Positions 1 to 64,000 of a stretch of 64,000 nucleotides of DNA are shown here, piece after piece (positions within the stretch are counted from its first letter, which is position 1; each line of letters opens with the position of its first letter). A model generated the notes under the pieces. That model searched no databases. It had not been told where the DNA came from and saw only the letters and a program-made list of their open reading frames with translations. The DNA comes from Adineta vaga (Eukaryota; Animalia; Rotifera). The stretch lies in contig CP075492.1 of NCBI GenBank assembly GCA_021613535.1, forward strand, positions 7,192,001-7,256,000, read 5' to 3'. The position numbers were made by a program, and so were the translations under genes.

Positions 1-198
1 TACATATGCTTTCTTCATGTATGCCCACGCATATGCATTAGTTAACAGAACTATGAAGGAAAAGACATTAGCAAACTGCGATGTTTATCATATAGGTTTA
101 TTTGTTTTCTTCCGCTAATCATCATCGACATTCATTATGAATAATCATATTCTTAATCTTATTGACATACAATGTACATCGATATATCGTTCTTTTAG

Positions 199-3100
199 CT
201 TGCTGGTGTTCGTGAAACTCAATCATCAAAACTAATTGACATTGATCAATTAAAAGTAACAGTGATCTTTTCTAAGTTTTGTTTCTGGATATTTTATCTT
301 CACAATTTAGATCATGTCAAATGGAACAATCGATCCTGACTCCTTATCAGGAAAGTTAATTGAAATGCAAGAATTAATGGATAATCAATGTAATGAATTA
401 ATCTCAGCACGTGCACGTATTCATGAATTAACAAATCGAAATAAAGAATTGGAAGAACGTGCACTATTACTTCAACGAGACCTATCTCATACACAAGATC
501 ATATAACGAAATATCAACGTGATTTCAAAGAATCTCAAGCACATAGAGAAGATCAAGAAGAACGTATATCAACATTAGAAAAACGTTATTTAACTCTTCA
601 AAAAGAAACAGCACATTTAACTGAATTTAATAATCGATTAGAAAGTGAATTATCTTCTAAAGAAGCTCAACTGCAACATGTAAATCATTTGCTCATATTA
701 AAATTCAAGAAAATGCTTATTTCATCTTCTAAATTTTAGACCGAAGAAAAATATCAAAATCTTCTCGATAAATATGATTTATTAGAACAACGATTACAAA
801 ATCAAAATGAATTGGATTCATCAATGAAATTAAATGGTAGTTCATCCTATTCCAATAATGATGAAAAACTACATCAACTACAAAATGAATATGATGATCT
901 GAAAATTGAATTAACACGAGTAAGAATCTTTTGTTAGAAACAGTTCTTTGCGATCTATTTTCTCTCGCACTGAGAATTAACAATATCCTGTATGTTTATT
1001 TTCCGTTCGATTAAGTAGATAAATATCCGTTTATTTTTGTTTATGTGGTTTTCATAAGTTTTGCTAAAAATACTTTCATTTGTTTTTAGGCTCGTCAACG
1101 AGAAAAAGTCACCGATGAACATAATGCTCGTTTATCTGCAACTGTCGATAAATTACTCACAGAATCGAATGAACGTTTACAAAATCATTTGAAAGAACGT
1201 ATGCAGTTTTTAGAAGAAAAAAATAATGTTGTACAAGAGAGTGAAAAACTCAGTAAACAATTGGAAGATACACAATATGAACGAGTAAATGAATAAGATT
1301 CAGTATTTGAACTCTTTTATTTTCTGAATTTTATAATGTTACTTTAGAAAAAATTGTTGGATGATATTGATAAACTGAAAATTGAACTAGATAGTGTTCG
1401 AAAAGAATTACAAAATTTAAAACAACAGAAGAGGTAAAAGTAGATTTTCTTCGCTGAAACAAAACAAAATCATGTTTTTTAGTGAAATAATAATTAATCC
1501 TGTACAAATGAATGTTAACAACGTTGCAAAATCAAGTCCCATCTCACCAGATTCATTAAATAGACGAAGAGTTCTCACAGTATCAACAATAAATGATCAT
1601 CTATTCAAAGTATGTTTCTTGACGAATATACACTGACTTAAAATCTCGAATTTTATCTTTTAATTAGGCATCCGAAGCTGACTGGGATACAATTGATCAA
1701 GCTCAAGTAATAAATGATGTTCGTCTCGCATTCGAATCGTCTGATGTTGAATTGACAACTGATGATGAAGATTCTCTCTATCAACATCATCATCCGGTGA
1801 CAATAAACAATGGTTCGACACATCAACATTCAGCTGATGCTCAAACATTGGCATTAGCTCTACAAGAACAACTTGATGCGATTAATAATGAAATTCGATT
1901 GATTCAAGCAGAAAAAGTTAATGCTGAATTACGTGCTGAAGAACTTGAATCACGTGTTGTAGGAAATTCAGTTTATCGTTTGAATGGCAATGATGATGAT
2001 GATGATGAAGAAAATAATGATGATGATAATAATGGTTTAGCTTTTCAACATCATTCACTATCAAACGAAAATAATCATCATTTTCATCCACATATGCCAC
2101 AGCGTTATTTACGTAATACATCACCAATAACCTCACTAAACACAAATCCTAACTTCCCAGGACGAGTTCCTACCCGTACATCATCCGTATCACCATCTGG
2201 ACATAGTTATAAATACAATACTGTATGTAGATCATTCTCATATCTATCTTCACCTAAAGTTTTATTTTTTAGGCTCCTTCCAGTATGTCTCCTTCGCATA
2301 TGTATCCATTAGAATCCAATGTAAGTTTCATTATTGATCTTAATTCTCAATATTTTTTTTTAATACTTGTAATCAAATAGGGATATGATCAAACTGTACG
2401 TCATCAATCTCCCCGTTCATTTCGTAATGATTTTAGTACATCGTCACGATATTTAAAATGTGATTCGAGTCCACCTGTCACTCCTACTCGTGCAGGAAGT
2501 CATATTCGAACAGCTACACCCCATCATATCTATCAATCCTCTGCAAGTATTCATAATCAATATCGAATTAATACTACACCTTCCAGAACCAATACTCCAC
2601 ATCTTGACGACAATATTCGGCATCCTTTGTAAGAATTGAATTTAAATCTATGTAATTTTAAATGAAATTGTTTAGTTCTAATCCATCTTCTCATTATCTC
2701 ACATCTCTGTCACATCAGGATTCTCCTAGTCCGATAAGTTCTCAAAATTCAACCTCAGGTGATGATATTTATAATCGTACTCAACAATATCAAAAGAAGA
2801 AAGGTCTTCGAAATTCACTTGGTCGTTTATTCACACGAAAACCAGACTTTGCTGATAATAAAGCCACTTATGATACTATTCAACCACATACATATGTCAA
2901 TCATGGTATATGAAACCTTTCTTTAATTTTCATAAACTAATCTCTATTTTTGTCATAGCATCTCCTGTACCAACAGAAAACAATGAAATTCCAGAAATAA
3001 TAACTAATTCCGTACTTAGTTTAGGTTCTACTGAATTTGATCGTCGATTAAAAAAGAAGTACGTATGATGCTCCTCATAAGTTTGATACCAAACGAATTT

Positions 3101-4544
3101 TCTTTTAGACAAGAATTACTCGAAGAAGCAATACGAAATAAACGATCATTTGCATCATGGGATGGTGCCACAGTTGTTGCTTGGCTCGAAGTATGTTATT
3201 TCAATCTTCTTGATTCATCACTTCTTTCTTTTCTATTATTCATTTTCAGTTATGGGTGAAAATGCCCGCATGGTATGTTGCTGCATGTCGAGCAAATGTT
3301 AAATCAGGTGCTATTATGTCGGAATTGAACGAAGAAGAAATTCAACGACAAATTGGTATTAGTAATCCATTACATCGATTGAAACTACGTTTAGCTATTC
3401 AAGAAGTATTAAATTTAACATTACCCAATGGTCCACGAACAGCGATAACTGTAAGTCATTAAGGAAAGAATTAGTTTTCTTAGCTTTACACTGTTTTTTT
3501 CTCTTAAGTCATTAACTTTCGGTGAAATGGATCATGAATGGATTGGTAATGAATGGTTACAAAGTTTAGGTTTACCACAATATCGTTCCTATTTTATGGA
3601 ATGTCTTGTGGATGCGCGAATGCTTGAACATCTGAATAAAAAAGATCTTAGTAAACACCTAAGAATGGTCGATAATTTCCATCGGTAAATCAATTGAAAG
3701 ACAATCATTGCTTTTTCAACTCTTTTTTTCTCTTTTTGTTTTTTAGAACAAGTTTTCATTATGGTATTATGGTATTAAAACGTATTAATTATGATAAGAA
3801 AGAACTCGAACGAAGACGTGAACAAGCATCAAATGAAAATCCAGATGTGATTTTATGGACAAATGATCGAATTATTCAATGGTTATCGTCAATTAATGGA
3901 TTGAAAGATTACGCAAATAATTTAACTGAAACTGGTGTACATGGAGGATTGATTGCACTCGATGAAACATTTGATGCAAATGCTTTAGCATTAGCTTTAC
4001 AAATTCCAAGCCAACAAACAATCGTAAGTTGAAGAATTGAAATCGATCTCGTCTTTTCTGCTGAACTAATATCACTATGATAAATCTTTTCATCTATTTT
4101 TAGACTCGTCAGATTCTTGAACGGGAATTTCGTATACTAATTGCTAATGGTACTGATCGTAAAATGGATGAAGTAAGTGTTAAAATTATTCACTTTGATA
4201 TAAACATCAGAGCAATGATTATTTGCAAAAAACGAATTCAATTTTTCAATCTTTTCAGCTTGACAGACAGTTATAACTACGAGGGTAAATTACTTAACAC
4301 TATTTTGATCATGATGCTTATCTGTTCACCCAAACATTGCCTTTTCCTTGCTTTCGATTGAATATAAAATCGAATTGTCAATTAATTGAATGTTTATTCC
4401 TACTTTTAGAACGATCGAGCAAAATTGAAACGCCATCCATCATTATTTTCACGAAAATTGAAACTAAAAACAATCAATGGAGATGTAACACATCAGAATG
4501 GTAATGATGTGGTATCGAATATGATACAAAATGATGAATCGTGA
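199..4544 (+). CDS. PPFIA: Liprin-alpha (PTPRF-interacting protein), multi-exon; 5' end lies outside the window
   Basis: Coiled coil ([15 protein letters not shown]; [31 protein letters not shown]; [27 protein letters not shown]) followed by three SAM domains ([35 protein letters not shown]; [36 protein letters not shown]; [25 protein letters not shown]). GT-AG introns; stop TGA at 4542-4544. Confidence 0.95.
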
Positions 4545-5190
4545 AAAAAAATGATTGATAAATTGGAAAAAGAATAGACTTCTTCAGATACATGGAAAAA
4601 CTTTTTTGTATTTCTCTTAACAACGAAAAATCTCTCGAGTTGATTTTGTCTGTGTATGTGTGTGCAATTCTTTTTTGTTTTGTTTTGTTTTTTTTTTGCA
4701 TTTGCACGATTGTTGTCATATAAATATCTATTTTTTGGTTTTCTTGTTAATGATCAATACAAATGTTTGCTTTTTTTGTTTGTTCGTGTGAGTGTGAGTG
4801 GATTTGAACTACATTCTTCTCTTTCGTCGTTTTCCTTTTCTCGGATGTTTATGCAATAAATTACGAATTCATTATTGGTTTTTTGAATTGCAAAACCAAT
4901 AGATACAAATTTATAAAAGCTTTGTTGGCGTCAGTAACTTGCATAGATTTAACGAATTGAAACAAATTGTTTTTTTTACTGATTGTTAAACTAACAATCT
5001 TTTTCGATAAGGAATGGCATTAGTAGTAAAGCATTATTCGAAATAAAGACAATGTTTAAATGAAAACAGTTGTTATAAAAACATATAGTATTCTTTTGAT
5101 ATTACTCATCCGTAGCGTTTATTTGTTACGTTTTGCATATTACTTCAAAGATAAAATACAGTGATATTCATTTTAAATAATAGAAAAGAG

Positions 5191-5800
5191 TTATTTTGCA
5201 GATATGAGCTCAATATCGATGATGATTCATATGACATTTGGATGCTGGACTGGCAACAAATGACGATAGATTGTGGCCACTCTTCCATAGTTAATCCAGG
5301 CTTGTTGCTATTCATCCTTCCCTTCGTGTATCCCACCAATGTTTTCATAACTCTGAGTAATATCTGGATGTTGTGGAGGAAGTGAGATTTTAGTCGAATA
5401 TTTAGTGCACGATTGTAATATTCCATGGTAAGGAGATACTCTCCAAGATCATTCTATACAGTTTCAATATTATTGTGTGATATATCTGTATTTGAGTGAT
5501 CCTCATCATATGCTTCCTGAAAAAGCGCAATTATCTTCATGTAATATCTCAACGCTATATCATCATCAGTTTTGCGTCGATGAACCACACCAATCCAGTT
5601 GTACAAGTTATCTATGGCAACATAATAGGATGGATCTGTTCTAATCTTGATTTCCAATGATTTATTGAACCATTGAAGACTGAAATTGTACTCACCTCTA
5701 TCAATGGTAAGAATATCAAGTGACCAGTACAAATAATAGCGAAGATTAACCTCTCTACCAAACGCCTCCATAGTCTTTCTTCATATGATCAAGAAGGGTT
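5191..5800 (-). pseudogene. Decayed tetratricopeptide-repeat (TPR) gene, 3' fragment
   Basis: TPR units spread over shifting frames (GEYNFSLQWFNKSLEIK; LYNWIGVVHRRK; YYNRALNIRLKS / LPPQHPDITQSYENIGGIH) with in-frame stops (KDE*QQAW; HPNVI*I). Confidence 0.8.
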
Positions 5801-6169
5801 TTCAAATCATGTTCATTATTTCCGCAAAGTGTAATGAATGATTTTTTTATCTTCTTCAATTGATTTCACTCGAAGAAGAAGAAGAACGTCAATCGATTTG
5901 AATTATTACCAGCAGTAAATATATTAATTAAAAGTGGTTCTTCAGTTTTTACTTGACTATTCTGATCCGCTTTTATGCGATTAATGAGATTTTTTTGTTA
6001 GATGTTGTCATCTTCAATTTGCCGTTCACTTCGAACATATCTGTTTAATTCAAGTGTATCGAATATTTCAATTTTTATTTCATTTTTACTCCCCTTGTAT
6101 ACAAAATGAATATGTTTAAAACTAGAATGCAATCTTTTATTATAACTATATAGGATAAAGAATCATTGC

Positions 6170-8125
6170 TCATACAAGTGTGATATCTGGTAAGTTACGT
6201 GATCTATTCATATTGTGTACATATTGTCTTGGTATATCATATACAGATGATATGGATGGATGTTCAGGAAATTCATGTATATGATACTGTTCTAGTAAAC
6301 CATTTCCCGAAATAATAGTTGATTCAAATGGTAGATGATTTTCCGACACATCTGAACTTCCTGAATATCCTTCATCATCGCGTCCTGGACTTAATGATGA
6401 TACGGGTGGTGATGATTTCTGTATAATATAAATTGGTATAGTTGTAGATGAGGGTGATAGTTCATAATCATCATGTACTCTTAATTTTGATACACTGGCA
6501 AATGAATCATATTCTAAGTAGATTGAATTGATGAATAAAAAGAAAAAGAGAGAAGGAAAGTGCACTTACTATTGTAACGACTCTTCTCATCTTCGTTAGT
6601 GCCATAGGAGGATAATGATGATGCTTTCTAAAAGAAAAAGAAAAAGTTACCATTATATTACATTAAAAGAAAGAAATAAGAAACTCAAAACTATTTAGAA
6701 AATTTGCAATGATTTTTTTTTAAAAATTAATCTAACCTTTGTCGGAGAACATAATCGATTAATTCTGAAATGTTTTCGTTTGATAATAATAATTCCTAGA
6801 ATGATAACTCCAACAACCACTAAAGCACTTAATATAATCGGTATAAGAGTAATCCATTGTGATTGAATTAACATTGATATATGTTCATCATCATCATCAT
6901 CATCATTTTTTTCTTCTTCTGTAAGTTCAAGTAAAAATGTATCTTGAAAATTCAATTGCTGATTCAATACTACATTGAATAGATATTGACCTCGAGGTGG
7001 TTTGATTAAAGATGTAATTGTACAATTAGATAACAATTGAAAATAATTCTCCATAGCTAATTGTATTCGACAAAATGTTGAATTAAAAATATGAACAGAT
7101 GAAAAAGAATTTCGATTGATTTTCAAATTTTTATGGATTAGAAATGGAATATTTCCATATTGATCCAATACTCGAACATATATTTTCACTTTAAATTGAT
7201 TATTAACAAACAACCGAATTACATAGATACTTTGTTCAATTCGATTCAATTTCTTTATAACAAATAAATCTCCTGTTTGTGAATCGATTGAAAATTTATC
7301 AATAGAATCAATTGAATAACTCACTTTACCACAAAATTCATTAGTTATTTTACGCATTAGCAACGTTTTGTCTTCTAGATTTTCTTTAATATCAATAATA
7401 TAATTCTTTTGTTGAAATGATAAATTACATATATATTCAGTTGATTTCATTCGAAATTCATATGATTGATTTGTACATAATAATGGTTGATCATTATCGC
7501 ATGCAGTTAATAATAAATAATAATAATCATAATGAATTAATTGTGAATTATTTCGTGTTGATAGAATAAATGTGATATCATTTTTAAATTGTCGTATTAA
7601 TTGAATTTGAAAATGTTCTGTATCATTTAAAGCTAAACTTATTTGATTTAATGATTGATCAGAATCTTTGATATTAATTGTTGCAAATGGTGTTGAAGAA
7701 AGATTTAAATCATATTTAATTATATTTACATCATAGAGAATAGAAGGATAAACGATCAAATTGATTTCAGGTGGATTATCATTGATATTAATGATATTTA
7801 TAATAAGTTCACTGAAAGAAGATGTAATAATCGATGATGAACGTACTTCAATTGTTAATTTATAGATTGGCATTATTTCATAATCGACAGGATTTAATAG
7901 AATCAATTCACCTGTTAATGAATTGAGATAGAACGTTTTATTTGTATCTCCATGAAGTTCATATTGAATTGACAATGATGGAGATGCAATAGCTTTAATT
8001 AAACCAATCTTAGTATAGATAGGTGTGGATTCCGAAACATAAATTTCATAAGATTTTTTTTCAAAATAGAGTAATGTTGTTGCATTAATTAATGAAATGA
8101 TGAATAGGATATGTAGAAGAATCAT
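6170..8125 (-). CDS. Protocadherin-like single-pass membrane protein (about 3 exons; ectodomain and TM in one large exon)
   Basis: Signal peptide, cadherin motifs (VSESTPI; VDYE; NINDNPP; LTACDNDQP; FSIDSQTGDL; VLDQYGNIP), TM helix WITLIPIILSALVVVGVIILGIIII-KRK, Ser-rich tail in ORF 6170-6565. Confidence 0.85.
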
Positions 8126-9937
8126 CTAGGATGAAATCAATGTAATATTTAGATCGACATTGTCTATGTGTTAGTGATATTTAATAACAATCGACAACTG
8201 TGTCGTGTTGATCAACAGAGATCTTACCTTGATCTGTGTGTTAATCGCATGTTGTGATCTGACACAATGCATGTGTATTTGTTCATTAGAAGGAAACAAA
8301 AAAAAAGAAGAAGAAGCGAGGTCGTTCGTCTATGATGAGAATGAAGGAAAAAACCTGAAGGATGTAATGTTACAGATGATGATAAGCGAAGAAACACCTG
8401 TATGTTTTAGAAGAAGAAAAAAAATGCTGTCGATTGTTTTGATCTAATTCATTGAACTAATTATACTAGCCGATGGCATTTAACTTTATTTTTCTTCGGT
8501 AATTGACGTGAATAATAAGGTTATACAGCTCAATCTTGTTACTAGAAAAAATGATGGACAGTGCACCACTGTTTGTTTTTGTTTCTATTCGATTTGGAGA
8601 AAAAAAAATTGAAAGGAAATTATTTGTTTCAACTAGGTTAAATGATCATATCCGGTTAGTTCAATGTCATGTCTACAATCTTTACTTACCATTCATTAGA
8701 GATAATATTTCTGCATGCAATAGGTCTCTATGACTGTGGCACTGTTCTAAACGTGATTCTAGGCGTGTAATTCGTTTTCAATAATGACACGAATAGGATT
8801 ATGAATCACTTTATGTCTATACTAAACACGATTGTATTAAACTCTTTCTTTTCTTTATTATGAGTGCTCTTATTAGTATAATTGTGCTAGAGAAAAGAAC
8901 GAGACATAAATGAATTTGTTGAATTGTACATTAAAGGCTCAAGAGAAAAAGACACTTGTAATCTCCTACTGATGATAATGATGAATGAGCCTTGTATATG
9001 TCTCATCGATTGATAGACATTCTTCAGGATCATTTGTAAACATTGAATGAAAGATACTATCATTTCTAGATTCACTCAATTCTATTCATATGTTTTAATA
9101 AAATAAATGAAGAATATTGCCTTTAAACACGTCTTGTTTGAGTCCATTGAATGTTGTTATACATATATCAAATTTCATTTGAACAGAAAAAGAACTAAAA
9201 AAAAGGTAATTACTCTTCACTTTTTGCCTGTACGATATAAACACAAACGTTTGTTCTTTCTCTTGAAATAAATTAAGTGGACAAGCACGAATGACTGTTC
9301 TTGTGTCAATTGATTGTTAAATGATCGATAGAATCAAAAAAGAAAGTCATTGTTCGTTCTTTTTTTTGGCGAGTGTAGTTTTTGATGAAATTAAATGAAT
9401 GATACAAGTTTTCTCATCGATCGAAGTGAGAAAAATATTTAAATGAATATTAATGACATGTTCATATCTCATGGAAGTTATCTTTCATTGGTGAATGAAA
9501 CAAAATCGATGATAAATGTGCTGATTATCTATGACATGTCTATTGACTAGGAAAATAAATGATTAGAACGAGTTTGGAATTATACAACTATAGTACAATG
9601 CAGCAGACAAAAGAGAATCTGAATGAATGATGTTTCGATTGATCGAACTTTCACTTTGTAGAAGAAAAAAAAACTCGGTAGTGATACTTGATTGGATCTC
9701 ATAAATTACACACAATAGCATTGCACAGTATTGATAATGATACGATCATCGACAAGCAATACATTTCTTTTTCATATAAAGTTGATGATCATATTGCATC
9801 ATTGATGTTTAAATTTCCAACTAATGTGAAATTCAATCCTTAGTTGATGTTGAATTAAGATAAAACTCATGGCATCATCGTTTGTACTTGAGATTAATCG
9901 AAATCAAAAGGATAGAAAGAAGAAGGAGAAACAATCG

Positions 9938-10728
9938 ATGGAAATGAATGAATTTCATGTGGAAGATTATCAAGTCAGTCCAGATTATTGGAATATTTCA
10001 CAACAGATCAATTATTCACCAAATCAAACTCAATTTATTGAATTATCGAATGTACACAATGATATATCACTAACAAATGAAATTCATACGAATACTTACC
10101 ATCTTTCAACTCCACAAACAATAATCTATAATTTACAATTACCAGAAAATTCTTCAAAGTACGAGAAATGATCTTCTTTTGTTTTTCCAGAGGAAATAAA
10201 CATTAAATGACGTTTTTAGATTCCGTTCGATACCCAACATCAATTCACCGCAATACCAATGGTACGTTTTTACTTTCAAATTTTTCTCACGTTTTTATTG
10301 TTCGATCAATTTTAGTCTTGTCTGTAATGATTTTTCCACTTCACATCACTACGGTGTACGAACATGTGAAGGATGTAAAGGATTTTTCAAAGTAATAATT
10401 CTATAGATTTTTTCTAAAACTTATTGTTTCAAATCTTTTAGCGAACAGTACAAAAAAATGCGAAATATGTGTGTCTATCCGATAAGAAATGTCTTGTAGA
10501 TAAACGTCGTCGTAATCGATGTCAAGTATGTTGATAGTTTCGTCCAGTGAAGTATTTATGATTGAAAACTTTTGTTTTTTTTGTCTGTATTTTTAGTGGT
10601 GTCGGTTTCAGAAATGTTTAGCTGTTGGAATGATGAAAGAAGTTGTTCGTACGAATGAATTAAAAGGACGTCGAGGTCGTCTACCATCCAAATTTCTTCA
10701 AAATCAAATAACTGAACAATCTGAATGA
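9938..10728 (+). CDS. NR4A: NR4A-family nuclear receptor (Nurr1/HR38-like), DNA-binding domain only; 5 exons
   Basis: Spliced translation [86 protein letters not shown], including the NR4A A-box RRGRLPSK; stop TGA at 10726-10728. An alternative in-frame ATG lies at 9869. Confidence 0.9.
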
Positions 10729-11683
10729 TAATAAATTTTTGCAGTTGTAATCTGTATGTCAAAGAAAACAAAAGAATATCTATTTTAATCTTTAATTCAA
10801 GAAAAGAAAAGTCTATATTCACATATGTTGTACCACAGTTATAGAAGTTAAGAGCAGCTTAGAGAGGACAACTTATCTAAAAATAAAATGATTAACGTCA
10901 CTAGCTTTTTTTACAAATAGAATCTTTCAAAGGCAGCGAAACATAAAATTGAACCAAAGAATTTCTTATTGCGTTTTATTACTCACTAACTTATAATTAA
11001 ATACGACGACATTGCCTACGCTTGATCCTACTATTTCATTCTAGACGAAGATGTTAATGACGTCTTTTGAACATCATCATATATTTTAAATATTTATAAT
11101 TCTAAATCAGTTAATACTCGTTACTGAACATGTGTATGACAAAACCTACGCATCTATTCATGACAAAACAAAAACTTTGATTCTAATTATTGTTGTTACT
11201 AAGAACTGTTGTGTTTCATTATGTTCATATCACTATCTTACAGATAAATAGACAGTTCTCGTTTTTTGTGATGAGAATATTATCTTAAACGCGATCGGCA
11301 TTATTATCGAGGGATATGAGTGGCTCGTATTACATTCATCGATATCTTGAAGGTAGAAGAGAAAAGAATATGAAGATCAGCAGAAGACTTTCAATTTCTA
11401 CATTAGGCTTTTTCCCTCAATCGGATATGAATGACAAATCAGCCATGTTCACCATCCACATTCAATCCAATGACGTTTGAGTAAAAATTTCAAACCACTA
11501 TTCCGTCTACAGTCAGGTTATTACAACATTACATCATCATTTTTTTTTCAATTCTGTTTTTTTTTGTCGCTGTCTGTATATAAATAACAGCAGCTATTCA
11601 ATGATTGAAATTACAATAGGGTAAAATAAGCATATAAATACTCGCAATAAGGTAAGCAACTTTCTTTTCTCTATATTTCCCTT

Positions 11684-11712
11684 TTCTTCTTCTTCTTCTT
11701 CTTCTTCTTCTT
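11684..11712. repeat. (CTT)n microsatellite, about 10 units
   Basis: Direct reading of the sequence. Confidence 0.9.
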
Positions 11713-13318
11713 CCATGTTGCGTCTCAATTATATAAAAAAGAAATGATTGGAATAACAAAAACAAGGACTTTAACCCCCTCAAGTAAGACTAAATAACAG
11801 ATACAAAACATAGACGCGTGGTGTTTGGCAGATCGCCACTTTGTTTTCTTTTTCTGTGCACTGAAAGAAAGAGAAGAAAAATATATAAAGACATTCGAGA
11901 TTCTTTTTCTTTTTTCCACCTTCCAATAACTATTTTTTTGTTTGTCAGTCTCGTCGTTCTGTATTCACTTTTTTCTCTTCGACTTTCTTCCCTTTTTTTG
12001 TGTTGTTATTATTGCTCTTGCTCATCTCCTTAGAATCTTGTTTTTTTCCTTCTGCTTCGTCTATTCTAACTATTAACTAAGAAGAAACTTTGATTTTGAT
12101 TCGTCAAATCTCTTCATAGTTATATTCCAAGCAAATGAAAAGAGGAAAAAACAACCATATTTATACTTGTTTTAAAGATGTGTCTAAAGTTTTAAAAAAA
12201 CAGACTCAATAATACTGTGATGAAAACAAACATTATATATTAATAGACTGTATATGAAATTGGAACGAAATTGACTGTACAAGTCAAAATCAAAAAAAAA
12301 TACGAGAGGAAAACTGATGTAATAGGATCTACTATCATTATATATGGCACGTTTCTTCGATTATCGATTCATGATCATTCACTTCTATCTGCATATACAT
12401 TTATCAAATATCCATTAACAAAAACTAGCTTCAGATTAAATTTTTCAAATCAAAATTCTTTTGATAAATAAATCATGCAGTCATTTTGATATAGGTCATC
12501 AGATTTTTTTCTCTCCTAAAGTGTGGCAATGACCGCTATGCTTGTTCTGTCTTAATCGTACCTCTTTTAACAACACGTTCTCTTTCTTCTCATCGATTAA
12601 TACAAATACAGAGTTACTCAATAAGTATATTAATGCAAGAAAATAATTTGTTATACTGCTAAAACAATAAAAAAAATATAAATTTTCTTTCTTTTTTTGT
12701 GAGTTATTCAATCGTTGAAATTTCATTGAATAGACAAGAACAAGTAGATATTATCTATTTCCTATGAATATTATTCGATATGTAATGTTGTAGAAAAAAA
12801 AGAAAAGAATTTTTTTGCATATTCTTTTCTCTTTCCTTCTCGTTCTTTTTCGTTCTCTTCCCATATTGTCAGACGAAGCAAGTGAGGCTTTTGATAGTTT
12901 TGATCGGTTACATTTTCTCTTTCGCTTTTCTTTGCTTCCCCCCCAAGAAAGAAAGAGCCAAGTGACAGTGACATATCGACGCTTGGAGAGAGAAAAAAAT
13001 GAGAAGTACCTATCTAAGAAAGAAAAGAGGAAACATCTACTACTCGCACCATCAGATAGACGTTTGCCTGGTGCAAATGATTCTTTCTCTTTTCTTTTCT
13101 TTCTTTCTGTCTCGTATTTTTTTTTCTTCTGTTCGTTCGTTTATGCTACTGTTGTACGACGTTTTGACGTATGTCTTTTTTTTCTTCTTCTTCTTCCTCT
13201 CGTCTGTTGTGTAGGGTGCTGTCTCTTTCTCTCAGTTGTGCTTACAAACGCGATTATTACTCTTTTAGATGATTTAGTCGATTATTTTCATAAAAAAAAC
13301 TAAACAACTTGCTCATCA

Positions 13319-14708
13319 ATGGATGAATGGCAAATTCCATCTCAACCACCACTACTATCACCGCATCCGCCTCCATCATCGCAACAACAACAACAAGAAA
13401 GAATGTCGATGAATAGTATCGGTCCGATACATAGTTATCATTCGATACGTACAAGACCTTCACCCTATCCAATGAATGAAGTTAAACAAACTTATTCATA
13501 TCAACAAACATCGATGTCTTTAAAAACGAATTCAAATTCCGTAAGTGAACATATTCTTTTATTTTAATTCAAAGGAAAATAAAACCGAATAAATTCTTTT
13601 CTATTCCAGAATGTCTATACTCCTCTTCCTTATCCACCTAATCATATGGAACAAATTCCACATCAACAACGGTTGATCACTGCTAAATCTACATCCGGCC
13701 CTATACCAACATACAATGCTGGCCAACAACAAATTCACTCAGCTCGAACACGTTCAATGCCATATCCTTCACCTACAATGTATACTCCTTCTCCTTCTAC
13801 TGTCTGCCAATGTAATAATTCATCACATATGCATTATCCAAATCAACAGCCAATGTATTATCAAAATTATTATCCACAATCTCAACCAACATCTTATCAA
13901 CCGAATTTTAATCCAAATAAATATGAACTCATGAAAAATAAGATGAAATCCAATTCAGACGAACCATTTTCTTCACCATCAACATCTTATCATCCATCGA
14001 TTTGTTCCAATTCTTATATCCCAGCTCAACAGTTACCACCACAATCGTTATCTTTATCATCAACATCTATGTCACAAGATTATCAAACATTTTCAAATCA
14101 ATCACAAATCTTTCCTAGTCCACCAAGTAATCCAAGTACACCTTATCAAGGTGAATTCAATGGCAATACAGACTTTGGCGTTCCATATCATCAAGGACAA
14201 CCAAGTTCAGTTAATTCATTAACAGATGCACTTTGCCCAAGTGGCGATACAACTGATCGACAGTTGACACCTGGGCCACCAGTAATATGGAAATTTTTAT
14301 TCACTAAACGTATTTTATTGATTTATTATTTAGAGTGTTGGTACGCCACGTGTTGCCCAACATCAATATTCATTTCCACAAACACCTTCAACACCAACAA
14401 CATCGAGACTATCTAGTGAACCAAACATCGATGAACTCACTGCATTTCTACAAGATCCAGTAAATATTTATCTAACCGATGATATTACATCTGTAAGTTT
14501 CAACTAATCTTTCATGTTTTACAGAAATAAATTTTTTTCTTTTTCTCTTTAGACACTCTTTGATGATATTGAAGTATTGGCTGATACTTATCTAGGTGGA
14601 AGAAGTAATAATGATCATCAAACTAATAGTGACAGTAGTTTAGATTATGATATTATTTTAAATTATCTCTGTTCGGATGATCTGATCAGTACGGTGTGTC
14701 GAAAATAA
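13319..14708 (+). CDS. Low-complexity P/Q/S/Y-rich protein with acidic C-terminus (4 exons); possible transcriptional co-activator
   Basis: ORFs 13319-13567 and 13646-14416 joined by GT-AG introns (~13541-13609, ~14282-14333, ~14493-14552); ends ...DDLISTVCRK* at 14706-14708. No globular domain recognised. Confidence 0.7.
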
Positions 14709-15074
14709 GACAAAAACCCAATCATTCTCTATTTTAATGTGCGATCGTTTTATTTGCTTTTTCTGTTTAATTGTATATAATTACTGAAAAGAAAAAAGAA
14801 ACTTCTTATTTATTGTATATGTGCTAGAGTTTGTCTTTTTTTCTCTTTCTCTCTCTCTATCTCTTCATCATTATTATTATTACTATCAATGTTTTTTTCT
14901 CTTGTTCAAGAAAAAAGTATTTTCGTATTTAATAAAAAATAATTCATGAAGATATACGATTTGTCATTTTCTTTACGAGATTCTCATTAAAAAAATCAAT
15001 TGTACCGTTTGTCGTACTTAAATAACATCCATAGTTGAACAAATGTAAGAGTAGATAACTGCAACGAAATTAAG

Positions 15075-16139
15075 TTAAAGCTGAAAAAGATGCTGTTGAT
15101 AAATTTCGAGCAAGTTTATCAAAACTTGGTGATGTTTGTAAGTCGATTCTTCTTTTTCTTCTTCAAAGAAATGTGATCATCATTACGTTGTTTTTCTAGA
15201 TATCAACGATGCATTTGGTGCAGCACATCGCGCTCATAGTTCAATTGTTGGTGTTAAATTAGAACAACGTGCTGCAGGATACTTAATGAAGAAAGAATTA
15301 GATTATTTTGGAAAAGTTTTAGAAAATCCCGAACGACCTTTTCTCGCTATTCTCGGTTTGTTTTTCATCATACATAAAACTTGTATATTTACGTTTTTCT
15401 TTCAGGTGGAGCTAAAGTTTCAGACAAAATTCAATTGATTGAAAATCTTTTGGATAAAGTCAACGCTTTAATTATTGGTGGAGGTAAATTTGATATATTT
15501 GAAGAGAAGAATAGATTAATATTCTATTGCTTTCTCTTAGGTATGGCATTCACTTTTCTTAAAGAAAAGGATAACATGAAAATTGGTAAATCATTATTTG
15601 ATGCTGAAGGCTCAAAATCAATTCAAAAAATTCTTGAGAAAGCTAAATCAAAAAATGTTGAAATTCATCTTCCTGTTGACTTCATCGTTGCTAAAGACCC
15701 TAAATCAACAGATACTAAAGAATCGACGAAAGAAAATGGTATCGAAGATGACTACATGGGTCTCGATATTGGTAAAGAATCCATTAAACAATTTAGTGAA
15801 GTTGTTAAAAAATCAAAAACTATTGTTTGGAATGGACCCATGGGTGTTTTTGAACAAGATCCATTTGCTAATGGCACAAAAGAATTACTTAAAGTTGTTG
15901 CTGAACAAACAAAGAATAAGGGTACAACAATCATTGGTGGAGGTGACACAGCTACTGCTTGTGCTAAATTTGGTTTCAATGATCAAATGAGCCATGTTTC
16001 AACTGGAGGTAAATTCAATTGATTGTTTGTTTTTCAAAATAATGCAATTGAATTGATTTTAGGCGGTGCAAGTCTTGAACTTTTGGAAGGAAAAGATCTT
16101 CCCGGTGTTACTGGTCTTAGTGACAAATCGGCTAAATAA
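15075..16139 (+). pseudogene. PGK: 5'-truncated copy of phosphoglycerate kinase; introns retained, no start codon
   Basis: Begins abruptly at [14 protein letters not shown], then [58 protein letters not shown]. Near-identical to the reverse complement of 21075-22139. Confidence 0.93.
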
Positions 16140-16722
16140 ATTCAATCTTTCAACCCTACACATTCTTATTTTATTGTCTAGTCTAGCCATGTAAAATCCT
16201 ATCTATTTTAGTTCTTTTTTCTAGTTACCCATTTCGAATAAAGACTAATCTATTTTTACTTAGATCAACAAACTAATTTCATTCTTTTATTATTATTATT
16301 CGAGGCATTTCTCTACATATATAAATGATGTTCGTATAGAGGAAGTGTACAGAGTCGAACCTATTTTGAAGTTTCATTCAAAATCAATAACGGCCAATTG
16401 ACTATTCAGCAATTATCATAATCGTTTCATCGAGGCATACTTTCGTCGCCCAGTCACTGAAAGGATTAACTTCGCAGTTAAACGACATTAAAATAAAGCA
16501 AAATAACAGCTTCAAATTGTTTTGTTTGTTGACGTCATGATGATTATTGTAAAATTATTCAGAGACACCGAATAATTGTATCTATATCATTTGCGTTCAG
16601 TTTTATTTCATATTAATGGTAGAAAAAAAGAATCTTCTTCGATGATTTACCAAAAATAATATCTCGTAATGAATATTCTTCTTCGGTTAGACATTCTTTT
16701 CGAGGTACAAATACGTTTGAAT
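15075..16722 (+). repeat. Left arm of ~1.65 kb inverted repeat (partner 20495-22139)
   Basis: TTAAAGCTGAAAAAG (15075) matches the reverse complement ending at 22139; homology ends at ...TTTGAAT (16722 / 20495). Scattered SNPs and small indels. Confidence 0.95.
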
Positions 16723-17150
16723 TACTGATATTTGATGTAATATCTAGAAATGTTAATTGTGCTCTTCCTTATGTATTACTATATCGTCCAAGATTCAGTG
16801 GAAAACAATAAAGATAAGTCCAAGAACCAAAATCTCGACCCATACTATTCGATGGTGAAGAATAATTTCCACCCCTATTGAAGTGAGATAAACTACACAC
16901 CATAAAGTAACAAGAACACCTAAATCAGCTATAATTCCAGTACCGATATAAGCTTGACCATAAGATTGAGCATCTGGTTGAATACTGAAATAACGCCATG
17001 TTCGAGTTAAAGCTCGACGTGTACAATTTTGAGCATTTAAATCGTAGATATATATTGCATTTTCATATCATACAGTGCAATTCGATCGTAGGAAGCATTT
17101 TGATGTCCAATAATAACTTCTTCGAGAATTCGTTCACGATGATTTGTTGC
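16723..17150 (-). pseudogene. Ependymin-related protein (EPDR) fragment
   Basis: HRERILEEVIIGHQNASYDRIALYDMKMQY / IYDLNAQNCTRRALTRTWRYFSIQPDAQSYGQAYIG ... WTYLYCFP ... T*GRAQLTFLDITSNIS. Has a +2 frameshift in an AT run near 17050 and an in-frame TAA, and is cut at the repeat junction before the usual DPxxFxPPxxC end. Confidence 0.75.
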
Positions 17151-17243
17151 TTTCTGTTTCTATAGTTGAATAGATATCGTATTCTTTTAATAGATAGATG
17201 GTTAGTTATCAACATTACACAAAAGAAGTACATAGATGAGAAT

Positions 17244-18080
17244 CTATTGTTTTTCAAGAGGTGGAGCAGATGGATAAAGATTATTACTATCCATTACATC
17301 TTGATATGCTGGTGGTAATGCTGATGCTGTTCCCATTGGATATGGTTCTTTTTCATTTTTAATTGAACCATAATCAGTTGCTTGTCCTTGTTCAACGATT
17401 TCTGGTGTTGGTGCTAATAAAGAACTTCGTGGATGTTGTGTTGGTTCTTTATATCTTTCGATATCACAAGCCCAAAGTGCACTACCAATAACATTTGTTA
17501 CTGGTGTGACTACTTTAAGAAATGGAATCATTTCTAATAAAACTCCAATAATACCAAATTGTGTATGATCATCTCGATTTTCTTCAACAAAATGTCGTCC
17601 TTGTAAAAATGATAAACCGAGTAAATAATTGGAATTAAATTTAATGGTGATGTTATAACAAGAAGTACTACACGAAAGAAAATCAATATTAAAAATGATT
17701 TAATACATGTATATGTTATTGCTGAACTTCGGTGTGTTTCACCTCCATGTAATCCCATTGTTTCTTGTCTCCAGACTGAATCGAATATAACATCCATATA
17801 ACATGCAATAAAATAATGAAGAGATAACAAGAATTGATACACCTATTTCAAATAATGTGACAAAAAAAACTTATTAACCATGATAATTAATCAGGCATAT
17901 AGTTTTCAAATGCATAAGCTTGTAATGGAAATATAAATACGAATAATAAGACTGATGTAACTATTGTTGATAATAGCATTATTATTGAACCACAAAATAT
18001 ATGTCGCCATAAAGTTGGACGTGACTAATTAAATATAATATTCCACGAAACGGATAACTATATGCTGAATGAAGGACCAT
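17244..18080 (-). pseudogene. Intronless EI24-domain (fungal RRT8/Lds-like) multi-TM gene, disrupted
   Basis: MVLHSAYSYPFRGILYLIS / RPTLWRHIF ... MPD*LSW ... DVIFDSVW ... PLNLIPII / LGLSFLQGRHFVEENRDDHTQFGIIGVLLEMIPFLKVVTPVTNVIGSALWACDIE. Frameshifts, one stop and an apparent internal deletion. Confidence 0.7.
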
Positions 18081-18094
18081 TTCTTTCAAAGAAA

Positions 18095-18540
18095 TTCTTT
18101 GAATGAATAACAAATATTACAAAAATTTTCTATTTGAATTCAATTTATACAAATTATTATCCAACAATATGGTTAAAAATTCCAATATTACATCCAGAAA
18201 ATTAGAATGATTTATAAATTATTTGTAATGGTTTTAATAAAGGACATATTATATCAACAGGTGTTGGTACTCAGTTATTTTCCTATTAAAAAAATTTTTT
18301 TCCTAAATAAAGTAGTTTATAGAATATGAAGTTAATAATGATCAACAATTTCTCAATGTATTAACATATGTACAAGAAAATAGTCAACAATTACGGGAAC
18401 TTTCTCGATCATACGCTTCGAAATATTCATGGGAAAGATCATCAAGAGAGAATCTTCTAGATATTTATAAAAAAAAGATTCCCTCTATCATTAATTACAT
18501 ATTAAGATTATACGTAGCTATGATTTTATCAAAGTTTTGA
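18095..18540 (+). pseudogene. Decayed GT4 (GT-B fold) glycosyltransferase fragment with a large internal deletion
   Basis: GHIISTGVGTQLFS resembles the GVDxxxFxP linker, and YEVNNDQQFLNVLTYVQENSQQLRELSRSYASKYSWERSSRENLLDIYKK resembles the GT4 C-terminal helices. Several in-frame stops; the nucleotide-sugar-binding segment is missing. Confidence 0.55.
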
Positions 18541-19277
18541 GAAATTAAACTTTTATACTCAATGTAGAAAGCTATAATTTCTAATAAATTATTAACTCAT
18601 TTTTCTATTGACAGAATCTTCTTTGATCACATAGTTGTTGTTTAATAAAACAAAATATATGTCTACATGACCAAGGATATATATACGCTTTGCTTTTGCT
18701 TTCATGTTGTGTGTGTTCATCTACAATAAAGTCGTACATCACAGATAACTTTTATTTTATATTATAAATGATCATTGATCTCATAGTCAATTAAAAATTC
18801 CATTAGGAAAGACAACAACGAGAGAAAGATTCATCATAAATAATTACAGATATATTGTATTTGTTTTATGTCAGGTAAAAATTTTAATATTACATCTACA
18901 ATTAATATAAAGAATTTAATATCAAAGATGTACAATATAATTTTACATTGGATTGATTACTTTAGATGAATCTCAATATTTTATATATGATATAGAATAA
19001 CTGTTAAAATTTATTCAACTCGATGGATTTTTGCTAAACTATTTGTATTTGACAGTAGTTTAATTAATGTTCATCTTTATGTTTTATTAAAAAAGATCGA
19101 AATCATTAAACATAGAATGATTCTGAGGGTATCAGTTGTATAGCTGTTTCAATTGATTTTTTCTCATCATCATTTTAGTTTTTCTTCTTTTCTTTAATGT
19201 TTTCATGAAGTATGATCCATCGAAAAAATCTTCCTTCCATGAATGAAATTTGAAATTTCATATGTGAGAGGGAGTAG

Positions 19278-19638
19278 TGTAGAAATCGTTAATTCGATTC
19301 GAGTATTAAACTTCTTCTTCAACTTCTAAAGTTTCAGTTTAGAAATCGAGTACTCGAGTTTTAAACTATGGTATTTTATAAATATCCTAACATATGGTAT
19401 CGTCGACTATTAAAAATGTGCATTTAACTGATATAGTGTAAATGCTTTCAAAACCGTTATCAATCGGTGTCTTTCCCGCTGAGTCCGCTTTTTGTGTGTT
19501 CAGTGTGGCAGAGAGGTCCAAAGCAATCTCCCTTTGTTCTTTGAGTTCCAACACCCACACCCTTAAAATTCGAGTACTCGAATTCTAACTTTATAAATTT
19601 AGAAGTTTAATAGTTGAAACGTCTTTTCGATTTCTACA
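19278..19638. mobile_element. Degenerate MITE-like non-autonomous DNA element (~360 bp)
   Basis: Termini TGTAGAAATCG / CGATTTCTACA; imperfect ~80 bp inverted ends, each carrying the palindrome TCGAGTACTCGA (19346-19357 and 19570-19581); GC-richer non-coding core. No clear target-site duplication. Confidence 0.65.
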
Positions 19639-20420
19639 TGTATGCATGTTTTTGCATCGCACATGTTGTTTTCTTTTTTGGTGGTTCTTCAACTTCATAT
19701 GCATTCTTATCTGATGGAATTAATGCTCGTTCTGAAACATATTCACCTTAAATAAATAATTTTGATGAATAGAAATAAAAAAGAAATATATATGAACATT
19801 TACAGCCATTGTTACACATGTAAATCTATTTGATTCAATTGGATTCCAAACCAATGAACAAACAGCACATTTTGATGAATAACTTTCAAAAAAGAAAATA
19901 ACAAAATGAATTTCTTTACCTCATGTAAATATCGAAAGTTGAACGATTAACGACTAATAGTCGTCCATTAACATAAACAACAATAGATAAAGTTTCACAT
20001 GGTGAATATCGAATAAGATTAACAATCTAAAAGAACAAAAAAAGAGAATAATTTTTTTTAAGAAAAATAAAAAACAAACATCTTCAATCGAATCATTTCC
20101 ATACGTTTTTTTTCTTGTCCATTTATCTGATTCAAAGAATTGAACAGTATTCTTGACTGGAATTGCTAACATCTAAAGAAAATATTATTATTCCAAATAA
20201 ATGTTTTGTCTTATATGATCTTTTTTTTTATCCCAATCGAGTTTTACTAATGAAATAGCCGTTCCAAATTGAAAAACAAATTCGAATATATATATTTTGA
20301 AAATTTTCTAAGAAAATCTCACTCAATATGATCAGATTTTTCAATAAGATTTAATTCTATAATTACTGATTGATTATCAATATTAAATATTCGAATGAAA
20401 CCATCACAACATGATGTTGC
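19639..20420 (-). pseudogene. WDHD1: Internal fragment of WDHD1 (AND-1/CTF4) WD40 region, introns retained
   Basis: Exons ATSCCDGFIRIFNIDNQSV; FGTAISLVKLDWD; MLAIPVKNTVQFFESDKW; IVNLIRYSPCE; CAVCSLVWNP, collinear with remembered AND-1 motifs (ASASCDGSVRVW; LLAIPVEKSVKLY; LNIVTWSPCG; AICGLAWHP). No N-terminal repeats, SepB or HMG domain. Confidence 0.75.
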
Positions 20421-20494
20421 CTTTGAAAAAGAAAAAAGAGATGTTTATTTGTTTGTTTGATTTTTAATTTCAATGAAAAGTTGATTCTCTTACG

Positions 20495-22139
20495 ATTCAA
20501 ATGTATTTGTACCTCGAAAAGAATGTCTAGCCGAAGAAGAATATTCATTACGAGATATTATTTTTGGTAAATCATCGAAGAGAATTCTTTTTTTCTATCC
20601 TTAATATGAATAAAACTGAACACAAATGATATAGATACCATTATTCGGTGTCTCTGAATAATTTTACAATAATCATCATGACGTCAACAAACAAAACAAT
20701 TTGAAGCTGTTATTTTGCTTTATTGTAATGTCTTTTAACTGCGGAGTTAATCCTTTCAGTGACTGGGCGACGAAAGTATGCCTCAATGAAACGATTATGA
20801 TAATTGCTGAATAGTCAATTGGCCGTTATTGATTTTGAATGAAACTTCAAAATAGGTCTCGAGTCTGTACACTTCCTCTACGAACATCATTTATTATGTA
20901 GAGAAATAGCTCGAATAAAAATAATAAAAGAATGAAATTAGTTTGTTGATCTAAGTAAAAATAGATTAGTCTTTATTCGAAATGGGTAACTAGAAAAAAG
21001 AACTAAAATAGATAGGATTTTACATGGCTAGACTAGACAATAAAATAAGAATGTGTAGGGTTGAAAGATTGAATTTATTTAGCCGATTTGTCACTAAGAC
21101 CAGTAACACCGGGAAGATCTTTTCCTTCCAAAAGTTCAAGACTTGCACCGCCTAAAATCAATTCAATTGCATTATTTTGAAAAACAAACAATCAATTGAA
21201 TTTACCTCCAGTTGAAACATGGCTCATTTGATCATTGAAACCAAATTTAGCACAAGCAGTAGCTGTGTCACCTCCACCAATGATTGTTGTACCCTTATTT
21301 TTGGTTTGTTCAGCAACAACTTTAAGTAATTCTTTTGTGCCATTAGCAAATGGATCTTGTTCAAAAACACCCATGGGTCCATTCCAAACAATAGTTTTTG
21401 ATTTTTTAACAACTTCACTAAATTGTTTAATGGATTCTTTACCAATATCGAGACCCATGTAATCATCTTCGATACCATTTTCTTTCGTCGATTCTTTAGT
21501 ATCTGTTGATTTAGGGTCTTTAGCAACGATGAAGTCAACAGGAAGATGAATTTCAACATTTTTTGATTTAGCTTTCTCAAGAATTTTTTGAATTGATTTT
21601 GAGCCTTCAGCATCAAATAATGATTTACCAATTTTCATGTTATCCTTTTCTTTAAGAAAAGTGAATGCCATACCTAAGAGAAAACGATAGAATATTAATC
21701 TATTCTTCTCTTCAAATATATAAAATTTACCTCCACCAATAATTAAAGCGTTAACTTTATCTAAAAGATTTTCAATCAATTGAATTTTGTCTGAAACTTT
21801 AGCTCCACCTGAAAGAAAAACGTGAATGTACAAGTTCTACATATGATGAAAAACAAACCGAGAATAGCGAGAAAAGGTCGTTCGGGATTTTCTAAAACTT
21901 TTCCAAAATAATCTAATTCTTTCTTCATTAAGTATCCTGCAGCACGTTGTTCTAATTTAACACCAACAATTGAACTATGAGCGCGATGTGCTGCACCAAA
22001 TGCATCGTTGATATCTAGAAAAACAACGTAATGATGATCACATTTCTTTGAAGAAGAAAAAGAAGAATCGACTTACAAACATCACCAAGTTTTGATAAAC
22101 TTGCTCGAAATTTATCAACAGCATCTTTTTCAGCTTTAA
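20495..22139 (-). repeat. Right arm of ~1.65 kb inverted repeat (overlaps the intact PGK)
   Basis: Reverse complement of 15075-16722. Confidence 0.95.
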
Positions 22140-22581
22140 TTTTATTTCCTTGTTTATCTTTAACTGAACCTTCTTCTTCCAAATGAAAACGAAGATTTTC
22201 TAGTAAAAGAACTTGACCATTGTCGGCTTCACTGACTGCTTTTTCGACTTCATCACCAACACAATCATTGAGAAACTTAACATCTTTACCAAGTAATTTT
22301 TTTAATTCTTCAGCAACAGGTTTTAAACTTTCTTTCTCGACACGTTTACCATCGGGACGACCCAAATGAGACATAAGAACAACACATTTTGCTCCTTTAT
22401 CAAGAGCATATTTGATTGTTGGTAAGGCGCCTTCAATACGTTGTTTATCTTTTACTTGACCAGTTTCTTTATCCAATGGAACATTGAAATCCACACGAAT
22501 TAAAACACGTTTTCCTTTGAGATCAAGATCTTCGATACTTAATTTATTACTAATACTAGCTTTAGCATTGGATTCAGCCAT
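21075..22581 (-). CDS. PGK: Phosphoglycerate kinase, intact, 5 exons
   Basis: [85 protein letters not shown]; stop TAA at 21075-21077. Confidence 0.98.
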
Positions 22582-23078
22582 TGTTAAGATTTATGTTTTC
22601 TAGTAAGAACTTTCGAGAAAGATTCAAAAAATGAATAATTATAGGCGCAAAATAATAAGTTTCTATTTTCTTCTTCTTCTTCTTTTCTCTCGGTACAAAG
22701 TATAGACACAAGCGGGGTCAGAACTAGAAAATATGGACTTGTAGAACAGTAATGCAGACAGAACGAACAAAATAAAAAAATGTCGGAGGCTAACGTCAAT
22801 GTTACTGACTTTGTAATGGTGAAGTTAATTGTATGTTTCGACATGTTTAAGTAAAAGTTAAAAAAATAATTTTTTTTCGTTTTAGAACAAATAATACAGG
22901 ATCGCTTAGAAGTGCGTCGACAAAGTAAACGTGAATATCGCTTCAATAACATAAAGAATTCGATTGTTTTCTTTGTAATAGAATAGTATTTGCTAATATT
23001 TTCGATTTTCTAGTATAATCTTAACGTATAAATCTTCGCATAAGTAATATTTGTTTTAGTAATTTATTAAAAATAATC

Positions 23079-24611
23079 ATGGCCACTGCTCAAGTTCAAC
23101 AATCTCATCCATTAGGCTTTTCTGTTCAGACTCCAAGATTTCAAACGATGGGTTTACATCCAGAATTGCTAACGCGTATTCAATTAACGAGTTCACCTAA
23201 TCTTGGTCCTGGTTCGCATGATCTTTTACAGTATGCTGATTTTAGTGAGAGAAATCTTGTAAAAAATATTCAAGGACCTAATTGGCAGCAAGGATTATAT
23301 ACTGAGCAAATGGCAAAAATTCCTCTTTCATCATTTAAAGATACATATGAGAGACGTAAAGAAGATGAACGACGTCTTGGTCCCGGTGCTTATAATATTG
23401 ATGATTTCTTAACTGAATCAGATCGAAAACCAGGTTGTACACGAGGTGCACTTGATCAATTAGCTCCTCGATTTCCAAAAGAACAATTAGTAAGGAAATG
23501 TTTTCTCTCTCCCTCATATTTCTTCATTTTCAAAGATTATGCTTCATAAAAATAGGATAGAGCACCACCACCGGCAGCCTACGGTATTCCTGATGAAAAG
23601 ATTGTTGATAAATATTGGAAGCAAGGTAGTACAGTACCTTCATTTGAATGGAGACAAGGACCTAGATCATTACCACTTCAAGTAAAATAAAAGCAATGGA
23701 AGATAAGTTTTGTATTGAACGAATGATTGATTAATTCTTTTAGGGTACAAAAATCGGTCCAGGAACTTATAGTATCAAAAGTTCGATTGATGAATTAGTC
23801 AAGAAACGTGTTAGTGATAAAGGACCATATCAAGTTTTTACTATCAATCGTTCAGCACCTATTAAAACTGGTCATTATTCTCTGTTAGATACATGGGATC
23901 TATCACCTGATTTTCCATCGAAAGAATATCCTGAATCTATATCTTTAGCGACACAAATAGAGAAAAGAAAAAAACATGGATTATTTAGTAAATTAGATCG
24001 TTTTCAAAAGAAACCGACGGATCGAATCTCAATTGAACATCCAGGTAACTAGTTGTTCAAAGATTTACAAATACGTAATTTACTTGACAATTTTCTTTTC
24101 AAGGTTTGGAACCGAAAAATGTCACTTTTCCTGGTCCTGGTGCTTATGCTACTGTTCGTCAATGGGAAGAACAGGATTTTCATAAGAAAAAAGTTCCATT
24201 CAATAACACTGCATCACGAAATGATAAACGTTCATTTACAAATGTTGGTAGTCAAAATGTATGTTTATTCTACTTTCATTCAGTTGAATCAACTCATGAT
24301 TTCATTGCATCTATTCTTTTGTCGTTCAGGCCGTTGGTGTTGGTCGATATAATATAGCCGTACCCGTTCGAGATGAAACTATTGCTGATCGCCGTAAACG
24401 ATCAAAACGAAAAGGTGTTGGATTCTGTTCGACAACAGATCGTTTCACAACAGCACATAGTGAAGCATTACTCAAGTAAAATATGTTCCTTTGTCATTTT
24501 CTGTCATACACATATATAATTTCATCTCGTTTTAGTGAACGTTTAAAACCACAAAATCTTCGTGCTGAACAACGAACACAATTATATCTCACCGGTCATG
24601 TATCATCGTAA
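23079..24611 (+). CDS. Sperm-tail PG-rich (SHIPPO) repeat ciliary microtubule-associated protein, LEXM/CIMAP2-like
   Basis: Repeated PGPGxY-type units (LGPGSH, LGPGAY, PPPAAY, IGPGTY, PGPGAY, VGVGRY); 6 exons; head-to-head with PGK. Confidence 0.75.
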
Positions 24612-24764
24612 CTTCATTTGGTGCTTTCTTTTCATATACTCTCTTCCATAAATTTTGCATTTTTCTATTTTGTGCTGAATACTATTTATAAATTTTTGCA
24701 TTTTTTTTTGAAAATTCAATGATAAAAAAATCTATAAACATGCTCATTTTTTAGTATAGATATC

Positions 24765-25812
24765 ATGTTTTCTTCCGATCATGCTAAACCTACTGATCTT
24801 TTGTATGTTACTAATTTTATTGTATCTTAAAACCTATCGTTTTTCTTTCTTTATTAGTGACTTTCAAGGTATTCGAAAACGAATTTTTCTCGCTTCGGAT
24901 TATACTACAAATGATGAACGATTGAAATCATTACCCAATAGAGACAATATTTCAACTGAATATGATGAACTCGATTTTATTGATCAAGAATTTGAATCGT
25001 ATGTTCATCCAATCATCGATCAATCTCAATGGATTACTGATCGAAAATATGAACGTCATGAAATCGATCGTCTTGGAGATATTCTCGATTTTTATAAACA
25101 TAAACCACATTTGAATGATTTTGAAAAACGTGTAATGAAACGTCTGACACGAGTTCATCGAGCAGTTCAAACAGAGGAAGAACCAGAAAAACTTTTAAAA
25201 TTAAATAAAAATCGCAAAAATGAACAAATCAATCGTCTTCCAGCATCAACTGCTATGGAACGAATTGAAGAATTTCTCGCTGAGAATAAATGGCGTCTCG
25301 TCGATCTATTTCGAACACTAGATTTAACGAAATCATGGAATGTTGTTAAAGAAGATTTTATGCGTCTAATAGCAAGAGTATGAATAATTTCTGTACCAAA
25401 GCTGATTTAATGAAAATATTTCTGCTAGGAAAAACTTCATATGACTGAACCTGAAGCGGATGATCTACTTCAATGTATTTGTGAAGAAATTTATGCACCA
25501 ATGAATTATAAGAAATTTGCTCATGGAAGATCACTTTATAAGAAAAGTCTTCGAGGTAACACAGGAAAGAATAGATTTTCTAGCTATTTCAATAATCTTC
25601 TTTTTTTTCGTTGATCAGAAGTTAAAGGTGAGCCTCTCGACTGTTCAACATGAACCAAATAGATCAACACATCATTATCCTGTGCGTGATACAACTTCAT
25701 CCTATGTTCGATCAACGATATCATCATATGCAAAATATAAAGTAAATTTTTTATTAACGAAATTTGAGTTTGATTCGTATAGTTTTATTCGTTTTAGAAA
25801 ACATCGACATGA
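24765..25812 (+). CDS. EF-hand protein, EFCAB12-like
   Basis: WITDRKYERHEIDRLGDILDFYKHKPHLNDFEKRV and IEEFLAENKWRLVDLFRTLDLTKSWNVVKEDF (EF-hand-like); short GT-AG introns. Confidence 0.65.
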
Positions 25813-26789
25813 ACATTCCATTGTTTTGTTTAATAAATTTTCTTGTTTTATGTAAATAAAAGAATTATATTTTTAAAGGCAAAGAAAGTGACGCCCATGT
25901 GTTTCAGAAATACGCATGTAATAAGAAAAAAAGAGTATTCTCATGTAGTTTCTTTGAATGTTGAACTAAAATATTTCTTCATCTATCAACGATTAAATCT
26001 CTCATGCATAATTGAAGAGTAATAAATTAACCTTTTTCTTTTTACATAGTCATGGCATATTTTATTCTGTTCGTGTGACTTTGACAAGAGTTTATTTTGA
26101 ACAATAAAAAGCTTTCATTCGTTTGACATATTAAAAGAAACATTTTTGATTTGATGTCCTTGATCGGTTTATTACTATTTTAAATTTTGAGTATGCTAAA
26201 TCAATTGAACGGTTAGAAAACAATTTTCTATTACGATGAAACATGCACATGATCAACAAACACTGGCTCATAATCAAACAGTGATTAGGAACATTCACAA
26301 TGTGATAATAATGCGAAGATATGCATAGATTGATTTGAAATAGATATCATATTTCTATTTTTACACCTACCATCGTTACTTAGAAACATTGAATCGAAAA
26401 ACAAAACTCTTAAAAGGACAAAACGTTGAGAACATACTTGTCAAGAGTAACCTATATTGTTTCTATTCGAACTAAAACATGACTCGCTCAATTATGGTAA
26501 CTTGATCAATCTACGACGTACGATGTAGTTTTTATCGAGAAAGAGAAAGCGAAAGAAAATGATTTTATATTCCAATCTCTTTCTTTACAATACATCAAAA
26601 GAGAGAGAAATCGGTGATTAGTAATAATGACAACAATCTGTTTTCCCAGTGACTAGGCAACGTTGTTACCTATTTTTCTTGCATATTAGCAACTCGGAGA
26701 CAATCTTAATACTTATATATAGATTTATTTCGATAGTTGCGTTTCATTGAGTAGTTATTAATTTTAACGAAAGAAAGACGTTTATCGAC

Positions 26790-27715
26790 ATGGGAACGTG
26801 GATAGGTCATATTGCACCAGGTAAATTTATAATGGAGAAAGAACGTCAACTATAGTTTGGTTTTATTTAGGTGTATTTTTTGTAATCTTTGCTTTATGGT
26901 GGCATATCAATAATTGTATACGGTATTTTCGATCATTAGTGAATGAAAATGATGAGAAAACAAGACAACCGATGAAATTCTATGGTTCAACGACTTATCC
27001 ATGCTTTTGTTTTCCTCGTAAATATGTTCGTCGTTTACCTTTAGAAAGTATTCTAAAGATCTTAATCACTTCGATCCATTTTTCTATTGAAATTATTACC
27101 GGTTATGATAGTCATCCACGACCTCATCTCGGTGATGAAAATGCTCATCATACAGCGATGCTTTTCGGTTTCTTTCTTGGTTCATGCATTGAAATATTAG
27201 TTCATTATAAAGTTCCATTTCCTAAACGAATCAATCAAATAATGGGCTTCTTAGCATTCGCTATTGAAGGTTTAATGATGATCTTTCATTTACACGCTCG
27301 AAGTATGATTGATGCACATATTCATCAATTACTTGCATTAACTATTGGTTGTTCAATGATTGGAGCGATTGGAGAATGTTTTGATCCGAATAATTTTTGG
27401 TTTATTTTCGCACGAAGTTTTTTTGCTTTAACACAAGGTACATGGTTTATTCAAGCAGCATATGTTATCTGGCCAAAAACCAGCAATCCATTTTTTCTCT
27501 GGGATCCTAATTCTCATCGATCGGTCTCATTATTAACAATGTCTTATGCTTATCATTTAGCTGGTAATGCATCGATTTTGATTATTTTATATCTAATAAT
27601 TTATATGTTTACATCATCTTCAGCAAAATTAAATATTCATTCGATGAAAGATGTCGAAGCAATAGATGAATATAAACTAATATATAATGTGAATGAGGAA
27701 GACAATGAACTTTGA
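26790..27715 (+). CDS. TMEM45: Transmembrane protein 45 family (DUF716), 2 exons
   Basis: MGTWIGHIAPG|VFFVIFALWW; NAHHTAMLFGFF; AFAIEGLMMIFHLHARSMIDAHIHQLL; LTQGTWFIQAAYVIW. Confidence 0.9.
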
Positions 27716-27843
27716 ATCGATTTTTACCTTTAATGTACTCTTCTATGTTGTTTTGTGAATAGACCTTTTCACAGTGCTTTCTTTTATATTTTACATAATA
27801 TACTGTTATATAAACTACACATATAAAATTGCAATTTCAAATT

Positions 27844-27856
27844 CTAGATGGCGCTA
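27844..27856 (+). promoter_or_regulatory. CTCF/YY1-like motif CTAGATGGCGCTA
   Basis: Match to the TAGATGGCGC core in AT-rich intergenic DNA ~105 nt upstream of the candidate snoRNA. Motif match only. Confidence 0.3.
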
Positions 27857-27925
27857 GATATCGATTAATATGTCAATGAAAGCTTCTTGTATTTCTTCAC
27901 CACTGTGTTTTGCTGATATCGGATG

Positions 27926-27933
27926 TATAAATA
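27926..27933 (+). promoter_or_regulatory. TATA box (TATAAATA) of the candidate snoRNA
   Basis: Lies 26-33 nt upstream of the predicted 5' end at 27959. Confidence 0.45.
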
Positions 27934-27958
27934 AGTTGTGAATATGAAAGAAAAGTTA

Positions 27959-28082
27959 ATCTTCTGTAGGGGTATTCACTTACCACAAACGAAGAAAATG
28001 ATGATTCAGTCACGTATGATACTCATGCTTAGTGACAGCTGCCCTACCGTCGTGCCAAACGGTCTTTGGGACGAGTCTGATC
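27959..28082 (+). ncRNA. Structured box C/D snoRNA, U8 (SNORD118)-like
   Basis: GC-rich island. 5' ATC... hairpin containing CTTACC, internal box C ATGATGA (27998-28004), two hairpins (GTCAC-GTATGA / TCATGC-GTGAC; CCC-ACCGT / ACGGT-GGG), terminal GTCTGAT with box D at 28077-28080. Confidence 0.6.
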
Positions 28083-28438
28083 CATTTCGTTTGTTGGTTA
28101 TTTTTCAAAATAATAATAAAAATACATCATCAAAATCAAGACATGTTGATTATGACTTGAATATGTTTGATGTTAAATACTAGTTATGAGAATCGAAACA
28201 AAAAAGGAAATGTCAAAATTCATCAGTAGATTTAACAACTCTGTTATTATCATCATCACTTCAATTTCTGTATACAAAACATGCAATATATGTATATTGT
28301 CCAATATAAAGTGTGATATATATATTTTTTCTCTATCGATACTGTAACATGAATGCAATGAAGCGTAGAGTCGTGTGTTGTGAACAGAGGTGTCTACATA
28401 AAAATATTCATACGTAACGCTTGTTACAAATAGTGTCT

Positions 28439-29803
28439 ATGATAAGATATTCCTCTCAACATCCATCCTCTCTGTGGCTTTGGTGGCGTCGAAAATCGTA
28501 CTATATTCAAACAATACGAGTCAAATGGATTCTTTATCTATTACTAGCTATTCTATTTGTTCTTATTCTTGTACCGAATCCATTTTCGTCTCGATATGTA
28601 AAAATATCATTCAGACAGGATATTCAATGGTATAGTATTAGTGAAATTTTGCAAGAAAAAGACAAAGTATGTGTTCGAAAATAAGATACTTCTTAACATG
28701 TATAAATATACATATATATAAGAAATATTTGTGATTAGATTCTAGCTAATGATCCTTTTTCAAAGCAAGTTAAAATAGTAAGACATGATACAAAAAACAT
28801 TTCATCATCAAAATCAATTATCATTCTCCTCTATACGACAATTTTTCTTAGTAAAAAATATTGCCATATAAAGCAAGCTGAACGTCTCTTTGGTGAAAAT
28901 TGTCCATCGAAAAGTCGTTGTCAATGGACGTGTGATAATCGGCGACTTGCCGAAGCTGATGCAATTATTTTTCATGGTTATGATATGCAATTTTATCCCA
29001 GTCAAATGCCACAGCGTTCAGATACGAAATCAAACGCAATATGGATTCTTTGGTCGGATGAACCACATACAATGGTTGACTACGGTTTATTTAAAGATTA
29101 TAAATTTAATTGGACAATAAGTTTTAAATTAAACAGTGAAGTTTCCATTGGCTCCTATGGATTATTTGCGAAACGATCCTTTCCAAGAACGGATTCGGAA
29201 TATAGTCTTTGGATTGATAAACAATTTCATGATCGATCAAATGCAGCACTTTGGTTTGTATCAAATTGTGATGCTCGTGAACGTTTAGGATACTATCGTG
29301 CTCTACGTCGACAAGTAAATACATATGTTGAAGGTTATGGTCGTTGTGTTGATTATTATCCAATGCATTTTTGTTCGGCTGGTAGTCAATGTGAAATAGA
29401 TTATATGTCAAAATTTAAGTATTATCTAAGTTTTGAATCTATTACATGTCGAGATTATATAACTGAGAAGTTTTTCAAAGCATTCTATCATGGACTTATT
29501 CCAATTGTTTATGGACCAGATAGAAAAGATTACGAACGATTTGCACCATCGGATTCATTTATACATTTGAATGATTTTAATAAAGATATGGAGAAATTAG
29601 CAAATTATTTATTAGAAATTCATTTAAATTTTACATTGTATTCCAAATATCATCAATGGAGAAAAACACATGATGTGATTATTGATGGTAAAGCTTTGGA
29701 AAGAATTCGTATGTGTGAATTATGTGAACGATTAACTAAAGTACGTCAAAATGATGTGACTTATTATGAAGATATTAATCAATTTTATCATGAAAAATGT
29801 TAA
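28439..29803 (+). CDS. Alpha-(1,3)-fucosyltransferase (GT10), 2 exons
   Basis: Type II signal anchor; ADAIIFH; WFVSNC; YKYYLSFE-type motif FKYYLSFESITCRDYITEKFFKAF; YERFAPSDSFIHLNDF; YHQWR; CELC. Confidence 0.95.
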
Positions 29804-29830
29804 CGAATTATCTTTATTTATTTTTCTTTC

Positions 29831-32800
29831 TTAATAAATAAGATCCGTTTCATGCATTTGTTCAAGACGATTTGCATCAAGATTAATTAAACCATCGTAT
29901 TCATGTTCAGATGATTTCAAATCAGTTGATTCTGAACGCATTGTTGAAGGTAAACAATGATCTTCCGCATCTTCTAGTTGAGAGATTGATGCACATCGAG
30001 AACCGATTGTTTCTGGCCAATACATTTGTGCCTTTTGAATTTTATTATAGAGACATAAACTGACTGCTCGAGCAACACGTCCTTGAAATGTTCTATTAAA
30101 ATTTATCAATAGAAATTATGTTCATTTCACAACAACAAAAACATTTACCTATTATTTAGTATAAGTTGCTCGATAATCGTATCTTCATCTTCATCATCGT
30201 CTATAGTAAAATTTTCATCTTCCTCTTCTTCGATACCCACATTTCGATTAACTAAACGTTCAAATTCATAAGGTCCACCAGTATTAGCAATCTTTTTCAT
30301 TGAGCAAATTTTTAATTGTTCCATCAATCGTTCTAATGTTTGTTCTTGCTAGAAATAAATATAAAACTTGAATTTTTAAATGAAACAGAATCTTTTCTCT
30401 GTACCAGATTAAAAACATAATTTAATTGATGATTATCAAGTATAGCATTATTTAATTGTTTCTTTGTAAATAAAATCGGTCGAAAATTAGCATGGAGTAA
30501 TCGTCCAATCGTTTTTGGATGTCGTCGTCTTGCATATGGATCACGAGAGACTTCAATAATCTGAATTTTCAATGATTAGTTGTTTTTTTCTTTCAAATGA
30601 AATCAATCAATCTATTTACTTACTTTTGGTACAAATACAAAACCTAATGTTGAAGTTGTACAAATAATAATAAAAAGTGAAATGAGAAAATAAGAAAGTT
30701 GAATTTGTTCTGATGGAATAAATGTTACTAATAATCCAAGTGTACAACAAATAAATACAATATATACACTTAAACCTATATAACGTGAATCATTCAATGC
30801 TGGAATAGTTACATGACGAGTTTTCCACGAAAGAAATGATCCGAAAAACTAAATTTATTCATATAAACACGTTTTTCGTTGAAATAGTCTTACCATTAGT
30901 AATCCTTTGTATAGAATTAATAAAAGTAACCAAAATGAAGTAAATTCACCTTTGCATACTTCATAATACGGATGTATTTGAATATCTTCATCATGCTACA
31001 ATTTAAGAATAAAAAATAGACAGGTATGTTAAGATCGTCTATTCGAAGGAAAATACTTCATGTGGATATGGATCATCATAAATAACTTTTCGACGAATTG
31101 GATCGAAAATTTGCCAAGAAATTAAAAAGAATAAATCAATACATAAAAGAGTACCAACGACAGCTAATAGACGTGAATCGTGAATAGCCTGAACAAATTG
31201 AAATTCGTAACTTAGAAGATCATCTTTTCAAAAGATTCATCGATCATTTACTCGTTTGGTAATATGAATATTTGTAAAGATTGAATGTACACGCCATGTT
31301 TTACTGAACATAGAACCAAATGCTAAGGTAAAACTAATACATAAAAGCCATCCTCGCATCTAAACACATCTCCTTTCTTTTAATTTAAACTTCTCCCTTT
31401 ATTTTTGCGTTACATACTACACAGATCATGTTCATAAACTTATTTATAGAACTTTTTTCTGGAAATAACGATGAATTAACTCCCATTAGAATAGTTGTAA
31501 TATAAGCTAACATACATCCACATAAAATAATATTATTTAATGATGGACTCGACATTCGAATGTATCTGAAAAGATGATTTGTTTTATGAAATGAAAAAAG
31601 AATCGAGATTGTTTTACCTATGTGTTTGAAAACGAATATTAAATACGAATAAAGAAATGGAAATAAATAATCCAATGGCACTAGTAACTGTAACTGATAT
31701 AAATACAGAAAGATAGATATGTTCGAATTGAACGATTTGATCAGTTCGATCTCTTGTTGGACTATTTCCTAAATGAATTGATTTCAATATTTTTCAGATA
31801 TTTTCAATTCTATATATACAAACCATGCCACATAACTGAATTCAATTTATATAAAGTAGGTAGTTCAGTCTTTGAATCAACGTTTTTCGCAAGAAAAAGT
31901 TTCACAACAGTTAAATTACAATTATTATCTTCCTCGTAACATGGAATTTTACATGAACCATCCTTCATCATTCGACAAGCTGAAAATAAATATTTACTAA
32001 ACAGACTGTATGTATTTTCCCCATTGTCTTACCAACATATTGTTCAACAAGAATTTCACCAACTCGTCCACTATTCAAATACCTAACTCTTCCCTAAAGT
32101 TCGAAATTAAACGATTTTTCTTTTGTCTATCGATTGACTATATCTTACAGTAGCACCAATAAAATCAATTTTATCGATGATTTTCTTTATATTCGATTGA
32201 TTAAATAATAATTTCGATTGATAAATATATGCTAAACTCCATACTGTATCGTATGCATAAGCATCGAAATAATCTTGTTCTAAATCTGAAAATTGCTTTA
32301 AATATTTTAAAACATGTTCCGGTCGTTCCTAAAAATGCAATATTTTTACAAGTTTTCATTTGATTATATTCTCATACTTCAGTATCATCAATAGATAAAC
32401 GTGGTATACGTGTTTGAAACGTTCCGTTAATCGCTCGAATAATATCTTGTTTTGAACAATTAGTTTTCTCATTCCACCATGCTGCTAATGATGGATAACC
32501 AAGTATAATCCATTGATAACGTGAACCATACACATGTTCTCGGACAGCCTATTCATTTTATAGACAGAACAAGTTGAATTGTACAAATATACTTACGTGA
32601 CAAAACATATGTGTTGCAATGATTTGATTAAAATTTGCAATTATTATTCGAACATCTCTTGCCTAGTGAGGAACAAAAGACTTGAATATAACATGAAAAG
32701 AAATTATTGTACTTTGAAATCTTTCAATAACGTTCTCATATTTTCCATGTTATCATCTTGCCATTCGGATCCATATCGATATGGTATTCCTCGTGTTACA

Positions 32801-33771
32801 TTGATTTCCCATTGTTTTTTATCCATGGCAGTTAAATCAGAAAAATCATTAGCTACCTAAATAGGAAAAACCACAGAGATCATGATTTACCCATGGAACA
32901 TGCAATGAAAGGAAATGCTATAAAAACAAAACTCTTTTTTTTATAGAGTAAAAATATATTTCACATCAGACATTTGTGCATTCCCACAACTGGTTTCTTT
33001 CTCGATCGAATTGTTTATTTAAAACATTATTCGCATGTCTCATAATTAAATAAGCAGAACGTCAGTATTCTTAATGAGATTTTTCAACGAATGTCAATTT
33101 GATATACCTATCTTCAAGGGAGTTGAATGAGAATATCAACTAACCAGTGTATACTTTGATCCTTGTTGATATATCAATCCAAAGCGTGTCCAATTAAAAT
33201 ATTGTAATAATTGTTTACGTACTAAATTATGTGCATGATCGGAAGGTACTAGATGATAAACAAATGGATAACGATCTGCTGATGATAATGATAAATCACT
33301 ATCTGTAAATGAAAACTAAAATCAAAGATTTAAAATGAATTATTTAGACAAGAAAATACATACTACAGGTAGATGAAGATAAGTTGCCGCTTCAGCTATA
33401 TAACTGAGAACATTTTGACAAGCATCCGTCATCAATACACTCAATGATGTTGTTTGATTAAGCATATTAAATAATACCTTCACACTTGTACCAACATCAC
33501 ACTAAATAGATAAGAAAAAGTTATAAAAAATGATATCACTACTTGTGATTTGTACAGGAATAGTATCTTCTTTTTCATTCAGTTTCAGTTCAATATCCAT
33601 TTGTGCTGCTTCAATTTGTTCAATAGCGAAATTTATAGATGGATAACATGAATGTGTTAATAGACTACTAAGAATAACCTTTTGTCGATCCACATTTAAA
33701 AATGTTTGAGTAAGCGTTGAACCAACAAATAATAATATAATAAAAATGAAACGAAATGATGCGGTGCCCAT
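29831..33771 (-). CDS. GABBR2: Class C GPCR, GABA-B receptor subunit 2-like, multi-exon
   Basis: Signal peptide; ANF-receptor-type ectodomain (RYPFVYHLVPSD; YAYDTVW); YIRMSSPSLNNIILCGC; LAFGSMFSKTWRVHSIF; FLSWKTRHVTIPALNDSRYIGLSVY; VFVPK. Confidence 0.85.
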
Positions 33772-34952
33772 TCATTTCAATTCAACTGGTTGATCTAAAC
33801 ATTGAGAGCTAATTGACTTGTTCCTACTCGGTTTCTGTTTTGTTATATCCTAGGAAATATTTCTTCCTTTCTTTTTCCGCCTTCTTTCTCTCTCATGCAA
33901 TCAATCAATTGCTAACCAAAGACATCCAACGGATGAGACGATTTTCTAATCTAACATTTCTATATATCACAGAAATTAATGGGTACACAGATAGAAAAAA
34001 AAAGAACCTAGTATCATTACTATTGTACTCTACAGATCATTAATGACTTCTCTCTTCTTGTCGAAGCAATGAACTGACCTCGAATAGAAGAGATGTAAAA
34101 GACGCAAATGACTTTTATAATTCAATAAACATCGTTCATTTTCGACATGTTATTTTTTATATTCATATTTATGCTAGTGAACAATTTATTGGAAGAAAAA
34201 AAAAGCGAAATTGTCAATTATAAAACAGACAACACCCGGAAACAAAAAAAAGACGTTTATAAATCGATGTTGACTAATATATTAGATTTTCTGTTGCCAT
34301 CTCGATGAGAAACTTTTTTATGACTTTTCTAGAAAAGAAAAGAACCACAAATAAATTGTATTTTCTTTTGATGTTTATCTATCACTAACGAATGTCATAT
34401 ACAAGACAAAAACTAATTATGACATTCGATTTATACACAAAAAGAAACACAAACTTATTTATTAACGTAAGTGAATATATTCAATGCTTTTGTCTTTCAA
34501 GCAGAAAATCTTATAATAATAATTGTAAGAACGACTTTTGCCATAGAATTTATCAATATACTGATGTTGAATGTCATAGGGACATTGTTGACTATTATAT
34601 TCTTTCAAAACGAGACACAAAAGATCAGGTCAAATATGAATAGATAAATAAACGGCATACGACTGTATATCCGATAAGAATTCATTTATTGTTCACGAAA
34701 GGTACTATGTGAGATAAAGACGAATAATTCAAACATATCTACACTTTCTAGAACATTAGTTCCACTTCAATATGATAGCCTATCGATATGCTAAACACGA
34801 CCATGTAAATTTTTCAGAGAAAAATGTTCACATAATAAAACTGATCACTTTAATATTTCTCTGTTCAAAACTAGTATATATATATTTAATTTTGTTTACA
34901 CAAAAAAGAAAAAGCATGCGCATGCAAGAAAGAAAGTCATATATTTAGTCAT

Positions 34953-37900
34953 TTATTGATAGAGACCCTAAAAGAGAAAGAAAAAGAAGAATGAATGGAA
35001 TTTTCTATCAATCTCATTAGAATACAATTACTTGAAGATTATTAGTGGATGTTCTCACTGATGAATGTTTCGAAGATGGGAAACTTTGGTTTAAATCTCT
35101 TGCTGCTAAAAATTTTTCCAATTGTTCAAGGAAAATTTTCACAACACGTTTCATGGCATTCAAACGATCTAAGATTAATTTTGAATCATTTGTTAAACGT
35201 ATTTGATCATTCGTAACAGGTGATAATGGACGTTCGTTAAGAGCAATTAAACGATCATGTAAAATTCCTAAATCATCATGAATACGAATGAAACGATGAA
35301 GTTTTGTACGATTAATATTCTGATTAATTTCACTGTCTTCCACTGGTTCTAACGAATGTATCAATAATTCAAGATGATCTAATTGACAATTGATATCAAT
35401 CAAACCACGATTTCCTTCTGGATGTATCTATTTATAAGAGGATGATTTCATTGTATTATATAAATAAATCAGATAATTACTTTAATTTCACGAGATTTTG
35501 ATGATAGATTTTGAAATTTATCTCTGAGTGATTGAAGACGATGATCAACAAGGATCCATTCATTTGAATGATCATTAAATTGATTAGCTTGATCAATGGT
35601 TGATTTTAAAAGGATTTGAAATTCATCTAAAATGTACAATGTACAGGCGTCATTTTAAACCGTATTTCCTTACTTAATTGTTGTTGTGTATCGGATCTTA
35701 AATGAGTTGCTCGAGATGCTAAATAAAAGTATGATTACTTATTTATCTTCGAATCTTTTTCTCTTACTGGATTGTTCAAGATTTGCAAATTGTTGAGCAG
35801 CATGTTCAAGATTATCGATTTGTCGTTTAAAATCTCTCCATTGTAAACGATTTCGATTCAATTCTTCATCTTTATTGTTAGCTAATAATTGTAAACGTGG
35901 CCATTTATTCATAATATCTGTTAGGAAGAAAGAGAAATATTTTAGATAACAAAAAACAAAATATTAGTAGTTTAGTTTGTTTACCAAGGACGGAAGAATC
36001 ATTACTGAGATCTTGTATCAAATAAGCACCTATTTCTTGTCGAATTTGAGGAAGTAATTCATTTAATGCATCGATTTTTCGATGAGTCGATATTAACAAT
36101 CGAGTCTAAATGTAGAAAAGAGATGTTTGACTCTTGACAGATGAGTATTTCTTACATAAGAGAAATCATCGGATATATGATCAAGTTGCATACCAATTGG
36201 TGTTGGAGCATATAAATTCTCTTCTTTACTACGAAAATCACTATTAATTTGTAATAAGATATCTTCAAAATCAGCTAATAATTCATCTGCACGTTGAAGA
36301 CGATCACCGAATTCTACTGAAGCATGTGAACGTAGGAAACGATCTCGTGGACGAACAGTACGCACTGGAGATCGAGGTCCTAGAAAGAACAATTCCCATT
36401 CCGAGAAAAAAAAACAAATTCTTGTTACTTACTCGGTGGACTTGGTGATGTCATACGCTTCTGGATTGGTGAAACAACACGTGGTATACTCATTAAATCC
36501 AAATGACGCTAAAGTAAAAACAGAGAACATCCTGTTGAGTATGAAAAATTGTAATAAATTTTTTACATCATTGGAATTGATCAGCTTTTGTTTGATGATT
36601 TTAATACGTTTAATTAAATCTGTCAATTGTTGACAGAATTTCGATAATTGATTGATATCAATTGTTAAACCACGAGCATCAATCGTTTTACTAAGTAAAT
36701 GATTCGCACATGTTTGAACATATTCAATTTTCGCTAGTTTTTCTTGAATTTCACGTTCAATATCCTTGAAACGAGATGAGCTACGACTTCATCATATACA
36801 GTTTAAATTCAAATCTTACATCTAATTGTTGTAGTTTTTCATTCAATGGTGCTTCAGATAAATGTTCAAGATTTGTTAAAACTACTTCAAGATCAGCTAA
36901 CCAAACTACTAAGGAATCTTTTGTCAATTGAAAATCACCATGAATACTCAACATATATTTCAACTAAAAGAACTCAAATCAATTGAAATCAAGAAAAGTG
37001 CATTATCATACATTTTTCATGGATTCATGAACGGTTCCATTCAATGCTTCCCAACGATGATTGACATCTTTGATACGATTGAGTTTTTCACCTTTTGCAT
37101 CTGCTTTCGGATGTATACGAAGTATATCAGAATATATTCTCGCTATTTGTTGAATTTCTTTATCATCTGTATCTAATTTACGTCTTAAATTCTATAATAA
37201 AGATGAAATAATGAGTAGAAATGAAATATTCATGAACAAACTTCAAAATTTCTATATTCATCTTGAACACCTTGTAAACCATTCGCACTTGTTCGTTTAA
37301 TTTCAGCTAGCAATTGTTCATGATCAGTAATCATTTTCATTGCACGTTTAATCGCTTCATCCATATCTCGCCAAGGATCTTGAATACTATCCAATCTAAA
37401 TCAATCATATGAAAAAATCATCGTTCGCTCCGTTACTGATAAATATTCACATACTCAAATCTTCGTTTTGCTAATAATTCTTGTAATACTCTCCAACGTT
37501 GTTCGATTGTCTGAACTGTACGTGAAATTGAATCCACATTTTGTTGATGAATATCCGGATCTTGTAATAAGTTATGGCCAAGTGTAAGAAGATTATTCAC
37601 AGCTGTAGCATTGTTTTCAATATCAGTTTCGATTGACTAGAAGCAGACATTGATCTATTTCTCTTCTCGTAAAACAATCACTTACTGCAATCGATTGTTG
37701 ATAAGTAGGTAAATCATTTGTTTGATGTTGTTTTTGTAAATTTCCTTCAATCATATCTAACCAAGAACGAATATTTTCTGAACCTTGTTCAAAATCATTC
37801 AACATTTTCAGTGTCATTTCCGTTTTCTTGATTCTAATCAACAACAACAACAACAAATCTTTGTAAAGGAAAAACAAATAAGATATTCTAACTTTTTCTC

Positions 37901-40900
37901 AACATATTGTTCAGTTGTATTCATAATCTGTTCTAATTGATCGATCTTTTGTTTAAAGATTTGATCCGATGATTGTGATTGTAATAATCGTGCTTGAACT
38001 AATAAATCATTGACTTGCCGTCGTTTATCAGCCAAATGATTTCGAATATCGTTTTTAAGAACATCAAGTGTCACTTGAATTGTTAAACCATTCAATCGTT
38101 CATTCAATTCACTGGCACGAAAATGTTCGTACCATTGAATTAATCGAAGCGATTTCTGTTCGAAATCTTGATATTCGGAACGACGTTTAGTAAGTGTATC
38201 AATCAATGCGATTAAAACACGTTCTGCATCAGCCCATTGTATTTCCAATAGACTAAATTTTAGTTAGATAATAAAAAGATATGGATTTAAATCAAATTTA
38301 CTTGAGTTTTTGTATTAATTGTCGTGTATCTTCGGAATGTAATTCTGGAGAGATCTGAAAATGAGTTTTGTTTAATGAATGAGAAATATATATATATATC
38401 TCAGCAGACAAATTACTTCGGAGATTGCTTGTCGTACACGATGTAATTCAGATCGACGTTTTGTAAGTTCATGATTTTTATTCTAAAGAAAATAAGATTT
38501 CGTCTCTGCTTTCTTCAAATACGAAACTTACGTGACAACGTTGAAGAAATTGTGTTAAATCGTCGGTAGGTTGCTGTTGAAGTGTACGAGCAGATTTGAC
38601 TAAATTACCTAATTCATCTAATGTGCGATCGAGTTCATTGAATCGAAGGAGTGACTAGATGAGAAATAACATTTAATAAAAATAAGAATTGACTAGAATC
38701 AATTGAAGAATAAGATAAGCAGAGAAAGCAATAAGCGAAAGGGAGAGGAGTAAAATCAATGAACATGCATAAATCTTGGTGTTTTATCTAAATAGATGGA
38801 ATATAATTGATACTCCTATTGTACATATTAAAAACAAATACTATTCATGCGATATAAAGATTTCCTTTACTAAAGATTACCTTCTCCTTCTGAGGACTTT
38901 TTTGATGCTATAACACGAGAAGATTTACTCGAAAGTTAGACTAACTTCTTTCCGAATAAATTAAATACTTACTTGAACTAAAGTATCACATTTTTGTTTG
39001 ATATTAATTTGAATTTCATGAATTGACTTTTGTAAATCATTCCATTCTTTTTCTAAAATACCTTGAGTTTTAACATCGGAATGTTTTATCAAATGTCTAT
39101 TTGTTTCATAGATTTTGTCTAATAATGCTTTCAATTCATCATTATCAATCGAAGTTACAAAAGAACCTTGTTTGATTTGAGTGATTTTACTAATAGTTGC
39201 TGTTTGTAATTCTTGTTGTTGTTTTTCACATTTTATTTTTAATAAACGATAATAATCTACGAAATAGAGAATGTTCGAAGTACCGGTCATCAAAATTGAT
39301 TTCTTACTTTCAAGATGAGTTTGATAGGCTAACCAAATTTTAATTAATTCTTTTACTTCTTCATGTTTTTTTATGACCGCTTTCATCACATTTTGCCAAC
39401 GTTGTTCAAGTTTAATAAAATTACTTGGATCTTCTACCAATTGTTTTCCTTCATTAATCAATTGAATTAATTCTTGTTGTCGTTGACTAAAATCATTGGT
39501 AATATTCGATAGATTCTTATCAATTTCAATTAAACCATGATAATTTGTCGGTAGATTTTCATGAACAACAGCTAATTTCTTTTCTATGGCATGAATATAT
39601 TCATGCCATTTTTGACAACGTTTATCAAAATTTAATTTTCCATATTCATTCACTTCAATTTGTCGTATACGATTCTTAATTAAATCAACACATTGAGAAT
39701 ATTCAATCATTAATTCATGTAAATGTCTTGCACGTTTGATATAAAGAATAAATTCATTGGAATTTAAACGTTCAATAAGATCATGTTTAGATTGAAGAAG
39801 TAGATCAAGTTCACGAAGTTGTTTTAAATTTTGAAGATCATTTTCACCATTTAATTGTTGAGATTTAAGCGTTGTTTGTACTTGATTAATTGCATGAGTT
39901 AATTCATTTAGATAATCTATATAGATCTTTTCACGATGTTTAAGTTCATTACAATCAGTTAGAAGTTTATTTTGAAAATTTTGTAATTCAGAATATTGAT
40001 TATTGATTACAGCATATTGAGTATCGATTTTTTTTGCGGCTATTGGAGACAAATGACTACTAAGTTTCTTTGCACGTTCATGAAGTTTAATGATTTCTGT
40101 ATCAAGTTGTTGAAGACGTTGTTGAAAATCCTGGAACAATAAAACTTTACTATTTGAAAGGAAAAACAAAAGATAGAATAAGTCTTACTCGAGCTTTATC
40201 AAGAAGTGTATCTATATCGGAAGTAAATTTTTCTTTTTGAATACTATACCATCGTGCTTCAAGTTCACTGAGGCGATCAAGTAAATGTAGATAGGAAGGT
40301 ATTGAATTGTCTCCAATTATCGACAACTTCTCGTGATGGTTTAATAATTTCTTGTAAACGTTGTTTTACACTTATCCATTGTTGTTGAATACGATGAGTT
40401 AATTCATTAATTCTCGTCGATGTTTGTTTATCACATTGATCGGATAATTGATGTGTATGAGTTTTTATTTGATCAAAATCATGTCGATGAGAATCCATAG
40501 CTTGTAAATATTCCTACGAGAATTCAATTCATTAAATAAAATGTTTATTTAATTGATCTTACTTGTGCTTTTCGTGTACTCATTTCATATGTTTCAACAT
40601 TCATTGCACTAGTTTCTACACGATCGATTTCAGCTTCAGCTTCATGAAGAATCTTTTCCATTTTTAATAAAACACGATTATATTCTTGCCAATCATTTAG
40701 GATTGATTTCGATTTTAGTTTTAATTGTTCAATAGATGGTGAAAGATTATCAAGCATATAGCGAACATTTTGAATAGTACCATCTTGATCGGTAATACGA
40801 AATGTTGATGAAGACGATGCCATTCGACCAGTCGATGTTTTCAATGAAGAAAGGATTTGTTGTTTGGATGTAAGTTGATTTTCCATTTCCTAGACGAAAA

Positions 40901-43900
40901 TTCACAATTAGAAAGATTGAAGAAGAATGAGAAACAAAATGAATTACATTGCATTTTTTTATATTATGTTTTACTCCAGCTTCTAATGTTCTTGTACGCA
41001 TAAATTCTAAATCCGATGTTTGTTCTTGTACCCAATCGGATAATGTTCGAATTGTATGATCAAAATCATTGAATTGTTCGTTAAGTTGTTCCAATGTCTA
41101 TTTGTAAATTTATCAAAGATTAACATTTTTCGAAAGTATTCATCTTACATCGATTCGAGCTGAAATCAAAGATTTGATTTTAGTCCAATCAATATTAATT
41201 TGTTTAATGTTTTCCATATAATCAATCGTTGTTTCATCTACATTAGCTTCTTGTTGAAATGATTCATTAAGATAATCAATCGTTCGTTGATGATTTGATA
41301 CATCCACACGCATATCCTAGACAAAGCAAAATTCATTTCTCTTCACACAGATATATATCTATATACTCGATATCGTTTCAGTAATTTTTGTAATGTTTCT
41401 TTATTATTAATTGGTGCACCATGATCATCATCCAATAAACGTTTAATCGTATCAATAAATATGACCATTTCTTTTCGTGCTTGTCGAGATGGTAAACTAT
41501 TAATAATATTTTGATGAAGAATATTTTCATGTCGTAAAATATCCGTCTAGAAACAAAACATTATTAATCCACATATCATACTAGAGAATCTATTCATTCT
41601 TACTTTAATTGCTGTCCATTTCTGCTGTAAACATTCTAGATGACTCTCAATCGATTTTAAATCATAGAGATTGTATGTTGACAATCGTTTGACTAAAGAT
41701 AATGTATGAGAATAAACATCAGCAACATTATCAAGACGTTTTTCCACATCCTTAATAGAGAAAATTCAAAACTATTCTAAATGAGAAAGAAGAAATAAGA
41801 TTACCATCATTCGTTCTAATTGAACTCGAAGTTCACTTAGATTACCATCATAATGTGCAGTTGATTCACTGGCACATTGTCCTAATGTATCTTCAAGAAT
41901 CGCTAAATTTCGTTTGATATCAGTCGCAAATACTGTTCCAGTTTTATGACTAAAATGCATCGATTATATCAAATCTTATCGCAAAAAACAAAACCAACAG
42001 TTTACTTTTCATATTTTTCTTGAATATCATTAGAAATTCGATTGAAATTTTGAGTTACATTTTGTATTTCATTTTGTAACGAAAGAATATTCAATTCACT
42101 GCAAAGCATTTGAATTTCATCATTTAAATGCAATACTTCTGGTTCAAGTATCATAATTCGTTGATTGAGTTCCTAATAACAACAAAAAAATAACATTCAT
42201 AGAGAGAAACAATCGATTTCTTTCTACTTTATAAAGAGTACAAGTTGATTGAATCTGTTGAAAAGGAAATAAACGTTTATTTAATGGTATTTGTTTTTCA
42301 ATTTCATCCAATTGATAACATATATCATTGAGTCTTATTTGATATTCTTTCCATATACGTAATAAATATTCGCCATGAATATTTTGTTGAATAATTTTAT
42401 CTTGTAAATCATTGGAACGTTTTTCTAAATCATAATGTTGTTTGGAATAACGTGTACGTGTTTCACGATCAAGTTTATCATAGAAGAGATTCAATTGACG
42501 ACGTTTTTCATCCATTTGTTGACTAAGACTCTTTTGTTCGGTAAGTTGACGTGCATATTCATCACTTGTTGATGTTAACGAAACTGGCCGACTTAAACGT
42601 TCCATTGTAACACTATAAACACCTTCGTAAAGTTTACATTCATTGAGATAAACATCTCGACAACGTTCAGCATCAGTTAATGTTTCAAGACGATGATCGA
42701 ACTAGCAAAAGTAAAACAAAACAAAACAACGAGAAACATATTTCGAAAGAATGAAAAAATTAAATTAAATAACAAACCTGTTGTTTAAGAGAAGCAATAG
42801 TTGATTGTATCAGTAGAATTTCAGCAGGCAATGGTATTGGATTTCCATCTTCGAAACACATGGTTTGACCTTGTTTTTTTAAATTGATTAATTCTTGTTG
42901 ATAATGATCGAGTTCTTGATTTTGACTCTAGAAGAAACGATGATAGATTTGAAGAAAACTAATTGATACAAACTTACTCGTATGAAATGAAGTTGTTCTT
43001 CAATTGAATCTTGATTATTTAATTTTCGTTGTTTTAGAGTATTTAATTTCTCTTCTAATAAAGTTATTTCATCGATATATAATTGCCATTCTTGTTTACG
43101 TTGACGTTTACGTCGTTCTCGTTCTTCATTTTCACATTCAAATTTAATCATTTGTTCTTCAAGAGTTTTCAATGCATCTTCCACAGACTAAAATGATATG
43201 AGATGATTTGTTTTTTTCAGGAATGATCATCCAACTTACTCGACCAGGTGGAAATGTATCATGCTCTACAAGTGATGAAAGCTTATTTAGTGAATCTTGA
43301 TAAAGACGTTGTTTACGTTGATGTTCTTCAACATCCTATTTCGAAAGTGATGAGAGTGTAAATCAATCAAAGCAGTGTGAATGTTTGCATAGAAGCAAAG
43401 TGTCTTACTCTGATCTTTTTCTTGATTAATGAAGAACGATTTTCAAGTTCTTTTGTTAATTCAATCAAACGTTCTTTCAAATGATCGATTTCTTGTCGTA
43501 GTTTTTGTAGAGCATCATTTGGTAATTTCGAACTAAAAAGAAATTCGAAGAATTGGTAATGATTATTGATAAATTGAATCTAACTTGTTAATATTTCGTG
43601 AGAGTATATCAATTTCTTTCAATTTCTCTTGTATCAATTGTTGTTTTTGATTTAAATGCGTATATTCTTGTTGAAGTGCATCTAAATCTTGTTTATTACT
43701 TAAAGATTCATAACGTTGACTTTGTTTAATCCAATCAAATATCGATTCAATACGATCACGAAATTCTTTTTGTTGTCGATTTTGTTGTTCATATTCCTTG
43801 AAAACAATAATGAATTCGATTTTTTATTATTCAATAAGATTTCGTTCTTGTTTACCTCCTGTTTTCGTGTTACATTTGTTTTCATTTTTCCAATTGTTTC

Positions 43901-46900
43901 AATTAAATTTTGAATTGCAACTGCTACAATTTGTTCAATTTGTGGATAATCATGAGAAATATTCATAAGAATTTGTTTTCGTTTATCTAATTCCATCTGT
44001 ATATCTTGTAAACGTTGTAATTTTTCATCGATAGTTAATGGTTGTTCAATGATTGATTCAGTAGTTCGGTGAATATTATTTATCCATTGTTCATAGAATA
44101 TATATTGTTTATTAAATTCATTTAATTGATGATGAATCTTTTGACTTAATTCAAGACGTTGTTCGAGATTTTCACGATGTGTTGCTAAATCTTTCAATAA
44201 TCGATCAATATCAGTCGACTAAAACAGAACGAATTTATTGACATTTTCGATTGAAAGAAGCTATTACTTTTTGTGTTGCTTCAGACGATTTACTTGTTTG
44301 TTGAAGACGATTCAATCTATTTCTTAATCGTTGTAATTGTTCTACTACTGATTGATAATCCATTAAGATTGTTTTAGCTTTAGGAATAAATTGATTGAAG
44401 ATTTCAACATTTCTCGAATTTCCTAATTCATGAATGATATCTTTCGTTTGTTTCATCCACCGTTCACATAATGCATTCGTTTCTGTATATTGTTGATTGA
44501 TATGATTCATTTCATTCATATCTTCTTGTTTAGTAAGTAAATCTTGTTCAAGTTCAGTCCATCGACGTGCTATTTCACTTACACGACGACGAACACGTTC
44601 ACGTTCATCAGAATCAGTTAATTGTGGAATTAATGTTGTTGATAACAGTTGAACACGATCGATCAATGTACGTTGACTATGCATTTCTGCAGTTAAATCC
44701 TAAATAGAAATGTAGATTCATTTCTTTTGTTCTCAAAGAAGAAAATTCATTGCTCCTTACTTTTAATAAACTAGTACTAAGTTTTGTATTTGATTGACGA
44801 ATTTTCGTTTCGATATTTTGAATATTTTTCGCGATATTATCCATTGATTTTTCGTAATCATCACGTAAACTTTGAAAATCATGTAATTCAGCTGATTTAT
44901 CATTTAAACGACCTTTCATATCTTCCATATCTTCGAAAACTCGACTAATCATTTTATCTAGATCATCCGAGAAATTTCCAAATTCATTTTTATAATCATC
45001 AATCGCTTGTTCGAATAGGTCAAAATTATGGACTAATTCTGTATCGATTTTCTAAACGAAACAACAAAAACATGTATGATTAGTTGAAGTAAAAAAATGA
45101 AATAAGTCAATGAACTTTTAAGTTTTGATCAGCGTCATTAGTTAATGTAGGATGAATTTCAATCAATTGAACTTTAACACGTTGAAGAATTGATGACATT
45201 GATCGAGCATTTTGTCGTAATTTTTCTTGTTCTTGAACTTGTTGATCCAAATGTTCAATAGTTCTTGATGTTTCACTTTTTAAACTAGAATAAACATACA
45301 TTGAAATAATCGATATGAAATACTTTCATTACATTACCTTTGATAATCTTGTACAGCATCTTGATGTCTCTTTTCTAATGTTCGAATAATGTGTTGATCA
45401 TATCGTCGTTCAAACAATGTCGTAATCATACCATCCACTTCGGATAAAAGTGAACTTTCTAAATCGACATCTTTCATAAAACTTTTGATTTCAACCGATC
45501 GTCGAGTTAAATCAACACTTCCATAGCCACTATCGAAACTTTGATGTAGTTCTTGTCGTTTACGATTTGTGAATGATTTGATTTTACTCAATGTACGTTC
45601 AATACGTTCTCGAAGTGATTCATTTTCCTAAAGAATATTTATCAACATAAGATTTTTCGATTTGAAATAAAAGTTTTACTTCTTGAACTTTCTTTCCTCG
45701 ATCGAGACTTTCTCGAACAGTTTCAACTAAAGTTGCAAGCTCTTTTAATTCACGATCGATATCAGTTGAACTTGCTACATCTAACGATTTCTTCAAATCA
45801 CGACCGAGATATTGTAAAGCAGAAAATGTTGAATCCATTTCGGTGATGAGATTTTCTGCTAACTAGAAATACAGATGAACATTTACAAAAAAAAACGAGT
45901 TTCAGGGATTTATGTAATCTTACATCAGGTGATTTTTCAATCATTTGTAAAAGACGATCTGTATCGGAATGAAGATTAGCAGCACTAGAATTGAAACGAT
46001 TGGATTTTTGACGAATTTCATCGAGTTCTCTTCGACGTTGATGTATTCTCGATTCTAGAAAGACGAAGAAAATAAATCTATTCGAAAGATTTTCTCAGTT
46101 TTACCAAGATCTTCGATTGTCTGATGAAAATTTTTCAATTGACTATCACATAGATCTTTGGCATTATTTCGTAAATGTAATCGAAATGTTTCGGATGATT
46201 TGTGTGCATCAACTAAATGATAGTTTTGTTCAGCACATATCTCTTCCAAATACTAAACAATCAGAAAATATCAATAGAAGATTGAAAAGAAAAAAACGAA
46301 AACATGCATACATTAAGTTCTTTTTCATGTTCATCAAGACGAGTACGATCATATCCATCAAAGAATGATGATAATTTAAGATCAACCTCACTAGAAAGCA
46401 AACCAAAGAGAAAGTTAAGAAATAGATACAGATTTCGATATACCTAAGAGCTGTTTTCACGTCCGTAATGAGATTTAAATATTGACCCATGTGTCGATGA
46501 ATATCATCAAGTATATTCATTTGTTTATTGAGAAGATTCTACGATGAAAATTGCGATGAAAATTTATGAAATGGAAGATTTCCTACTTTCACTTGATGTT
46601 TCAATTCTCCGATTGTATCTAATCGTTCTCGAATTTCTCCATCATCTGCATTGATAATATTTGGTTCATCCTGAAGAGCTTGTTGAATTCGAGCCATGCG
46701 TTGATCAATTGATGGTCCAATTTGCTAGAGAAGATATTCATAATTTCTCATTCATCCTTTTTCAAAACATTTCATTTACTTTAAATGATTCTTGAACATC
46801 ATTGACATTACTCAATGATATATTTAATTCCAATGGTTGTTGTAAATCAAGAAGAAGTCGTCGAAACCAATCGATTGTTGATAATAAATCTTCATTTAAT

Positions 46901-49900
46901 TTATGTTGTGTTTTCATCAGATGTTCATATTCACCACGAACTTGTTGACAAGTTGTAAATAAATCTTCCAGACGTTCTCGACGACGTTCAAGTGTACGTT
47001 TGCTTTGTTCATATTGTGAATGAGGAAGATCATTGGCAAGACGATCATTCATAAGAATTAATTTATTCAAATCTTGTTCAGCGTGTTGTAAACGATCACA
47101 CACCGTCTAAAAATATCGAAATAACAATGAATTATCTCGTAAAAATCAAACCTGATAAATAATTCCTCTATCTTGATGATGTTGAGATGATTTCAATTGT
47201 TCAGCTGACATTTGTAAACATGCATCTAATTCATTTTCTAATAGATGAAATTCATTTTCCGTATGAATAACTCGTTCAATTCGTTCAATTTCATTATGAA
47301 TAAGTTCATCGAAATTTTTCAAATTTGTATTCAATTCATTTCCATGACGAAAATCAATTCGATGACCTTTACTCGTTAATAAACGTTGTAAACGTGTTAA
47401 TTCTTTAAAACTATTATTTGTTTCATCGAGATGTTTTAATAATTGTTTATATTGTTCTAAACGTCGTTCTGTCGATGGATAATTACTATCAAGTGGAGAT
47501 TGATGTTTAAGTCGATTGAATTCAGTTTGTAATTGTTGAAAGAGTTCTTGAACATGTTCGAGTTGTTGATCAAATTCACTTCGTTCATCTATCGAAACGA
47601 GAACAAAGATGAGTGAAGTTTTGTATGGAATTTTATTTTAACTTACGACTAGCTTCATCCAATAGAGCAACACGTTGAGTTAAATTATCAAGTAAACGAT
47701 TGTATTTATCTTTGAGAACTGTATATTTTTCATCGAAAGTAATACGATCAGTTTCATTCAATGTCGAAGCAACAATTGTATGAGCACGTGCTAAATCTTC
47801 CAATTCATGACGACGATCTCGTGTTAATTGTAACGATGACTAAATATTTCTTCCATACGATGAACTAATATCATTTTTCAAAAAAACTTACTTGTACAGT
47901 TTTCGATTTATCTTTCAATGCTCCAACTGCTTGTTGTAGATCATTTGTAAATGGTTCTTTTACTTGTTGTTCAGTACTTTTAATCCAGTCAGTCAATCTA
48001 TTTGTTAGACGTTCATAATCATGACGTTGTTCATTAGCTACATGTAATTGTCGATTACGATCATTCAAGATTTCTTCCAAATGACTCAATTGATAGAGTA
48101 AATCTAAGTTTACGAACAGCTATGAAACGACAAGAAAATAATTTCAAAAACAATACAAACCATCGGTATGTTGATCGTAATCATGTTCATCTTCGAAAGC
48201 ATAACCTTGTTTGATAGAATCATTCAATTGAATAATCTGATCGAGAGTAACTCGTTGTTGTTTTGATTCATTCAATGTATCCTAATAGAAAAGAAAGAAA
48301 AGAACTATTTTGGTGATTTGAAGGGAAAAAAACAATTTACACTATATTTCTGTTGTAAACGTTCGATCTCAGTTGTTTTTAATGGAATCGCCGCATCAGA
48401 AGTGATTATACGTTGTCTATCATCGTACCAAACGAAAAATCGTTCTGAAATTTGTTCTAATTCTTGTCGTTGATGAATTAAACTAGACAAACGATCTTTT
48501 CGTTTTTCAATTTGTTCTTGTAATTGTGTTAATTCCGTCTAAGAACACAACGCTTCGTTATTCCGTAATAAAATGAAGAGAAAGAATATACTTCAATTTT
48601 ACGAAAAGTAGAGTCTGCTTGTTGTCGTTCTTGATGTGTAAGATCTGATGAGATAGTTTTGTATTTATTACGCAAAGCAGTTAATTGAACATCTTCACCT
48701 TGAACCTCTCGATGAAGAGTCTAAATTTAAAGATTTCATAGATAAAAACATCTGCAATCTCGTTTTGAAAATATCATCGCCTGTTCCCTCTCTAATGATT
48801 ACTCTGTATTCATGGAGCATCAACATCCTGTGCAGATATTGATTAGATATGCGTAAGCTTGTGATTAGTATATATCATTTGAAAAGCAAGCATAAGCCCA
48901 TCAAATATCCTATTGTATTAGTTACTAAAACAAAACAAAATGACAGTTTATTATATTTAACAGTTACATGAGTTTTCCTTGCATCATATTCATAGTTGCT
49001 ATTGAAAAAGTAAATGATTGTATATGAAAGCTTACTTTCAATTTTCTTTCGTGTGTAATATATCAATGAATTCGAAAGTAATACATGTAAACAAGATTGT
49101 ACATTGAGTATTTCGTCGATTTATATTAGTATGATGAAGCAAAAATCATTAGAAGCAGAAGAAGAAGATGATGAAGAGCGCACTGCAAGTCAATAGCAAA
49201 GATATGGATAAAGAAACAAAATTCGTGCATCATTGCTAGGGTTATGTAGATACGAATAGTATTCAAAAGCATTTGGATTATAGCGTTAAGATAAAAGATC
49301 CTTTTTTGAATACCTTAATAACGATCATTAAATCTTCAATATCACGTATTGAATAACCAGCGAGATGAGCTGAACGATGATTATTACTGATTGAATTGAT
49401 ACGTTGAAGTAAATTTGTATGAGCTTGAGTAAAATCTCCGACTAATCGATCTAATTCTTGTGCTTGTATTCGACGTTGAGCAAGCTATCGGAACAAAAAA
49501 AGAAAGAAAGAAAGAAAGAAAGAAGTATGTTCTTTCATCGAATAATGTTTTGAACATACCTTATTTTCGATAGAATCAATCAAATTTTGAATTGCTCGAC
49601 ATTCGACGACAAAAAAGACATTTCTATTTGTAGATGAATCCGTTATTGTCGCATTACTTTCTTCCATTAAACGATCAAGTGCAGTACTATCTGTTTGAAT
49701 TGTTCGTAAATCATTGGTATAACGTTCAAGTTGTACTTTTATTGCATCAATATTTTCTATTTTCATCTGTTGATTTTGTTGAAGTTCATCATTGATTTGT
49801 TGTAATTTATGACGAATCTCTGTGGAATATTTCATATGTTCATCATAATGTTTTAATAAATCAAGACGTTTTTGTAAAACAATTTCATATCTAAAATGTT

Positions 49901-52900
49901 TTCGAATCAGAATAGAAATTTTCATTTGATTTCTTACGTATTTAATCGTTGTCGATGTGTATCAAATGTGTTTTTGATTGTTTGTAAATCTATTTTTGAC
50001 AATCCTGAATGTTCGAAATCAGTTAATTCTTCGTTTATAGTTGTAACTAATGGTTGAACTAATTGTAATTGTTTGAGAAGTTGTTGTAAACGTTGATAAG
50101 TTTGATTCCATGTTGCTGTTTGAATTTGAGCATTATTATCGATTTGTTCGGTAAGATCACGAACGCTTCGTTCAAATACTTCGAAACGATTAAGAAAAGA
50201 TTTACGTGATTCATATAAGCGTTCACTTTCACGAAGCTAAATAAGAATTCAACATTACTTTGTCTTTCTCAATGAATCGTTACTTCTTACTTTATCCGTA
50301 GTTAATCGATTAAGATGATGCCATCTCGTTTCAATCGACATTTGTTCTTCATGAAGAACGCGTTGACCTTCAACTGAACTATATTGTCTTAAATCATTTA
50401 ATTGTTTATGGAGACGATTATAATTCGATGTATGATGATGAATATTTTCATCTAATGCCTGAAATAGAACGATTATTTAGAAAACGAAATATATTCATTG
50501 ATAATCATTACTCGAAGTTCATTAAGTAAAATATTGATTTTATTTAAATCAAATAATTTATTCACGTCTGTTGAAGTAATCGAATTGACACGTTGTTCAA
50601 GATCAGAGAGAATTTGATCACGAAATGAATTCAATTCAGATTCAAATAATAACCATGCAGAATATTGTTTATCATATTTCGGTGTTAATTCATCCGATCT
50701 ACGTACAATTTCATTCCAACGTTGAGATAAAGATTTAATATGAGATTTTAAGTCATGTTGATCAGTAATAGTATGTTCTTCGTTTATTAAATTATTATGA
50801 ATGAGTAACATTCGACGACGTTCCTCAAGAAATTCCTGAAAATATGAAAAGTATGAAGACATAGAAGATTCATTTGTGTTTGTTACCTTATGTTTATCAT
50901 GTAATTGTTTAGCTTCTGTTAGATTCAAAGCACCAGTTTGATCAAGACGTTTGGTTAAATAATTTTCTGCTTGTTCAATCCATGGTTCTAATTGTTGTAT
51001 GTAACGTTCTGATGTTTGAACATGAGATCGACATTCAGCTAGTTGTTCTTCTTCTCGATTGACTTTCTCAGATGTTGACTCTGCTAATGTACGTAATCGT
51101 GTCAGACGATTTAGAGCATGTGGTAAATCTTTTGGACGAGAATGAAGTGATTGAAGATTTGAACCTTCAGAATGCAATGCTGATAACGAATGTAAATGTT
51201 CGCCAAGTTCAGTACGGATACGCTAAAATCGAAATGAATAAAACGAAAGATTGTTATTTATTTGGTAAATTTAATTTTTACTTCAAGAATTTGTTGTTTT
51301 TCTTCCAGTGGTCGTTCTCCGAACATTCTTGCATCAAACATCGAACCAATTTCTCGGAAAACCGTTTCTAAACGTTGTAATTCATCATTAAAATGTATCC
51401 ATCTGTCATTATCTTGTGTTAAATCTTGTAATAATTCATTAACTAATCGTGATTTTTCAAGCAATTCTTCTACCATATTATCATACTCTGTTTTAAGTCT
51501 TTGAAGATTTTCATAAGGTAAAAGATTATTTGATGAAATCGTTTGAAGATGATCAGCACTATCATCAAGAATAGTTTTTAATTCTGCATAAGAAGTGTGA
51601 AGATGCTAGAAAAGAAAAAGGAGAAGTCAAATTCAAACACAGTAAATAGTAATCTTTACTTTGCATGTATCAATTTCATGTTGATAGGATTGTACAGAAT
51701 TTAGATTCGATCTCAATCGAGAAAGTTCATTATTTAATCGTTCCATTTGCTGTTGATAACGACGTTTATTTGCATCAAAACGTTCCCAAAGTTCAAGTAA
51801 ATGCTATAAAATAGAAAAACTTGTCAACTAATTCGATCCTTTTATTCTTGTTATTTACTTTAAGTTTTGCTAATAAATCATGTGCTGATTGAACTTTGTC
51901 CTGATACAATTTTGTACATTCTGTACATCTTGTTGAACATATTTTGGTACCATATCTTCTTTCATTAATTCATCGGCTCGTACAACAAGTTCAGAAAGTT
52001 GATGAGAAAAGTTTTCTAAAACATCACAAACTTTCTTTTGACCTTGAACAGCGGTACGAACATCGGATAAATCTCGAAAATTAAGTGGTGCATTGGAAAT
52101 ATTTGATAGAGTATGACTTAATTGTTGACTATTTTCATGAATCATCTTTGCTGGTATGATAACTGTACAACGTTGTGATGTTTCATCGGCAGATGCAAGA
52201 ATCTGATTATAACGTGAGAGAAGAGCATCGAGACGTTGTCGATAACGAGCTGGATCTTCAGTAGCATGTTCTTCAATAAGTTCATTGATCAGTGCGGAAA
52301 GAGTTTTTACATCACGAGCAACAGTTTCGATTTGATCCATGGCATTCTGAAATGAATGAAAAAATGTGTTTATTGGAATTATTCAGTATCGATTTCTACC
52401 TTAAATTTATTAACAATTGCTTTGTATTGTTCAAATGAAACTTCAATATTTTGTGTTTCATTCATCAATCGTTCAATTGCTTCCATCCATGTTTCAACAA
52501 GACGAAATCTATAATTGTATATTTTCTCTCTTTTATGATCTATTCTATTCAGTTCAAACATACTTTTCTTCAAATTCTTGTCTTTGTTTTGGTATTGTTT
52601 GAAGTTTTCGTTTTACATTATCGATCTTTGTTTGCATACGATTCCAATAATCATTTAATTTTGTTGTTCTTTCATCCATTTGATCATTTTCTTGACTTGA
52701 AGTTGAACTTGTATCTCGACTACGAATATCACTTGCAAAAGTATGTAGATTTCTCAAATGTGTTTCCATTGTTGGTTGGAAATTGTTCAATTGAAAACGT
52801 TCATTATGACGTCTTAGAATATCTGATATATCTAATTGTCTTTCCATTTGTTTCATTTCTTCATTTAATTCATCTTCAGCTTGTTTTAATTCTTTAACAA

Positions 52901-55900
52901 TGGTATTTTCTAAACGTTCATATTGTAAACGTAATAAACGTATTGGAGCATGACAAACAATACTATTCCATCTTGATTCAAGTGTATCCATAAGATATTG
53001 AATTTCTTTTTGTTCACTTTCATCACGTATATGTAATAATTCTCGACCGGATTTAATAAAACCATGAAGAATTTCATCGTCAATTATTTGAAAGAAATTC
53101 TTATGTTTTTGTATGAGATATGCATAATCATCATGTTTTTCTAGGACGATTGTTTGAGCTTGTTCAATCCATTCTTCAAGATGTCGTAAACGTGAATGAA
53201 AATCTTTCCATAATTGTGAATGTTGATTGAATTCTTTTTCCCAATAGGATGATTGTTGACGAATTTGCTAGGAAAAGAATTAGATATTACTGTTATGAAT
53301 AGTAATGTAAAAAAAATTTACTTCGAATGTATCTGCTAATTGTTTGTATTGTTCATCAAGAGAAGTAAAATTTAATGGAACGGAATTTTCACTTGATTTC
53401 TTCATTGTATTTATTAATTTTGCTTTTGTATCCAATAAAGATTGATAATATTCCAAATCAGCAAAGAAATTCTAAATCGAAATATTGTAAAATAAATGAT
53501 AGGAAAAAGAAAAGGAAAACTTACGCGATGTTTTTCAAGACAATCATCAATACGTTTGACTGAAACTTGAATAGAATAACGACTTATATGTTGTTTAGCT
53601 TCATTCAACCATTGTTGACATTTTTGTAATCCATCATCAAATTTTTGTAAATGTCCTAACATAATCTTATTTCGTTTTAAAATAATTGGTAAATTTTCTT
53701 GAATATGACGTAATTTATCGAAACATATTTGTAATAATGAATTCATTTCTGCTGAACCATTCGATTCACCACTTTCACGTGCGATAGTCTGACTTAATTT
53801 AGAAAGAACTTGTATTGTTTGATTGAACATTTCTAATTCAGCTTGTGCATCCTAGAAATAACAATTGCATTCAAGAATTATCGAAAGAATACAGGGTTTT
53901 GTTTTTTGTCATACATAAAGACGATTTTCTTGAGTTTTAAGTGCTTTCGTTGTACATGGTAAGCATTCTTGCATTTCTCGATCAATTTTATCTAATGTAT
54001 CTAGTAATTTTGCTCGACCGGAATAGAAATCATCACGTTTTTTCTTGATCGATTCATCATGTTTAAATTGATGAACCGATTCTGTTACTTCTTTCCATCG
54101 ACGATTGATGAACAATAATTTATTCTGTAAAATTCGAGCATATTCTTCATTACAGACAGATATTAAACGATCGATTGCTAAATGTAATTTTTCATGAACT
54201 TGAGACCAATAATCGATGTTAGCAAAATAATTCTAACGAAAAAAAAAGATATCATACAACTCTGTATTTCTTTAGATAGTATACTTACAGTTTTCTCGTC
54301 GGATGTTCGAACAAGGATTTTTTCCCCTTCACTTAACCAATTTTCTAATGAATCATAATTTTCATGATAAATTCGCCAATTATTGAGTGTTTCTTCTAAT
54401 ATATGTTTCTTAGATTCCAAATCAATATTCGCACTTTTAACTGTTCGACGAATCTTTTCACAATATCCATTAAATTCTTTTGATCGCTCTTCGTCTATTT
54501 AAACAAACAAATAAACAAGTGGAATCGATTTGGATGTTTTAAATAAAATGAAACCTCGATTTCTTAATTGACTATAATTTTGTACTCGACGAGTTAATTC
54601 AGGTAGAAGACTTTCAATATTTACCAAAAGTTTCTCATCATAAATATGATGCTATAATCAAACAAAGAAAATGTACTTTTTTCAACTCGTTTATTTTCAT
54701 TTTTCGTACCTTGTATTCACTGTATAATGATTCCGTTTGATTTAGATCTCCTTGTTTTTGATTCAATATTGTCATCAAAACTTCTAATTGACTAACATAC
54801 GATTGAACCTTCCAACGGATTTCTTCAAAATCTAAATAACGTCCATGTTGTTCATGAGTATGAACTATTGTTTCAAGACGTTCATTTAAATGTGTTAAAT
54901 GTTCATTTGAAATTTGTTTATTAACAATAGTAGGATCACGTTTAAGACGTTGAAAATCTGTTACCATTCTTTCTCTATCACTAAAAATTGCTGTATATTC
55001 TTCATTAAGTCGATTAAAATGTTCGATATTTTCTTCGGGTGATAATCTCATTGGATCAAAATTCATTTCTCGCCTTAAAACTTCTTCAGCTGTATTGATC
55101 CAATCAGCAATTTGTCCCAATTCACCCGGAAGATTCGTATCTAATTTAAATCTCCATCGATCCATTCTGCAAAAAACAAACTTATCAAACTCAACATGAA
55201 TTCTATCAAAAATATATTTTTTACCTTAGAGTAATATCATCAAATAAATCTTTCATTTCAGTTAATTTTTCACCGGGAAAATGCGATGATTTCGATTCTT
55301 TACGTTCAAATGTTTTCCACTGTTTTTGTTTATCAATAAATTCTTTCAATTCTTTACAATAATCCTATTTTGATGAAGAAATTCTTACGGTTAATCAAAA
55401 AAGCAAATGTAAACAGAACATGTTTCATTACTCTATATTCCGCTTGATTGTCAACGATCGGAGCATCAATAACAACTGTTAAACGTTGTCGTGTGTCGAC
55501 TAAATATCGAAGAAGTTCACCATGTTCTTTATTGACAGAACCAAATGGCTAAATGAAAGAAATCTTATATGAATCATGACATGTATAGGTATATTTCGCA
55601 CCAAATCAGGATATCGACGAGAGAATTGACCAACGTAAGTCATAATCGATTTTTCATCTGGTTTATTTACATCGACATCTATAAAAGGCAAAAAAGAACG
55701 AAGATCTTTCGATGTATAAAAAGGGACAAACCTTCAGCATCCATCAAACGTGGTACACCAAGATGTTCTTCAGCAACAACAAATGCATTTTCCAATCTAT
55801 CTCGAACTTCCATTTGTTGAACACGACGCAAATCGACTAGATCAGGTCGAATGCCATGAACAAGAGCATTAAAAGCCAAACCATCACGCCAACTTGTTGT

Positions 55901-57668
55901 AAAATCTCGCACATCTAATTCATCATTTTTTCTAATAGAAAGAAAAACAAAAATATAAATAAATATCTTTCTCATCATATTCAAGAATTAAGAAGAACTA
56001 AAAGAGGCTCATGCATATATCTCACCGACGATGTGTAGGAGATGAATAAAATCTAGATTTGATTAGTAGAAAAAAAAACATCAAGAAAACAAAATCTCAA
56101 TAACCTACCCGGTTTTCTTTCGAACCCATTCAAGTAAATTTTCTTTTGGTTTACCACGATTCTCCTTCGAATCATCATCATACGTATTTGTATCTTCAAT
56201 CTAATCAAATTTGAAAAATCTTTTTTTTCATATTAATGAACTTCTATTAAGAATTTGAAGGAGGAAAGACAAGGCTGCCTTGAGGTTCTTTTATACACTC
56301 TTCGAAAATAACAGAACTGATGGAGATCAACACCTTGAAGGACTTTCATTATTCATCATCAATAAAAAAATAAACTCTGACCTTTTCATTTTTTGATGAT
56401 GAAAAAAATTGCATATGTACTTTGTTCACAAACGGGAAAAAAAAGAAGAAATTTAACGTTAAAAAATCATCTACTCACTTTCATTTTCAACAAGTCTCAA
56501 TAAATGTCGCACATATCTTTACTTCCATCCCTGATATACTCATTGTAATATGAAACATCATCAAAATCTCTCTTTTTTTTTTGAACGTGAACAAAAAGTT
56601 CTATTCTTCATCTTTCTATTTGTTTAGTAGTTTAATATTTCAATCAATAGTACATTTGTTATACAAACACTCCTATCAAGTATCTCAAACGTTTAAATTT
56701 AGGCAAAAAAATATCAATGAATTCCTAAAAATTTTACCTGATAATGAAGAATTAACATCCAAATTAAACCTAAGATCATCATCGGTTTTCCATCGACAAT
56801 ATCAATAGGACGAATATTGACTAGTTTGATCTGAAAAAGAATCGTACAATTATAAAATTCTTATTGTTTGTTGTTTATTACCTTTCGACTTTCGAGATAT
56901 TTTAATGCATTGTCTACATTACTAAGACAATGAGCTCTTTTATTACCTCGTTCTACTGGCTAAAAGAATTACGGAAAATTTTCATTTGAAAATCATATTC
57001 ATTGTTTTCAAACTTACTAATGTTTGTCCTGAGAGTGCTTCAACTAAAGCAATAAGTTTTGTTCCATCTTTGAAATCTTCGAATAGATCATCGATATAAT
57101 ATGGTGGTTCATGTATTGATAAGTAAATATTAACCCATTTTGTAAATGTTTTCTTTTGAACACGTTCTTGTTCATCTAATGAAATAAAAAAATCAAACAA
57201 AATTCTTTTCATTTCTTTCGTTTTTTTCTTCTTCTTCTTCGAATAACCTGCAGATGGAAATGAAGTCGAAATAATACTTCCACTTAGTGATGTTTGCCTC
57301 TGAAGACAATGACATGATCCGGAAGGAATTCCATGAGATTTCTTCAATTTTTTTTTCAACATATTAAATTTAAACAAATGAAAGGAGAAAAAAGGAGAAG
57401 AAGGTTCGAATTGATTACAAGGTTTTTCTATTTTTACATCAAACAGATGCGCGCGTCTGTCGAATATATCTCTCATCAACCACACAAATTCGTGGTTTCG
57501 TTCTTCTACAAGTAACATTTGATATATCTTACTTTGAAGTGTAGTGATACTTTCTTCCAATTGATTTCGAGCAGATGTTGGTCGAGAAGTACTGCCTGTT
57601 GTCGTGGGAAGATAAGGTGATAGACGAGAAGCAGTTGGCGATAAACTCGATTGAATTGGACTACTCAT
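34953..57668 (-). CDS. SYNE1: Giant nesprin-1/MSP-300-like spectrin-repeat protein (tandem CH domains plus many spectrin repeats; roughly 6000 aa estimated)
   Basis: [15 protein letters not shown]; [23 protein letters not shown]; [17 protein letters not shown]; [10 protein letters not shown]; [21 protein letters not shown]; C-terminal [20 protein letters not shown]. Dozens of short introns; last exon GLYQ* with AATAAA overlapping the stop. Confidence 0.9.
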
Positions 57669-59406
57669 ACTTATGAATAAATTCTCTATCTAAAACAAAA
57701 CGACAAATTTCAATCTTTCATATTTCATAATCCTGCCGGTAAAAGAACAAAAGAGCTGTTGTTTAACCACATTTCTTTTTTGTTTATGACGAGCATTTTT
57801 ATTCAAGGTGTATTGATGGAAAATGAACAACTTTCTCTCTCTCTCTCTCATCAATTCTTTCTTTTCTGTTATGTCTGATTTCTTTTTACATAAGTGGTTG
57901 AAGAAGAAAAAAAAAACTTCAAGAAGTATATGTACACTTAGATCGAATTGGAAAGTTTAGAATAGTACAATGACCATTTAATCGCAATGATATCTATATC
58001 AATTCGATGAACAGTTAGAAAACTTTTGTTTCATTTCTTTGTAAACTTGGTCTGTTTTTTTCCTGATATGAAATTTCGTTCCTTTGTCCATCTGCTTTGC
58101 AAGCAGTCGAAGTAAAACACTTAACAGTTCAAGTATACGCATGTGAATTTTTTATGTTTTATCTTTCTTTCTATTATTTGTAGTCATGCATGATCATTGA
58201 AGAAGAAAAACAATTCGTTGATCAAGTAAACGAACCATCTAGTTAAAAGCATCCATATAAATATTTTTTTTCTCTATTCTTTACAAAACTGATTGAAAAC
58301 CGAAACAGAGTTGATTATTAATTTTTCTTCTAGGCGAACATGGAATTTCGGTTTCTTTTTTCTTCTTCTTCTTCTCTCTCTCTTCTTTTACATATTTCAA
58401 GATTCGATTTAACATCAGAGAAACAGAAACCATTTTTTTTCAAGCAACAAATGAAATTATCCAATGAAAACTATCAACTCCAAACGAACCTTGAAAAAAA
58501 CATATTAAAAATTCCATTCCGTTGAATTATCAAATTTAGAAAAATGAATCAACTCTCAAATCTATGCCATGTTTACATTAAATACTTGATCTACTAATTT
58601 GAAAAGTACTTACATGTTTCAATTATATCTACATTGAACATATAGAGAATACGCAAATAATATAATAATGATATTTATAAAATACAATTTTTTTTCTTTG
58701 TTTACCTGCTTAAAAATCCTATTCATTATTGCTCTCCACGGAAATGAATAGACAATGATATTGATTAACGTCTGTTTTTTTCCCAAAACTCTGATTTATT
58801 TCAGCTTGTGTCTTTTCGTCTAGACATACATGATAGGTAAATGCAATTAACAAAACATGAAGTAAAATAGAATCTAAATATAAATCTCTCGATTCTTTTT
58901 GCATCATTTTATGACAAAATTAAGAATCTTAACATTAAATTGTCCTCATTGCTACTCAACTTATGTTTTCGAGAGATATGCAGTTCGATGTAACAACAAG
59001 GACATTGTAATGATATAAATAACACTAATAAAATGAGTTTATGATGATAAGGCAACTATAAAATCTCGAGAAACAGGGGTGCAATATGTGAGAACTTTTT
59101 TTTGGTGAAACTTCAGTTTTACGAGAAAGTCGAACACGAATGAAACAAGATTTCGAAGAGATAAAGACAAGTATATTCTTTGATTTGATTCACATATTTA
59201 CATTAAGTATGAATTATTAACATTTACGAGTCGGTACAACGAAATCTATAACTACACTCCTTTTTATTCGTTCTTATGATGTGTATTATGGGTCAATTGG
59301 TTTCGAAAGTTAATAGAACATTGAAGAAGTTTCAATACACAATCATATTGAGATGTATTGATTTTCAATTAGCATATTTCGTCAGCAAAATAATGTACGA
59401 CTTCTA

Positions 59407-59447
59407 TTTCAGGGGGGTGTATTTTTGAGAAATGCATCCCCCTGAAA
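59407..59447. repeat. GC-rich 18 bp hairpin upstream of the zinc transporter
   Basis: TTTCAGGGGGGTGTATTT-ttgag-AAATGCATCCCCCTGAAA; on the + strand both mismatches are G.T wobbles. Confidence 0.8.
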
Positions 59448-59566
59448 AAAAGAACTTACAAAAATTATCTAAAATTACTCATGTGACAGGGGTGCTGTTT
59501 TGATTCAATGAATATATAGATGTGTAGTTTCAGATTTTATTCTAAGGTTCTTAATAGAAAACTACG

Positions 59567-61032
59567 ATGTCATCTTCACATAATGACCATGCACACGATC
59601 ATCAGCATCATCATGCCCATCAACGACGAGCACTCTTTCGAACAAAAACATTTCGTTTACTAGTAATGCTGACGATGACATTTTCATTTTTTATTGTTGA
59701 ATTAATTGTTGGTAATCTAACAAAATCTGTTGCACTCGTGGCTGATGCATTTCATATGTTATCTGATGTTATTTCATTGGTAATTGGTATTGTTGCTGTT
59801 CGAATTGTCAAGCGTCGATCAAATGCCAATACATTCGGATGGGTACGAGCTGAAGTTGTTGGTGCTAATATAAATACCGTTTTTCTTTTGGCACTTTGTT
59901 TAACGATTATATTTGATGCTATTAAACGTTTTATTGAACCTGAACCTATTGAAAATGTCAATCTCTTACTAATTGTTGGTTCTATAGGTTTAGGAATAAA
60001 TATTATTGGTTTATTCTTATTTCAAGGTTTTCATGGACATTCACATGGTGGTCATTCACATGGACATGGACATGGACATGCCAAATCAAATGAAGAAAAT
60101 GGTGATAACAATAGATTTGAACGACATAGTAGCCGAGCTCTACAAGAAGTATAATTTTAAAACTATTTTTAATTCTTATTCTTTTCATTTGTGAAATTTA
60201 GGTTATTGCTGATAGTGTAATTCAAGCTGAGAGAGAGGATCAACCAAATCAGGTTGCCATAGAAACTAAAGAGAAAGGTACACATGAGAAGGAAGCATCA
60301 ATGAATATGCATGGTGTATTTCTACATGTCTTAGCTGATGCTCTTGGTTCCGTTGTTGTTATTATAAGTGCTTTAATAATTAAATTTGTTCCACACAATG
60401 AAAACGATAGAAAACATTGGACAATTTATATTGATCCAACTCTGTCTGTTGTGATTATAATTATCATAACAATTTCAACAATTCCACTCTTTCGAGATAC
60501 ATCTTCGATATTACTTCAAACAATTCCTAAACATCTTGAAATTCATCGAATTAAAACGCAATTATTAGAAACCATACCCGAAATAAGTAGTATTCATGAA
60601 TTACATATTTGGCGTTTAACCGATGAGAAAATTATTGCTAGTGCACATTTACATCGAAAATCTCTTACTAATTATATGCTTGTTGCTGATAAAGTGAAGA
60701 AATTTTTTCATTCTATTGGAATACATTCAGTTACAATGCAATATGAATGTGATGATGATTATCAACAAACACCAGTCTTACATCGAAGTGATGATATTGA
60801 ATCGAAAATAGCAGGCGATTGTTTATTACGTTGTGAAGATAGTGCGTGTGATAGTCAAGCATGTTGCACAATAGTATCAGTTCGTTCCAATACATTATTA
60901 AATGATAAAGATAATCTTGAGGGTGATAGCAATACAATACAAGTTTCTTCTATCAGTCGACCATATCAACACACTAATCCTATTGAAACTCTTATTCCCA
61001 TGGATGAATTGAGTGTACATGAAAAATTTTGA
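59567..61032 (+). CDS. SLC30A1: CDF-family zinc exporter, ZnT1/SLC30A1-like, 2 exons
   Basis: ALVADAFHMLSD; NTFGWVRAEVVGANIN; His-rich loop HGHSHGGHSHGHGHGH; MNMHGVFLHVLADALGSV (HD-HD zinc site); IHELHIWRL; FFHSIGIHSVTMQYE; Cys-rich tail. Confidence 0.92.
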
Positions 61033-61352
61033 AGAATGTGCTTCTCGTTTTTTTTCTTTATATAGTTTAATAAAATATGTCAGAGCAAAAAATCTTATTT
61101 CTATACAAGTGAAGACTATGTACACTTCATTCATAGTTATTTTGTTATTAATGGAAACGACACCGATAAGAATGTATATATGTTTTCATCAGAAGTTGAA
61201 GATCTTGGAGAGTAAATGTAAGGAAATGTTAATTAGTAGTTATTATTATTTAATTGAGCAACGTAGCAAAGCACTTCCGAGAAAAAAGAGATGATATAAT
61301 TAATCTAGTTAATATATCAATTGGATGAGTGAGGACAAAGAAATGCTCATCT

Positions 61353-61880
61353 TTAAACATTTAATTGTCGTTTAGCAGAAAACTTCCAGCATGTTTTGCG
61401 CCAGACAAACCAACGTGAAAGTTGACCGGGACGACTTTTGGGTGCCAATGAGGTGGTAAATAATTGAACAGCAACCTCACTAGATTCATCATATAAATCG
61501 TGCCAACTAGTCAGATCTGTCATGGCAAATCCTGAACATTTTGAATCTTTATTACATTTTGAAACGGCATCCGAATATGTAAGAATACAATAAGTAGGAA
61601 CTAATGTATCGCCTGAACATTGATAACTCTTATCATCGTAAAAGAGGATTCCATTTGTATCCAATTCATAAGTATACCAATTACATGTTTTACTGAAATA
61701 AAAAGGAAGATCAAAAATATCTGTACGCATCTCTTATACGTACTCTAATTGTGTTACTGTACGAGATTGTAATTCATATTCTTCTTCATCAGGATCTTTT
61801 TCATATGACACACGTTTTATTGTTTTAGTCATTGATGGAATAACAATGGCTATGATCAAAATTACATGCATGAAACGCAT
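61353..61880 (-). CDS. Small secreted cysteine-rich protein of unknown function, 2 exons
   Basis: Signal peptide MRFMHVILIIAIVIPSM, acidic pro-like segment, intron ~61742-61694, then a 6-Cys domain (CSGDTLVPTYCILTYSDAVSKCNKDSKCSGF). Confidence 0.7.
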
Positions 61881-62396
61881 GATTATTGTTGTTTCACTTG
61901 TGTTTTATTCAATAGATTGTATAAAATACAAATGAAAATAACTAAATAAACGACGACGACGACGACGACTTTAGAGTGACAAATTTTGTTTTGTATATAA
62001 TTTTTTCTATACGGATACTATGAAAAATTTATCGAAGCATGACGAGAAATAAAGAAAAGGAAAAGCGCAGTATATTCGCTGTCTCTCCTCCTTCGTCTGA
62101 TTATTCATCATAGTAATCATTATGATGAAGAACGACAAACACTAAAAAAACAAATGATTCAATTTCAACTGACATACTTCTTATCCGATAATAAATGCTT
62201 GGTTTCATGTATGCATTTTCTTTAAAGCAATACTAGTACTAAAGATGTTTTTGTACGAATAAAAAACAAAACAAATTTTTATTTAAGCATTTAGTGAATA
62301 AATTGTTGCAAAGATCAATGGCTATAAAAGCGTGTAATTTTGTGTCTTTTTAATGTAATATCAACATTCTACAGTTCATTCATCCAATATTCTCAA

Positions 62397-63694
62397 TTAA
62401 GATGTGTTATCATCACATGTACATAGTTTACGTTGTGCAAGTTGCGGATCTTTTGTATGCCAATAACCACGAAAAAAATAGTCATCATTATAGAAATACT
62501 TACAAAAAGTACACCTAAAATTGGCACGTTTTGTAAAAGTTTTTCGACCGTTACCACTAGAACTCCAATACCAATCACGACAGTTGCCACATTTAGCACA
62601 GGCATGTCCATTACAATCGAGTTTCTTATTTGAATATTTTGATTTAGCTGATTCGACTACTTGTGAGTCTTCTAGAAACAAAGAATTAAAAGCCTCAAAA
62701 TTGTTCGTAATATGATATTCATTATCACTGCTTCTCAATTAGATATATTAAGTCAATTTATTCATTCTGATAGCATTCGATCCTCTTCAAAAAAAAAGTA
62801 AAATGAACTTACTCTTTTCGGGACTTGATATTAATGCCGGTTTATCTTCTTTCTTCGGGATACTTGATGCTGTTGCAGGTGGTAATGTCTTCTTCAATTT
62901 GCTAAGATCAAATGGATCGGCTAACATAGGATGAGGTGGTAAAACTTCTTGTAGATGAATAATATTCAATCCATCATCAGAACTTAAGCTGCCAACTACT
63001 TTAAGAAAGATACCTGGTGGTAAAAGTATTTCTTCTTCATTCTGAAAATATGAATGATTTCGAATAAGTTTAGCACTAGTTGTTTGTATCGAAAATATCG
63101 TTCTCGTTCCAGATGTACCCAAATAATTTGGCATTTTCAGGACATCAATCGAAGTACTACAAGAACTGAATGCCCACCAAGCAAATTGTTTATCTTTTGG
63201 ATAAAGAGCAGTCAGATCTTCACGAACACCACGCCAAATAACTGTATGTACACTTGTTCTAAGATAAACAGAAATCTTAATTAATTTGAATACTAAATTT
63301 TCTTAGTTTTCACTCACGGTAGTTTAAAAAAAGCCGTAAGAAATAATTTTAAGTATCGAAACCATGGTCGCAATTCATTACGATCAGATGCACGTAAAGT
63401 TCGGTTCAATATCATATATAAGCTGTCGTCATGGTTTGTCCATTCCATAGTATATAATTGAATTGCAGCAGATTCATCAGAAGTGAGTTCATCTACCGGC
63501 TCCATCGAATTCATTTTAGCAGTTGTTATATAGATTGGTAGATCTTTGACAATATGTGGTTGTAATGGTTTACAAGCTTCTTCAATAGGCAAAAGTGGTT
63601 CATTTTCATAACCAGAAATTGGCAAAAGCAATCGCTTGGGTTCATCACGAATACTTTCCACAAGACGTGGATTAAAATCAACTGTTGCAGCCAT
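62397..63694 (-). CDS. NAD(P)+-arginine ADP-ribosyltransferase (R-S-E toxin-type fold) with Cys-rich tail, 3 exons
   Basis: DESAAIQLYTMEW; SLYMILNRTLR; LRPWFRYLKLFLTAFFKLP; VWRGV (R); WWAFSSCS (S); HSYFQNEEEILLPPG (ExE). A phase-1 intron 62812-62672 joins the tail CNGHACAKCGNCRDWYW...CTFC...CTC. Confidence 0.88.
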
Positions 63695-64000
63695 TTCTAT
63701 ATGTTTGTTTTCTTATTTCTGAATAAGAGAATTGAAAGACAGAATTAAAAAAGTCTTTCTTCAAAGCATAATTTAAAGAATTGTTAAAAAACAAAATTTA
63801 CTCAATGGAGAAAAGATTTTAACCAATCGCTATTTTATAGATATTTCATAAAAAATCAGTTTATTTCAGCATAAAATTTGTTTTGTTGATGAATCATTCC
63901 TTCATTCCTTTTTTATTTTCACATAGTTACTATCAACTGTAATCTTTCAAATGAAAACATTTACATATCCATATTACGGAAAATATAAAAGTTTTGCGTT

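Follow-up and report, generated by a model that had tools for sequence, protein, structure and literature searches.

The window, a 64,000-nucleotide stretch of chromosome 3 (C3) of Adineta vaga, contains one inverted repeat of at least 60 nt, at a mid-chromosome locus near 7.2 Mb. Its two arms (15062-16722 and 20495-22152, approximately 1.66 kb each) enclose a spacer of 3.8 kb (16723-20494) that holds a broken ependymin-related gene (EPDR), a broken EI24-like gene, a GT4 piece, a MITE-like repeat and an internal fragment of WDHD1 with its introns. The arms differ from each other at 37 of 1,661 positions (2.2%, or 97.8% identity, corresponding to about 1.1% per arm), and over their innermost 121 nt the identity is only 93%. 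Searches of the organism's own genome covered the A. vaga assembly of 100.8 Mb in six contigs, named C1 to C6 here; chromosomes 1-3 of AV20 are homoeologous to chromosomes 4-6 (PMC8494291). The features of the locus, in window coordinates, are as follows.

13973-14954, + strand: left flank, the 3' end of a Q/P-rich gene and downstream DNA; the last stretch that is collinear with C6 and with L030, a metagenome contig of a wild relative

14955-15061, no strand: 107-nt stretch from the end of collinearity to the outer edge of the left arm (homology to L030 ends at 14954)

15062-16722, no strand: left arm, consisting of the promoterless 3' two-thirds of PGK (+), 473 nt of intergenic DNA and the EPDR tail (-)

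16723-17159, - strand: native EPDR pseudogene, comprising what remains of exon 2, the intron, and an exon 1 that lacks its 5' end and begins at about codon 50

17161-17240, no strand: 80-nt stretch between the truncated EPDR and the EI24 copy, without a match in the genome or in L030

17241-18139, - strand: EI24/CysZ-family pseudogene, ATG at 18080-18078 and stop at 17246-17244

18142-18660, + strand: GT4 glycosyltransferase pseudogene fragment, the C-terminal part and about 180 nt downstream

18661-19271, no strand: 611 nt of AT-rich unique DNA (GC 0.25), matching only itself in the own-genome search

19272-19638, no strand: MITE-like dispersed repeat, a 291-nt unit ending in CCCACACCC and then a 76-nt inverted copy of its own start

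19639-20494, - strand: internal WDHD1 (AND-1/Ctf4) fragment of six exon blocks and five introns

20495-22152, no strand: right arm, holding a second EPDR tail (+) and the 3' two-thirds of the complete PGK gene (-)

22153-22581, - strand: 5' part of PGK exon 1, outside the right arm, ATG at 22581-22579

The sequence-only reading had described this spacer as a patchwork of at least four unrelated broken genes, and four unrelated dead genes or gene fragments are indeed present, carrying the stops, frameshifts and deletions that it had noticed (a stop, insertions and a 70-nt deletion in the EI24 copy, two frame breaks in EPDR, and a 24-nt deletion in the WDHD1 fragment). It had also held that the pieces are packed almost without intergenic DNA; this does not hold throughout, as two stretches of unique AT-rich DNA, of 611 nt (18661-19271) and 80 nt (17161-17240), are part of the spacer. 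We found no coding (Pfam) or RNA (Rfam) remnants in the unassigned DNA of the spacer region, the 611-nt stretch included, and no homology of the 107-nt, 80-nt or 611-nt stretches to the intergenic DNA of the wild relative (L030).

The EPDR remnant (Pfam Ependymin domain PF00811, E = 1.2e-7 for 16798-17067, a score at the gathering level) lacks its first ~49 codons and has frame breaks near 17060 and near 16770. Its amino-acid identity to P0033 and P0087 is 73-78%; it aligns with the EPDR genes of C6 and has the two-exon structure of the rotifer paralogues. Its reading frame had been thought to be cut exactly at the left arm junction, but exon 2 passes position 16722 and runs into the left arm for its last 35 codons, to a stop at 16613-16615 (- strand). 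This layout across the junction matches that of the chromosome 6 paralogues and of metagenome contig L031, in which EPDR is unbroken across the place that corresponds to 16722/16723, and the left inner junction is native gene continuity. A second copy of the 35-codon tail is found in the right arm (20495-20601 on the + strand, with its stop at 20602-20604).

The other gene in the arms is PGK (Pfam PGK, E = 9e-51 for 22018-22590). The left-arm copy is promoterless and runs on the + strand from about codon 147 to a stop at ~16137-16139. The own-genome search recovered only the right-hand gene and this partial copy, and because the 5' part of exon 1 adjoins the right arm only, the right-hand PGK is the only complete copy in the genome. 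Since EPDR is continuous with the left arm and the 5' exon of PGK with the right arm, each arm is contiguous with one native neighbour; the duplicated sequence was ancestrally unique (PGK is single-copy), and each copy has a different native neighbour. Nothing is delimited or captured by the arms, which represent a duplication of parts of two host genes, the 3' part of PGK and the 3' end of EPDR.

At the other end of the spacer, the WDHD1 fragment corresponds to the latter half of the first WD40 domain. It retains five introns between its six exon blocks, as had been proposed for an internal fragment on the - strand, and the intron GTAAG that had been placed within 1-2 nt of the right junction begins exactly there (20494/20495). 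Searched singly, the exons gave weak matches to Pfam WD40_WDHD1_1st (exon codons were pooled only to count substitutions); a profile scan for the WDHD1 family with the Pfam model was swamped by generic WD40 genes. The fragment is 75-78% identical to C5:15778079 and C2:13650363 and 69% identical to C6:3098097; with introns included, its DNA identity to the three WDHD1 loci amounts to 70-77%, and its assignment to WDHD1/AND-1 and its orthology to full genes are supported. Exon block 2 no longer has its flanking splice sites, and the fragment has a 3-nt insertion in addition to the 24-nt deletion. It evolves neutrally, its lineage-specific changes comprising 6 synonymous and 18 non-synonymous substitutions. 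Other parts of this WDHD1 copy, including the missing 5' part, are absent from the genome, in which the only hit was an unrelated 98-nt scrap (C2:576262). The neighbouring element had been called a MITE; it is a dispersed repeat (dozens of genome copies at 81-94% identity, with boundaries set from five of them), but its structure is a unit followed by its own inverted start, and no target-site duplication was seen around it. The nearest joint is 850 nt away from it.

The EI24 copy extends from ~60 nt upstream of its ATG to 3 nt past its stop and is 86-89% identical to C2:15825435-15826383, where an intact, intronless gene of 300 codons is located (C2:15825478-15826377; Pfam EI24, PF07264, E = 9e-22, positions 1-199 of 199). 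EI24-like copies number three genome-wide, of which one is intact. The window copy is broken, with a +2 insertion, a TGG>TAA stop, a +1 insertion in a T run and the 70-nt deletion evident from the alignment, and for this reason its match to PF07264 is weak and partial (E = 0.0035). The GT4 piece is 94-96% identical to C2:15832544-15832986, the intact GT4 gene being C5:15946979-15948070. It shares with the C2 copy an internal deletion of ~336 nt, indicating that an already dead gene was copied, and it retains ~70 nt that are missing from the C2 copy. The GT4 homology does not start ~15 nt from the EI24 ATG, as had been supposed, but 62 nt from it (18078-18080), and the joint between the two pieces has at most 4 nt of microhomology and ~5 nt of filler.

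As to whether the parents are syntenic or unlinked, the answer is divided: the relatives of EI24 and of GT4 are linked on C2 at a distance of 6.2 kb (in a relative orientation opposite to that in the window), and those of WDHD1 are found 0.17-2.2 Mb from there or on different chromosomes. A single-event origin of the EI24 and GT4 pieces is plausible, given their 6-kb linkage; against it stands their divergence, which differs approximately two-fold and is awkward for arrival in one event. Neutral divergence in the window lineage is ~5.4% for EI24, ~2% for GT4 and much more for WDHD1, all above the ~1.1% of each arm, which agrees with the earlier impression that the pieces are older than the near-identical arms. 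At least three of the pieces are non-collinear, DNA-level copies from other places in the genome. Their unequal neutral divergence favours separate arrivals, at different times, at a single site. The foreign DNA predates the arms, differs in age from piece to piece and is specific to the A. vaga lineage.

We compared the locus with its homoeologue on C6 and with the wild relative. Window positions 1-14395 are collinear with C6:9253563-9275666 (+); the left flank (13974-14395) matches C6:9275198-9275666 (+), and further along C6 there are three EPDR genes (9277756-9285556), each of them on the + strand. In the wild relative, the left flank is 80.6% identical to L030:1-928 (+), and the order is flank gene (+), 708 nt, and a complete EPDR exon 1 (+), with L030:1783-2032 matching window 17150-16899 in reverse. 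EPDR is on the + strand after the flank in C6 and L030 and on the - strand in the window, and is therefore inverted here; the segment between the arm copies is inverted relative to the outgroup arrangement. Neither L030 nor the C6 homoeologue has any of the foreign pieces between its flank gene and EPDR.

These comparisons bear directly on the proposal of a collapsed homeologous segment, according to which the pieces are the remains of genes of the homoeologous block, whittled by deletions. The proposal is correct for EPDR, which is collinear with the chromosome 6 EPDR cluster, but neither the C6 block nor L030 has a counterpart of EI24, GT4 or WDHD1 (the relative has ~700 nt between flank gene and EPDR), and chromosome 2 matches the EI24 and GT4 pieces at 86-96% identity, much more closely than C3 matches C6 in this region (66-80%). 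Homoeologous fractionation is refuted for three of the four pieces, whose relatives are on C2 and C5 (EI24 and GT4) or at C5:15.78, C2:13.65 and C6:3.10 Mb (WDHD1), and as an account of the whole locus we regard it as hardly credible.

The rearrangement has two novel joints, J1 at ~15061-15075 and J2 at 20494/20495, both known from the assembly alone. An exact-protein search for PGK exon 1 and a metagenome scan with a 26-nt pattern, neither of them informative here, gave no independent instance of J2. The junction sequences contain no repeats or transposons that would have pre-existed at the two breakpoints, and no telomere repeats, terminal inverted repeats or target-site duplications were seen at the junctions; the only CCCACACCC at the locus is inside the MITE-like repeat, and the joints are free of telomere hexamers. 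No duplication was seen at the outer arm edges. The outer left joint shows no significant duplication or microhomology: we considered, and dropped, a short second duplication (GTAAGAG...) marking a second staggered break there, its match to the spacer end not being significant (p ~0.1).

The anatomy of arms and joints also bears on dedicated or recurrent capture, in which a break-prone site or an element serially ligates fragments between inverted arms, or in which an element of the Pack-MULE or Helitron type carries them. Several unrelated gene fragments with introns between inverted repeats are what the locus shares with such elements: four unrelated dead genes are present in 3.8 kb, with introns kept and donors on other chromosomes, their unequal ages suggest repeated hits, and an older chromosome 3/6 inversion breakpoint is within ~1 kb. 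We nevertheless consider a capture system very unlikely, because the inverted repeats belong to single-copy host genes, not to the ends of an element, one of the inner junctions is native, and neither transposon termini nor target-site duplications nor telomere seams are present. The unit is single-copy; the own-genome search found no second copy of any internal spacer junction, and no further inverted repeat of 60 nt or more occurs in the 64 kb. In other eukaryotes, furthermore, duplicated fragments have already been described as inserted where breaks are repaired (PMC3445842). Helitron- or Pack-type capture, the latter being among the suggestions of the sequence-only reading, is rejected on the uniqueness of the junctions and the host-gene identity of the arms; the lack of transposon ends, target-site duplications and further copies of the internal junctions speaks against the Pack type.

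The spacer is best read as a real patch of dead gene pieces that was flipped by a small, recent inversion duplicating 1.66 kb at one break, and the locus as an ordinary repair scar, not a new fragment-capturing system. The history that we think probable, if by no means certain, is one inversion of ~5.4 kb, after the patch had formed, in which one break was staggered and the EPDR-tail/PGK-tail segment was thereby duplicated. The ancestral chromosome 3 order, as fixed by the comparisons above, was flank gene (+), EPDR (+), PGK (-), the last two being arranged tail to tail. In the A. vaga lineage (the insertion itself is established by the same comparisons), the short spacer between flank and EPDR and the first ~49 EPDR codons were replaced by ~3.3 kb of second-hand DNA: the old internal WDHD1 fragment, the MITE-like repeat, and the EI24-like copy head to head with the GT4 piece, the donors of the last two belonging to one 8-kb neighbourhood in subtelomeric chromosome 2. 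The pieces, which are DNA-level copies, may have been made during double-strand-break repair from ectopic templates, by filler DNA or template switching, and the patch was probably built in at least two to three events of different age, after which the pieces decayed neutrally and EPDR died. Later, at about the age of haplotype divergence, one rearrangement would have inverted the ~5.4-kb block (patch, EPDR and EPDR-tail/PGK-tail segment); one break would adjoin the flank and the other would be staggered by 1.66 kb, so that the segment was filled in on both ends. The outcome would be the present order of flank, arm, inverted spacer, arm' and the 5' part of PGK, with PGK intact on the right and EPDR contiguous on the left, and only two new joints (~15061-15075 and 20494/95) would be needed.

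Among the observations that fit this history less well are the identity of only 93% over the inner 121 nt of the arms and an arm divergence (2.2%) that is close to the allelic divergence (1.7%), leaving some room for haplotype-related assembly error. The first could mark a separate history at the inner edge, as would arise if an inverted copy of the EPDR 5' part plus arm had first been inserted beside the flank through a duplication of the fold-back or template-switch kind, and the EPDR 5' part at its old place had later been deleted or overwritten, so that the patch came to abut the right arm. Replication-based inverted duplications are common, and the present map would be the same; this sequence of events, however, takes three joints and two events, as opposed to two joints and one event, its deletion must stop exactly at the arm edge, and the patch pieces look older than the arms. 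It is rejected on parsimony only, and we rate it as possible but unlikely. The second observation raises the prospect that the inverted arm and flipped spacer are an assembly artefact, produced by a chimeric haplotype join or by chimeric long reads, as the palindromes of the 2013 assembly were artefacts (PMC8494291). AV20 was, however, checked for palindromes by its authors (PMC8494291); a haplotype mix-up requires two false joints in non-repetitive sequence, fold-back chimeric reads yield arms without a 3.8-kb spacer, and the orientation of EPDR differs from that in the relative and the homoeologue, as expected of a real inversion. We judge an artefact to be quite improbable.

An inversion with duplication at a breakpoint can account for the palindrome. 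Under a staggered-break model, inversions have been described that have inverted duplicates of the breakpoint sequence on either side (Ranz et al. 2007, PLoS Biol, PMC1885836), and copies that are each contiguous with one native neighbour are the expected signature of such events (PMC1885836). The A. vaga locus resembles them in the duplication of unique host-gene sequence, the one native neighbour per copy, the inverted segment between the copies and the breakpoints without repeats; it differs in its size (~5.4 kb, as compared with tens of kb to Mb), in being duplicated at one breakpoint only, in occurring in an asexual bdelloid, and in that the mechanism is one we infer. The inversion in A. 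vaga is tiny, and the two copies therefore form a spaced palindrome.

For the patch, a counterpart exists in the repair of double-strand breaks by filler DNA or SDSA, which, according to Wicker et al. (2010; cited in PMC3445842), relocates genes and parts of genes to non-collinear positions. Common to both are non-collinear, DNA-level copies with introns kept, abrupt intragenic ends, loss of target sequence and the lack of transposon ends, and the one joint examined here (EI24/GT4) has little or no microhomology. That work, as represented in the citing paper, concerns plants and often ties the process to transposon insertion, whereas the present case is in an animal, involves several ages at one site and two donors 6 kb apart, and has a filler-DNA origin and a link to repair that we infer from anatomy alone. 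More tentatively, and with a good deal of doubt, the ~3.3-kb patch might reflect repeated ectopic-template repair at one mid-chromosome site, the ends having been patched at least two to three times, once with a switch of template from one place to another 6 kb away in the subtelomeric part of chromosome 2, and the site, which is ~1 kb from the older chromosome 3/6 inversion breakpoint, having later been inverted.

The locus does not reveal a new mechanism or system. It is a fully dissected small scar in a chromosome-level A. vaga genome, with its ancestral order fixed by an outgroup contig and a homoeologue, and because the large palindromes of the first A. vaga assembly were artefacts, a small spaced palindrome with a worked-out history is useful for read-level validation. 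It also shows that remnants of dead genes travel as DNA from one bdelloid chromosome to another with neither transposon ends nor telomere seams, which bears on the mending of broken chromosomes. If multi-hit patches of this kind are common in bdelloids, they would be a within-genome counterpart of the route that integrates foreign DNA.

We found one inverted repeat within the 64-kb window, which lies mid-chromosome on chromosome 3 (7192001-7256000), with arms at 15062-16722 and 20495-22152 and a spacer of 3772 nt. In a global alignment the arms differ at 37 of 1661 positions (97.8% identity, or a divergence of about 1.1% per arm), and the outer edge of the left arm is imprecise (15062-15075). 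Both arms carry the C-terminal two-thirds of phosphoglycerate kinase (PGK; Pfam PGK, E about 1e-63). The N-terminal exon, with its ATG at 22581, was found outside the right arm and nowhere else (Pfam E=9e-51), and a search of the organism's own genome returned no further PGK copy; the real gene is thus the PGK on the right, and that in the left arm is a promoterless 3' copy. PGK has no counterpart on chromosome 6 (chromosomes 1-6 are C1-C6 below). The innermost 110 nt of either arm are the end of exon 2 of an ependymin-related gene (EPDR; 35 codons and a TAA stop), which in the left arm runs on into the spacer EPDR and in the right arm comes after a WDHD1 intron. In the large PGK exon all three differences between the arms are synonymous (15752, 15911 and 15914 versus 21462, 21303 and 21300), too few to separate selection or gene conversion from chance. 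The inner 121 nt (16602-16722 versus 20495-20615) are 93% identical and the remaining arm 98%, a difference that might come from an inner edge of greater age or from gene conversion limited to the outer parts.

The spacer contains the following features:

16723-17159, minus strand: EPDR remnant (Pfam Ependymin, E=1.2e-7)
17241-18139, minus strand: copy of an EI24/CysZ-family gene, 86-89% identical to C2:15825478-15826377
18142-18660, plus strand: C-terminal part of a GT4 glycosyltransferase gene, 94-96% identical to C2:15832544-15832986
18661-19271: AT-rich unique DNA
19272-19638: dispersed, MITE-like repeat (a 291-nt unit plus a 76-nt inverted copy of its own start), with dozens of genomic copies
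about 19700-20494, minus strand: internal WDHD1 fragment, 70-77% identical to WDHD1 loci on C5, C2 and C6

The description of this spacer as a gene graveyard, given in the sequence-only reading, largely holds, in that the pieces are broken and unrelated. The packing is not complete, about 700 nt of the spacer being assigned to no piece; GT4 begins 62 nt, and not some 15 nt, from the EI24 ATG; and EPDR reads straight through the left junction (16722/16723) into the arm instead of being cut there, this being native gene continuity.

Comparison with metagenomic orthologues and with three intact chromosome-6 EPDR genes, each of two exons, shows that the remnant lacks its first 49 or so codons and has frame breaks near 17060 and 16770. 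Chromosomes 4-6 are the homoeologues of chromosomes 1-3 in AV20, the chromosome-level Adineta vaga assembly (PMC8494291). The left flank (1-14395) is collinear, in the same orientation, with C6:9253563-9275666, directly after which lie the three EPDR genes, all on the plus strand. A search with the C6 EPDR exon identified two metagenomic ORFs, P0033 and P0087, as nearest to the window EPDR (73-78% identity; others at most 62%). The 2041-nt metagenome contig carrying P0033 (L030) is 80.6% identical to 13973-14954, within the flank region, and 708 nt beyond this match carries the whole of EPDR exon 1 in the same orientation, matching 17150-16899 reversed; a second contig (L031) covers both EPDR exons and the intron between them, including the point equivalent to the left junction. 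Together with the C6 order, these contigs indicate that EPDR ancestrally had the orientation of the Q/P-rich flank gene; here it is inverted. Neither the related species (L030) nor the homoeologue has the EI24, GT4, repeat and WDHD1 pieces, so these are lineage-specific insertions in place of a short spacer and the EPDR 5' end.

Each arm adjoins a different native sequence, EPDR on the left and the PGK 5' part on the right, from which it follows that the locus originally read EPDR (plus), a tail-to-tail spacer and PGK (minus); the order is now flank, arm, inverted EPDR and patch (the foreign pieces), arm', PGK 5' part. A single inversion of patch, EPDR and arm (about 5.4 kb) would produce this order if the PGK-side break were staggered by 1.66 kb and both ends filled in, duplicating the arm; two new joints would suffice. 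Staggered breaks of this type have been put forward to explain the inverted duplications seen with 17 of 29 Drosophila inversions (PMC1885836); at 5.4 kb the scale here is smaller, and the copies thus form a spaced palindrome. No significant second duplication was found at the outer left joint. An identical map would result from a fold-back or template-switch error of replication; a two-step history of inverted duplication and later deletion, which requires more events, is less likely. An assembly artefact is unlikely, though arm divergence lies near allelic divergence (about 1.7% heterozygosity in AV20); the palindromes in the 2013 draft genome proved to be artefacts (PMC8494291).

An older rearrangement lies within about 1 kb of this recent palindrome. 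The left side is collinear with C6:9.25-9.28 Mb in the plus orientation (C6:9275666-9285556 beyond the block), and from 23136 onward the right flank follows C6 in reverse, from 9206594 to 9168142 (9.21 to 9.17 Mb). These opposite orientations reveal an older chromosome 3/6 inversion with one breakpoint between EPDR/PGK and 23.1 kb (22600-23136). Two rearrangements at one spot are too few for a hot spot.

The patch pieces are DNA-level copies that retain introns (as had been claimed; the WDHD1 fragment has five) and upstream or downstream DNA, with ends inside genes. The EI24 copy takes in about 60 nt ahead of the ATG and 3 nt after the stop; its lesions are a +2 insertion, a stop (TGG>TAA), a +1 within a run of T and the loss of 70 nt. 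Its C2 relative is intact, intronless and 300 codons long (Pfam EI24, E=9e-22). The C2 relative of GT4 is also a pseudogene, and both share an internal deletion of about 336 nt relative to the intact C5:15946979-15948070, so that an already dead gene was copied; the window piece keeps about 70 nt that the C2 copy has lost, and the C2 copy reaches about 160 nt farther 5'.

The parents, for which syntenic and unlinked positions had been contemplated, give a mixed picture: 6.2 kb separate the EI24 and GT4 relatives in subtelomeric chromosome 2, where a forkhead and a flavin monooxygenase gene stand between them, and those of WDHD1 are on C5, C2 and C6. The head-to-head EI24/GT4 joint shows no more than 4 nt of microhomology and some 5 nt of filler, which together with this proximity suggests a template switch inside one donor neighbourhood; two events may instead be involved, given that EI24 and GT4 differ two-fold in divergence.

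Elsewhere, a third EI24-like copy (L020:5946-6631; C2:8399946-8400631) is likewise broken, with several stops and a 12-nt deletion, and has a copy of the MITE-like repeat 1.7 kb upstream. The terminal part of this repeat (as at 19290-19369 and 19563-19619) also makes up long tandem arrays of 52-nt period at C5:1629978-1632613, C3:19678078-19679729, C1:17449124-17450777 and C2:15595015-15596570. The intact, intronless C5 GT4 gene (L017:6979-8070, plus) stands back to back with a UDP-sulfoquinovose-synthase-like gene (L017:5501-6667, minus; together C5:15945501-15948070) that matches NCBIfam NF041015 at E=4e-130, under the curated cut-off; this looks like a sulfolipid-type pair in an animal genome, probably of foreign origin. 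Directly past the GT4 stop is a short head-to-head palindrome of telomere repeats (L017, about 8085-8140: GGGTGTGGGTG ... CACCCACCC).

The WDHD1 fragment, searched exon by exon, comprises six exon blocks (153 codons) and five introns, one exon lacking its flanking AG and GT; the intron reported to start at the right junction (20494/20495) does so exactly, with GTAAG. Its lineage-specific changes (6 synonymous, 18 non-synonymous, versus 10 and 2 in the C5 gene) are those of a neutrally evolving sequence, and the remaining parts of this copy were not found in a search of the organism's own genome. Chromosome-6 WDHD1 (L019, C6:3097669-3100798 region), has two in-frame stops and, over the 153 codons compared, neutral-looking changes (13 synonymous and 32 non-synonymous). 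It is probably a pseudogene, the working copies then being those on C5 and C2. A WDHD1 N-terminal exon has also left an isolated 98-nt scrap (L035:1501-1598; C2:576262-576359), 85% identical to the C5 gene in unrelated surroundings, shows that stray gene scraps are present elsewhere in the genome.

Singleton changes in the window lineage number 33 of 611 positions for EI24 and 3 of 187 for GT4, and the WDHD1 branch is far longer than either, so the pieces differ in age; their divergence exceeds the 1.1% or so per arm, bearing out the earlier view that they are older than the arms. No telomere repeats, transposon ends or target-site duplications were found at any joint inspected. Judging from its anatomy, the patch may have been laid down by filler-DNA or SDSA patching of double-strand breaks; it resembles the repair that PMC3445842 describes as scattering genes and gene fragments to non-collinear sites. 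The proposed fragment-capture cassette lacks support, the arms being host genes. We favor, with reasonable though not strong confidence, a small inversion of recent date that duplicated sequence at its breakpoint and that overlies an older, lineage-specific patch of gene fragments from elsewhere, next to a dying native EPDR. The locus is a new, well-resolved case of known kinds of repair scar.
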